From contig OZ296648.1 of the NCBI GenBank assembly GCA_965655095.1, positions 147,064,001-147,128,000 on the forward strand: a stretch of 64,000 nucleotides of DNA, in the 5' to 3' direction. The notes under the pieces are model-generated. The model made no database searches and was not told where the DNA came from. It saw nothing but the letters and a program-made list of their open reading frames with translations. The stretch's first letter is position 1. Each line of letters opens with the position of its first letter. The translations under genes and the position numbers were made by a program. This DNA is from Haplodiscus bocki. Taxonomy: Eukaryota. Below are positions 1 through 64,000 of this stretch, in pieces.

Positions 1-1419
1 TTTATCAAAATTGCTTTTCTTGAACAAAATCAGGATTTTCTGAAAACTTTTTTTAATGGGTGAAAAATGCCAATGGGCTTAATGCGCATGCTTCTTAACT
101 GTGGACAGAAAGTAGGCTTTCCTCGGACAAACTGCGACAGTTTGCAATATTTTTGCTTTTTGCCCTTCATTTATGGGGTTGCTTCATTTCGATTGTATCG
201 CTCATTTTAAAATGTCGATTCGACAGATTATTAAAAATTCAATGATATTAAAACCTAAAGTATCGCCAGAACCAATTTCTGTTCATTTTTCGTTTCCCAC
301 AAAACTTCGTCACAGATGCCGTCGACCAAAGCCATTTTTCAAACAAATTTTGTGAGTCGCTCACGCGAAATTTCAATATTTAACTCGGGTTGGTTTCTAA
401 TGAATGTTTTCATTTAGTCGCGGGGATCATTCTCATTATCTGCCTATTTTGTTTTCAAAATTAAAGCCATGCGAAAATTAATTCCATAACTCATATAATA
501 GAAGTTTTCAACTAAGTCCTCAGATAGTGTGCTTTCAGGCAGTTGTGTAACAAAATTTACGAAAACGAAAAAATGTCAAAATGTCGTTTCCAATGGAAGT
601 ACCATTTGATTAAATGGGTACATCATGACGGAATTAGTAGTTGAGGAAAACTTGACAATCCAAAAAAATATAAATGTTACGTTTTCTGACAGTTTTCGAT
701 AATATGGATCCGCAAGGGAAATGAAAAGCGAACTTCGTTACAGTACAACGATGCCAGATATAGCCAGCTTATGATCAAGTTCCTGATGAAGATGAACAAA
801 ATCGATGTAGTTGTTAATAAAAACAACTTGAAAAACCAAACCAACTCCAATGAAGTTTTGTTCTGATTCACCTGGAATCAAATTGGAATTCGGAAATTAG
901 TTTCACTATATTCATACAAAGTATCGTTAGATTCTGATAAGCCCCTAGATGAACACAATCGATCTGCCTACCCAGATACAGTTCCGGAATATTTGCCTTT
1001 CGTTATTTTCAAACCTTTACTTTCCCGGCAATTAAAATGAACCTCGGATTTGTGTTGACGACACCGCGAAACTTTCGGATAGTGTTGGAAAAGTTTGATT
1101 GTTATCACACATATTTTCATAGTATTAGAAAATAAAATTTCCACAAGCTAGCTGCTCTAGAATACGCAGCACAATTAGACTAGAGTTAACACCGTGACAG
1201 CGAGCAAATTCTTGTTTCAACTTTACAGTTTTCACGTTGAAATTTCGTCTTCTAGCCGTGTCTGAAAAGAGGCAAAAGGTCCCTATAATATCAACAAACT
1301 TTCAGCTTCTACATTAACAACAGGCGCAGTCGCACTGCGATATTTTCCGTCACAGAAATGAAAGATTGAACATACATTTGACTTTAAAAAAAGGAACACA
1401 TTTTTGAGAGAAAACAGTT

Positions 1420-3600
1420 GTCGATGAAGACCTTGATGGAAGAATTCAAGCCAATGTGAGAAATAAAACAGGAGATTCTTCAGTGTAAGAGTCCTGTAGT
1501 AGTATGGAAGCGTCTATTCAGAACCTGATACAGGAATTCACAGCTGTAGTATTTGAGAAGGACGAGTTGGAATTTCGAGATATGTCTGAACTGAAATTAC
1601 TTTTGCCACTTCTGGCATATCAGGATTCCAATTCCGATAAAGAGATCATAATTTGATATGCTTAAAAATGAACAGTTTGCTTAGGGTATAAAGCTATCAA
1701 GATTGAAACCTTGATGAGAAAAACGAAAAAGGTAGAACTGAAGAAGTAAAAGTCTGAATACCGAGTTGTGTCAATACTAAATGCACTTTCTGGCAACTCT
1801 GGTCCATCAAGATTCCGCAGAGTGGTACAAAATCAACGATTTCTTAAACAAGTTCTCAAGCTCCAGTAGGAAGCATTAGATTGAGGATTTGAAGGATGAC
1901 ATCAAGTTAGCACTTATGGCGAAACCTGGCTTTGAAAATTGGCAAGGCTCAATTTTGAAAAATACGTCATGACTTTTTTGGACTATCAGAAGTCAATTGC
2001 AATGAACGAAAATGATCGTTATTACCACTAACACCCCTCAAAAGCAAAAACCCTTTGAATGCGAGAACTTTGTGGAAGACATGAAGCCTGTAGTTGCGGT
2101 CAAAGATGAGTTTGCATGCCGAGATAAATCAAAAGTAATAGCAGATTTTTGGATTTTTCGGACTATCAAGGTTCTGATGAAAGGAAAAAATCAATGATTT
2201 CGACAAGTTTCAAGTTTTTGGCAGAGACCAAGATAGAAGATACCAAACCTCTAGATACGGAGAATTAGGAGATTCAATAATGAGATGAAACATTATAATT
2301 TGCATTATTTGGAATATCGGAAGATCAGTATTCCAATGCAAGGAAAAAATCGACAATACGACCATCAAGAACGTTTTCAAAACCAAATGGCTTTTCATTG
2401 AGACCTCGATAAAAGAAAGGAAGCCTGTAGTTATGGGTGACAAAGTAGGATGAGCGTGAATGTCGAGAAAAAATACTCATAGGTTCTTTTTGGAAATTTT
2501 GGACTATCAGGACTCTGATGCAACAAACAAAATCAACGGTTTTCACCTCAATACTCCACTACAAGTGTTCTTTTTAGACTAAGTTCATTATGGAGGAATT
2601 CGAACTTGTAGTGGCTGAGGAAAACAAGTTTGAAAATGGAGCAAATTAAAAAAAAAGTAGCAATTCTTGGAAATTTCGGACTGTCAAGACAACGATGCAA
2701 GGAAAACAAATCGACAATTCTCCGATCGAAAACCTCTCGACATCTAAAAGTTTTTCGATGCCCACTCTGATCGAAGAGATAAAGGCTGTAGTTCTGGCGA
2801 AATATGAGGTTGGATATCGAGAAAAAGCAAAATTAAAATATTTTTATTGGAAGTTTCGGACTATCAGGATACTGATGCAAGACAAAAATGAAGTTTTTAG
2901 TTGAACACTCGTCTACAAGAGCTTTGTTTTCGATTGAGATTTTGATGGAGGAATAGAACTGGAGGTGGCTCAGAAGTAAAAATTTGAACATCGAGCGAAA
3001 TCAAAATGAATAGCACTTCTTGGAATATGTGGACTGCCACGAATCCGATGCACGGATCAAAACAAAAGGTTTCTTAGTTGAATCGTATTCCACATACAGA
3101 AAGTGTTCGATTGAGACTTTGGTTGCAGGAATCATAACTGTAGATACTGAGAAATATGAATTTGATTATCGAAACAAAACAATAATAATAAACAATTCTT
3201 AAACTTTCTGACTGTCGGGATTATAAAGGAAGGGTCACAAATTTTAGTTTTTCAACCCAATCATCCTCTACAGATGTCAGGCTTTCGATTGGGGCCTTGA
3301 TGGAACAAATCAAGCTTATAGTTGTAGAGACATAATTGTTTAAATATCGATAAAAATAGTTATACATTGCACTTTTTTGATTTTTTGACTATCAAGTTTC
3401 TGATGCGAGGAACAAAATTGATACTTCTTCATTGCAACAGACAACCACGAGTGGAAGGTGACCGAATGAGGCCTTGATTAGAAATTTAAGGTTGTATTTT
3501 TTCAGAAAAGCCAGTTTTAAAATCAAGGAAATTCAATACTAATCAATCTTTTTGGCAATATCTCAATGTCGACATCACAGAACAATATGATGCAGCATAC
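1420..3600. repeat. Degenerate tandem satellite, ~177-bp unit, ~12 copies
   Basis: A motif like GGACTATCARG..CTGATGCAAGG recurs at ~1614, 1801, 1980, 2160, 2501, 2679, 2858, 3031, 3208 and 3386. A second motif (TCGATTGAGACCTTGATGGA..CTGTAG-like) recurs at ~1514, 1701, 2055, 2394, 2575, 2754, 2930, 3105, 3286 and 3464. Small ORFs 2012-2197 and 2695-2904 are similar to each other (FRTIKVLM / FRTIRILM). Confidence 0.8.
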
Positions 3601-3961
3601 ATTAATTCGAAAAAAATATGGATTTTTAGCCTTTGATAAATAGGGTAAAGAAAAAACTAATACATGAAAACTGGAAAAAATTGTAGGATTAGTTAATTTT
3701 ATAATTAAACTTTAGGACTTTTGACAGACTTATCCTCTAAAAACATTTGTTTTTCGAGTTTTTCAGGAAAACTGAAATTTTCTCGAAATTAAAAAATTCT
3801 GAAAAAAAACCATTTGTTTCAGTTACTTCGGAAAAGGGGTAATTATTGAGAGAAAAAGCCTACTTACCAAAAAAACCCTAAATTTTTGTCGAAAACCCTA
3901 ACTTTTTCCGTTAACAAATAAGAACGTGTTAACGAGTATCTAAAAAGACGCAAAAAAGAAA

Positions 3962-4030
3962 GTCGATAGCTGGATTCGAACCCGCCACCTCCAGCTTCCG
4001 AACCGCGGTGACACCCGACACTTGTAATAC
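3962..4030 (-). mobile_element. tRNA-derived SINE head / tRNA pseudogene
   Basis: The minus strand reads ...GGAGGTGGCGGGTTCGAATCCAGC (Pol III B box). There is no pairing acceptor stem. It resembles the copy at 8911-8975. Confidence 0.5.
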
Positions 4031-5559
4031 ACAAAACACCAACTCTGCAGACTTGAACTCTGCGCGTCATGGGCAATTTCAGGAAAAGGAATTGATTTTC
4101 CTTTCGAAAAAAATTTTTCGATGGAAAACATTAATTTTTCAATATATACGCTAGAATATTCAAAATTTATTGCTCAATTAATTGCCATGGCCTGCGGCGT
4201 TCAATTTTTTGTGAGAAACTTATTTCAAAAGTTTGTCTGAATTGCAGAAGACATCCAAGTATTTGCAACTGTTGTATGAGTGACACAGAAGCGAGGCACA
4301 GCTTCGCAAAAACCTGTCAGAATGACTACACATATATGTTCGGCACAGTTACAAACAAGCCGGGAACGGCAAAAGTCGGCGCGGCCAACAAGACTCGATC
4401 TACCACATGTTTCGAATAGTTTTGATTTTTTTTCCAAGAAACTTCTTTAAACCTACTACAATACCTCAATTTTCTCCAAGTAATCCCGTGGCAATTTTTT
4501 GCGGACGTATAGGGTAGGTGATTACCCGAGATGTTCCTCAAGTTTCGTTGTTATTTTAGACAGTAAAGCGCAAAGATTCTGTAGTCTACAGCAGACTATC
4601 GAGATTGTGATAATTTCAACAAGCAAATTAAATTGTCAATTTTATCGGATTCGTGAGTGACAGGCACTTTTGGGACAATCGAGTGTGGTGGTTATTCACG
4701 AGCTGACCCGATTAATTTTGACCATTTTTTCAATAAAGCACCAAAAATCTAATTTTGTCATAAGAGGATAATCGAATTTGGCGGTGACTTAGTCGGTTAC
4801 TTATCATTTCGTCCTACGCCATTTCAACCGCTGCGATTTCAACCGGTCACATTTTCAACCCCTTGCCTTTTCGACCGCTTGCAAACTCAACCTCCACATA
4901 TTCGACCTGATTAATTAGGTTCAAGGTTATTCAACTTTTTCAAGACTTTCGAAAACAGTTGAAGAATCAATTGAACGTCATCAGACAGTTTCACGTAATT
5001 TTCAAAGGTGATATTGGACATATTACCATATGTACCAAACTTGAAAATGTTTCCGAATTTCACCAGGAACAAATCAGATGCAATTTGAATCTCAGTAGGA
5101 CAGCAAAGTTGAAGAGACTTTGATTTCTTGTCACCGGTTTTGAGCATTTTACTAAAGGGTTAGCTAGCACGTAGTCCAAATGTACTTGAAATTTGGCAAA
5201 TTCACTTCCAATTTCACAGTGTGTCTTGGATTAATTTGTAAAGCCAGTCATGGTAATGTTCTGAGACACACTCCAGGAGGCTGCAAGGAGGCGTCACGAC
5301 ACAAAAATCAAATATCCCTGCAGCTAAATATTTGTTTTTTCCGGAAAAACAGAAAAAAACACAGAATTTAATTCAGGAGACAAATAAGATGAGTAATTAT
5401 AGCAAAATTAAAGAAACGAAACACCAAAAATCTGTCTATAAACGTTCACCTACATTTTGCTATTGCTCTAAGATATGGCACAACATTTCCAAGCTCATAA
5501 GTGCTTCGAATAAATTGCATGTTTTTTTATTTTTTTCGTAACGGAGGCGCCTGGAGCAC

Positions 5560-6170
5560 AATCATCCGGTAGTTTCTTGAATGCATTTAAAAATCTCCGT
5601 TTTCGAATCTTCTTCCAAGTTCCGTAAGAGCAACCAAGTATTAAGCGTGGAATCACTGAAATACTCCTGCAGTCTCTAACGCCAGCCTTCTACGCTATTT
5701 GTTGAATATCAATTGGGGCAGGTATTTGAAGACACATCCTTCTACGCTATTTGTTGAATATCAATTGGGGCAGGTATTTGAAGACACATCTCTTTTTGTC
5801 GTTTTCGGGACACTGCTCGCAACAGGTTGTCTTTTTTGGGCATAGCAAGTTGAACTGCATAATCATCAGAAATTTCGAATATTTCATTGGGTTTTGCCAC
5901 AGTTGGTGTTGAAAATTGGGCTCTTCTTTTGATTTGATTCACTACTTCTTTCGATTTACATTCGCTGGGGTCGCAGTCGAGATTATGGGTACCTTTTGTT
6001 TCGATAACAGTTTCATTTCAAGTTTTCAAGATTGCGGGACATTTTAACAAATAGTTTTCCGAGCAACACCAATGGATACAATTTATAGTTGTTTGTTTCC
6101 GGTTATATGAGTGGCCGTTGTACACTGCAATGTTTCTGCCTCGGTTTGATTCCACTATTTGCATTTGCAT
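5560..6170 (-). pseudogene. MULE transposase remnant (FLYWCH zinc finger, linker and C-terminal NxVEGW motif; DDE core deleted)
   Basis: QIVESNRGRNIAVYNGHSYNRK..IHWCC..KCPAILKT is FLYWCH-like and is followed by ...LAMPKKDNLLRAVSRKRQK. The sequence then jumps directly to the C-terminal SVEGW motif (~5680-5700). Stops and frameshifts are present. Confidence 0.75.
5686..5789. repeat. Perfect 52-bp tandem duplication
   Basis: CCTTCTACGCTATTTGTTGAATATCAATTGGGGCAGGTATTTGAAGACACAT occurs twice in tandem. Confidence 0.9.
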
Positions 6171-7972
6171 TTCGGAGCGTCTGATAGGTGCTGATACTGT
6201 TATACTGAATGGCTTCAATTTTTACACAATTTCGATTAGGAGTAGGTGCCAACTGTGTTAGTTGCCTCTTATCGGTGTCCTAAATGCTGTTTCCGGTAAC
6301 TACGACGCTTTTATATTCAAAATAAAAATTACGTTAAAAAAGGATTATTTCCAATTACACTTAGTTTCTATAATTATTTGAATATTCGTTAAATGGAGCG
6401 GTTGAATTTGCGGCGGTTTAAATGGCACGCGGTCGAAAAGGCAAGCGGTTGAAAGTGTAAACAGTTGAGTTTTCGGAGATTGAAATGGCACGCGGTTGAA
6501 AGTGAACAGTTGAGATTGCAGCGGTTGAAATGGCATAGGACAAAATTTCCTGACACCGATTTAGTCAAGAAAATAAATTGGCAACTTGGCGGATATTCGA
6601 GTGGCGGTTAACCCGGAGCTGCACTGATTTCCTTACGTAACACTAACAATAGGCCGTCAAAAAGTCTTTATATAGTCTAAAGCGAATAATCGAATTTCGC
6701 GTCAGTGCAAAATGCACTACGGTTATCATTACATTACGCACAATCAAACCAGCAGGCAAGGGGAAGCAAGCAAGCCAGCCAGCTAGCCAGCGCCAAAAGC
6801 AGTGAGATGCCTGGCCCGCAGCAGATTTTCCGAGTTTTTAAAAGTGGATAATCGCAATACAAGCTACACTACAGTTAATGAAAAAATCTTATGAAAAATA
6901 TTTTCTGAATATCATCTGAAAAAAACTCAGGTAAATTAGAGTTTCCGTTTCAGCGGTCTTAATTTATTTCGTCTTTTTCGCCATATTCTCTGCCCGAGAA
7001 AAACGGCAAAAAAACTTCATTGACTTTCGCCCAATTCCGACCACCGTCAATGAGTTTCTTTCTGCAAGGTTAGTAGCATCTTCCCACAGCAGTGCCTTTT
7101 TTCTGGTCTATCGTCACTAATTGTGGTTATTATAACGCTAACAAGGTTAACATCTGATTTTTTGCAATGTGCGGGCGTTGAGGGAGCTTCACTCGGAAAA
7201 CGTGGGCAGTGGCGGTTTGGCCACTATATGGGCAAAATCGCAGTGAATGCGTTAAAAACATAGACGCCGGTTATGATTACATTGCAGTGAGTCAGCAATT
7301 TGTTGGTTGCAGATTTCCGCCAAAAACGATTCTAGAAAGTGTGATAACCAGAATCAATTTCTTTCCAACGGTGTTTATATTGAAATCTGATGCAGGAGAA
7401 ACGAAGTTATCTAAATAGGTTTTCTCGCTGAACGTCTTGCACAAAGTGCTCCATTGTGTTCTTTCAAGAATTCTAACCACAGCCAGCGAGACAATTACTA
7501 TTTTGAATAAACCAAAAATTTTGAAAGAGGCAGGAACATTGTGCTTATTGTTTCGTCATTCCTTCAGTTTAAGCCCTACTTTCGAAATCTTTTTTAGGAA
7601 TTTTGTCAAAACTATGGAATCGTAGAAACACTGCCCAATGTGATTTTCCGGGAACATATGGAATTCTGGTTGAAATTTGACAAATTCAACGTTTTTTTGA
7701 CGTTATTTCAACTTAGTTTAGGCTGAAATGAGTTATATGGTCCAACTTTAACACAGAGGCTAAGCTGTGTTTCGCAGTACTTCCGCCAAGGGTTTACCAG
7801 TGAAAAAATCGACTAAGTATAACTGATTTGTGAAGTGGCCACGATACTACGAAAACTAATGATAACAGATGTACAAAAGCTGTTAATTCTCCGACGTTTA
7901 TGTATAGATAAGAAACGCCGTTTCAATAATTTCTCATTCGCTTGAAATTTCAAAAACACTGATTCTCAACCT

Positions 7973-8038
7973 GCCGTGGCATAGTCAGTACAACATGCGA
8001 CTGCGTCGCGACAGGTCCCAGGTTCGAACCCAGGACAC
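7973..8038 (+). mobile_element. tRNA-derived SINE head / tRNA pseudogene
   Basis: A-box-like TGGCATAGTCAG and B box GGTTCGAACCC at tRNA spacing. The acceptor stem does not pair. Confidence 0.55.
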
Positions 8039-8910
8039 TTTATCCCTCTCGGATCAAAATCTAGGAACTGGAGCTAGTTTTTAAACTTAGTTGTTGACAC
8101 AAACGATTGCTGTGTAAATCGAATATGGTATTAAAGTCATATTTATTGGTAAATAATTCCCTTTCGCCTCCTATTGATTAACAAGAAGTTGCTGCATCCT
8201 ACATGCTGGTCCTCCGTTTAGCTGAGAAAGCAAATTTTCAATGAGATTTCAAACTTGTCTGATCAGTGAAAACGGCTGACTGCATTCCTTAACGTAGAAT
8301 TTAATTTTACTTAAATCATTAAACTTAGTTCAACTACGGTTTTTCATTAAGAATTAGTAACTACGGTTACTACAGATTAAAAATCTGAATATGAACTAAA
8401 ATTTTCAAATGAAAAGAAATTGCTCTTGAAACAAATCCTCAGTTTTGAAAAAGTGTTACGCGAATTAACTCCCGTGTTATCTGAGGAAAATTTTCAAAAA
8501 GCATAGCATCAATGAATATTCCAATTTGCTTGAGAAAAACTGATACGCCAAATTCCACTTTTTTTCCAAAATTTCATTAAATGTAAACATCGATGAAATC
8601 TATGACGCCTTCAGGAATCGATCAACAAAGTCGATACTACAGAATAACCTGAACTCCAATTTGCGCAAATTCACAATACGTTCTCTGAACAACCAAGGTA
8701 AACAAATAATTTAGGTGAACAAATCGGTAATGCTTAAATCGGCCCACTGGTCCATTTTTGAAACTTCTTGGGAGCATTCATATAACAATTTTTTTTCAAA
8801 TATTTTAGTTGATAAGACTATCAAAATATTGGATCGACAGGTCCAATTTTTTTTTTCAAAATGCAAAGCTAGAATGCATAATGTGTCAAAAATGTTGCAA
8901 AAACATAGTC

Positions 8911-8975
8911 AATGTTGTGATTCGATCCCGCAACCTCCGGATTCCTAAACCCTTTGCCCTACCGACTACCCCAAG
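8911..8975 (-). mobile_element. tRNA-derived SINE head (degenerate)
   Basis: The minus strand reads GGGGTAGTCGGTAGGGC...CCGGAGGTTGCGGGATCGAATCAC (A/B-box-like). It is similar to 3962-4030. Confidence 0.45.
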
Positions 8976-11900
8976 TAGACAATAATTTTTGCGTATGTCG
9001 GAAGATTTAACCGTATCACAAAAAATTGTTTCTGGTCTTTTTCGAAAGACTTTGGCACCTGCATAATTAAGTTATCACGAAACTTCATTTTCTAAAACAC
9101 GAAAGTAGATTGCAAATTTATTAAATTTGTGAAGAAAAGCTTTTCCCTGCGATTTCAATTCGTTACTTTTGACACTTAAAAAGTTTGAATCACTTAATAT
9201 CTACTCGAAAGAGATTTTCTTTCCGACCACTCGCAAATTAGTTGAATTCATTGGCAACAAAAATCGGTGACAAGACAAAATACCCAAATCCAGAAAACCC
9301 AAGCCCAAAACACCCAAAGTCCCAAATTGAAATAGCCATACTATTTAAATAATTAGCAGCGCCTTGAACTAAAAGTTTCAAGACGCCTCTAATTATTTGA
9401 GTTTATTGATGTTTCAAAATATTGGTGTTGGCAAAATGAAATACCACAAGTCAAAAAATTCACAGAAAATTACCTTGTACAGAAAAACAGCCGCGAAGTT
9501 CAAAGAACTGGTTATACACTGGGGGTACCCCACAAAATTCTCGGCACTATGAGACGAAATTGTAATTCACCTCACAAATTCTCATTATGGAGCATAGATA
9601 TTAAATGCACATTTTCTTTTGATGATTACAAAAAAAAACAAATTAAAAAAACAAATATTCAAGATGATTCAAAGTTTCTTAGAAAAGGGTTCAAATGTCA
9701 AGGAATTAGCAGTTCAATGTCATGTTGTTTTATCTTTGTTGTTCAATAGGTACATGACATTTCCTCCCTTCAAGCACCTCCGTCCCGTTGAATGAGACCA
9801 TTATCCGGTCAGAGAATTATGTCTGGCTTAAGTTTTGTTTCAAGTTTAGCTACAAACGTACATTTATATTATTATGCATACAAAAGATTGAATGAAACCA
9901 AATGTTTTTTATTTAAATCAAAACAACTTCTTGAAAGAAAGAATTCTGAAGTCACTATTTTTTGAGGATTTGCAATGATTTCAATGGCTTCCTCGTCCGT
10001 TTGGTCATGCGAAGGGCCGACAACAAAGTGCCCTCCCACATGTTGCGTCACATTTTGAATAGAAGATGCTTGATATGGCTCAATTGGTTAAAGACTGGCG
10101 GGTGATGAACTAATCATTGTCGGATCACTTGCAGGAGGGCTTTGATGCAAGCTGCTTGGTAAGGGTTCCTGGGAGAACTGAGCAAGGTGGAAACGCTATT
10201 TGAATTTGTGACAAATGATTTCAGTGCGCGTTGCAAAAACATGAAGGTACGATGGTTTGACCAGCACTTTTTTCCATTTTAACACAGGATGAAGAAATTG
10301 AGTCATCCACAAGAAAACAATGACAAACATACATGAAAAATTGATGTATCGCTGTCGAAACAACAAGTCATGTTTGGTATGAAAGGCACCTCGAACAAAA
10401 CATTCTGACTAAATTCGAAGATTAAGAAGGGAGTTTCGAGTACTGTGCCAACGGACGGACTATTTCCACCAATTTGGTTTCAATACATGACACTCATATC
10501 ATTCAGATCCAGAAGGTTCCAAAAAGTAAGCATAGACAGCCAGTTTCAATCAATCGCTTCGAATTTCATCTTTCTTTAGCTCTCTTCCCTTAGAAGTTGA
10601 TGGAACTCAGCGGAGAAAAAAGTAAGAGAGCTGAAAAAGTAGCCAAGAGCTCATCATATTAAGCGGGCAAACCACCAGCTTATTACTGTCGACGCGCATT
10701 TTTTTTCTATCTTGATGATCACATCTCCTCATACAAGATGAGTGGGATGAACTTAGCTTACAACTGGCATATCTGGTCACTTTTGGTGTAGTGGTTAATA
10801 ACGATGGCCAGGTGCTCTCAGTTACGACAACCATCTGAGTTCAAATCCTACCTCGCTAATTTCTTTTTGTGTTTGCACAGAAAAATAAACCATCATTTTA
10901 GCAATCGAATAAAAATAAAAATGAAACTTTTTAGGCCAAAAAGGCCGAAATTTTGCTAATTTCACACGAAGTTAACTTTTCTCAAGGAATTCGAAGATAT
11001 TATTAGCAAAGTACAATGTGCAATATCAACTTTATAGCTAGCAGTCCAAACTCATACAATACATAAGCCCAATTACGGCTCAATACAACATGCACTTCAA
11101 AAATTGTTCAATACTGAAGTTTTTCAGTGGTCTAAAGTAAACCAGAAGTAGATATTTTTGGATGTTAGCGGAATTTTGCTGTTTTGTCTTGTAATTTTGT
11201 TTTTAGCTATGGGTACAAAAAACAAAATCGAGAGGACATTTGTTAGCAAATTGCCATAATATGGCATACATACGATCAATAGTAATGCTAGACAAAGTGG
11301 CTTCTACTTTTTTGCGCAAAAATGGCTAATTTTGCGATCTTCGCATATGGATGCTATATTGTCTCTCAAATCAACTTTGTGACTACGCATGCAGTTTAAT
11401 TGAATAAAACGTGCTGATTTCTGAAAATTTCCAAAAAAGTACTTTGTGGAACATCTGTTTATACCAAAAGTTTTCAAAAAGCGAATGACAAGTTCTGATC
11501 TCTTGAGTTCCGCACACAGTATGTAACCTACCAAACTGTACCACTACGTATTTTCAGCATTGCAACAAAATTTGTCGATCAGAAAAAAAGATCGGTATAC
11601 CAAGCATTTCTGTACCTTTGTTAAAAGATCTCAATAACAATGTGACCTCGTGGTCAACGGGATGGGAGGGGGCGCAATGGTTAGGTCACAGTTACGGAGC
11701 CGAAATGCAATAAATTCGAAATCATTAAAATCTAGAAACTTTGGGACAACTTCATATATCATTCGCAACACCTCCACCTCTTTTTGTCTGATTTTAAAAT
11801 TCTGAATACCAAAAATTTTCACTTCTTTGACTTCATTTCTCTTGCGAGTGCCGAAATTTTATGATACACCTCAACATACTGTAAACCCTATAGCTAGCTT

Positions 11901-12466
11901 CGATGAAAGCGTTCCGGGCTTGTTTTTCAAATGAGATGGATATAAGTTCAAACATCTTGAATTGCATGAGTTTTCTGATGAACATCAATGCTCTCAAATT
12001 TAACTCTAACTCATCAAGTGGCCGTCAACATATAACAATTTCGGACATGAGCTGTTCTCTACAACATTATTCATAAATTGAAGTGAGTAAGATCAGCAGC
12101 TGATCTGCAACTGTCATATTACGTTTTTTTGGATACAATTAGATACTCCAAAACTAACTTTCTCAAAACATGTTAATTCAATCTTAATTGAATCAGCTAC
12201 TTGTTTTTTTTTCTGTCTTTTCATTTTCTTTCTAGTTGGTTGCCCTGTGGGGTGGAAGAATCAAGTTGTAGCTACAAGGCTGTAAATTCAACATCAAAGA
12301 AGTTTCGTCAGAATTCTAACAACACAAGATTAATTGGATTTTGAATTTCAGATAAATTGTCTGTTTATCCACGAAGACAAACATGCTTAAAGAACGGGTT
12401 AAAGCCTTAGAATGTTATTTGAGTGACTCGATTTCAAGGGCTGTTCTTTGTCCATATTTGCTAATT

Positions 12467-15000
12467 TTAACTGAACATATTTGCCGCACCTTCGAAACAA
12501 TCCATTTCATCCGAGTCCGAATTTTCTAGAACAATCAACTCTTGGCTGTTATGAACTTTTGATACATGTTCAGCTTTGTCACCGCGGCATTGAATATTGC
12601 AGAGGTCGCAGAAAAAGCCATGTACGTGGTCCATATGATGTCTATAAGAAGTCTTTGTCATGAGAATTTCACAACCAAGTTCACATTGAACATGCGGCTC
12701 CGAGCATAGGTGGGTCTTCTTGATATGAAAATCGTACTTCACGACACAGTCCAGTTTAGATCCACAAAAATCACATTCGAAAGTTTTGGGAACACTCGTT
12801 TTGTCAGCATGTTTTAGTTGAACGTGAAGATACAGCTCAGATAGCACGAGAAATTTCTGTGAGCCTTCAGGGCAAAAAGTGCACCGGAATCCACCGTCAG
12901 GCGGACAAGAATAGGAGCACAGCTTACATCTGGTCCATTTTGATTTCTCGAAAAGGGTGGGTTCTTTGACTTGAAATACTTCTGGACCCGAACCAGGAAT
13001 GTCCAAGTCTCCATCACTTACAGGTGATGTTGTGCATTCTCTGGACACAGGCAAAGTTGGCAATATTAGTGTAGAATCAGGTGTGTTGCCCCCAATATCA
13101 TCGCTCAAATTATTCTCCAGGTCTTCGTTAGAAATAGGAGACAAGTTTGCGTTATTTGGGGTGCCAATTCGTCTTCCTTTTTCATACGAGATATTTCCTG
13201 GGTTTTTTGCAGTAGTTATTGGTGCTTCTGAGTTAGGACTGAATTTATCATGTTGAACTCGTATCAAAATCTGACCCGTTTCCGCCACTACCGATCGTTT
13301 TGTCTCAACTTGCGTTGAATTTCTCGCTTGAGCACCATTTCTGTCACCAAAAATATCAACTGTGTTTCTTTCCAAACTAGCACCGACAGAAGTTTTCGGA
13401 CTCAATGTAGCGTCAACATCCTTGAAGAACTGCGATATTGAGTCTACTTGTGATGAATGTCCGTTTTCTCGTTTAATAGGAAGCTCTATGCGCTTTTGAG
13501 TACTAGCGGAATTGTTTCTGGAACCTTCATGGGGAAACCTTTCTTCACGGAATCGTTTCTCACGTGGAGACTGAGATCTCTTGCCAGATCGCGATCTACG
13601 TCTAGATCTCGATCTTCGTCGCGATTTGGATCGACGTCCAGAGCCAGATCGCTGACCAGACTCGGACCGTTTCCTTGACTTGGATTTAAGCCTCGATCTT
13701 GATCTTCGCTCACGTCTAGAGGACTTCGACCTCGATCTTCGTCGTCTTTCTCTACTACCATGTCTACCTTTAGATCCTGATCTCCTTCGATCTTTGGATG
13801 ATCTAGATCTTTTTCGATCTTTGGGCGATCTTGATCTTCTATCTCTGGGTGATCTTGACCTCCTACGGGATACGCTGCGACTTCGTTTCCGTTTAAGGTC
13901 ATTTCTTGAATCTTTGCCACTACTTGAAGTGCTTTCTTTCGATACAGTAGAACGGCGGTTTTTAGCATCTGCATTATCGCTTCTCGATTCTTCATTCATA
14001 GGTTTTGAACAAAGCTGAGACAACCTTGAGATTGGCAACAATTCAGTAGGACTTCTTGAATTGGAGTTGGAACAACGCGAAGTCTTTTTCTTGAACAGAT
14101 CGTCAACTTCTTTCTCAAGTTTTGACATTCGCTCGGAACTCAACTTATGCCTGGGTTTGGATTGCATTTGAAGAAGCTCAATAGGCTTTGAGTTTGTGGA
14201 AACCATTTCAGAGATATTTCCAAGACTTCGTCTGGGCGAGTTCAACACTCCATTTTCTTTGATCTCCTCTTCCTCTAAAGGTGATCCGTCGATGTCTTCG
14301 TAATATTTGGCTAGGTTACCGATATTGATAGAAATTGGAATTTCCTTCCCACTCGGTCGGTTAATTCGATCCCTTTTTGAGTCGAATGATCCTAAATCAT
14401 CTCTTACCGCGTTACCTAAAGCCGATATATGTATCTTCGGTTTCGTTCCATCAAATTTTGACTTGCTTCTCAAAAACGGGTTTTCATCAAAAACTGTGCT
14501 TTTGGAATGCGATAGAAGATCATCCAATTGACTTCTTGTTTCACCGGACAAAATTGAACTTGTGCCAGAACTGCAGCCCATTGGCTTGGTTTTCCAGTCT
14601 CGACTAGATTCGTCTGAGGTCTTCGAAGACCAAGTCCTGCTGGATTCTTCCGACGTACTTGCATTACAGTTTCGGGTTGACTCTTTTGAGATACTACTCG
14701 GAGTCCAATTCCGGGTTGATTCTTCGGCCTCTTCAGGAGTCCAATCTCCACTTGCGGTGAAAATGGAAGATCCTAATCTTGCTGAAGATGATCCATAAAC
14801 TATATTCTGATCATATGGTCGGAAGTCATCAGGTGAACTGGAGCGCTCATGTTCACGATACTTTCGACTGGTGATCGACTCTTGATGTTCGTTTCCACCA
14901 TTGACCTTTTGTTGATCGTTTCGGTCATTGAACTGCTGCTGGTAGTTTGAGTTATCGTACGCATCTTTTCTACTATGTCTGCTTTTTGAGCTTCCGCTTC
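12467..15000 (-). CDS. Last exon of a ~1457-aa RS-domain / C2H2 zinc-finger protein (RS tract plus C-terminal cluster of 4 C2H2 fingers)
   Basis: Acceptor TTTACCAG|GA at 15001/15000 (phase 1). The frame is open from 15000 into the 704-aa ORF and ends at TAA 12467. RS dipeptide tract at ~13550-13890. Fingers include CTFC..HVQLKH, CDFC..HIKKTH, CELGC..HMDHVH and CDLC..HVSKVH. Confidence 0.88.
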
Positions 15001-15227
15001 CTGGTAAACATTACTTGAATTAAAAACCCAATTTTGAATCAGACTTCCACGGTTTTTCCTCCCAAAATAAAAATCCCAAAATTGTACGAAAAGCCGTTGT
15101 TTCTAGCAAAAAAATTGTTCTCTACCAAAAAAAATTCTAGCCTATTACATAACAATGATTTCAGTTCACGAATGGTCGTCCTTTGCTTGTGGTTCATGGA
15201 CGACAAAAGCAGGAAACTATTGATAAC

Positions 15228-16291
15228 CTTCAATTAGGGTGGAGCTTGATGATGAAGTTTTCTCTGATCTACCAATAAAATCTTGATACTTTTTGCTCGA
15301 AGAATGTCCATGGAATGTAGCCGTATGCTCTCCCAACGAACTGCTAAGAAGATCGTTGCAGGTTTCACATGCATGCACAGAATAAACATGATCAGGCAAT
15401 GATCTTGAATTCTCATGCGGAATCAGCGCCTTGCATCCGAATATACATTCTAGGTGTTCGCTGGTACACAAATGCTTGCTGTAATAATGGACCCTCAGTG
15501 CAAGCGGGTTTTTTGGAAAAATTTCCCTACAGTTTGAAACATCGCATTGAAAATTAGTTTCGGTCAACTTTCCATGTTGCTGCCATTCATGAACATATCT
15601 GTCAGCCAGGGTTGTAAATTTCGCGGGACACAAAAAACAGTTATACTTGTTTGCCGGGTATACCAAGCAGCACATTATGTTGGGGCAATGGAATTCTTTT
15701 TCAGGGGGGTCTGTTAACGCTACGGGTTGTGACGAGGATGATATTGAATGAAAAATAACATTTGATATATTGACGCCTTTCCAATGTTTTTCAGCAATCA
15801 TTCTTTCTAAGTATGTATCGTAGAATTTCTGATGGTCCGCCGAAGGAACTTTGAAGTCACTGAATACTCGTTTAAAGCCACTCAAAATGTTTTTGATTCT
15901 CTGCTCAGATGTAACATTCGCTTCCTTCATAATTGATTGATACTTTTCATCCAAAGCTTCGGTTAACGGGTCCTCATTAGGAAGCTTCTCCGCATCATTT
16001 CTGGTTCCTTGACTTGATGGCGAATTAGATCGACCCCGATTGTACGAAAAACCATCATCGTCGGTTTCTTTACGTCTCATCATTTTTTCGAATTTCTCAT
16101 ATCGGGCTTTCACTGCAAGCGAATTGGGGTCCAAGTCTGTTCCCTTCGACACCCCGCTAAAAGAAGGTCTTTCAAGTTCGTTTGGTTCAGTTTCCGTCTT
16201 TTTGATCACAGCAGTTGGCCCAAAGTTTGTTTTTCTTCCAGTAAACTTGACACCTTTCTTGGGTTTGAAGCCTTGGTAGAGATACGCGAAC
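15228..16291 (-). CDS. Internal exon of the RS/C2H2 zinc-finger gene (first zinc-finger cluster)
   Basis: Acceptor TTTTAAG|G at 16292/16291 (phase 2) and donor GAAG|GTTATC at 15228/15227 (phase 1); both phases fit the flanking exons. Encodes CFLC..HEWQQH, CDVSNC..HYYSKH, CIFGC..HVYSVH and CETC..HTATFH. Confidence 0.85.
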
Positions 16292-16334
16292 CTTAAAAGG
16301 AATGCCCATGAACAAAAAGCAACGTAAGTCTTAC

Positions 16335-16346
16335 CTCGTATAGAAT
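16335..16346 (-). CDS. Candidate 12-nt frame-preserving micro-exon of the RS/C2H2 gene
   Basis: AAAAAG|ATTCTATACGAG|GTAAGA, phase 2-2, giving DPK-FYTR-FAYLY. It is followed by a 43-nt intron. The acceptor pyrimidine tract is weak. Confidence 0.45.
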
Positions 16347-16535
16347 CTTTTTAGAATATCCAAAAATTAGTTTCTCTCGCTTTTTTTACTCAACAACAGC
16401 ATCAAATTAAAGAATCATAAGTAACGAGGCAAAAATTCGGGACCCAAAAATTCAAACAACCATTCCATCCCACCAAAAAAATCTAAACTCGATGGAAAAC
16501 GCAAATTTTCATTGCAAAGACAAAAGGAGCCGTAC

Positions 16536-17299
16536 TTTGGATCGACCATTTTCTCGACAACGTGTGTTGCTTCAGCTGGGTTTTCAGTGCCCATCACTTT
16601 GTGTAGTCCATAAAAGGCTTCATTGTGGGTCTTGTAAGCTTTCTTCTCCGGAACCTCGCTAGCAGTCTGCAATTTGCCCATCCTTTCCATGACCCTTTTC
16701 TGGATACTTCTGTTCGTACGAATAGCTTCCTCATAACTAGCCGGCTTCATAATTATATCTTTTGCACCAGAGCCTAGACCCGAAGCCGAAGAACTGCTTG
16801 AGGTGGAGCTAGCACCGGAACTTGAAACTTCTGGACACTGTGGTTCTGATGGTTTGCGGTCGGAAGGTTTTGCCCAGACACTTTCTTTGTTCCTCTTTGA
16901 TGGCGGCAACTTGGCCTGTCCATAATTTGCAGGTGCGATATGTTTTACCTGCAAATCAGGACCTGATGATGATGACGATGGTCTCGAACTTCTGCTTCCA
17001 TGGGCCAAGTCTTTTTGATCTTGGGTGCTGGAAAACTTTTTGAGCATGCTTTTGTTGGAACTTCCATAACTAATTTTATCATCAGATGAAGTCAAAGACG
17101 AGGAACTACTTTTCATCCACGGAGGAGTTTCCGTCAAACTCCCGCTTGATGTTGGTAGCTGATCTGAAAAACTAGGGTAACTAGAGACTCTTCGGGGGGT
17201 TGGAGGGGTAACACTGCCGTTGCTTGATTTTGGGGGAGCAAATTTGGACGGTGGAAGAATGTTGAGCCGATTCGGGTCCAAAAATTTATCGTCATCCAT
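16536..17299 (-). CDS. First coding exon of the RS/C2H2 zinc-finger gene (Ser/Pro-rich disordered N-terminus)
   Basis: The first in-frame ATG is at 17299 (MDDDKFLDPNRL..) within the 315-codon ORF. Donor CCAAA|GTACGG at 16536/16535 (phase 2). The joined CDS is 4374 nt including the micro-exon. Confidence 0.78.
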
Positions 17300-17769
17300 G
17301 TGGTGTGAACTTGGGTGGGACGAAGGGAGAATTGACTCAAATCTTTTGGCGAATTGCAGCAAAGATTGATGAATGGCAAGATTTCGATTGAAGGTTCATA
17401 TCAAGCTGAAAAAAATGAATGCTGAAATGACAATGGCGCAAGCTTCTGAAAAAATTTGATTTTGCAGCTGGAATAACAGCCAGACTACTTTCTTCTTTTG
17501 ATGCCTTGGCTCCGAGATGATGAAGATGACTTTCAAAGCAGTTTTGATTTCCACCAGATAATCAACCACAAGCGCCATGAAAGCGTTTGTTCGAAATTTT
17601 GACATATGGTGTTTTTGAGAAACTGGATATAGTTCCCTTAAAAAACTCCAGTTGCCTCGAGCAAAAAACATCGATATATTTAAAGCGACCCTTCAAATTC
17701 CGCAGGCGTAACGCAGTCTTCGCAAACCTTACAGACCAGTAAAGCCACCATATCGAAAATCAAAGCAAT

Positions 17770-18436
17770 CTTATATAAAATGGAGATGGTGAACAGTGAC
17801 TCGGCGTTTCGAAAGTATCAATTTTTTTCTGACATCATTGCCGGAAGAACGAAGTCAGCAAGTGACAATAGTGAGTCAATAAAAGCGAGTAAATAAAAAT
17901 CAGTGTTTTGGCAATGGTGTCATGATGATCATGCCCAATGAGAAAGCGAGTGAGTTCATTACGTCGTCCGCTACATTCACTCGCCTGCTTTATTCATTCA
18001 ACGTGATAATAGTGACTTCGAAACCGAAAAAAAAACGTTTCCGGATCTTTAAAATGTTTTGGAGAGATTAAAAATTCAATGTACCGATGTGACAGAAGGG
18101 TTTGCTAGTCTTTAAAATACTAGCAAAACCTCATGCCAGATCAGCAGATTAAATTTTCAATCTGTTCAAAAACAGTAAATTTTTTCGGCTTCGGAGTCAC
18201 TGTTATGACGCTAAAAGAATGTAGCTGACGACTTCGATTTGATATTTCACTCACTTTCTCCATTCGTTATGACTATGATGACACCATAGCCGAAATACTA
18301 TCACTGAGTTTAAACACATTTTTTCTTGACTCGCTATCTTCACTTGCTTGCTTGCGTTCTTTCGGTAATGACGTCAGAAAAATTTTGATAATTTCGAAGA
18401 GAAGAGACACGGTTCACTGTCTCCATTTTACAAAGG
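17770..18436. mobile_element. Foldback / palindromic MITE-like element (~660 bp imperfect inverted repeat)
   Basis: The arms pair along their length: AAAATGGAGATGGTGAAC / GTTCACTGTCTCCATTTT, TGACATCATTGCCGGAAGAACG / CGTTCTTTCGGTAATGACGTCA, GGTGTCAT / ATGACACC and GCTACATTC / GAATGTAGC. The centre is GGTTTGCTAGT..ACTAGCAAAACC at ~18110. Confidence 0.8.
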
Positions 18437-20259
18437 ATATTCATCATCACTGTTCTGAGGCCGCTAATTAGCAATCTGGCGAAATGCGAGCATTTTTTCA
18501 ACGATTTCAGTTTGCGATACTATAATTGCCGTTTTCCCGGACACTATATTTTGTTTCTGAGGATAGTGATGTGGATTGAAGCCGCCGGATTTTCCAAAAA
18601 AAATGATATCAATTCTGAGATCCTCGAAAAAATTAAAATTGAATAAATGCACCTGAAATTCGGGTCTCAAGCTCTAAATTTGGGTTCGACTTTTGTTTCA
18701 AAATTCGAAGCAACTTTTTTCTAAACCTTTTGGGTTTTGAATATTAAAATTTTTGCTTGAGGACATCACCAGATGATCGCTATTGTAGTTTCGAACCACA
18801 AAGAAATTTCAATTCACCATATGTAAACAAGAGTGATTCCAAAACTGCTTCCGGGTAGATGATGATAAACTTACAGGATGGTCAGAACTTTCGAGCAAAT
18901 TCCTTTTCCCTGTAAAACATCATATCTTTTCTAAAAGTTGAAAATTAGGATCAATAATCGGACAGTAGGGTAGTGTGTTTAGTTTAATCATAGCTGAAAC
19001 TGAAAACTTTTCTCATCCCAATAGCTGTTTTTCAATCAAATACTTCAACTCTCTCCGGTATAAATTTCATAAATCATTGTAGAAAACAAAACTCAAAAAC
19101 CTCTCGTGACGATACCTATAATCTGATCTCTTTTCAAGATACATCATCGACTCCGGGTGGTTTTTCCATAAAATTTCAACCAACAGATTCTTGAAAAATC
19201 AAAGTCATCGACAGAAGATTTGAATCTGGCATTGCATCTAGAAGATATAGTGTACACAAATTGAACGCCATTAAAAGGTAGAAAACAGCATGATCAAAGA
19301 ATGATAAAAGTCAATGACATCATCTCTGGAGCTTTCACTGAGCACAGCGACTAAAGAACCATTCAACTTGTCAAAGAAGATTCTAAAGTTCACCGAAATG
19401 AATCATTTTTGCTATCTTGACTTGGATTTCTACAATATGGTTAAATACACAAAAAATCTGAAATGATTCTGGTAACTTTCTCTCCGGTCAAGACTTTGAA
19501 AAATACAGCAGCCATGCGAAAATGAACAAACTAGGCTCAAATTGCCGCGGTCAAACATTGCAAAAGCCTATCCAATCGCCAATTAGTCCGAGATGGAAAA
19601 CACGAGAAGTCAGTCACGCGCCCACTAAACACGACACCACGAAAAAGTGAAGCTAAAGGAGCGGCGTTCACTCTACGGGTAACAATGGACGGAGTATAAT
19701 TATTTTGCATCCGGGATGTTTGTTCGGGGTTGACAGTGAGAACAGACAAATTATTTTCGACCGTTCTGAAAATCAATTTCTTCTGCGCTGTCAATAGTAG
19801 CATATTTTTCAGTTATTGTTTTGATGCTCAAATGGAACAGGAAACAAGCCGCTCATTAGGAACCCGAGCGTACTGATCGTAACCTAAAAAACAATGGTGG
19901 CGAAGAAAGAAGATACAAGATCTTTCCAAGTAAATGAAGACAATCAATTCCAAGGTTACATTAGCCAAAATGAATCATCTAAACATCCAGCAGGTTCTAA
20001 AATGAGCACACTTTCTTTTAATCGCTCTGAAATTTAGTCCTTTTGCGTTCTTTAGCATCATTCAGCATTCATTGCGGTCACCAGCAGCGTTTAGGAAATC
20101 GCTAACAACTTTGCTCCAAAAATCAAACGCTATTAAGCATTATTATAAGTCGCTAAAGCGCTGACAATATAATCCATCTAACGTTGAAACAGCAACATCG
20201 TCAAGGGCCCAAGTGAAGCCGACAAGAAAAATATAATTTAAACGAAATCACAGAGGCAA

Positions 20260-20750
20260 AGCGGAACTTTGCCACACATTCTGAATTGTCAGTTGAGATC
20301 AAAGACCCCAAAAGACACTTGAAATCATGATCAAAGATGTGATTGGTACTTTTTAGATATACTACATCAGCTGTCAATCAAGAGTTTGTTCAAAAAATTC
20401 AAATTGAGACAAGGACGTATCACAGAGCTCATACTCAAGAATTTGATATCTCAATCATGTCTCTTCAGGTTACGTAGATTGCTGCCCAGTGTTTGGGAAA
20501 TTTGCAAAGAAAAAACGCCAAAATGAACAAGTACCTACCTGATATGTTAATAATGTCCTTTCAGGTTACGCCAGTTTGCTAGGCAATGTCTTCGGAGTTT
20601 GCATTGAATACCACTCCAAAATGAGTAAAGACTGCCAAAAGGCCGTTGTTGGTAGTTTACACAATGACTAGACTCTCATGACGTCAAATATTGCAAGTTT
20701 TGGACAGGATTTCAAAAACTATGCATAATCCGGTTTCAATACACATTCTT
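20260..20750 (+). repeat. Dispersed repeat family, copy A
   Basis: Blocks such as GCGGAACTTTGCCACACATTC, ATGAACAAGTACC and CTAGACTCTCATGACGTCA are shared with copies at ~21660-22220, ~25195-25480 and ~41990-42180. Confidence 0.6.
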
Positions 20751-21659
20751 CCCTTCAATCAGAAAATACAATAAAACATCAAAGGTTATCTAAAAGTCTC
20801 AGTCGACTAAAAATTAGAAGGAAACAACGTCTCAAGATGCAGCCATAATTATTGATAGGGATGAGAAATTGAACCTGTTGGGCTATTGCTTTTTCATTTG
20901 TTAAATTTGAGAGGCAAGCTTCTTTGAAAGGGGCAACAAGTCGTGAAATCTATTGTCCCTAACTGTACAACTAACTTCAAATGGCGTAGAGACAATTAAT
21001 ATCAGGCAGCAATTCTTATCAAGCGACAACTGATATCAAAATGAAAAGGCGACAATCAGGGCCTACAAAACATCACAGCGAGAAAGCCGCGTAATTTAAG
21101 GCGAAAAAGTTAACTTTCAAATCCCGTGAAAAGCACGTCAAAATTTGCCCCGAAATACTACTTTTCCTTGAGAAATAGTTTAATTCAGGACAACTTGTGG
21201 CAGCTAAAACTAATTTTCGTTTGGAAAAGTTGCAAACTCAATTACTGATTATCAATCGACCAAAATTTTGTGCCCTCGGCCAAAACTTCCGGCATCGAGA
21301 GACAAAACTGCAATCTAGACTGTGCAAAAGCTTTGATTCGGCTTTTCAATATGAAGGATCAAAGATTCTCGAATGTAAAACGATGATACTTAAGTAAATT
21401 TTGAAATATCGGGCTCCAACTGATATCAAATTGGTATCATTTATAAATGAGCGCATTTTGTACGACGGAGTTTAATTATTATCAGTCAAGCATCAATTGC
21501 TACGCTACCAAAAATCTTCTCACCTGCTATTATGCTGACAGCAGCTTAAGTTCAAAACTGCTAGCACATAAGTTGGCACATGAACATGTGGGCCATTTAC
21601 TAAGAATTGAATTGAAAAAATTGACACATGCGATCATTCCAATTCTTAAATTTCATACG

Positions 21660-22220
21660 AAGCGGAATTTCGCAACACATTCCTACTTGTCAATAGTTTG
21701 AATTTAGCAAATTCCCATCTGAGGTCCTGAGAGAAATTTGCGAACATGATGGTAGATGTGAGTGACCCTTTGGGTTACTGGACTGGCAGTCGAAAAAAAG
21801 TTCGGAAAAAGTCGAATCGAGACAAGTACCTGTCACAGTGCTTCATAGTCAAACATTTGATCTGTCAACCATGCTTCTTTCAGTTTCGCCATTTTGCAGC
21901 CTCGTACTTGAACAGCGAACAACGTGAAAATGAACAACATACCAAAAAAATTGCTCTATATTTAAGATTTGAATACATACATAAATGAAACATGATTTTT
22001 GGGAGACTGTTGTTCATTTTTTCAGATCATATGTTCATATAATTAACACTTTTCACAACGCCAAGATGAACAAATACCTGCCAAAGGTCTCAAAAATGTC
22101 ACTTTTGCTCGTTTTGATTAAAACGCTAGACTCTCTGATGACGTCACAAAATGCAAGTTTTTTGACAGGACAAAAAAAATTAAGCAAAGGCCGGTTTCCA
22201 AAACACATCATCCTTGAAGT
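21660..22220 (+). repeat. Dispersed repeat family, copy B
   Basis: Contains GCGGAATTTCGCAACACATTC, ATGAACAAATACC and CTAGACTCTCTGATGACGTCACAAAATGCAAG, in the same order as copy A. Confidence 0.6.
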
Positions 22221-22511
22221 CAAACAGGACGGACACTTTCACGTGCTCGTAGAAATATACGAATAGTTGCTTTTAAAACAAAACTGGCGCAGCACGCACA
22301 TCACTCTTCCTCTTTGGGGTTGTTGTCTCGATGACAGAGTTGCCCACACTCAATCAAAAGTGTTTTGCAAGAGCAGTTGTGAAATTTTTTGGGCAGAGTG
22401 AAATTTTCTAAGCAAGTGTTCAGCAATTTCATAAAATTATTAATTCCGAATTAAAAATGACATTTCTGATTGTAGGTTAAGTACGTGGGTCTGCGAAGAT
22501 ATTTCTTTTCC

Positions 22512-22711
22512 NNNNNNNNNNNNNNNNNNNNNNNNNNNNNNNNNNNNNNNNNNNNNNNNNNNNNNNNNNNNNNNNNNNNNNNNNNNNNNNNNNNNNNNNN
22601 NNNNNNNNNNNNNNNNNNNNNNNNNNNNNNNNNNNNNNNNNNNNNNNNNNNNNNNNNNNNNNNNNNNNNNNNNNNNNNNNNNNNNNNNNNNNNNNNNNNN
22701 NNNNNNNNNNN
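22512..22711. other. Assembly gap (200 N)
   Basis: Run of N; contiguity across the gap is scaffold-inferred. Confidence 0.99.
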
Positions 22712-24304
22712 CAACACCATGTTTCGAACATCAAATTCTACAAATTACGATTCCGATGTGCACTTTTTTCTCCCTTTAATTGTATCTCCACCAACAATTG
22801 AAGTCGAGAACGGGTCGATTCGCATCTATCGCAAACAAATATGCAAATAAAAAACAGCAAATTTCAGCGAACAGCTGTTCTCAAGAATGGATTTTTCTGT
22901 CCTCCGTCTTTCCCATCCGATTTGAAAGATTCCAAACGACTGTATGAAGGTAGAGATAATGATTTTCCTCCTTTATTCGATAAAACAGCCGGAAAATAGT
23001 GAAATATTGGTATATACCATAGAGCACAATCACTTCCGAAAAGATGTCATCATTTGTATATGAAGAACCTCTACTTGTACTCGAAAGGAACATGGCTTAA
23101 CTCATTTCATGGTTTCCACTATGCTACTTACCTTCTCGAAACCACAATAAAGTTTGGATGTCAGTGGAAGCCTTGAATATAGAAATGGGCGGGAAAGTGC
23201 ACCTGATTCGTATTGAACAGTCCTTTCATGGAGTTCGTTAATTTAGCCGACGCGTATTTATGCTAACCTTGATTAATAACGAACATAAATCTCATTGGAT
23301 AACTAACGACTTTTGAAACTGAATTCCCAATTATAAGCATTTCACTTTAATCCGACAATTTTGACGAAGTAGCTCAATTCTTTTGAATTGATTGTTCGAC
23401 TTAATCTTAATAAAGCTTCTGAGTCGTGCCAGTAACAGTCACGTTCGGCATAAATATTAGTCGGTATTAATCATCATGACCCATTTTTATAGCCATTATG
23501 TATGCCTTTTTCATTTTGCCCCGTTGTCTCATGGCTAATCTCTTTATGAGCAGCCAACACTACGCTTCGGTTTCAGCTAATATCCACAATATCTCAAGTT
23601 ACGTTTTTTTGCTCAGCCAGGCTTTGTAGAACGTTTCCAGTGCTTATCGCAACGATGAAACAACAGAAGTCATAGTTACCATTGTAATAGAAGTCATACA
23701 TAGTTAACATTGAGGTTCATGTCCTGATGACTTTACTTAAGCTTCAAACTCGTGTAGTAAACAGTTCGGGAATTACAAGTCCAAACAGGAACAGATTTTT
23801 TCTCTCAACTCCCCATCCCCCCTCCCACCAGTAGTAACAAGAAATCTAGCTCCTCCCACGAGGAAGCGAGCTCTTCTCAGATTGGTTTAAATTCACTCAC
23901 ACACGTGAGATAAACCATTACGCTGCTTATTATTACCCATGTCCAGTATGGTGGGGCGGAGCAGTGAAGTTAACAGAGAAAATCTCCAGGAACTATTAGT
24001 TTGACTGATTATAATTTATTATTTTCAGCAAGTTCACTACTGCTGTCCATAACTCCAGATATATATTTAAAAATTGGTCACCAAATTTAGGCAACAATAG
24101 CTCAAAAACTAGAGCTCGATTGTTATATGAGTGGTACTTTGATTAAAACAGTTAAGACCTTTCTTCCTGTACTCTACAAATAGGTTAAGCAATTTACATC
24201 AATGCACACCAGAGTTGCAACTTCAAGTTCGCTAAATAAAAACTACGATGATTTGCCTCAATTAGAACATAATCTAAAACTACCCAATATTTCAGAACTA
24301 AAAT

Positions 24305-24986
24305 TTAATTTCTCAATAAATACACAAAGTACCTGCATAATGCATGAAAATCAACACTCTTCAAAATCTCAGCATCATTCTCCGAAGTCAAGTTTTCACT
24401 ATCCACCCAATCACTTTTTTCTTCAACTTTCAAAATTTGTTTGAGCAGTTTTACCAAGGGGTCCTTGCAAAGACCTTGCTCCAACTTGTCCTTATTTTTT
24501 TCCAAGAAAACATTGTAGGCACTGATTGAAAACACATACTGTTGAAATGTGAACAAATTCCATTTGTTGAGCTCCGAAAACTTTAAAAAGGTGATGTCTG
24601 AAAAATATTTATCGAAGGGCAAGTCTTCGTAAAAGTTTTCCAGAATGTTGCGGTCGAATTCGAAATACGGTAGAATAGTTGTATAAAATGCAGAAAAATA
24701 TTCCTCGTAAACTGCAAATTTAGCGTCGTAACTGTCAAAGAGAATAGCAGAGTTGCAAATAGTTTCCATGAGACTCGCATCTTTTTTGAGGGTTTCGTTC
24801 ATAACCATGGGTCTGGTGTAACCCACCGGTGCAAAAATAGTACTGGGTGTGAAAGTTCGTCCGAACTGGGTGAGAAAGTCATCGAAAGGTAGCCAATGGA
24901 ATCCTTGGGCTACAGTGACTAACACTGTTTTTTCCACGCTTTCCCCAGTTTTCGAGAGGGCTCCGTGTAAGTCGCATGCATCATGT
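24305..24986 (-). CDS. Exon 2 of a class I SAM-dependent methyltransferase (Methyltransf_11-like, 327 aa total)
   Basis: Acceptor TTTAG|A at 24987/24986 (phase 2) continues the frame: K-HDACDLHG..VLVTVAQGFHWLPFDDFLTQFGRTFTPSTIFAPVGY. This matches the 'lVTvAQAfHW..F..f.RvLkPgG.la..gY' pattern of this family. Stop at 24305. Confidence 0.85.
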
Positions 24987-26344
24987 CTAAATATACAAAA
25001 AAATCTGAAAAAAATTTTGATGAGGCGGGATATTGCAGAATCATCTAATGTTCCTTATGAATTCAAAAATTTCGAGATTCCTCGAAAAAAAGTTATTAAG
25101 ATATGGAAAAACAGTCATAAATTTAGACAGTCTAGAAAGATAAATAATTTGAACAAGTTTTTGAAAACATTGAACATTCTAACATGGAAGCGAGGTTGAA
25201 CTTCGCAACACAATGACTTGTCAGTTAAGCTCAATAACAAATATTATACATCAAAGAGAGACAATTGACCCCTGATCGGATACATGATTGACTTTTAGAA
25301 AAACTACGCCAGCTGTCAACCAAGTGTTTCTACGAAAAAAATTGAGTTGAGACAAACACCAGCCACAGTGTCTCCCACTCGAATATTTGATCTGTTAACA
25401 ATGTTTTTAGGACACGCCTTTTCACTGCCCAATGTTTGCGAAAGCCACACACATTGAGCAAAGTCAAAATGAACAAGTACCAGCTACACTGTCGAAAGTC
25501 AAACACAGAGGCGAAGTTTTAATTCGCATACACTTGCGATGAAAATGAGAAAGGGCATCGCCTGAATGCCCTCCGACGAAAACAGTTGAATTGATTCTCA
25601 TTAAGTTTCCAATATAGGAACAATTACACGAAGTGGAAACTACAGCTTTTGAAAAGAAACGCGTTTCATCAGGATTTAAATTAGCCATTGAGCGGCCCCA
25701 ATTCAACCGATATTCTCCGAGAACAAGTTTTCAAAAAAGACCACATGTTACAAAATTTCGATTGAAAAATCGAGACAAGTGAAACGGGACATGCCTTCTT
25801 CTTCTCAGATTCTTCATATTGCAGTCTTCTATATGAGTAGAAGATGGCCGCAATCCAACCGGCAACCTTTGAGATGAACTTTGAAAGAAGATGCAGAAAA
25901 AGTTTTCGAATTATGAACAAAGAGCAGTAGAAGGCTGCAATCCAACCAGTAGTCTAGGTGAAAAAATTTCGGAAAAGGAAGCCAGTAAACATTCGAACTT
26001 CAAACTACACGTCCACAAATTTCGCAACGAAAAAATGAAACGACAAATTCCGCTTCTCCACAGTTTGGCTTTTGAATGAGCACTAATCTTCAGAACATCT
26101 CTGAAAAAGGCAAAGAAATGAGTCTGAGAAAACAACTGAGGTAATTCGCGCGGAAAATGTAAAATGGGACGTCCCTCTCTGTTCAGATTCTCGACATTGC
26201 GCGAAATTGAATGAGCAACGGATAAATGCAGTCTCAAGCATAACTTTCTAAAAGAAACAATTAACAAGAGAGTTTACAGCCACATAATGATCGACACAAA
26301 TAGCAAAGTTATACAATTATCTCTGCTTAATACTTACCTGCTTA

Positions 26345-29300
26345 CCGGTTTATTAACGTTTAAATCACCTGCTTGTATTTTCCCGCCAAACTTTCCCTAG
26401 CGTATTAGCTAAAAGACAATGAGAGTTGAGCGGAGGGGAATGATGATCCTATTCCATAACAGTTGCAGATATATCAGAGGCACAGCGGAACTTCGAACAG
26501 CTGGCAACTCAATTTCCTCCAGTACTCCGAATTATCGCAACAGCAGGACCCATCAAACCAAAAACTTTTCAAAAATATGAATACTTTCGAAATTATCGAA
26601 TTTATACATTTACACCTCACTAAAAAAATCGAAATTTGTCGGTCTGGGTTAAAAATCATTTTTGCCTCAAACTGCAAAATTCGCTTCTTCAAAAAGTTCG
26701 AATGTGAAAAAATGAAAAAAAATCCAGATAAAATCGACTTTTACATTTGAAGTTTCTACTACCTCAAAATTTACAATGAACAAAAAGCCGCCTTACACCG
26801 GAAGGCGCTCACTTTTTTTCAAAAGGAGGAGTTTAATACAACAAAAACTTGAAAATATATTCAGAACAGTATCATCTGTGTTTTTACCGTATCTGACACA
26901 AATGTAGCCAGAAGGCTCAAATGGCTATCATGGAGAGTAAACGAACAAAAACTCGACAAGTAGCAACCTTCAGCAGTTCCTGGCTAACTCTGGAACGCTT
27001 AGACTATCATTTCAAAAAGGATCAAAAATCTGAGAAAGATCTCAAATTTACAATCTGTACTTCATTGAGATGGTTGCGGAGTTCATTTGCAGACAAAGAG
27101 CAAAAGCTATGCAAAAAATATCGAAAACAGTCGTTTTTGGAAACTACAAAAAAACTCAAAAACCACCATTTCACAGCCTAAAAAAAACAATTCATGAACC
27201 ATAGTGAAATATGCCCTCTCGTAAAAATTGTTAAATCACTCGTAAAAAAAGCAAACGCAGAAGGCAGAACGGGAAATACAAAACTAAAAAGCGCAATTTC
27301 TCGTCATTGCCCCACCCAAAACCTCGGGAATCAGCAACTTCGGATCTTCCCACTGTGTAGAGCCATCTTCGTGTTTCTGTCGTTCTAGTTCAGCCTACTT
27401 GATAGAAAATTGATATTGAAAGCGAAAGGGTGAAATATGGAAAAATTATCAGATTAGCAAGTTTTAACCCAATTTACAGCACCAAAAATACCATTCAAGC
27501 CACCGGAAACCTCAAAAAAGAATAGGCTGGCAGACCTGTACTGCAAATGTATACATTTGTGGTTCTGTATTATATTGGTTCAGAAAAACATCGAAGTGAG
27601 ATGGAAATTAAAATTGCGAAAGTTCCCAAATAAATCGGGTAAACAAGCTAACTTTCGCCGAATTTGACACACTAAACACTCCATTTTTTCACACGGACGT
27701 TGAAAAATTGGAAAATTTTTTCACAGAATAACGTTTCTCATATTTTCGTGCTGTATGCGTTGGCAAAAAAAATGATTCGCGAGGCAAAAGAGCGAAAACT
27801 GCAGAAAATGCAGCAAATTTAGCTTTTTTTGCACAGTAAAAACTCGAAAGAGTGTTGTGTTTTTTACATGCGAGAAAACTGCCAGATAGTTTAAGTTGCC
27901 ATTAACTTCGTCAAAGTCTTCCCGAAAAAAGTTGACTTGGTAGGGAAAACAGCGAAAATTTGGGGGAGAAATCAAAACCGATTTGGAGCAATCGGAAATT
28001 TGGCTCAACTCTACAAATGATTAATTTTTGAAAATTTTCGCACCAAATTTAGATCTCGCTGAAAATAGTCAGTAAACTTGAAAAGTCCTCAAAGCAAAAA
28101 ACATCTCTCCCACTTGAGGGATTAGGTCGTTTTTCCGCAAAAGATGCCAAAAATGAGGGAAAGGAAAATATCCAAAGCAAAGAAAAATGGTACAAATGGG
28201 ATTCGAATAGGGATAATTCAAAAAACCAACAGACATAGCCATTCTCATAAGCTGCTACGCTATCAGGTAGTTTTTCCAGTTAGAAGCGAAGTTCTTCCAA
28301 CTGCTCATCTTGCACGAGTTCTGAAAAAGAAACGAAAATGCTTGTCGACCATAATAACCTGACGCAGCCACCTGCAACAGAGCTTTCCACAGATGGAATA
28401 CGATAGGAAGTAGAGCTTAAGCTTTACGCGGTGAATAGTGATCAAGGAAGTCTTGTCGAGAACAGCAATCACGTAAATTTTCTAGAACGATTCGAATCCC
28501 ATATTTGAACATTTTCCAAACAAAGTATCAAACTGAATAACCCTGGCTTCGAGATTTTACCACCTGCGAGTAGTTGCAGAAGTCGCGGAGGAAGGTTGCA
28601 AAAATTTGCAGATTGCAATTAAAACAATAGTTATCTGCCAAAAGCGAAAATACAATTTTGCTTCAAAAATTATCCAAACTTCGAAGTTTTTAGATTTCTC
28701 AACGTTTCTCGACTATTGCTCGAAAATAGATATCCCTGTCGTCCAGCAGAAATCATCAATAGAGAAAAATGCACTGCCAGCGTAAGGTTTCAATCCAATC
28801 AAAAGTGTTCAGGAAACTCCGACTACCTGTTAACTTCAAGCGAAGCAAGTAAATGTAAATATTAAACATTTAATGAGAGTTGGCAATAGCCAGAAAACAA
28901 AAAAAATGTGAAGCGTAACGACTTGAATCGCAATTAAATATTAGCAAATTCTTCTGCCACAGCAAAAATTACTGCTATTCGGCAGAGGGGCTGGCTGAAT
29001 ATTAATAACTGTACGCTTGCCGTTATTTGAGAAAGGCATGGCCAGAAAAGCTTTTTGGTGAGGAAAACAGGAAAAAATTCAAAATAGCAAAGCTCGAGCA
29101 AAAATAATTAATTTATCACTCATTTCACACTTAAAAATAAGAAAATGACCGTTTTTGCTGTAAAACTCTAAAACTTCACTCAAAATATTTACGTTCGTAA
29201 TAATTTTCCACAATAAGTTGTTTTGGCAGACAAAAATCTCGAAACTAGCGAGTTTTTTCGTTTTAGCATTAAAAATGTGGAAAATAGGCCCTACTCATTA

Positions 29301-29430
29301 AGACTATTTTCTACCTAAATTAATAGAAGATAAGCTGAAAATTTAAGTAAGTTGTAGATTTTGTATTGTTGGCGGGAAATTTACAAGCAGGCGGAACCAC
29401 TCTTGCGAGCAATTTGAACGTCAGCGAAAC
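26345..29430. mobile_element. Putative non-autonomous DNA transposon (inverted termini) inside the methyltransferase intron
   Basis: CCTGCTTGTATTTTCCCGCCAA (26368-26389) is inverted relative to TTGGCGGGAAATTTACAAGCAGG (29369-29391), with weaker outer symmetry (ACGTTTAAAT / ATTTGAACGT). No TSD was resolved and there is no coding interior. Confidence 0.5.
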
Positions 29431-29861
29431 GAAATTTTACTTCGTTCAAAAATGCGACAGGAAAAAAAACTATGACAAAAGTGTTGACAAAAAAAGAGGT
29501 CTCACTCGCTTCGCTCACTCACCTCCAAAAAACTAGGAGTATGCCGGTTTCTATAGACATTCTTTGTTTCAGTCCGAATGTGTAAAAAAATCAATGCGGA
29601 CTGTTTCTAAATTATCAATCAAACATTCGGGCCTTTCATAATAATAAACCGTTAGCTAGCATGCCTTGCATGACCCTTCAGATTAGAAAGGGTCGAAAAG
29701 TGTGATCGTCTGAAGTTTCCAATCAGATAAACTTACAGTTTTAACGCATCCAGTCAAAAATTTCTCCAAGATTACTCGGGGCAGAGAATTTCTAGGATTC
29801 TAGGATGCATGCCAAACTTCTAACCACAACGACTCCGCAATGCAAAACTTCTCAAACTTAC

Positions 29862-30163
29862 TTTATGTATTTCACGTTCTGAACATCGTTGTCACTGTGA
29901 TTCGCAACGTCGGTTTGACTCAAACTCCGATCCACTCCGAGCACTTTCCCAAAGTAGGGCGCCAACTTACGCGTGAACAGACCAGTGCCACATGCAACGT
30001 CTACCACCATTGAATCTTCCCGGGTTGTAATACCATGTGAAGTCTCTGTCCCATGCCCAAACTTGACAGAATTGGCAACTCGTTTCATAAGAACATCCGG
30101 GTACGAAGGACGATAAAGGTTGTAGAGCTTAGATTGGTTTTTGAAACCAAAAACATCTCGCAT
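29862..30163 (-). CDS. Exon 1 of a class I SAM-dependent methyltransferase (Methyltransf_11-like)
   Basis: MRDVFGFKNQSKLYNLYRPSYP (family N-terminal Y..yRP.YP), motif I VVDVACGTG and post-I VLGVDRS. Donor ATAAA|GTAAGT at 29862/29861 (phase 2) matches exon 2, giving a 4875-bp intron. Confidence 0.88.
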
Positions 30164-30829
30164 TGTAAAGAAATGAGCTTATGTAAGGGGATTAGATTTT
30201 GCTTCACCGTAGCCTAATATTTAATCTTCCAACTTGACATTGGCCCATACAACTTCAGATGTTTACTGAACGATGAAGCATTTGCAAAAACGCATCGAAT
30301 TATCTGATATGTGTGTTGTGGTGACATTGCTGCAATTCAAATAGAGGCCCCAGCCGATATGCAAACGTTTTTTGGTGCCACAGAAATTCCTGCTGGTCAA
30401 ATAGGTTTTGAATCGATGTCAGTTTGGTCATTTAAACGAGGGAACTGAATTTACTGTCAAGGCACTGACAATCCTCCTTCCACAAACGCTATCCTTGAGA
30501 CGACGATAACTAGGTAATGGATTTATCACTGATATTGCTGGCCAGGTCATTACCAAATCTAATCTGAAGATAAAAAGAGAAATAAAAACATCAAACTTGC
30601 TAAACGTGAACAAAATTCAACTTGTAGAGGTCCTTGAAGTGTTTCAAACCTGCATTTTGTGTATCAAGAGATAAATTTAACATTTTGAAGGTTTATGAAT
30701 CAACAACAACCCACCCCTCAGAAGCTTCTTCCTCCAAAATGTTATATTCCATACCTCAAATATAAACGAAAAACACAAAGTTTCACAACACCTTGACTCA
30801 TCAGATGCTATCAAAGGTAATGTACAGAA

Positions 30830-31690
30830 GTGATTTTAATTAAGTGAACTCCTGAGCAAAAATTGAACAACTTTAGAGCTTATTTTTTCAAAGCACAACA
30901 GTTTTACGAGGAAAGAGTAAAAGCAAAAATTATGAAATTTTTCTTGACTTTGTTGCTTTTTTGTTCTGAAATCGGTCCAATAGTTGAAAATTTATGACTA
31001 CCCCAATTTCGGCCATTTTTACCAAATTTGAGGTTTTTCTCGAAAACTTTATAAACTACAGAAATACAGGTGAACGCCCAGGTGCAATTTTACAATTTTG
31101 TGGAAAATGAAGTCTTTAAAAGCTTATGTTACTTAACTGAAATAAATGTTCTACACATTCAGTTATGAGGATTATCTTTTTCGGAGTTCAGATTTCCAAA
31201 AATTGTTGAAGCTCAATGAACGGCCGAAACTTCGCAGAATATGTCAAAACTGAAGATTTTCATTGAGTTTAGGTGAACTGAGCAAAAAATTAAGTAAAGT
31301 TGGAGCCCATTTTCTTTCTCAATATACAATGATTTCCTGAGAAAACAGTGAAAGAAAACGTTTCTTCGATTTCAAATGAGATTTTACTACTGTTTTGTTT
31401 TGGAATCGGGCCAAAAGACAGGACTACAGCAATTTTGGCCATTTTTCAAAAATTAGAGATTGTTCTCGACAATCTCTTATGAACTGCGAAAATAAACAAA
31501 TTGAAACGCTCAGGTACCGCTTTGTAGCTTTGAATCTGTCGAAAATTTTGACTCCAACAATTTCCCCAAGAAAAGAAGTGTTTGAAAGTTTACATTGTTC
31601 AAATGAAGTAAATATTCTATACATTTTCTTTTCGAAAGGTTCCTTTTCGGATCTATGAAAATTATTGCAGCCTGACAAACTAAAAGATAA
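30830..31690. repeat. Degenerate tandem duplication, ~430-bp unit
   Basis: GTGAACT(CC)TGAGCAAAAA occurs at ~30844 and ~31272. AATCGG.CCAA..GACTAC..CAATTT.GGCCATTTTT occurs at ~30970 and ~31404. Confidence 0.6.
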
Positions 31691-31849
31691 TCAACTGAAA
31701 AACAGTGTAAAGCTATGAAACAGTGCATACTGTTTTTTTCTTTCTCTTTTGACATTTTGAATTATTAATGCATGGATAAAAAGGTAGCAATCTTGGAAGA
31801 ACGAGCGTCTACAAAGAGAATGAAATTTGGGTGAAATTCGATTATCATC

Positions 31850-32053
31850 TGTTCATGATCTAAAATCTCAAATCATGATACTCAAAGTAGGACCAAAAAA
31901 TTGTAAAGTTAAAGGAGTTAGTTGCATTAAGTAACTATATTTAGATGACAACATTATGATAGCCGATAAAGACCAAACTCCAATTCATAAATTGGAATTA
32001 ACGATTAGTAAAAAAACGCTTCTCTTCTAATCGCTCAAACAGGCCAAATCACA
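31850..32053 (+). repeat. 5' LTR
   Basis: TG...CA termini. Roughly 80% identical (by eye) to 40577-40775 and followed immediately by a TGG primer-binding site. Confidence 0.9.
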
Positions 32054-32064
32054 TGGTGACAATG
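32054..32064 (+). promoter_or_regulatory. tRNA primer-binding site
   Basis: TGGTGAC lies directly after the LTR's terminal CA and is complementary to a tRNA CCA end. The first 7 nt fit tRNA-Trp, but the identity is uncertain. Confidence 0.65.
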
Positions 32065-32311
32065 TTGTCAACCAGAATCCACCACTGACTCTTTTCGCTC
32101 GAGCAAATTTTGGAAAACTCGACTGGCAAGTCTCGAAAAGTAACCAAAATGTTGAGGCAAAACAAAAATCTTGCTAAATTTCATCTCAATGTCAACCTGA
32201 ACTAATCGTCTCTGAACATTCTTTAACAGTTACTGCGAGTAATGAGAACTTTTCCTTGTTGATACCTTCATTTTCAAACCTGCAAATTTCAATTCATTTC
32301 CACAAACTTCA

Positions 32312-33214
32312 ATGGCCAATATTCAGCCTATCGTCAATATTCCACCTTTCAAGGGTTTGGAGAGCGAAAAATTCGATGAATTTGAACGCCAACTAAATAG
32401 TTCTATCGGTGTGCCTGGCATTGCAGTTGGAGACCGACATCTCTATCTACATTTGCATCTCAAAGGCGGCGCACTTGCCAATTACGAGTTAGCAGCCGCT
32501 ACCAGAGTCGATTTCGACCAAGCGATAGCACCACTTCGACAACGCTATGTCAACCCGCAACGACAGGAACTCAAGCGCATAGTTTATAAGTCGCGGAAAT
32601 TCAAGCCAGATGAAGAAACAGCTAGTGATTTTTTCACAGACATGCAAGGACTAGCAACCGAAAGTTTACCTGACGCAGCTGTAGTGGCAGCACAACATTG
32701 CAGAGCAGCTCTAGCAGTAGAAGAAAGCTAACGAACGTTTTCGCCGTGTAAGTGAGGCCTTCATCAATGGCCCGCCAAAAAAGCCAAAACGCTATCTCCT
32801 CACCCAGCCCGACAATAGTTCAGTTGAAAAATTGTGCGACAAAGTCTCACGGCGCAATGCTTTAGAAAAACTGTGACCCGAAGGCGACCTAGATACAACC
32901 TTCAATGAGGTATCTACCCCAAAGCTGAACTGAGTAACAACTTGTGTTGAACAACTTCGACATAACTCAATCTACGATATAAGAGCAAGTGGACATGTCG
33001 AAATAACTTGCCTCTCAGGGGCCTAATTACCATTGGAACCCAAATCACTGGAACCCTGAACGACCGCGGCGTGGAACCCATCAAGACTGGCGTGGTAAGT
33101 TCCGAGGCTGGCGAGACAAACACGCCTCTCGAAACCAAATGCTGTGTACTGCAAGCAACGTCCTTGCCGTCATTGCGACTCAATTGGACACACAATGCAG
33201 AACTGTTCGTCTAA
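32312..33214 (+). pseudogene. gag remnant (capsid plus CCHC zinc knuckle)
   Basis: IPPFKGLESEKFDEFERQL..LHLHLKGGALANY..LRQRY is a retrotransposon capsid pattern. A knuckle CRHCDSIGHTMQNC (CX2CX4HX4C) lies at ~33165-33206. Interrupted by stops and frameshifts. Confidence 0.8.
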
Positions 33215-33299
33215 ACCACCAGCTCAACATGCAGTACAGCTGCAGTACTAACAGCAGCCAAAAAAAATAAATAAGTGATTCACGCCAGCACTCTTTTAA

Positions 33300-36050
33300 T
33301 TATTTACTTTATTCTTTCTCTTCTTTTCTTCCCTGCGTCCCTCTTTCCTTTCTCAAAACTAAATTCACTGCATTTGTTACTTCACCTTTTTTCGGTAATC
33401 CAATCACAAAATCCTGAAGCCATAGGTTCTACATCGTCTGAGACCTCCAAAGTTGAAGTACCTAATGGCAATTTAGTTTCCATTCTAGAACGTGCAGAAC
33501 TTTCGTTTTCACTGGTTGGTCAAAATTTGACCGAACAATTCATATTTCGCCAAAACTGAACAGTCCTATTTTGAGCCTTCCATTTTTTGAGAAAAACAAC
33601 ATTATTGACCCCAAAACGCGCACTCTGTCGTTACTTGACTTGACTTAACAGTTGAATGAAATTTCTCCCCCAACAGGGAATGTCAAGAAAACGTACTAAA
33701 AACAAAAGTTTCTTTGAAAACAACAAAAAAATCAGTCATTCGACTTCAAAAGCCAAGAAAAGTTAAACTGTAAACTAACGAATGATGAGCTACCATTCGA
33801 AACAAACGCAATTTTTGAACGTTCAGTCGACAGGAATCACAGCTCCTAAAGGAACCCTGGTGGCAAAGGTAACCCTTTTGCAACCACAACAAGCACATTT
33901 CTTACAACCTGTTAACCCGGACTGAAAAACGGATTATCTCAATCCAAGCGTAAATGAACTGATCGCGTCGTCAAACAGTTTTGAGATGATTTCCCATCCC
34001 AGGACGGTTTCTGGTTTGCCACACCGGAAACGTGCAAAAAGCCTGAAAAGTTGAATGGAATTGCAGAACGAATTTACGACGAACTTTGTCAACCTAAGAA
34101 TAAAGAAAACCTTGATCCAACGAAAGATCCCGAAGCTCAAAGCGAATTTTTTAGCAAGTTTGACTGGGACAAATCCATTCTATCACAACTCGAAAAACCG
34201 AAATGGACAAACTTTTGATCGAATTCCATCCATGACATACTTTCACGACATCGACGGCAACAAGGATTTCAAATTCAAGCTGACTCCCGAGCACCACAAG
34301 CCGATGTACACTCAGGGGCCACCGACTCCAATCCACTTAGGAGAGGATCTCTTAGTGCAACTTGCTCTCATGCAATATTATGGTAGAGTAACAACTTTAC
34401 CGTAATCGAAATATTCAAGTCCCTCGTTCGCGCGAAGAAAAACGTCAGGCGCCCTGCGCCTTTTGAATGATCTGTGCCGAACGGATGATTTGATCCGACA
34501 CGATTATGATTCGCAAAACTTTCCCAACACCGCAACGGCTGATGCCAGTGCGCATTTAGCAGGAAATAAGCTGTTCGCCAGTGCACATTTAGCGTGAAAG
34601 AATTCAGTTCATTGCTGCGGACGTACTTGGATGCATGTAATGCAGAAGACGTGCTTCTAATACGTTGATGATTTGGGCACAGCAACCCATACTTTTTACG
34701 AGCTTTTGACTAACTTAAGAAGTATTTTCGAGTGCATGCGAAAATCAGCATTAAAACTCACAGTTCACAATTATGAGTTGGGTTTATCTGAAATTCAGTG
34801 TTTGCGAAGTTCCATAACGACCCAGGGAATGTCACCAAGCTGTGAAAAAGGTTAGAAAATCTTGAACAGTCTAAAAAGGCAAAAACACCGAAACAAAACC
34901 GTCGATTCATAGGTTTTTTCAGTATTTCAGGGCCTTTTTACCGAAACTGTTAACGATTCATTCCTTCTAACACTTTTACGGAACAACGAAGAACTAAAGT
35001 ACGCACAAGATCATCATGATGCAATACACTATCAACAGATACCTAGCGAAGGCAGTTGATTCTGCGCGTCGCTTACCAAATGCAGGCGCTCAAAATATAT
35101 TTATGGCTGATGCCACCCTCTATGCTGCAGGCTTTGTCCTAAGGATAGATTATATTGACGATCAAAGGGCCAAGCCTAAGAAGACCTCCGTGCCAGTTTC
35201 GCTCGGATCCAAAACTTTCAACCCTACTCATTTGAAACAATCCATTTATGCTAAAAAATTCTCAGCTCATTTTGCGTTTGCCTCATTCGCGCATATTCCA
35301 TAAGAGAACCAAACAAACATTTGCTTCAACTGATAACCGTAGTCTGACAAACTTTTTTCAAGCAAAAACATTTCTTGCGAGCTTAAGGTCACATGTTGAC
35401 CATGTGCTAAATTTCAATTCCATTTTGGGACACATTCCAGGGGAAGTAATTGTGGCCGCCGCCTATTTGTCCAGAAATTACATAAATCCTGACAAACTAG
35501 AATTGAATTAGGACGAGCCATAAGTAATTTTAACACGTTTGCCAGCAGTTTTGAGCCCGACACAAGTTTCCCTGATTCAGGATTTTGGTTTTACACCGAC
35601 AAGAAATTCACTATAGAGCCTCGTGCTGAACACTTGAATAATGAAAACCAGTTTTTGCTGACCACACCTATCAGCTCAGCGGTTCAAAATCAACCTAGTG
35701 GCTTCTTAGATTTGTCAAACGAAACGTTTGAAGGTTCTACGGAACGAGAATTGGATAATCTTGCTGAATTTCCAAACATCAAACATCGGAACTTTTTTCT
35801 ACCGCAGTAGAAACTTTTCCAGCTTCTAGTTTTACTAGCGCTGGCTTTCATGCTCCACATTTCGTCTAGTCGTTCCGCGACCCCCAGTGGTGCAAGGGTT
35901 TCCCTAGACTTCGGGTTTTTGTGCAAATTTAGCACGTCTTTGGGAATGAAGCGTCGCACACATTCTAACATACCGCGTCGTCATTCTCCGGCTGAAGTTT
36001 TTCAACCTGGTCAATTCAATTATAGCCTCACTTAAAATTTCCGCAAAAGA
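33300..36050 (+). pseudogene. pol remnant: RT and RNase H; part of RT and the whole integrase deleted
   Basis: PPTPIHLGEDLLVQLALMQYYG..SKYSSP (gypsy RT N-terminus), YVDD at 34661-34672, RNase H ADATLYAAGFVL and TDNRSLT..HIPG..AAAYLSR. No HHCC or DDE integrase motifs follow. Confidence 0.8.
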
Positions 36051-36279
36051 AGATTGTCCCCCAATTGATTGATTGCTGGAAGTACCACATCTAAAACTAA
36101 TACTGTGACAATCTCAAACAAGACCCCGATGACTGACTCTCATATTCCTCGTCTGCCTGTCGTAATCAGTCAGCCGATAACGTCATGTCATGCTACCATT
36201 TTACTGAGTTCATATCATTCTCAGTTTGTCAAAGATATCTCAATTACTTGAAGCTTTTCCTTAATCAATTAATTACCTC

Positions 36280-38600
36280 GTTGATTCATTGTAATTTTGC
36301 CTTTTTGCTCGGCTATATCGGTTGATATCCGGTATGTGGCGTCGTTCAGCTTGATATCGACCTAATTAACCTGTGAAGTCATTTCCATTATGACTACCAA
36401 CATCAGGCTAAATATTTTTCACCAATCGATGTATTGTTTGCCTAATCTCTTTTCCGTTTGCAAATTGATCAATTCAACAACTGCTTGAACGTCCGTTTGC
36501 CTTAAACATCTAACCGCTAAAATCATTTCGCCAATTTGAAACACCTTTTTGAAAGTACTCGCAATGATTTCACGCGTGCTCGTTACGTTTATGCTAGTGC
36601 AACCTTCACAAGAGGTTGCACCGATAACGAACCCCACGGAGGGAATTTTGTTCAACTATCAGCAAACAATTTTGCTGGCAAAAAATCGTTAACATCCAAT
36701 TCGTTTAACCTTTCCCATTTTTCGATAACTCAGTTTCGCAATACATCACTGTTATCGCACTGAAACATGACGATCTTTGGAACTACCCGAACTATGGATG
36801 CAACCTTACTGATTCCAACGACACAAAAATGAACTCCAGTAACCGTTGGATCTACGGGGACACCCGCATGGAGCACATTCGTGCACATGACTTGCGCCAC
36901 CTCAAATTGGAACTAGCCAACACTTAATACGTCCAAAAGTGGACGATACGAAACGTCGCCTCGCTCTCATTGCCGCAGGCCTCTTGTACTCTGCTGCCGC
37001 AGGACTTGGCCTTGGCTCATCCTGCTTTCTCAAGGTTTTTTTTGTGGCTGCAACCAGTTAGCAAAAGAAAATAAACGCGCCATTAAGGGTGCAATTCAAC
37101 ACATGCAGAGAATGCATAGTAAATGGATTCATGTAAAAGAAATTACAAACGACAAGTTCCAAGTGGTTGGACCAGAGTTGAAAGAACTCCGACGCATCCA
37201 GGATCAGATAGCCTCCATTCACCGGAAAAACGCAACAAAAAAGATAACTCAGCTTCAAATCTTCAAGCAATGTGTAAATTTAATCAGAAATTGCGAGCAG
37301 GAAATTTACGTTCTCGGAGAAATGAACTATAATGTTGCGGTTTTAAATTCAATTTTGTCTTATCTTTATACTCAACACAAAATTTTCCGTGCCTCTCTTT
37401 ACACCTTCCGTACCAACACTTTCACAGCACTTGCGCCTATTATTGATGTTTTTCTGCCCGTTTCCGTTATTCCAAATACACTTTGCACAGCATCCTTCGT
37501 GAACTTGTGCTACAACAAAGTGAAGTAGGTTCCCGCCTTAACTTAGCTAATCCAATCGGGAATCTTTTGACATATAACGGAAGAAAACTCTTGCGCCGGG
37601 TAGTTTCGTCAGAATTTGGGCTTGTTTTAACTCTGGCAGTTCCTTTCTTTTCACAAGCAACAGTACTACAATTTTATCGCACCAATAAAATTCCAATGCC
37701 TGACAGACAACGCTAGGGCTTCCGTTTGGCATATCGAAACTGATTACTTAACAGTCCATTTACAAGGCCAAGAGTCAACTCTGCTGACAGCCCAAGATTT
37801 GAGTCAGTGTATCGGCTCGACTACTTATCATTTAATTACTCTGGTTTTGCAAAGAAAAGAATCAAAACTCATGCCTCTTAATTTTGTACTTCGAAGACTC
37901 GCTGGTTGCTCTGCAGTCGTGTGATATCAAGTCTTTTCACCTTCCATTGACAGAAAAAGGTAAGGTTGGCCGAGGCAACTGGCTTATTACGACCGCATCA
38001 AAAAAGTACATCATTTCACAAACTGACACAGACCCAAACACGAGCAACAACAAAACCCTGCAGACCGGGACGTAAAAAGTGTATCGTGTAGAAGCGACCT
38101 CCAAGGACACAACATCCATCTACGATCTGACCTCGCAATGTGTGCAACCCAAACGACGCGTGTTCTGGACATTGTATTACCAGCGCCTCTGATCTATCTT
38201 TTCCAAACGTCCGCCACTTCACGATCTACCATAGTAGTCAGCCATGAATCCGCAATACTAAATTTTTTGGTAAAAGTGCAAATGGAATTCGCTCAACTTC
38301 CGGAATTCAACCGAAGGAACCTGGAGATCGATGAAATTGCTATCCCTATCACAAGCCGCATGGAAACCATTACCCGCAGCTTTTCTCTCGACTGGATGCA
38401 ACAGTTCGTTTCTGGTTTTGAACGAAAAACACTACGACCAAACCCTTGCGCTTCTTTGCAGGCGGGAACTTTTGGAATCATTCTTCCTGCAAACACCCCC
38501 AAGTATTTGAAAGACACAGCTGGAAGTGACCTCACTCATTTGAACTGAAATATATTTAAAAAAAAACGTTTCACACAATGAATTAATCAGCAAACATAAA
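36280..38600 (+). pseudogene. env-like class I fusion glycoprotein remnant
   Basis: Basic site KRR (36951) is followed by the hydrophobic Gly/Ala-rich LALIAAGLLYSAAAGLGLGSSC, then heptad-like segments (ORF 37103-37528), LVLTLAVPF..LQFYR..IPMP and a Cys-spaced region. Frameshifted; no intact TM anchor was seen. Confidence 0.7.
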
Positions 38601-40576
38601 ATTTTGAAAGTGTTTTTTTCACAAAAGCAGTCAGTTCGAACAGCTCAATCAATCTACAAAACTGAGTGCTCGGAATTCAACGGACTCACTTTAACTGCAA
38701 ACTTAGTGTAACTATCTATGCAAGGTACCTTTCAAAAAAGACATTTTTGTTCATTCAGCGCCTGTTTTTCAGTTGCCCCTCCTGTCATAGTGGCGCAGTA
38801 ACGTTCCTCCTATCAGCGCCAACACTCCATTAAACACGAGGCCGAAAAAAGGCCCCATTGCCACTGGCCATCTCCCGGTCTCCCTCTCATCACTTATTTC
38901 CTTTTCCTCTAGAAAGCAGCCTGCTGCTGTCCTATCTTTTTCCACCGTTACTTGGCCATCAACTTATAACACAGCTTTCCCCTGACAACATGCCACGACA
39001 AGTGTCTGATTTTAGCCGGTCGCTCCTCCAGGACGAAGCATTTTAGTGTCAGCGGTGAAGCATCGCTGAAGCTGTTCAAGCTAATTATGCAGAAATGATC
39101 GGTGTCGTCCTCATTTTGTTTGGTCAAGCAAAAACAACTTGATCTGAAAAACTCGAACAACCCGTGAAGTTGAGGACACGACACTACTCCTTCTCCCTAA
39201 TCTTGTCGCCAGAAGGCATTTGAAAAAAGGACGAGAAAAAAATAAACGCAAAAAAAACTATTTCTCATGATATTATGGGGAACATTAAAACCGAAATCCT
39301 GAAGTTTTGAGAAAAATTCACACAAAAACTTTAAGCTCCTCGGACGCGCTAATGTATTTGCCGTGTTATGAGACTAATCAATTGACCGACAAAGATTTAT
39401 GCCTCAACTGAAAAAATCAAAACTTCTACCTGAGACTTTTTCACCCCAAAAATCATAATTTGGTTTAGCACAAAAGTTATGCAAACTCAAACCTTGTCGC
39501 CTTTCCAGCCCTTACCACTATGCAATAATAGTTATCCCCCGTGCTATGGACCCGTCAATTCAAAACAACATGTTTCTTTTCAGCTTATTATGCATAAATT
39601 CCTCTTGTTTTCAGTCTTCATCTTAGAAGCCTGCAAGCCTCAGTTTCTCCACAATCCTGGCCAAAATATTTATTTCCAACCCCACAAACCTATGTTCAGC
39701 CAAACTTACATGCCATCCACTGTGTCATGAGCTAAAAAAAGAACCCATCAAAAATTTCTGATTTGATTTTTCAGAATCGTTCTAGAGACTATAAACCTGG
39801 CACTTCATTCACAAACTCGTGAATCGTCCACCCTCTCCTCACTAGATGGCGCACTGCTGTCTCCGAGCGTCTGCAGACCATCCAGACCTTCCTCCCTTCG
39901 AGCAACACTGCATCATCAGGATAAGCTGGTGTCGGGTCCTCATATATAGAACCCGCGTAGTCCTCTCCACTGATGGCCAGCAGACTCAGATCCACGAGAA
40001 GCTAACTGTCCACACTCTGCACGCACCCGTAAAACTGGGCCTCAATGGCCAGCCTCCCCTTGCATCTACGGGATAGAACCTCTCAGTGACCATGGAGTCT
40101 ACAAATGCTGCATTCTTCCTGGGTGTCTGAAGATTCACCAGCTGCGGCTAAAACTCTTCCCTCAATGACGCTCTTTTTGCCACTTCTTATACACAAAACG
40201 CTGTGATGTATTCATCGTGGAGGCTTTTGGGTACCGGCTGCTGACTCACTTACTTGCACGTTCGGAGAAAAATACTTTATAAAGGGCTCCCGAAAGACTT
40301 GGACTTCCAGTGAGGCCTGTGAACACTCAGCTGCCCTCACTCTCCCTCATTGGCAGGCCCCTGGGACCGTCCGTCAGGCATTCCAACAACTGCGCCACAG
40401 TCGCCTTAAGCGTTGGCCTCTCCTACCTCATGCATCATGATTTGACTCATATTTCGATCTCAAAACATACTACGAACAATATCCTGCTTCATGCAATCAT
40501 CAGGTGCACATTTATTTTCCTTTTCAGCAACACAATCACGCAGGAACATTTACTTTTCTACATTGCACGCAGGTAG

Positions 40577-40775
40577 CGTCATGATCTAAAATCATGATAC
40601 GCAAAGTAATACCAAAATTTCGTTCAGTTAGAGCTGCTATTTATATTAAGTGACTATATTTAGCTGATAACAACATTATGATAACCGATAAAGATTAAAC
40701 TCGATTTCATAAATTGGAATTAACGAGTACTAATGAAACGCCTCCTTTCTAACCGCTCGAACAGGCCATATCACA
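40577..40775 (+). repeat. 3' LTR
   Basis: Direct repeat of 31850-32053 (CG instead of TG at the start, ends ATCACA), followed by TSD TCATC. Confidence 0.9.
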
Positions 40776-42342
40776 TCATCCTTGGGGTGGATTATAACTT
40801 TCCACTTGAGCTCATCAGATCAAGATAACGCATTCATTTAGTCGATCAAAAAGTGCGGAAAATGCAAAATTGACGAAAAAAGCCCAAAATCGCTACATCA
40901 AACTTACTACTTTCTCGTGTGATTCTGATGAAACAGAAAAAACTTTAATTTATTCAAAAGTCTCAGAGAACTGTGTTCAAACTACTTTTTGAGGCTACGA
41001 GCGGAACGAACGACGCGACTGAAGCGATGAAGTGTCTATTTCTCCAGTATGACGAAAGTTGTTTTTCTTTCGCAGACTTCGTGGAATTTCCAGCAAGATC
41101 TTCTTTGATTATGTATATCTCCGAGCGTATTTGAGCTGCCGGCAAATTTTTTCAATAGGCGCCTCCGCAAGACTTACAGCTGAAATTCGGGAAAAAAGAA
41201 TTTGAGCCAACGTGATTTTTACAGGAAAATAATAATGTCTCGTTATGTGACATAAAAATATGGCTATTGTTAAGATGAGAAAGTACTTCCTGCAGTTGAA
41301 TAGGAGTAAACTGTTGCCTGCATTGCGATTATTGTCGTGTTGATGTTGTCTTTGCGTCATTGGCTGATGGGTTTTGCACCATCTGAACGGTCAACAACTT
41401 TGTGACAATGGTTTTCCAGGTGTGACTTGAGTTTTCCGAAAGTGACTCATCGATCAGGAGGCTCTCTTCGAAAGCCTTTGTCCTGCACTTCTTCAGTTTC
41501 CCAAAGTCTCCAAAGCAGTGTTCCTGGTGAATCAGGAAGCTTGCCGCACGTTGCTCTGCATTTGAACATAGGGAAATTTTTTCCGTTGACTTGCTCGTGG
41601 GGAGTATTCAGGGGTCTGGATGTAAGGAAAAATAGTTATTCATTTGGGATCCGCCCCAGTTGGCAGTTTCTTGAAAAGCTTGCAGGCAAATGAAAGCATT
41701 CACTTATCGGTCGGTAACTGCGCGTGTTGCTCGAAGCCCACTAAAAGTCTTGGCGCCGATTTTTTCTAGAGTTTCAAAAAAACGTGAATTTTAGCTCAGT
41801 TGTTCACTTTATTGAAATTACTATTTTACACATCAAATATCCCGCATAACACTACCAATAGATGTCATAAAAATAGGCATGATTGCCACTTCCCCTGACG
41901 AGATCAGCAGTCAATGAAGCCCTTCGAAAAATGTCAACCTCAGCTTCGTACCTAACAAATTGTCTCATACTGAATTCACTGAAAAATCAATCATGAAATT
42001 TAGGAAATATAACATCGTTGTTCATTTTTCAGAAGCATGTTCAACAAATTAGAACCTGATAGAACCCGGTCTTTTTCGAAATTTTTGGACAGAGATGGAA
42101 ATAGTTTTTACGCTGACATCACAGAATGTAAGTTTTGAAAAGCAAAAAAATAGCATAAGCCGGTTCCGATGCACAAATTTCATTCACCAAATAAATTTTA
42201 ATTACTTTCACCAAAATTTAAAAAACTTATCTCTAATGAACAACCAATCCCGGAACGCTTGACAAGGCTCTCAAAATATCGAAGGGGGAAAAATTTTACC
42301 ACACGCAAACGCCAAAAATGGGACGTTTTTGCGGAAAAAAAA

Positions 42343-42403
42343 TTTAAGCCGCAGATTGGGGTCCGAAAAGACTTACTTTTCGGACCCCTATCTGCGGCTT
42401 AAA
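42343..42403. repeat. Near-perfect 61-nt hairpin (28-bp stem, 5-nt loop)
   Basis: TTTAAGCCGCAGATTGGGGTCCGAAAAG-ACTTA-CTTTTCGGACCCCTATCTGCGGCTTAAA, with 27/28 positions complementary. Confidence 0.85.
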
Positions 42404-42593
42404 AGCGTTTTATTTTGCGCTCTACACCACCGGGACCTCTATAAAACCGCTCGTTGCGAGTTGGAAACAAAAAATGCTCAAAATTTTTTGGACTTTACAG
42501 TAGAGAAAAAAGAATCATTGTAATAGTCGCCCTTTTACAAAAGTGAAGCGCCGACTAAAAATGACAAAACTGATGAAAGAGCAAAGCGTTTCC

Positions 42594-42760
42594 AGGAGTG
42601 GCCAAGGAAGTTAAAGCACGAGGCTGCAGTGATCCCAGGGTTCAGTGACTTCTCTGCCCTTGATGTGCAGTCTGGGATCGGATACTTCAATCGCGTTCAG
42701 ATATATAGATATATAATATATATTATATCTATATAATAATAATAGATATAGGATATATAA
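42594..42760 (+). mobile_element. Degenerate tRNA-derived element followed by an (AT)-rich microsatellite
   Basis: A-box-like GTGGCCAAGGAAGTTAAAGC and an internal GATCCCAG/CTGGGATC stem, followed by an AT-only run at ~42700-42760. Confidence 0.35.
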
Positions 42761-44659
42761 TTCTCAATCTATCAAAATGCAATTTGCGATTTCCAGAAAA
42801 CAAATACCTTTTAATAATTGAAAACTAAGAATTCTAAGTAAGACTCACGTATCTCAGATCTGATTTCCATTTAATTTGTATCTTGATCCTTGAAAATTTT
42901 GAGAGGTCACGGAATTGTTTTCAGCATTAAGTAAGCTAATGTTTATGATTTCTTTTTTGTTCCCAATGTTTTAGTCTTCGATTTTGCTCCAATTCGTATT
43001 TTTGAGTTTTTCCACTGCTTATTAAGTGCCACAGTTCTTACGTCGTTGCCAATTCTGAAAAATCAATCAAATCTGTCGGTTCTCATGAGTCGATAAGACA
43101 AAAAATAGCTTTCATAATCTGGCTGGTTTCACACGACGACTAAAGAAGCGGCCCGGTTCATCCAGGTTTTGAATAGCGACAGCGGTCAAACCACTGGGAT
43201 TTTTTAAGTACAATTCAAGAGATAAGATGCTTTTCTCGTTCGATAAAATAGCATTCGCCGACTAATACCAGATTCGACACCATTTTTCGCTGTCATCTCT
43301 CAATTATACCACCCGCTTCTGCGTTTTCATTTATTTTTATGCCGCTTCCGCTTAATTAACGGTTCATCGGTTCAATTCTCCGCTCCAAATCAAGGACACA
43401 TGAGCGAGTAAATAAATTTATATTTTATCAGACTAACAACTAAAAAATCAACTTCAAAAAAAAAAAGAAACAATAACAGAGAAGACTTTCAAAGGCACAA
43501 GTCTTCCACTGGAGCCTCGACAAAAAACTTATCAGTCATCAATTTCAGTGTCATATTGCCTATGAGTGGGAACAGAGCGAGATAATCAAACCGTTTGATC
43601 CGACCAATACATTCTTTACCCGCTTGTCCAGCCTCTTCTCTCCTAATCTACCTACTATACCGCCTCCACCAGTTGCCCACAGGGAATTTATCAGAAACCA
43701 TTCTACCCAAATATGAGGAGTTTAAAAAATTACCTGCTTCAAACGATGGTTAATAAGTTAAAATCCTCAGTAGATACCGCACAGTGCAGGCTGGGTTAGG
43801 CCAGTCTTACCTTAACGATGAGTACATGTGAGTTCTATGGGTCCATAGCTTAGAGTCACTTCTGCCTTCTGCAAACAAAGTCGATTAAATCCTGGTTGCC
43901 CGGGAATTAATTCCTTAATTCATAACAGAAACGCTCGGCACCATTTGTAGCTAAAGTCTGAGAAAAAAGTCAAGTGACGCTTGAGCTAAGGTAAGATAAC
44001 CAACAAGTTCAGATACTCGTTTAGATAAGGAAAGCTCTATTTTTTGTGACTTGTTGGAACAATTGGTTTTTCCGCAAATCGAAGGTTGTAGCTCACGTCG
44101 AATCCAATTGTTTCAGAAAACCTACAGGTCACCTTTTTAGTGACCACTAACTGCAAAACAGTTATCAACTGACTGTTATGATAGCATTTCAAAAGTTTTT
44201 GAGAAAATACATGAATCATTTGAATTAGCAGCGGACTAATATTTTTTTTAATTACGGATAGTTTGGGGTACGTCTGTCATTATGACAATGGAGCATATTT
44301 GGTGGCAGATATTCGCGAATCCCAGATCCATGAAACGGATTTACAAGTTTTTAATTTCTATATTACGTACTTAAATTCAATCCAATTCATGCGGAAAACA
44401 ACATCTGCAATATAATTTATTATCTCCAAATTGAAATATTCAAATTCAACTAACTTCCATAAAAATTTGTTACAAAGCAGTGAAAAAGTTTACAAACACT
44501 TTACTAAAATCATTTACATGTAAAACGGTAGCTATCACTTCAATGCAAATTTGATTAAATAGGTACAAAAATAATCTTTTGAATGTCATTTTCACATTTG
44601 ATCAGTGCAAAACCTCCTTTAAATAGTCAAATGATATGCACAGATAGAATATAGGCCTT

Positions 44660-45565
44660 TCAATCCTTGAAACCCATCAGACTTTTCAAGGCATCGAAAG
44701 TCAGCAGCGTAACTCCGAACTGAGGCCCTGACCTGAATGCCCGCAAGACGGCACCCTTCCAAAAAGCCTGAAACCCTTCTTCTCTCATCAGTTTGATGGT
44801 GCAATCAATGACACCTTTGTACGCAGTTTTTCCTTCCGATTCCTTGACTTGTAGCCTCGTTTTAATGACGTCCGCAGGTGTGCAAGACACAGCCGCAGGA
44901 ACTCCCCCAATTATACCTGCGCAGAACAGCGAAAAAAGCGAGTTTTTGCCATTCTCATTCTGCAGAGCTGTCTTTGAGTGTGCATAAACTGGGAAAAATA
45001 TGGCAGAGAAAGGAATGTCGCGCAAAAGACAAGCCCGCGCTCCTTTGTATAGATTAACAAAGCCTAAGTCTTTGATCACTGAAAACACTGATAATCTCTG
45101 CCCACGCATTTCTCCCGCTTTCTGGAGTCGGATTTTCACAATTTCCAAGGGGTTCGTGAACAAAACTTGTGAAGCACCGGCACAACCCCCTGCGATGAGT
45201 TCTCCCCAGATTGGACAATAACCGTAATGTCTTTGGAAAGTGTCTCGTACCATATCATTAGTTGTCAACTTGATGGCTTTCTCGGGGGCAACGCCAAAAA
45301 TCTGTGGTAACAATCCTCGATAGAGTCCCAAAGCTCCCTCGTTGCGAACGACGTACATGAAAGTTTGTCTGAATGTGTGATAAGTTCGTTGTTCAAACTT
45401 TACCCCTCGTTCATCCTGGATACGAGTTTTGCACAAATCGATAGGATAGACAGCGGTTGCGCCACAAGCACCCGCTACAGAACCCAAACTGAACAGAATC
45501 ATACCTTGCTGGGCAATCGCAGATCCCTTTTCTTTAACAGGAGAGTGAATATTTGTAGTAGTCAT
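44660..45565 (-). CDS. SLC25A12: Mitochondrial carrier, aspartate/glutamate carrier (aralar/citrin, SLC25A12/13-like), carrier domain only, intronless
   Basis: 301-aa intact ORF with three PX[DE]XX[KR]X[RK] motifs ([30 protein letters not shown]). AGC-type segments are [57 protein letters not shown] and [10 protein letters not shown]. Confidence 0.93.
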
Positions 45566-47999
45566 TTTCGGTTTTTAAAACCGGTTTCAAGACGCAACAA
45601 AAATAAATTTAAAGAAAGCTTCCCTTCTAAGGATTCGGAAGTGTTTGGTACGAGCAATCCAATGGGATGTATCCGAATATATGAGAACTGGTATCAAAAT
45701 TAATGTTGACAGAACCGATATTCTCGCGAAAGTGGCGATTCTGTTTTCATGATAAGATTTAGTTCACGTCGCCGCCACGATGTCCAACTGCTCATTGAAG
45801 CTTGTAATAATTTTTACGCCGTCTTAAATTGAATAAATTCGGTGCGCGTCATACGTTGAGAATTCCACTCAAGTCGGTTGCATTAAAAACGTAATGCAAA
45901 CGTATGGCCGATGTTTTACGCATGAAACAAGGTCTGCTTGAAATATACGCTCGTAAAATCGGTTCTCGACTGTAGACATTTATATGTTCGTACGAATAAA
46001 ATATGATGACAGAAAAAGATGTACATAAAACTTGCATTTGTTTCAGTTGAATGTTGCAATATACCAGCAGCTCAAGAGCCTCGTTAAAGAAGCGAAACTT
46101 AGGCTCGAAAATATTTTACCGATTGTCAAATTTGTTCACGCGCTCTGTAAATTACAATTTGAACAAATTCTATTTCAAGCCAAATATAATTGAACAAAAT
46201 TAATTGCTCTATTCTATATGAAAGCTAGCCCTATTCTATATGAAAATTCTATATGAAGCTGAACTCTCAAGAGGTGGTCAAAATGATTAAATTTTTAGCG
46301 ACTGCTTATAACAGCCGCCGATTTCTTATAAAAACCAAACATCAAATCGAATTGGACACTTTACCAGACGAAAGCATGTAAACACTCTATAGTCAAATCT
46401 TGCTTTGAGCGAACACTTGATTACATATTCCAAATTATCTCTTCAAATACATCAGTTCCTACATATATAATGGGGAAGTGTACTCCGAAGCACTCGGCTT
46501 CATTGAAACATACTATTATGTTAAGAGATGCTCTAAAACCTAATATATCGCCAATCGAAACCTTTTTCAAAACCTGAATATAAATGAAACGCATGTGAAG
46601 ATGGGAGTTTGACGCTACAATATCAGTAATGTTGCTTTGCACCTCTATGTTGACAGGATGTATGTTTGAAGATTTCGTAAATCCTTCTTCGGAAACCAAG
46701 TCCCACTTCTATACGCTTTCCCGTCCCCATTTTCTCCAGCAGCAAAATCGAATGAACGGACAGCTAAGAAATCGGACACAAGACTAATGACTTTCTCCTT
46801 CATCATGATTTTTCTACCAAAATAAATTGTTTCAGAGAAAGCCAAAACCCGCAAAAGTACACAGACCACAGCTACTACTTGAATCATCCATCAGTTCCAT
46901 TGGAGAGAAGGATGGCTGCGTTAATTGTTTCATCAATAATAATGTCTTTCTGCTTTTGCCACCATATTGTTTCCGAAGCAAGCACAATGTGCTGGACATC
47001 CTCCAAAGACAAGATAATGCCCAGGGGATACAAAACAATAATTGATATTGCAATAAATGGCTTCCAATAAGTGAATGATAGTTGTCTCCTATCCAATTAT
47101 TTATTGGCTAGTCTCCAGTAATTGCCAATATTTGAAGCTGAATATTTCACCTTTTTCAAGTAGAAATTAGACGGAAAGATGCAAATGAAACTAACTGCAC
47201 GAACTTTTTCAACAAGCACATACAAAAAAATGGTGAAAAGGGCAACTAACTTTGGAAAAGTCAGTCCTGATCAGTTCATTAGAAAAATGGTAGGCAGCGG
47301 ATGGTCCAATTAGTACAGCACAATAGTTTTACAAGTATTGGAAGAACCTGAGTTTGGACAAGCGATACCTCTACAGCCCCTTCGCCGAATAGTTTACAAA
47401 AAAGCGCAAAGCCTGTACTGTTGGCTCAACAGGGTCTGCAACGATTTGAAAACGTTCAACTTTGTTGAAAACTATAAAGGTAGAAAACCCGTGACATATT
47501 TCCAGATCATCTTCAGTGTAAATTAAACAAATATATTTCTCTAGCATCTCGTAGACACCCAATTCGGCAGTCAGTTTTATCAAAAAAAATCTTGACATTA
47601 TTTCAAAGATGAGTTTCTTGTTTTAGCTATCAGTAGAACATGGAATGTTACACTACCCTGCTTTCTGTCACTTCACCGCCCATGGAGACGTCCGAGTGTT
47701 GGAGAAGGCTAAAGGAGTGCCCAGGAAAAATTGACATGTCAAGTTGCGGTTACGTATTTATGAAGAGATTGTTGGCAGTAGTAGTACTAGTGGGACAAGT
47801 TTCTGGGCCGAAAGCCCACACGCTCACTGCTTTGATTGTTTGTCGTTTTTTCAGGAGATGTAGTGAGCTAATCGTTTTCAAATATTTGGTCGAGGCTGCA
47901 ACTTCCACACAGGGATGATGTTCTCCTAGTGCAGGGTACTCTTCCATCATAACTTCTTTCAAACAAATTGCATTGAGTAGTGCAAAAAATTGTGGTCAC

Positions 48000-50900
48000 A
48001 GTTCTCGGTCAGATTCTCAGCATGTCTAGAAAGAATGATATTCAGACGACTGGAACGACACTAGAAAGTTTCATCACTTTTCCTCAGCCGTGTCTGCCAA
48101 ACCACAAGTTCTTTTCCGTCAAATTAACTGGTGATCGTAGAACACGTTGAGTGCAGGTGACGAGAAAAGTCAAAATCATAGTTACCCAACATTATATCAA
48201 GGAGATACAGGACATCGTGTAGCTCGATATATATGGAAACTGGTAGAAGTTTACATTTGGGAAGTTGCTCCCTGTATGAACCTTGTTATCCATAAAACCA
48301 AGAAGTGGCAAGCTTCTAAAGTTTCTCCATTTCCATCGAACAACTGCTGAACAGGAATGCAGCCCGTGAACCATAAGTTAGCATTGGCATAACATAACCA
48401 GCAGAGGAGTGTAGCATGTTTTCAGAACATTTGCGTGAATTTTTTCGCTCCACTAGATTTGGGGACATAGGAGCTTTTCCGGATCTAACTATGCTGTTGC
48501 CATCCCACTTAGTAGCTTTTGACACGTAGAGGCCAAAAATTGGCTGGATGTTTTGCTCTAGAACTTTCACTTTTTATACTTCAACTTTCACAATTCTTTT
48601 GGGCATCAACAGTACACTTTTTTTGCATTCAATTTCCTGCCCTTTTCATATCACTAATTTTTCAGGCAAATTACTCCACCGGTTCTTTGTTTTTGATTGA
48701 TGCAAATGAGTTCATAATCAACAGCATATCCATAGCAATCATCAGAGATGTTCGATGGTTTGTCTATGTAGAGGAGAAAGAAAGAAGACCAAGGAATGAA
48801 CCCAGGGGAGAGCCGCTAGTGACTCTTTTCAGCGTTGACTGCGAAATTCCTAGCTTAACAAACTCTTCTGTTGGGAAGATACCTATGTATGAATTTCAAC
48901 AATTTCGCCCCTAAACCAAAGCTTCTGATTAACGCTGGAAGGTTCATATGTTGACCGTATCAAAAGCCTTCGAGAAATCTAGGTGAGGAATCGCAAGAAC
49001 TTCCTGCTGAGGTAGTTTTTTCATTGACATCGTACAGTTTCTCTACGGACAGCAGTAGCTGAAGGTTGCTGATCTTTTCTTTTTGAAATCAAACTGATGG
49101 TCGTGCAGTGTGTCTCTAGTATGGGTGTAAAGAAGATCAAAAATCAATCTTTCTATCACTCTCGATGCACAAGTGTAGACTGAAGGGTCTGTAGCAACTG
49201 ACATGTTATCTATCTCCACCCTTTATTATCGCACAAAACCCAGCGGATTTTCCGCTAACTCGGAAAGCACTTTTTGTTAAACCTTGTATGAAATACAGGA
49301 ATCAGCGATTAGCTGATGCTTCGGGCGATGTTTTCCAGGAATACAATTCTAAGGTTGTAAGGACCCGTTGCCTTGCCAACATTCAGTTCAGTGAAAAGAG
49401 TTTCTACTCCGTTTTGCTCAAATTTGAACCAATTCGGGGTTTCAATGCTGTAATGAATCTTTAATTCATCTTTCTTTCTGAACTTTTTGAATACACTAGA
49501 AAACAATTGCACGCCGTCGTCCCTAGTGTAAGCATGTTTATTTTTATGGAAAGTTTCCGTAGGCATAAAAAACATAATTCTTGATACATGTCCAAGACTT
49601 TTGTGCTTTAAAAAGTTGTCTAGTGCTGAACACTTCTGCTTCTAAGATTTCGTGTTTTTTGACCACTTCTTCTATTTTTTTTGAAATTCCATTTTTTGAC
49701 TTTAATAGCTTTTGGCATTTGGAAGATATTTCTTTTGTTTTTCTTCGGAATCGTAATTTTCAACATCAGGTAGGAAATTCATCTGCTTATCCACGGTGGT
49801 AGGTTGGCACGATGCGTTCCGACTCTATCAAGGTTAACTTCCATCGTTTCTTTGTCCAATGAATGCCACGTTTGCAGGAGAACGTTGACATTACTGATGG
49901 ATTATACATTGGAGAACTTTTTGTCATCTCGCCATGAAGTTTCTCCAGTTTGCGTTTTAAGGACTCTAGGTTTCGCGATTGAAAAGAACCTCGCTACTTC
50001 TGGTTATACACTGCAAGTTCATAAAATACGCATGGTGGCCTGAACCAGTATAGTAAACTACTAACTTCTGATCAATAACACAATAGTTTGTTCTGTCTCT
50101 AACGCTTGGCAGAAGTGGATCAAACTGTCTCAATTGTTTGTCTCCGACCAGGTACTGCAAGAGTTCGTGCTCGCGGAAAACATCCAGAACTTCCTGTTCT
50201 AGGTGCTCCTTTAATTCTATGCAAGTCCAATTTGTTTTGTCACGATTGGAATCTCCAAGGAGCAGAGTGCCTCGACAGTTGAGTTTTTCTGCCTTCCGAT
50301 CAGTTCAGCTATGAGTGCTTTGAAATTCACACTGGACCTCCTATATGGGGTGTTTCCAGACTGATTGTATTCAAAACAGAAAGAAATCAGTTTTGTTGCT
50401 TCAATTTTGACCACTTTGTGTTCTGATCTATCCATATTCAGTCTTATGAGGTCATGTTTGGTGTATGGAAATAGTTCAACCAGCACACCTCCTTTTTTGA
50501 AACAAGTTGTTCAATTTGGCCTGTCTGCACGATATATTTGATACTGTTGGAAAAACATCGTTGCGTCAGGAACATCTTCAATTGGACAGATTTGTGTCAG
50601 ACAGATTTGTGTCGGACAGGTTTGTGTTAGACAGTGTCAGAGGGATGACATTGTAATTTGTAATCGTGAGCGCAAGTTTTGTGCATCTTTCGACTGAGTC
50701 TTTCTGTTCTTACATTGAACAGAAGGATGTTCGGACTGCTATACATGGTAGGTATTTTGAAGTCTAGCCACTTGTCTTCATCCACAATCGACACTGTAGT
50801 CCAGACTTCTGCAACTAGATTCAAATTCCCAATTCTGAGTACTTCTGCTGAAACATCTTGATTGATCGGGTCTTGCTGCACTATCAAGGCCTCATTTTTT

Positions 50901-51700
50901 TAATTAATTTTTTCCCTCAATAGAGAGTTCATGACTGTTGAAGATAGGTGTAGAACTTTCGTGGTACTTTTTCAGTTTATGAACCGTTTTTACACGCGAT
51001 TTTCTGTGAAAGTCGTTTTCTAGATCAATTTTGACTGTCGTTGGTCCCTCGTTTGCTTTCCGTTGTTCAATTCGTGATTTTTTTCGTTTTTGATTCAATT
51101 TCCAAAAAAAAATCAAAGATCTACCTCAGTTCTTTCGAGTCCATTCCAAGTTTCTGGGATTCCCTTTTTTGAATTCCGTGAGTTTTTTTCTGGGTATTTT
51201 TGAAAAAGACACAATTGCCTGGATTGGCTGCACCTCGAGCTTCTGCAAAATTTCTTGTTGCCTTATCACAGAGCGTCATCGAATGAAACTCTGCTTTCAG
51301 TTTTTCAGTTTTTTCAAGAGATTTTTCCATGTTCGTTGTAAACTCATTGACTTTCTTGTGCAGCTGCTTCAGTTGATCTCCCAGATTGTTGTCATTATTC
51401 TGCATCTTCTGAGTTTTCATACTCTTGCAGTCAATGCAGACTGGCAATATACTATTTTCATTTTGGCCAGAACCACCGTGTTGTTGTCTTGGAGTTGGTA
51501 CGTCTCTTTGTCTTCTGCATAACGCAGTTACAGGACAAGAGTAACAATGGAAATTTTCTCCTTGTTTGAATATTCTGTTCCTATACTTGAACTTGTTTCT
51601 CATTTTGAGGCTTTGACACTTAGATATGAGTAAGTTTGTCCTCTGTTTAGATGAAGTTTCTTGCAATTCAGTTTCCTAAGATACCTAAAGGCGACATAGA
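48000..51700 (-). mobile_element. Decayed non-LTR retrotransposon (CR1/L2-like LINE: ORF1 plus APE endonuclease-RT ORF2)
   Basis: ORF1 remnant at 51121-51666 (Cys motif, coiled coil). Endonuclease start NILLFNVR at ~50730. RT motifs KATGP (~49370), LDFSKAFDTV (~48950-48985), VTSGSPLGSFLG (the SGVPQGSVLG motif, ~48790-48822) and GYAVD (the YADD motif, ~48720-48732), plus C-terminal LLPVSIYIELHDVL. Many stops; boundaries are approximate. Confidence 0.82.
50585..50640. repeat. 15-bp tandem triplication inside the LINE endonuclease
   Basis: GACAGATTTGTGTCA / GACAGATTTGTGTCG / GACAGGTTTGTGTTA / GACAG. Confidence 0.75.
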
Positions 51701-54700
51701 TATCTAGCGATTAATGCGAAACAGAGTTTGACTTGGAGTGGGATTCAAATTGTGGCTTACCACTTCAGCTGGAGTTGTAATGTCCCACCTACTTGATTGC
51801 CCAAATTGAATCTCTCCTGAGTTTTAGAAGGAACCCGTAACTGTGCGTGACACCAATAACAAACGTCTCTTCTGTCCTGTGAGCTAAAACCTTGGCTAGA
51901 TTATAGAGGTCCTCCGCGGTGTCTCTTGATGAACTGCTTGAAACGGTACCACTGTTTTGAAGCATTCGATGCCACCAGCGAGAAAGATGTTGACAGTGTA
52001 TTTTTTTTGGGTCGCGGGAAATCTCAGAAGTTCAAGTGCTCGTTTCGGGTAGAAAGGGAACGTTTTGAACGCCACTGTCTACTAGAACTAGTTACCTTCC
52101 CGATACATCGGGATGGTTATTTCTCTTTCTGTTGCACTTGCATTTCAGAAATTAGGGTAACTTTATTAGAAGTTTTTTGAATGAGTGATATCTCCTTGGC
52201 TACGTCAACACCTAATAGCAAACATGTAGCAAAAAGAGATTCAGTATGTAAATCAGTTTAGGTTCACCACGGTTACCCTTCATGCCAAATTCATCTGATA
52301 AGATTCATTCAATATGTTTATTGAAAAGGCAAAAACCATTAGGTGTCCCACAAGGAGAAAGAAAATGGAGAAAATGGAGAAAGTGCTTGGACTTACACTA
52401 CCCCTTGTTGTACAACAATGTTGTAGGAAGGCATCGTATTTGCTTTACTACAGCCAGTTTACGGGACCCGGAACTGAGAAAGCTTAAGTTCTGTGGCAAT
52501 TTGTTTCATACTTTGACATGCTAAACTGAATGCAACGTTTGTAGTGGTTTTGCGTTCAACTACGAAGGTCGAAGTAGAAGCTGTGTGCTTTCTTAAGCAT
52601 ACAGGGACAAGAGAAGTTTTGAGCAAAATAGACGGCACCAAAAACCTGTTTCACGGTGCCTGCGTTTAAAACGAGGATATATACAAACGAAATACAATAA
52701 AATAACCATTGATCCCAGATAATGCTATCAAAAACATGAAAAATGAATGCTCAATAGACAACTGAGATTGAATTCTTTTTGAAAGAGGCGGGTGCAGTTG
52801 AGTTGTTGTTGAAATTATCAGAGGTGCTTTTTGTGGCATTTTTCGTGGGTTTTTAATTTTAGGAATGTCAAGTAAATTCTCGCGTACAGCTTTCAGTATA
52901 GTTTTTCCAGCTGCTGATTTAGTAGAGAACTGGGCACACTATTGACCTCTGGGTTTTCATTCCAGAGTTGTTTTAATTGATCTGGTAGTTTTACGTTTTT
53001 ATATATTGCCAGGAGTTGTTCGCTTGTACTTTGGTCCGATCTAGTTTCGAAATATGGACCCACTTAGTGCCTACCTCATTCCACACTGAAAACGGAATTT
53101 CGACAAATAATATTGACTCAAACACAATCAAATGCTTGAGGCTGTATTTGATTGAAATTAAAAAGAAACTGTTGCTGCGGACGTTATGAGTTAAACCTCA
53201 AACCTTAAGTTTTCGACATTTTCCACAGCTCGAAGTGAAATTTGTTGTCTGTCGTTTATCTCTAAGGCTTCCACGCCATTTTTGAAGGAAAATACTGCTG
53301 AACAAGATCAATGTCCTGTTTCTGTTGCAATCATGTTTTACCAATTTTGATATCTTGAGTATCCAATTCATCTCGACAGATCTTTTTCCATTAGAATAAC
53401 TGCTTCCATGGTATCTCCCAATAACGCTATTTAAGGCAGCTCTACTCTCCATTTAATTGCCAAGTCCGTTTCTAGTGGAGGCTTAGGAACTGCTATGGAA
53501 CGAAAAACTGTAAATACACTTTGTCTTGATGCTAAAAGACTTGCAATTCGCATGACTAATCCTTGTTCAACAGTACTGACATCTCGTGATTATCTGTATT
53601 CTTAATATGATATGATCTCATCCACCGAAATCGCTAACGATACTCTGTCTGTTGCACGATTTTGTTCCGTTGCGACATCTTCTATGATAATAAGGAGTGA
53701 CTGTATAAGAACAAGCAACAACTGCAATTTCTTATTGAGAATCGGCTGAGTTGTAATAATCATGTTTCCTCGTTAGGTGTTTATTGCGCCGCAATAACTC
53801 TTTTTTTTTCGAATAGATCAAGTTACGCAAAGAAAGTGTCATAAGTGAATTTTATTTGCTGGCCCGGAAAAAGTAATTGATAACAATTTATTGGGACATA
53901 ATTGTTTGCATGGAACGTTTTAAATTTTTTTTCCATCGTTTACCATTTACTTGTTCAAAAATCGAGCAAATCATTTCGAACGTTTTTTTAAAGTAAGGTC
54001 AGATATAATTATGGAAAAATTGTCAAAAAATTCGTTTTGTAGTGTAAACACATCTTTTGTTAAGGTTTTTTTAAATCCAACTAGTTTGACTTTTTTTCTG
54101 CCTTCTTTTGTAATTTCTCGTGACACGAACCAAGGGCTCGTTCGTGGCAACAGGATCCATTTCCATGTGCGATTCCTGATCCAAATGATCAGACTGAAGC
54201 AAGTGCCATTATTGCAAGAGGCGCTAACTTTCGGCTGCAAATGGAACTCGTGCGCAAGGTTTGTTTCGAATTTTGAGGAAGACCAAACACAATTACAAAC
54301 AGCGCCAAACACTTGCTCTGCAAGTGTAACTTCTTTTTCAAGTTGGTGTAAAAGCCAATCAACATCAAATGTTGAATCGCTTTTCTGAAATTTTTTCGAG
54401 TAGTCTAAAACGGATCACCAGATATCAGAAGCCCAGAGCGTTCCAAATTCCCTAAGTAGGCGCTTTTTTCGGCATGGTCGTCAAGATCAAACTTTCGAAA
54501 GGGGACCAGAAAGTCAAATTCGATTATTTGGTCAGCCGGAAAAATAGTCGTGACGTGATAAAAAAGATAGCATTTTCGAGTATTTCGGCGGAGTCCTGGT
54601 CAGCAATGATGTCACTATTCAGTCTGGATCATTTTTGTCCAAGTAGGACAAAAACTACATGAAAAAACGTCGCGTTTGAAGTGAAAAAACTACCGTTTGA

Positions 54701-57700
54701 TGTCAGGGAAATATCTACAGCGGAATAGCAAATTTGTAACCTTTTTTCAGTGTCATGAGTTGAAATGCGTCCAACGGAGGAGACAACGAGGTGTTAGCTT
54801 TTCACAGCGTTTGGTCTGCGGTTCTTTATTTAATGCGTGTAATAAAGATTTCGAGTTTTTCGGAGCGTTAAGAAAGTGTGCTACACAAAGTTTGACGCTG
54901 GAACTGAAGTCAACTGTTGTCCTGGAGCAGAGTATGTGGGCGAACATTGTTTTTCCCGTGTCTTGGTTGTCAGCGGGAGGCTGGAAGATGAGACTGCAAC
55001 AGACGTTAGGGACAAACCCTGGGAAGTCTTGTTCATACTGGTGAAGCGACTGGTTATTTATAACTTTTGGCACCGATTGTGATGGAAACTGTTGTGATAT
55101 ATTCTTCAAACAACAACAATAGTTCCAGTTTCTGGCCAGAGTTACACCTAAAAATGTTTTTTGTCAAGACTTGCTTCTTAAAACAGTATAGGTTTGTGGT
55201 TACCTTGTGTAATTGATAGTTTGTATTCAACTTTGTGAGCAAACGGAAAACAGTAAGGTGTAACAACAAGAGCCGCACTAAAAGAATCGGATGTTGACAA
55301 AGACAATATTATTTTAAATTAAAATGCAGACAACCTAAAACGGAAACAGCTCGGACGATGATGTAGAAGCAGTAAAAAAAACTTGAAATTTTCAGTGGCA
55401 AATTTTTCAATAAATCATTTGTCCAATGTGCACGAAAGAACGGCAATTAGATAGGCGGAAATGGAAGTTCACTGTGTCTGAAGAGGTCTCAAACGTGATT
55501 ATATTGAAGCAATCGGAACCGGTGGGTTATGGTTTATTTAGAAATTTGATGACCGTTGCATTGTTGTAGAGGAGCGAAAGGAGCACGAGTATGCGGCAGG
55601 CCTCTCGTTGTATGAAACAGAAGGCGCGGAATAGTTTGAGCCAAACAAATTGAACAGATTTCGTCTGGTTAACAGTGCCGTAAAGCGACTATGCAAACGT
55701 TTATCCCTGATAGCAGTCTTCCAGAAGATGGCAGATTTGAGGTTAGCTAAATAACACCAAAATTTGTGGCCTATAATTCCAACCGTTGATGAAAATCAAC
55801 AAATAATCCAACTTTAAACAGCTTCCCCCAAGAAAATCAAAACAAGTGAAAATGCAGAAAAGTTTTTACGACAAAATGAAGAGCAAGAAGCTCACTGAGT
55901 TTACAGTAAAAAATTGAACTATTGATCAAGAAATTGCCAATCAACTTGTAGCTAGTCCTACTCGCTGGAAAAATTAGACAATTATAAAATACCATAGGGT
56001 CTTCAATAAACAAAAGTTGACGCCATTGCCTCCCTTGCTGTGAACGACAGTTACAAAGTATATTGGGACTGGTGAATTTTTTTCAAAACGATCTTTTCGA
56101 AGTATGGGCGAGAAAAGAAATTAAAGTCTATTGGACAATGCCTACAACTCTGATGATTCACCCAGTCCTTTGTGGTCACAAGGTTTTTACTCTGTTGGCG
56201 GGGCCAGCCTCAGTTGCCAGCTTTCGAGGTAAGGTGCTTACGGATAAGCGTAAGCAACAGCAAGTGTTCAATTCTTAATCCACTGAGCTGCGAAGAGAGA
56301 ATAAACTGTTAGCGTGTAAAAACTGTGCATGTTCAGAAGTCTGTGGTTATGTATTAGACAATGCGCGCGCAAAGACAGAGCTCTCAATTCAAGTGGAATG
56401 CAATGGTATTGGTGGTAAGCAACAATGCTGTCTGAAGAAATGAAGGAAAGATTTCCCTCTTAGGAGAGCTGCGAATATTCCCAGAAGACTGGAAAAATTT
56501 AAGCGTCTGCAAAAAAAGGTGAGCAAAACAGAAACTTTTGTGTTTTTGGTATTTTGGAAATTGTATAGTTCTCACAAATCCCTAAGTTCCTTAATCATCT
56601 ATGTAAAAAAATTACAAGGAAGATTAATTTTTGTTCATCCAGATGCAGCGCTAGCGTTCTTCAGAGAAATACACGAGGAAACAGAATTATCCATATGTTC
56701 AAAATTTCATCATGAAATCCTATTTTTTCATGGGATGTTTTACCTGGAGTATAATTTTTCAGTATGAACAAGTTAGTTGCAGGGCAAAAGAAAGAAAGCG
56801 AATCAAGCGCACAATACGAGAAAGAGGATTCTAATTTCCGACAAAAAACGAAAACAATGCAAAAAAGGAGAATATTGGTAGCCCCTTGTCAACCGAGAGT
56901 TGATTTTTAGTTCCCAACGAAAAGAACACAACATAGGTGTCTTTTTTGCCATACGTGAAAGCCAACAGAAGGATTATCAAACGTCAAACGTTGGTGGTAG
57001 TTTTCTGAATTTCGTTGGAATAAAACTTGAGAAAAGTGCTGAAAAACTCAAACGAACACTCTGTTGACGGTCTTATCGGATCACACTGCGAAAACGAGTA
57101 GCACAGCTTCCACAGGAAGAAGAACGAGCCTTTCTACTAACAACTGGAAGCTAACGTTCACAAATATGTGTTTTTGAATTATTTCTTTTTCTGCATTGGT
57201 TGCATTTTTTGGTTAGTCTTTAGAATTGTAATCGCTGTCATTTCAGTGACGAAAGATTTAAAAAAGAAAGGTGAGCTAAAATTACTTCTCGTTGTTAAAA
57301 GTTCAATTTCATCAGAAATTCATCAGTGGGTTCAGCTATTGGAAGTTTTTGTCCCCTCATGGATTGCACTGCCGAAATTTTCAAAAGAATCAACCAGTCG
57401 AGCAAGGTCCTGGTTGCTCGTTCTGAATTGCGGACAAGACACGCCTTTATATCATTACATCCCAAGGAGTTTGGGAGAATGGCGTCGTTCAAATATTGCA
57501 ATTGTCTGAAAATCCGTCGGCAGAAAATCAAAGTTAGTGGGGTTAAGAAAATTCGCCGCTAATACCAATTAGTCGAACCCGTCAGAAGACTGCAGATTTA
57601 CAGAACTCATGGCAATACAGCCAGTTTACGTGGTACAGGATCAAAAACTGGAACTTCAACAAAAACTTAGTAAAAGCTTGAGAAAGTGATACAATAACTA

Positions 57701-59904
57701 GGGCTCTTAAATGTTCTTTATCTCCAACAAAACCCAACAAGGAAAGAGAATTGTCTAATGACAGAAAAAAATGCAAGCCAGAGAAGAATTTCGTCCATTT
57801 TATAAAACGAAAACCTCCGATATTTTAAAAACTCAGAAATCGTGTGATTAAATTGAAAAAAGCGTTATGTTGAAAACCGGTTCCAGGTTTTTGATAGGGA
57901 ACAACTATTTTTTTGAAACGTATTTCCTTATGTTTCTGGCTAGAGGAGAGATAAAAATCTGGCCATGGTGTGCCGAATTCAACGAAAGTTAAAACAGGCA
58001 CCTAAATTGTCTGGTTATCCAATCACGGAAAAGCTCAGCCAGACAATAGTCTGGGGCATGTGGGGCCGCCGCTCCCATTAGCATGCTCCACTCAAGTGAA
58101 ATGGGAGAGGTCTCAAAATCTTCAATACTATGTCTACCTGTTGCCAGTCTTTAAATATATAGTCTAACCCCGGGGTAATATAGGAAAGATGTTGTCACCA
58201 AAGAACGAGGTCACGATGAACTGCACAACTGTATCATGAGAGTTGGTTTCTCCAAAAAAAGCAGCTCATCGCGGAAAAAAACTGTAAAGCTTCAAAATTA
58301 GGAAGCGCTTCTGGGGCCGAGCTTTGCCATCCAAAACCTGAGGGCCAAGGCTTCATTAACGTGGGTTCCATTTCTTTCCGGTGACCGGGTCGACAATGGC
58401 CATTCAGGCGTGTGAGGGTAGACATAGACGTCGTCAAAGATAAAAATTTGTTTCTTCTCAGTATTTAATTGTAACTGTGTGTGAGGGATCAAAGAAAAGG
58501 TTGACATTATTTTGTATCCTCACTGCGCCAAAGATTTGCAACTGAGTTCTGATGGCGAGACGACACATAACAAATTATCCAAGCAGGATTAGGCAAAAAA
58601 ATTGGAATTTCACAGATACTGTAATTCATCTGACTAGAAGGGAGTGAAAAGAAGTGTGAAATTTTTGTTTGTGGTACTTGGCAAACGTTGAGTTCAAAAG
58701 TGGAACGGAGTACGCAAGAGCAGCGTTTCAAAACAAAATCAGAGAAAATATATGTTTTATCGGAGCTGACAAGCTCACGAAATGTCACGTTATAAGACTG
58801 TGAAGATTAATGTGCGTCGTTTTTCAGTGACGATAGGCTATTGTTAAAAATGCTTTAATATTCGTTGGTTACTTTTTGACTCGGTAATGTAGTTTTAACT
58901 TCTGCTTCAATTAAGCGTGCCGGAAATGCTATCGAATTGTTTACCATTTTTTGACGCTGGAAACGTTGCTTAAACAGCATTAGCCTTAATTCTATCAAAA
59001 TGTTTGATTGTATTGTTATGAAATCTTTCGTAGGTCATATTCGATGAGTGGGAAGCCTGTCTTAGTTATTTAGGTTTGCAGTTTCATTGTCATTTAAAAA
59101 CAAATGTGGAATAGGCGTCAGTTTGGGTCACGACTGACAATAAAATAATCAATCACATTGCCAAATTGCGGCCGTCAATGCACTGGTAAGAATTTAAACA
59201 ACTAAGACGATCTTTTGCTGGCAGTGTCAGATTTCGGTGTATCACGTTTGATTGGGTTTTCAAAGAGAAGGATTTTGCAATGACCACTCAGAAGCTAATT
59301 TGCGAACACTGCACATATGGAATATTCCTTTCTTCGTTTCTCTGTTATTATGATATTCATCAAGATTTAACAAAATTGCAATCAATCGATATCTGGGCCA
59401 TTATGGTACAAAAGTCTCACACGAATTGCGCTGTGTCCAGATTTAAGGATTCTATCAATCAATACTTTATTCCAATTGGGCTCATCAAAATCACACCCTC
59501 TTTGAGTTAATCAAATTTCGGTTATTCCGTGTTCTAACAGATGACTTTTCCTTCATCATAGGCTTTTCTGCAAATATCTAGAAGTAAGTTTATCATTTTA
59601 GTGCTGTTTTGTGATTAAAATACATATCCATTACTGCCTTTGTGGCGAAAAATTGCTTTCTGAGCGCACTTGACTAGGAAAACACATTGCTTCGTCGAAT
59701 CCTAAGCAAGTTGGAGAACAATAAGAAAACCGTTGAGTTAAACCCGCTGCCATTGCTAAATCAGAAGCTACCCGAGGTCCAAAACATATACTAAGGTTGT
59801 CAAACAGATCATATTCTAAACTTTCAATATTTGGTGGTAACTAAACACTGTCTGTAACGTTTGAAGTTCGATGAAAGTGAAAAAGGAACGAAAATCAGAA
59901 GAAA

Positions 59905-62900
59905 ATGGGGATTACGACCTGTTTGGACGACCTGGATAACGCGTTTCCAAAAATTAGTTCCCAGTTGTTGGCCTTAAATTAGGAGCTGGTGCTATTGAAT
60001 TTGGTAGCTTTTGACGTGTAGTAAAAGCATTATTTCGTGAAAAAAATCTCTATATGTGCTCCGGGGATGGAGTTGTAGCTTGTTGCTGACGATAAAAAAC
60101 TTAACCCGTTTTCGTTAAGTCTTGTCGGGACGCGACGGAACTCCGCGATGATAGTCATATTGATCAAAGCGAAATCGGGGCGACGCAGAAGGTGTTGATT
60201 GTGCGCTGCCACTTTCAATTGGGATTCGAGATTGTCTATTTGATGTATTTATGTTACCCGTTTCTGTTCTGGTCAATGGTAAAAATCTGTTTGTGTTTGA
60301 ATTCGGAGAAACACTGGGCTCACGACTTTCAAAAAGTACCTGGATTGGAGACGCTAGCTGAACAGGCCCCGGAAAATGCTGATTTGCAACCGGATGCGGC
60401 GGAGTTTGCTGAGGATCGGGTTGCGCTGAGACGCATTGAGGTTCATCTGGCACTGCATTTTGTGGTTCGAGGCGCACTGCATCAGTAGATGCGGCTAGAA
60501 CAAGTTTTCTCGTCAGAACTTGCTTTGCATTGATAGTGTCATTCTTTTGACCCTGTCTTAGTAAATTATTGAAAACGTTGTCAAATATTTCATGCTTGAC
60601 CCTATACTCTCCTAAACGAGGGCCTGGTTGAAAATTTTTGTGAGCAAATGGATGCATTCAACTTGATAGATAGGTGTAATAGGTCAGAGACGTATTTGAT
60701 GAAAACATGGCGTGTACGGGGTTTCTGTTTTCTAATCCAATACTTGGACTTTCACAGGATTTTCTCCATTTTGTACAAAGAAAGCCAATTCATAGTAAAA
60801 TTTGCTGCAAAAAGAGTTTGTGTAAGTAGGAATGGATACAACAAAAACAAAAATGATGTGGCATTAAAAATTTTGCAGCTGCGTTTTGTCATTTTTGGTA
60901 TGGTGTTTGTAATAGGCATTCTTTAGGCTCAATTCAGTGTGTGTAAATTTTCCCAGTAATGAATCTTGCAATGCAACCGAATAGTTAGAGCTAGTGCATT
61001 GAGTTCTTCTTGAGCTAATTCATGGCTTCTTATGCGTGAATCAAGTAGTTCAGTCGGTTGACGTCCGTGGAGCGAAGACTTAGGAGTGCGTCCAATTAAT
61101 GAATGAATTGACTTGTTATATATAAATGTTGCTGATTCAACATAACCATATCAAGTTGTCCAGTTTTTGTCTGTATTCAGCAACTCCAACTGTTTCAGGT
61201 AGCTTCAATGAATTGTATTTGGTTCGCTTTTTCGGACCTCTTGATAACTCATGAAATATTTTGGCAACAGAGCTGGTGTCATGGTCAGATAGGGTTTTAG
61301 TAGGATGGTAAATGTGTGAAAAAATATGGAAACTAAACCTCTGGCAAGTGTACTTGCATGTGCAGATGTTACTGGAACTGCAAACAGATATTTTGAAAAG
61401 ACATCTATCCCTGTCAACGCATATTTCTATATTGCTGATTGGAAAGAACCAACCAAGTCAGTATGCACTATGTCACTCCAAAAGAATTGTTCCGATGAAA
61501 GTGGTTGAACTGGCGGGTGCAACAGTTTCGGGGTGATTTTTTTCAGAGCCGAGCATGAAAAACAGTATTTGATATAGTAAGTCAAAGTTGGTGGAAATCC
61601 AGGAAAAAAGAATCGCTTATGAAGCTCCTTCACTGTTCTAACAATAACGAGATGTCCTCTTGTGGGAGAATTATGCTTTTTGCAAATGACTTGTTCTCGG
61701 AAAATTTGAGGGACACACACTTGTGAGTGTGATTTTTTCCAGCAGAATCAATGCACAGTGGCACTAAAATCCCTTCGTTGATTTTTACGCTCAGTAAATG
61801 TTTACTTTTCTTTTTCAAAGGAAGCATAGATTAGATCATAATTACATCTGTCTTCAACCCAATCTATTGGTTTTCGAAATACTGGACCTTTTTGCTGCTC
61901 TCCATGAAAAAACGATTTGTTTCGCATTTGGTAGTGAAAAATGAAGGAAGTTACATGGATCCTTTTGCCGAATCGAACTCCATTCTGGATCTGGCTTAGT
62001 CGCCTGAGCTTCCGAAGTTGTGTCCCTTGAAGCATTAGTTAAAAATTCAATCAGGTAACCACTCAAACTTTGTAAAGCATTGTTGGACTTGTTATTACGG
62101 GTTCTTCTCAAACAACAATGGGTTCTTCTGAAACATCACAAGCGTCATAGACTTCATGTTTAATTGGTCAGGCTCTATTGCCCCCAGGGATGACTCAAGA
62201 GTGATCGACTACATGTCTATTCCGACTTTTCTTATTGGAAAGGTTTCATGAAGTTTTTTTCCAAACGTTTCGTTAGGTCTGTTGGCTTTTCGGGTAGAAA
62301 ATTTGGCGCGGCGTTTGCTCTACCGGGGAATGTGTGCGTGAATTACGCTGTATGTATTAACTTTATCTAAAGAACTCCACTATGATTGGTAAAGTGAGTT
62401 TGATTGGAAAAAAATTGTGAGTTTTTGTTATCAACTAGGAAAGGTACCACCTTTTCAACTCCACTAACAAACTGAGAGAACAATTTCAATGCAAAACAAA
62501 GTGCGAGAAACTTTTTACAATCTAAAGCTATTTCCAACTGAGTTGCAGTAGATAACTCTCATTCGTTGGGGACAAGTGCATAGGCTCCTTTTCTGCCTTT
62601 TTTTGTCCTAAGTAGTCTTGAATTGAAATGCAAACTGCTTACTATACGTACTTGCGTCACCCAAAATATTGGAAAGTTATTTGAGTTTGGCTACACAAAA
62701 TTTAGTTTCTTTTGCTGTGAGCAAATGATTTTGTGTTGTCAAAACTCTGTGAATGCTCATCTTCTAGAAAAAAATCTACATCTATTCTAGGTAGATTATA
62801 CCATGACATCGACTTTTGTGCTAAGTTGGGCAGCAAAGAAATACAAAGATCTTTTAATTAACCCACTAGTCTCTTCACGTGTTTCATAGTAAATGGGAGT

Positions 62901-64000
62901 TTGATTGAGAACAAAAATGTTTCAATGTTTACAACCTCTGGTGTCAATCCTTCCAGTATTATCAAGTTGCCGAGAAAAAAATTCGATGTCATTCTAAGTT
63001 GAAATTTGTGGGATGTCAACTTTAATGCTGTTTTCCTCATCAACCAATCAAAGATTTGACTAAGCGTGGGGACCGCTTGTTCAAATGTTTCCACTCCACA
63101 TTGGATCTGGTCCATGAATCTTGTACATTTGATTGCTGGTGGACAGGAGTGTAGATAGGATCTGACAAAAGATCTAAATCCTGTGATCGTTTTGTTTAAT
63201 TCTTGCGCCTTTGTCGTGTAGGCGTAAACCCGTGCAACAAACTTGAACAAAAGCAATTGCAGTCATAATGGGTCTCTTTTTTGTGCACATTGACATACCT
63301 GAGAACAATGCAACTTGGTAAACAGATTCTATGCCGCAAAATGATGAACGGAGTCGGTCATATTTGAAATTGGAACGTTGTTGTTACTGTAATCAATTCG
63401 AAGGAGGAGATTAACTCGTCTAAGGCCGACTAAATTTCACAATAATCCTGATTGCCTTCGTTGAGCGAAAATAGGACAATTGATTTTGATTTCCGGTAGA
63501 AGTAACACAATTCCGTAAATTTTCATTAGAGCAAGTCCATCTGAGATTTCATCTCTCAAGTGAATTGGGCTTGGCGGACTTTGAAAGTAAAATGATATTT
63601 AATGCGCTGGACTTACTTTGATTTTCATTTCTGTGTTACAACCAACATCAAATCTATGTTTTCCAAAACTATCAGTAATTTCGACTAATGTTTCTTGCAT
63701 GGGTTCAATCGGTTCTGCTCTTAGTACAGATTTTGACGAAAAAAATTGATGTGCAATTGTCTCAGTCTTCCAAATTTTTTGAGGTTCTAGAATATCCCTT
63801 GTTTGTAATTGTGTGATGTTGTCATAATATCTTCCCTGTCGTGTTTCCAGGATTCGGACACGTTTCCGGTGTTGGAAACCAGATTATATTGTAGTCCGGT
63901 GGTGCATGCTTTGCTTCACTTTTGCCAAGTTTTTTGCATGTGTTCAATTATCGATTTTTGCGGTTACAAAAAATTCCACTTTTTGTTTTACCAATGGATA
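59905..64000 (-). mobile_element. Second degenerate Ty3/gypsy element (RT, RNase H, integrase, tail; no env), truncated by the window edge
   Basis: WFPTPETC (~63860-63880); RT FKFVARVYAY..FMDQ..LKLTSHKF..FLG (62858-63256); integrase HNSPTRGH..YIKYCFSC, HTDLVG and TGIDVFSKYLFAVP; Pro/Gln-rich tail at 60115-60657. The end near 59905-59960 weakly resembles the 3' end of the first element's LTR. Confidence 0.85.

What the first reader, a model, noticed from the sequence alone, without database searches (positions are those of the whole stretch)
31850..40775. Envelope-bearing Ty3/gypsy provirus: an invertebrate endogenous retrovirus-like element
Seen: a complete provirus outline (LTRs, PBS, TCATC TSD). 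Downstream of pol is a ~2.3-kb reading-frame remnant with a basic site (TKRR), a Gly/Ala-rich hydrophobic peptide, heptad-like helices and a Cys-spaced region. Known: this is the layout of class I fusion proteins, and some gypsy lineages have captured env genes (e.g. the baculovirus-F-related errantivirus env). Inference: this gypsy lineage acquired an env and was once potentially infectious. The related element at the window's right end lacks env, which suggests gain or loss within one clade.
Basis: partly seen in the sequence, partly recalled or inferred. Interest (0 to 1): 0.72.

Follow-up and report, generated by a model that had tools for sequence, protein, structure and literature searches.

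The report
Dead envelope retrotransposon with antisense JmjC
This is a broken copy of a virus-like jumping gene whose envelope gene belongs to a family predicted to fold like paramyxovirus fusion proteins, a kind already known from many animals; less expected, it also carries, on the opposite strand, the remains of a likely JmjC-type enzyme gene of a kind that many related young elements keep and that may help them escape host silencing.

Summary
The provirus outline is real: LTRs at 31850-32053 and 40577-40775 (83% identical), TCATC target duplication, tRNA-Leu primer site. The copy is old and dead. Integrase, part of RT and the env membrane anchor are deleted, and all frames are broken. The env remnant belongs to a large family in this genome; intact members have a signal peptide, an RxxR site, a fusion peptide and an anchor, and one model matches paramyxo/pneumovirus and baculovirus F. 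Such elements are published as widespread errantiviruses (PMC13524379). Related antisense ORFs lie beside 68 of 148 listed env matches and are under purifying selection, with a conserved H-x-D/E...H triad. My searches found no paper on JmjC cargo in LTR elements; this scan noted it earlier on other DNA. Its function (likely counter-silencing) is inferred, not shown.

The parts
31845..31849 (+). 5' target-site duplication TCATC
   Evidence: sister copies have their own 5-bp duplications
31850..32053 (+). 5' LTR (TG...CA)
   Evidence: 83% identical to the 3' LTR
32054..32061 (+). primer-binding site TGGTGACA, 8 bases complementary to host tRNA-Leu(CAG)
32285..33200 (+). gag remnant (capsid part matched 32285-32680; end approximate)
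   Evidence: tblastn E=4e-16 and 5e-14 with gag of young elements
33500..35507 (+). pol remnant: protease, RT, RNase H; frameshifted, with two short deletions; ends at the integrase deletion
35507..35508 (.). junction of a deletion of about 1.96 kb that removed the integrase
   Evidence: sister copies carry integrase here; a DNA contig crosses the junction without differences
35508..36530 (.). pol-env spacer; no coding signal in the 600 bases tested
   Evidence: pN/pS 0.83-1.06 in all six frames
36540..38406 (+). F-type env remnant: signal-peptide-like start, basic site 36948-36959, fusion peptide about 36960-37020, helical and Cys-rich parts; broken, anchor deleted at 38406-38423
   Evidence: family fold
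39771..40450 (-). antisense JmjC-like ORF remnant; ATG at 40450, 127 bases inside the 3' LTR edge; first metal-site motif decayed at 39954-39937; C-terminal part deleted at 39757-39771
40577..40775 (+). 3' LTR (CG...CA); only a short GCAGGTAG before it, no clear polypurine tract
40776..40780 (+). 3' target-site duplication TCATC
52542..54685 (-). env remnant of the second (right-end) element
55713..56542 (+). antisense ORF remnant (type B, JmjC-like motif) of the second element
   Evidence: tblastn E=2e-39
59269..63989 (-). pol remnant of the second element (RT, RNase H, integrase, C-terminal macrodomain-like part); gag and protease lie beyond the window in L021

Best explanation
This is an old, internally deleted provirus of a Ty3/gypsy family that carries an env gene predicted to encode an F-type class I fusion protein and, on the opposite strand next to the 3' LTR, the remnant of a likely JmjC-type oxygenase gene. 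Shown: outline, deletions, env family membership, the antisense ORF and selection on its relatives. Inferred life cycle of the ancestor: transcription from the 5' LTR, reverse transcription primed by tRNA-Leu, integration with a 5-bp duplication; Env cut at the basic site would expose the fusion peptide and let particles pass between cells, as in Drosophila errantiviruses. Inferred role of the cargo: an antisense transcript from the 3' LTR would make an Fe(II)/2-oxoglutarate oxygenase; intact relatives end in a basic tail that suggests a nuclear or nucleic-acid-bound site. I think removal of repressive methyl marks from the element's chromatin is the most likely job (about 45%), ahead of hydroxylation of RNA-processing or translation factors (about 30%) and a non-catalytic or other role (about 25%). 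This copy can do none of this.
For: LTRs, TSD, PBS. Pol order PR-RT-RH-IN and Ty3 RT as best solved match for a young relative (E=1e-25). Env: 151 matches from 1,297 candidates (150 scored) in the genome; of 9 intact ORFs inspected, all 9 have a fusion-peptide-like and a C-terminal hydrophobic stretch, 7 of 9 a strict RxK/RR site; homologues P0026 and P0082 pass the Baculo_F cut-off (2 of 12 tested); model of one natural intact homologue, mean pLDDT 81, best PDB matches all paramyxo/pneumovirus F (E 1e-6; Z 9.3, rmsd 5.0, 289 aligned), viral library E 2e-21 to 2e-17 for chu-like glycoproteins and baculovirus F. Antisense ORF: two collinear pieces of a sister copy match the type-A alignment (hhalign E=3e-5 and 9e-5); 23 of 28 type-A proteins match Pfam JmjC at E<=0.05, 3 of 10 tested pass the cut-off; triad H/D/H in 23, 25, 23 of 28; synonymous sites saturated while dN is 0.25-0.6 between type-A subfamilies, dN/dS 0.24-0.53 in unsaturated pairs; in the focal family pN/pS 0.55 in the antisense frame against 0.94-0.97 in four other frames and 0.69 in the mirror frame; ATG at the same place in 5 of 5 copies checked.
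Against: The window's own ORF piece did not reach E<0.05 with the type-A profile; its assignment passes through sister copies (54-59% identity). No JmjC structure was modelled, and profile searches of solved structures found nothing. Type B has no Pfam JmjC match and only a motif-level match to type A (probability 1%, E=0.049). The ORFs have no histone-reader domain, and the host gene with the nearest motif layout is a small JmjC-only protein, matched weakly (probability 10%, E=0.003), which fits a hydroxylase as well. The pN/pS test reuses one reference copy, so pairs are not independent, and the env control gave only 0.81. Three of 11 young env elements with an LTR pair have no JmjC-like hit, so the cargo is dispensable. 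TM-scores to solved F proteins are low (0.15-0.28 by query length).
Confidence: 0.7

Rival explanations
1. The element is an ordinary errantivirus-like relic and the antisense ORF is a JmjC-fold protein or RNA hydroxylase (JMJD4/JMJD6-like, names recalled) that tunes splicing, translation termination or RNA fate, not chromatin.
For: No reader domain; small JmjC-only size of about 270-370 aa; motif layout closest to a host JmjC-only gene.
Against: That match is weak (probability 10%); the basic tail fits nuclear chromatin work equally; no substrate data.
Confidence: 0.3
2. The antisense frames are not JmjC enzymes but unrelated accessory proteins with a chance cupin-like motif, or passively carried host fragments.
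For: Pfam scores mostly lie below the cut-off; no PDB match; type B unmatched.
Against: 23 of 28 type-A proteins hit the same family over most of its length; metal and co-substrate positions are among the conserved columns; purifying selection; fixed antisense orientation in 68 of 68 env-linked cases.
Confidence: 0.12
3. One reading: this one lineage recently captured env from a virus, and its env-less neighbour shows gain or loss within a clade.
For: An abundant related clade has no env hit in the 10 kb after RT (0 of 12 rows), so env presence does vary among related elements.
Against: The named neighbour has env; env occurs on several RT branches; the env family is broad; PMC13524379 reports ancient pol-env co-divergence. 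My tree has no root, so gain and loss cannot be ordered.
Confidence: 0.1

Closest known systems
F-type 'ancient errantiviruses' (env-carrying Ty3/gypsy; Chary and Hayashi, PMC13524379)
   Same: gag-pol-env order, LTRs, tRNA-Leu primer among those reported, env with signal peptide, furin site, fusion peptide, anchor and F-like fold.
   Different: Elements here are 13-16 kb with 3-5 kb between pol and env or after env, holding an antisense ORF; the paper's first filter allowed 1 kb between pol and env and 10 kb in all (with a manual extension of 3-5 kb for some groups), and its main text and 7 supplements have no occurrence of 'JmjC'. This copy is broken.
Bdelloid TelKA LTR elements with paramyxovirus-like env and enzymatic ORF3s (PMC5408684)
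   Same: F-like env in a gypsy element; captured enzyme genes after pol.
   Different: Their enzymes are GDSL esterases and DEDDy exonucleases; 'JmjC' does not occur in the text.
Plant Retand elements with antisense TRP28 ORFs (PMC11963269) and 3'-LTR antisense genes of HTLV
   Same: Conserved antisense ORF between pol and the 3' LTR.
   Different: No env in Retand; TRP28 is a putative DNA-binding domain, not an oxygenase.
Transposon-borne anti-silencing factors: VANC of VANDAL (PMC10398659) and fungal TET/JBP transposons (PMC12730594)
   Same: A mobile element carrying a factor thought to counter host silencing; TET/JBP is also a 2OG oxygenase.
   Different: DNA transposons of plants and fungi, other protein families. 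Seen as search listings with abstract starts only.

Membership tests
Ty3/gypsy LTR retrotransposon | Paired LTRs with TG...CA ends and a 4-6 bp target duplication | tested here: met
   (3' LTR starts CG in this copy; TG in sisters)
Ty3/gypsy LTR retrotransposon | pol order PR-RT-RH-IN | tested here: met
   met in sister copies; integrase deleted in the window copy
Ty3/gypsy LTR retrotransposon | RT closest to Ty3/gypsy | tested here: met
   young relative: Ty3 RT best solved match, E=1e-25, foamy-virus RT close behind at 5e-24; no GyDB profile test
Ty3/gypsy LTR retrotransposon | tRNA primer site and polypurine tract | tested here: inconclusive
   8-base tRNA-Leu PBS present; no clear PPT
F-type errantivirus (PMC13524379) | env after pol with signal peptide, furin site, fusion peptide, membrane anchor | tested here: met
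   family level; anchor deleted in the window copy, present in sisters L026 and L036
F-type errantivirus (PMC13524379) | F-like ectodomain fold | tested here: met
   model of a natural homologue (43-69% to other intact members, about 24-37% to the window pieces):
F-type errantivirus (PMC13524379) | Intact gag, pol and env in the copy | tested here: not met
   window copy and all family copies seen are broken; other families in the genome have long open frames and 96-99.8% LTR identity
F-type errantivirus (PMC13524379) | Place in the published pol tree (ancient versus insect group; RNase H mini-domain) | not tested
   reference sequences were not fetched; one search holds only this genome's elements
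F-type errantivirus (PMC13524379) | Cell-to-cell infectivity | not testable with these tools
   inference only
JmjC Fe(II)/2OG oxygenase | Match to the JmjC profile | tested here: met
   type A: 23 of 28 at E<=0.05, 3 of 10 over cut-off; focal family by homology to type A; type B has no match
JmjC Fe(II)/2OG oxygenase | H-x-D/E...H triad with Thr and Lys co-substrate positions | tested here: met
   type A 23/25/23 of 28, type B 36/37/38 of 40; decayed in the window copy; residue roles recalled, not from a call
JmjC Fe(II)/2OG oxygenase | Double-stranded beta-helix fold | not tested
   both fold jobs went to env; the Atlas gave no answer
JmjC histone demethylase (KDM) | Activity on methylated histones; reader domains | not testable with these tools
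   no reader domain found by Pfam

The most novel reading that the evidence does not exclude
Envelope-bearing gypsy elements of this genome are complex retrovirus-like elements that carry their own JmjC oxygenase on the antisense strand, in at least three divergent versions and two positions, kept by selection to erase host silencing marks: a retroelement-encoded chromatin eraser.
Probability: 0.4. Interest if true: 0.8.

Novelty: new variant of a known kind. Interest (0 to 1): 0.5.

Why it matters
The env itself adds one more host to a published, widespread class. The cargo matters more. If env-bearing gypsy elements carry a selected JmjC enzyme, they hold an accessory gene aimed at host chemistry, as complex retroviruses do, and the question of how such elements stay active under heterochromatin silencing becomes testable with one small natural protein. 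It also shows that surveys which cap the pol-env gap can miss these long elements.

Tried and rejected
Nested one-off insertion of env: rejected, 11 other family copies match the region. Assembly artefact for the deletions: rejected. Env-less right-end element: rejected. First env model from 9 sequences failed (pLDDT 33) and was not used. Pfam found nothing on the window's env pieces or on intact env ORFs of this genome; sequence and profile searches of PDB gave only E>=0.02. JmjC-like ORFs: no solved-structure match; no longer fused form among the 7,993 candidates scored, weak evidence; no close host donor among 6 host JmjC matches; type A not found in metagenome contigs, type B in 5 short contigs of one data set, one beside env. 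No RNA holder listed. Joints that skip about 9 kb have only 21-22 bases on one side and do not show an empty site. No 3' or 5' LTR could be assigned to the right-end element. The RT tree is the quick version, unrooted, with long branches for the broken copies. Acoel terms were searched in PMC13524379 on an untested guess about the host and gave nothing; this says nothing, as the host was not identified.
Full report
Observation. The window holds a provirus at 31850-40775. A 5-bp duplication TCATC flanks it; the LTRs are about 200 bp and share 157 of 190 aligned columns. The 8 bases after the 5' LTR pair with the 3' end of a host tRNA-Leu(CAG). Four sister copies inspected have their own 5-bp flanks, two exact and two with a mismatch, and LTR pairs of 81-90% identity, so the whole family is old. 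No copy of this family with long intact frames was seen among 71 DNA matches (40 of 114 candidates scored).

State of this copy. Compared with sisters it lacks about 1.96 kb at 35507/35508, which holds the integrase in them, two short pieces of pol, about 235 bp at 38406-38423 and about 720 bp at 39757-39771. Contigs of two DNA runs from one study cross these points with 0-2 differences. A 94% identical duplicate of 40484-42003 and beyond lies about 280 kb away and starts inside the element, so the insertion predates that duplication.

Env. The longest open piece (36917-37525) finds 151 matches among 150 scored of 1,297 candidates in the genome, many in frames of 740-850 aa. Nine such frames were read: all have a Gly/Ala-rich hydrophobic peptide and a C-terminal hydrophobic stretch, 7 of 9 a strict RxK/RR site before the peptide, and an N-terminal hydrophobic leader is visible. 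A profile of them finds 2,184 proteins at E<=0.001 in the representative library; 2 of 12 tested pass the Pfam cut-off for baculovirus F. A model of one natural homologue with 107 aligned sequences has mean pLDDT 81. All listed PDB matches are paramyxo- or pneumovirus F proteins (best E=1e-6, TM-scores low; VIA Z 9.3, rmsd 5.0, 289 residues). In the viral library the best are chu-like glycoproteins, an abalone herpesvirus protein and baculovirus F (E 2e-21 to 2e-17). The window's env covers profile positions 22-626 of 715 in at least six frame segments and has no anchor; sisters L026 and L036 have one.

The right-end element. It has pol at 63989-59269, an antisense ORF remnant at 55713-56542 and env at about 54685-52542, collinear with young elements of its clade. 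An env-less relative does exist elsewhere: an abundant clade with no env hit in 12 of 12 rows. The quick RT tree (35 rows, unrooted) puts env-bearing elements on several branches and cannot order gain and loss.

The antisense ORF. Window 39771-40570 is conserved at 72-77% in four full sisters. On the minus strand an ATG lies at the same place in 5 of 5 copies checked, 127 bases inside the 3' LTR edge in the window. The remnant is seen in 8 of 12 family copies examined: the window, L025, L049, L051, L054, L058, L065 and L192; it was not found in L052, L055, L059, L060. Substitutions favour this frame (pN/pS 0.55; third-position excess 463 against 340 and 352), while a spacer control shows no frame preference; the pairs share one reference and an env control was weaker (0.81), so this is supporting, not decisive. 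Two collinear pieces of the L025 copy match an alignment of type-A ORFs at E=3e-5 and 9e-5, with the F-H-x-D, R-G-x-K and P-x-D-T-V...H motifs in register. In the window the first motif is decayed and the second His region is deleted.

The wider cargo. Type-A ORFs (152 matches) match Pfam JmjC in 23 of 28 aligned proteins. Type-B ORFs (120 matches from 1,261 candidates) share the motif layout and an H-x-E...H triad but have no profile match to JmjC. From the listed positions, 68 of 148 env matches have a type-A or type-B match within 5 kb, all 68 on the opposite strand and upstream of env, against about 0.15 by chance (I used 148 of 150 listed env rows, the top 41 of 150 type-A rows and 107 of 120 type-B rows, dropping duplicates and weak fragments; all lists are partial). 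Of 13 elements examined, 11 showed an LTR pair (95.7-99.8% identical, 12.8-16 kb); 8 of the 11 enclose gag, pol, an antisense ORF and env, and 3 have env without it. Between subfamilies synonymous sites are saturated while proteins keep about 50-70% identity in type A; unsaturated pairs give dN/dS 0.24-0.53. Public homologues were few and unnamed (23 and 36), with no sign of a wide host range.

How it likely works. Replication as for Ty3/gypsy follows from established knowledge. Env-mediated passage between cells is inferred from the F-type layout and from Drosophila errantiviruses. Antisense expression from the 3' LTR is inferred from position only; no RNA run was listed. An Fe/2OG oxygenase is inferred from profile and triad; the roles of these residues and the names JMJD4, JMJD6 and KDM are recalled. 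Counter-silencing is my preferred function, at about 45%.

Comparison with print. PMC13524379 (read: abstract, first parts of sections 5 and 6, sections 7 and 14, term passages, term search of 7 supplements) describes F-type env in Ty3/gypsy elements across animals; figures were not seen. PMC5408684, PMC6431247 and PMC11963269 were read as term passages: extra and antisense ORFs are known, 'JmjC' does not occur in them. Five searches listed no paper on a JmjC gene carried by an LTR element; the library lacks most subscription papers and repeat databases. Earlier notes of this scan, read after my own reading was set, report a JmjC gene in a fungal element, a demethylase-like gene in an antisense slot in another genome, and a mention in this genome; they are unchecked AI notes.

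Verdict. The finding as written is a decayed member of a known kind, with one wrong supporting claim. The antisense JmjC-like cargo makes it a new variant worth following, best studied in the younger families. Interest 0.5.

Noticed in passing
L159-L166, L168-L170, L173, L174 (e.g. L161:4144-7260, minus): A very abundant, young gypsy clade (LTRs 99.7-100% in 2 of 2 checked) related to the focal family has no env hit but several antisense frames between pol and the 3' LTR, possibly exons of one gene, with a CxxC...H-like motif; no Pfam match.
   Followed up: partly
window 59852-59409 (minus); L136 pol residues 1756-1859: Macrodomain-like part at the end of pol in the right-end element's clade (Pfam Macro E=0.002, below cut-off).
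   Followed up: partly
window 40484-42003+ and L061:5470-7001: Segmental duplication at 94% identity about 280 kb upstream, starting inside the element's 3' end.
   Followed up: partly
L026:9066-7432: A sister copy has two 5' LTR-PBS units in tandem, 94% identical.
   Followed up: no
L033:1775-6150: An env frame of 739 aa between two 400-bp repeats of 99% identity with no gag or pol between them, next to a DNA-polymerase-like and endonuclease-VII-like frame: perhaps a non-autonomous env-only element.
   Followed up: no
window 44660-45574 (minus): Single-frame mitochondrial carrier gene, three repeats, Pfam E=4e-66.
   Followed up: no
window 12467-17395 (minus): Three long frames (847, 377, 326 aa) without a Pfam match.
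   Followed up: no
window 1963-3416 and 4785-6567: Degenerate repeats spaced about 180 bp, and an inverted pair about 1.5 kb apart at 77%.
   Followed up: no
G000 C1, from about 161.09 Mb: Long tandem array with a period of about 424 bp that holds a tRNA-Leu-type 3' end; 836 pattern matches genome-wide.
   Followed up: no
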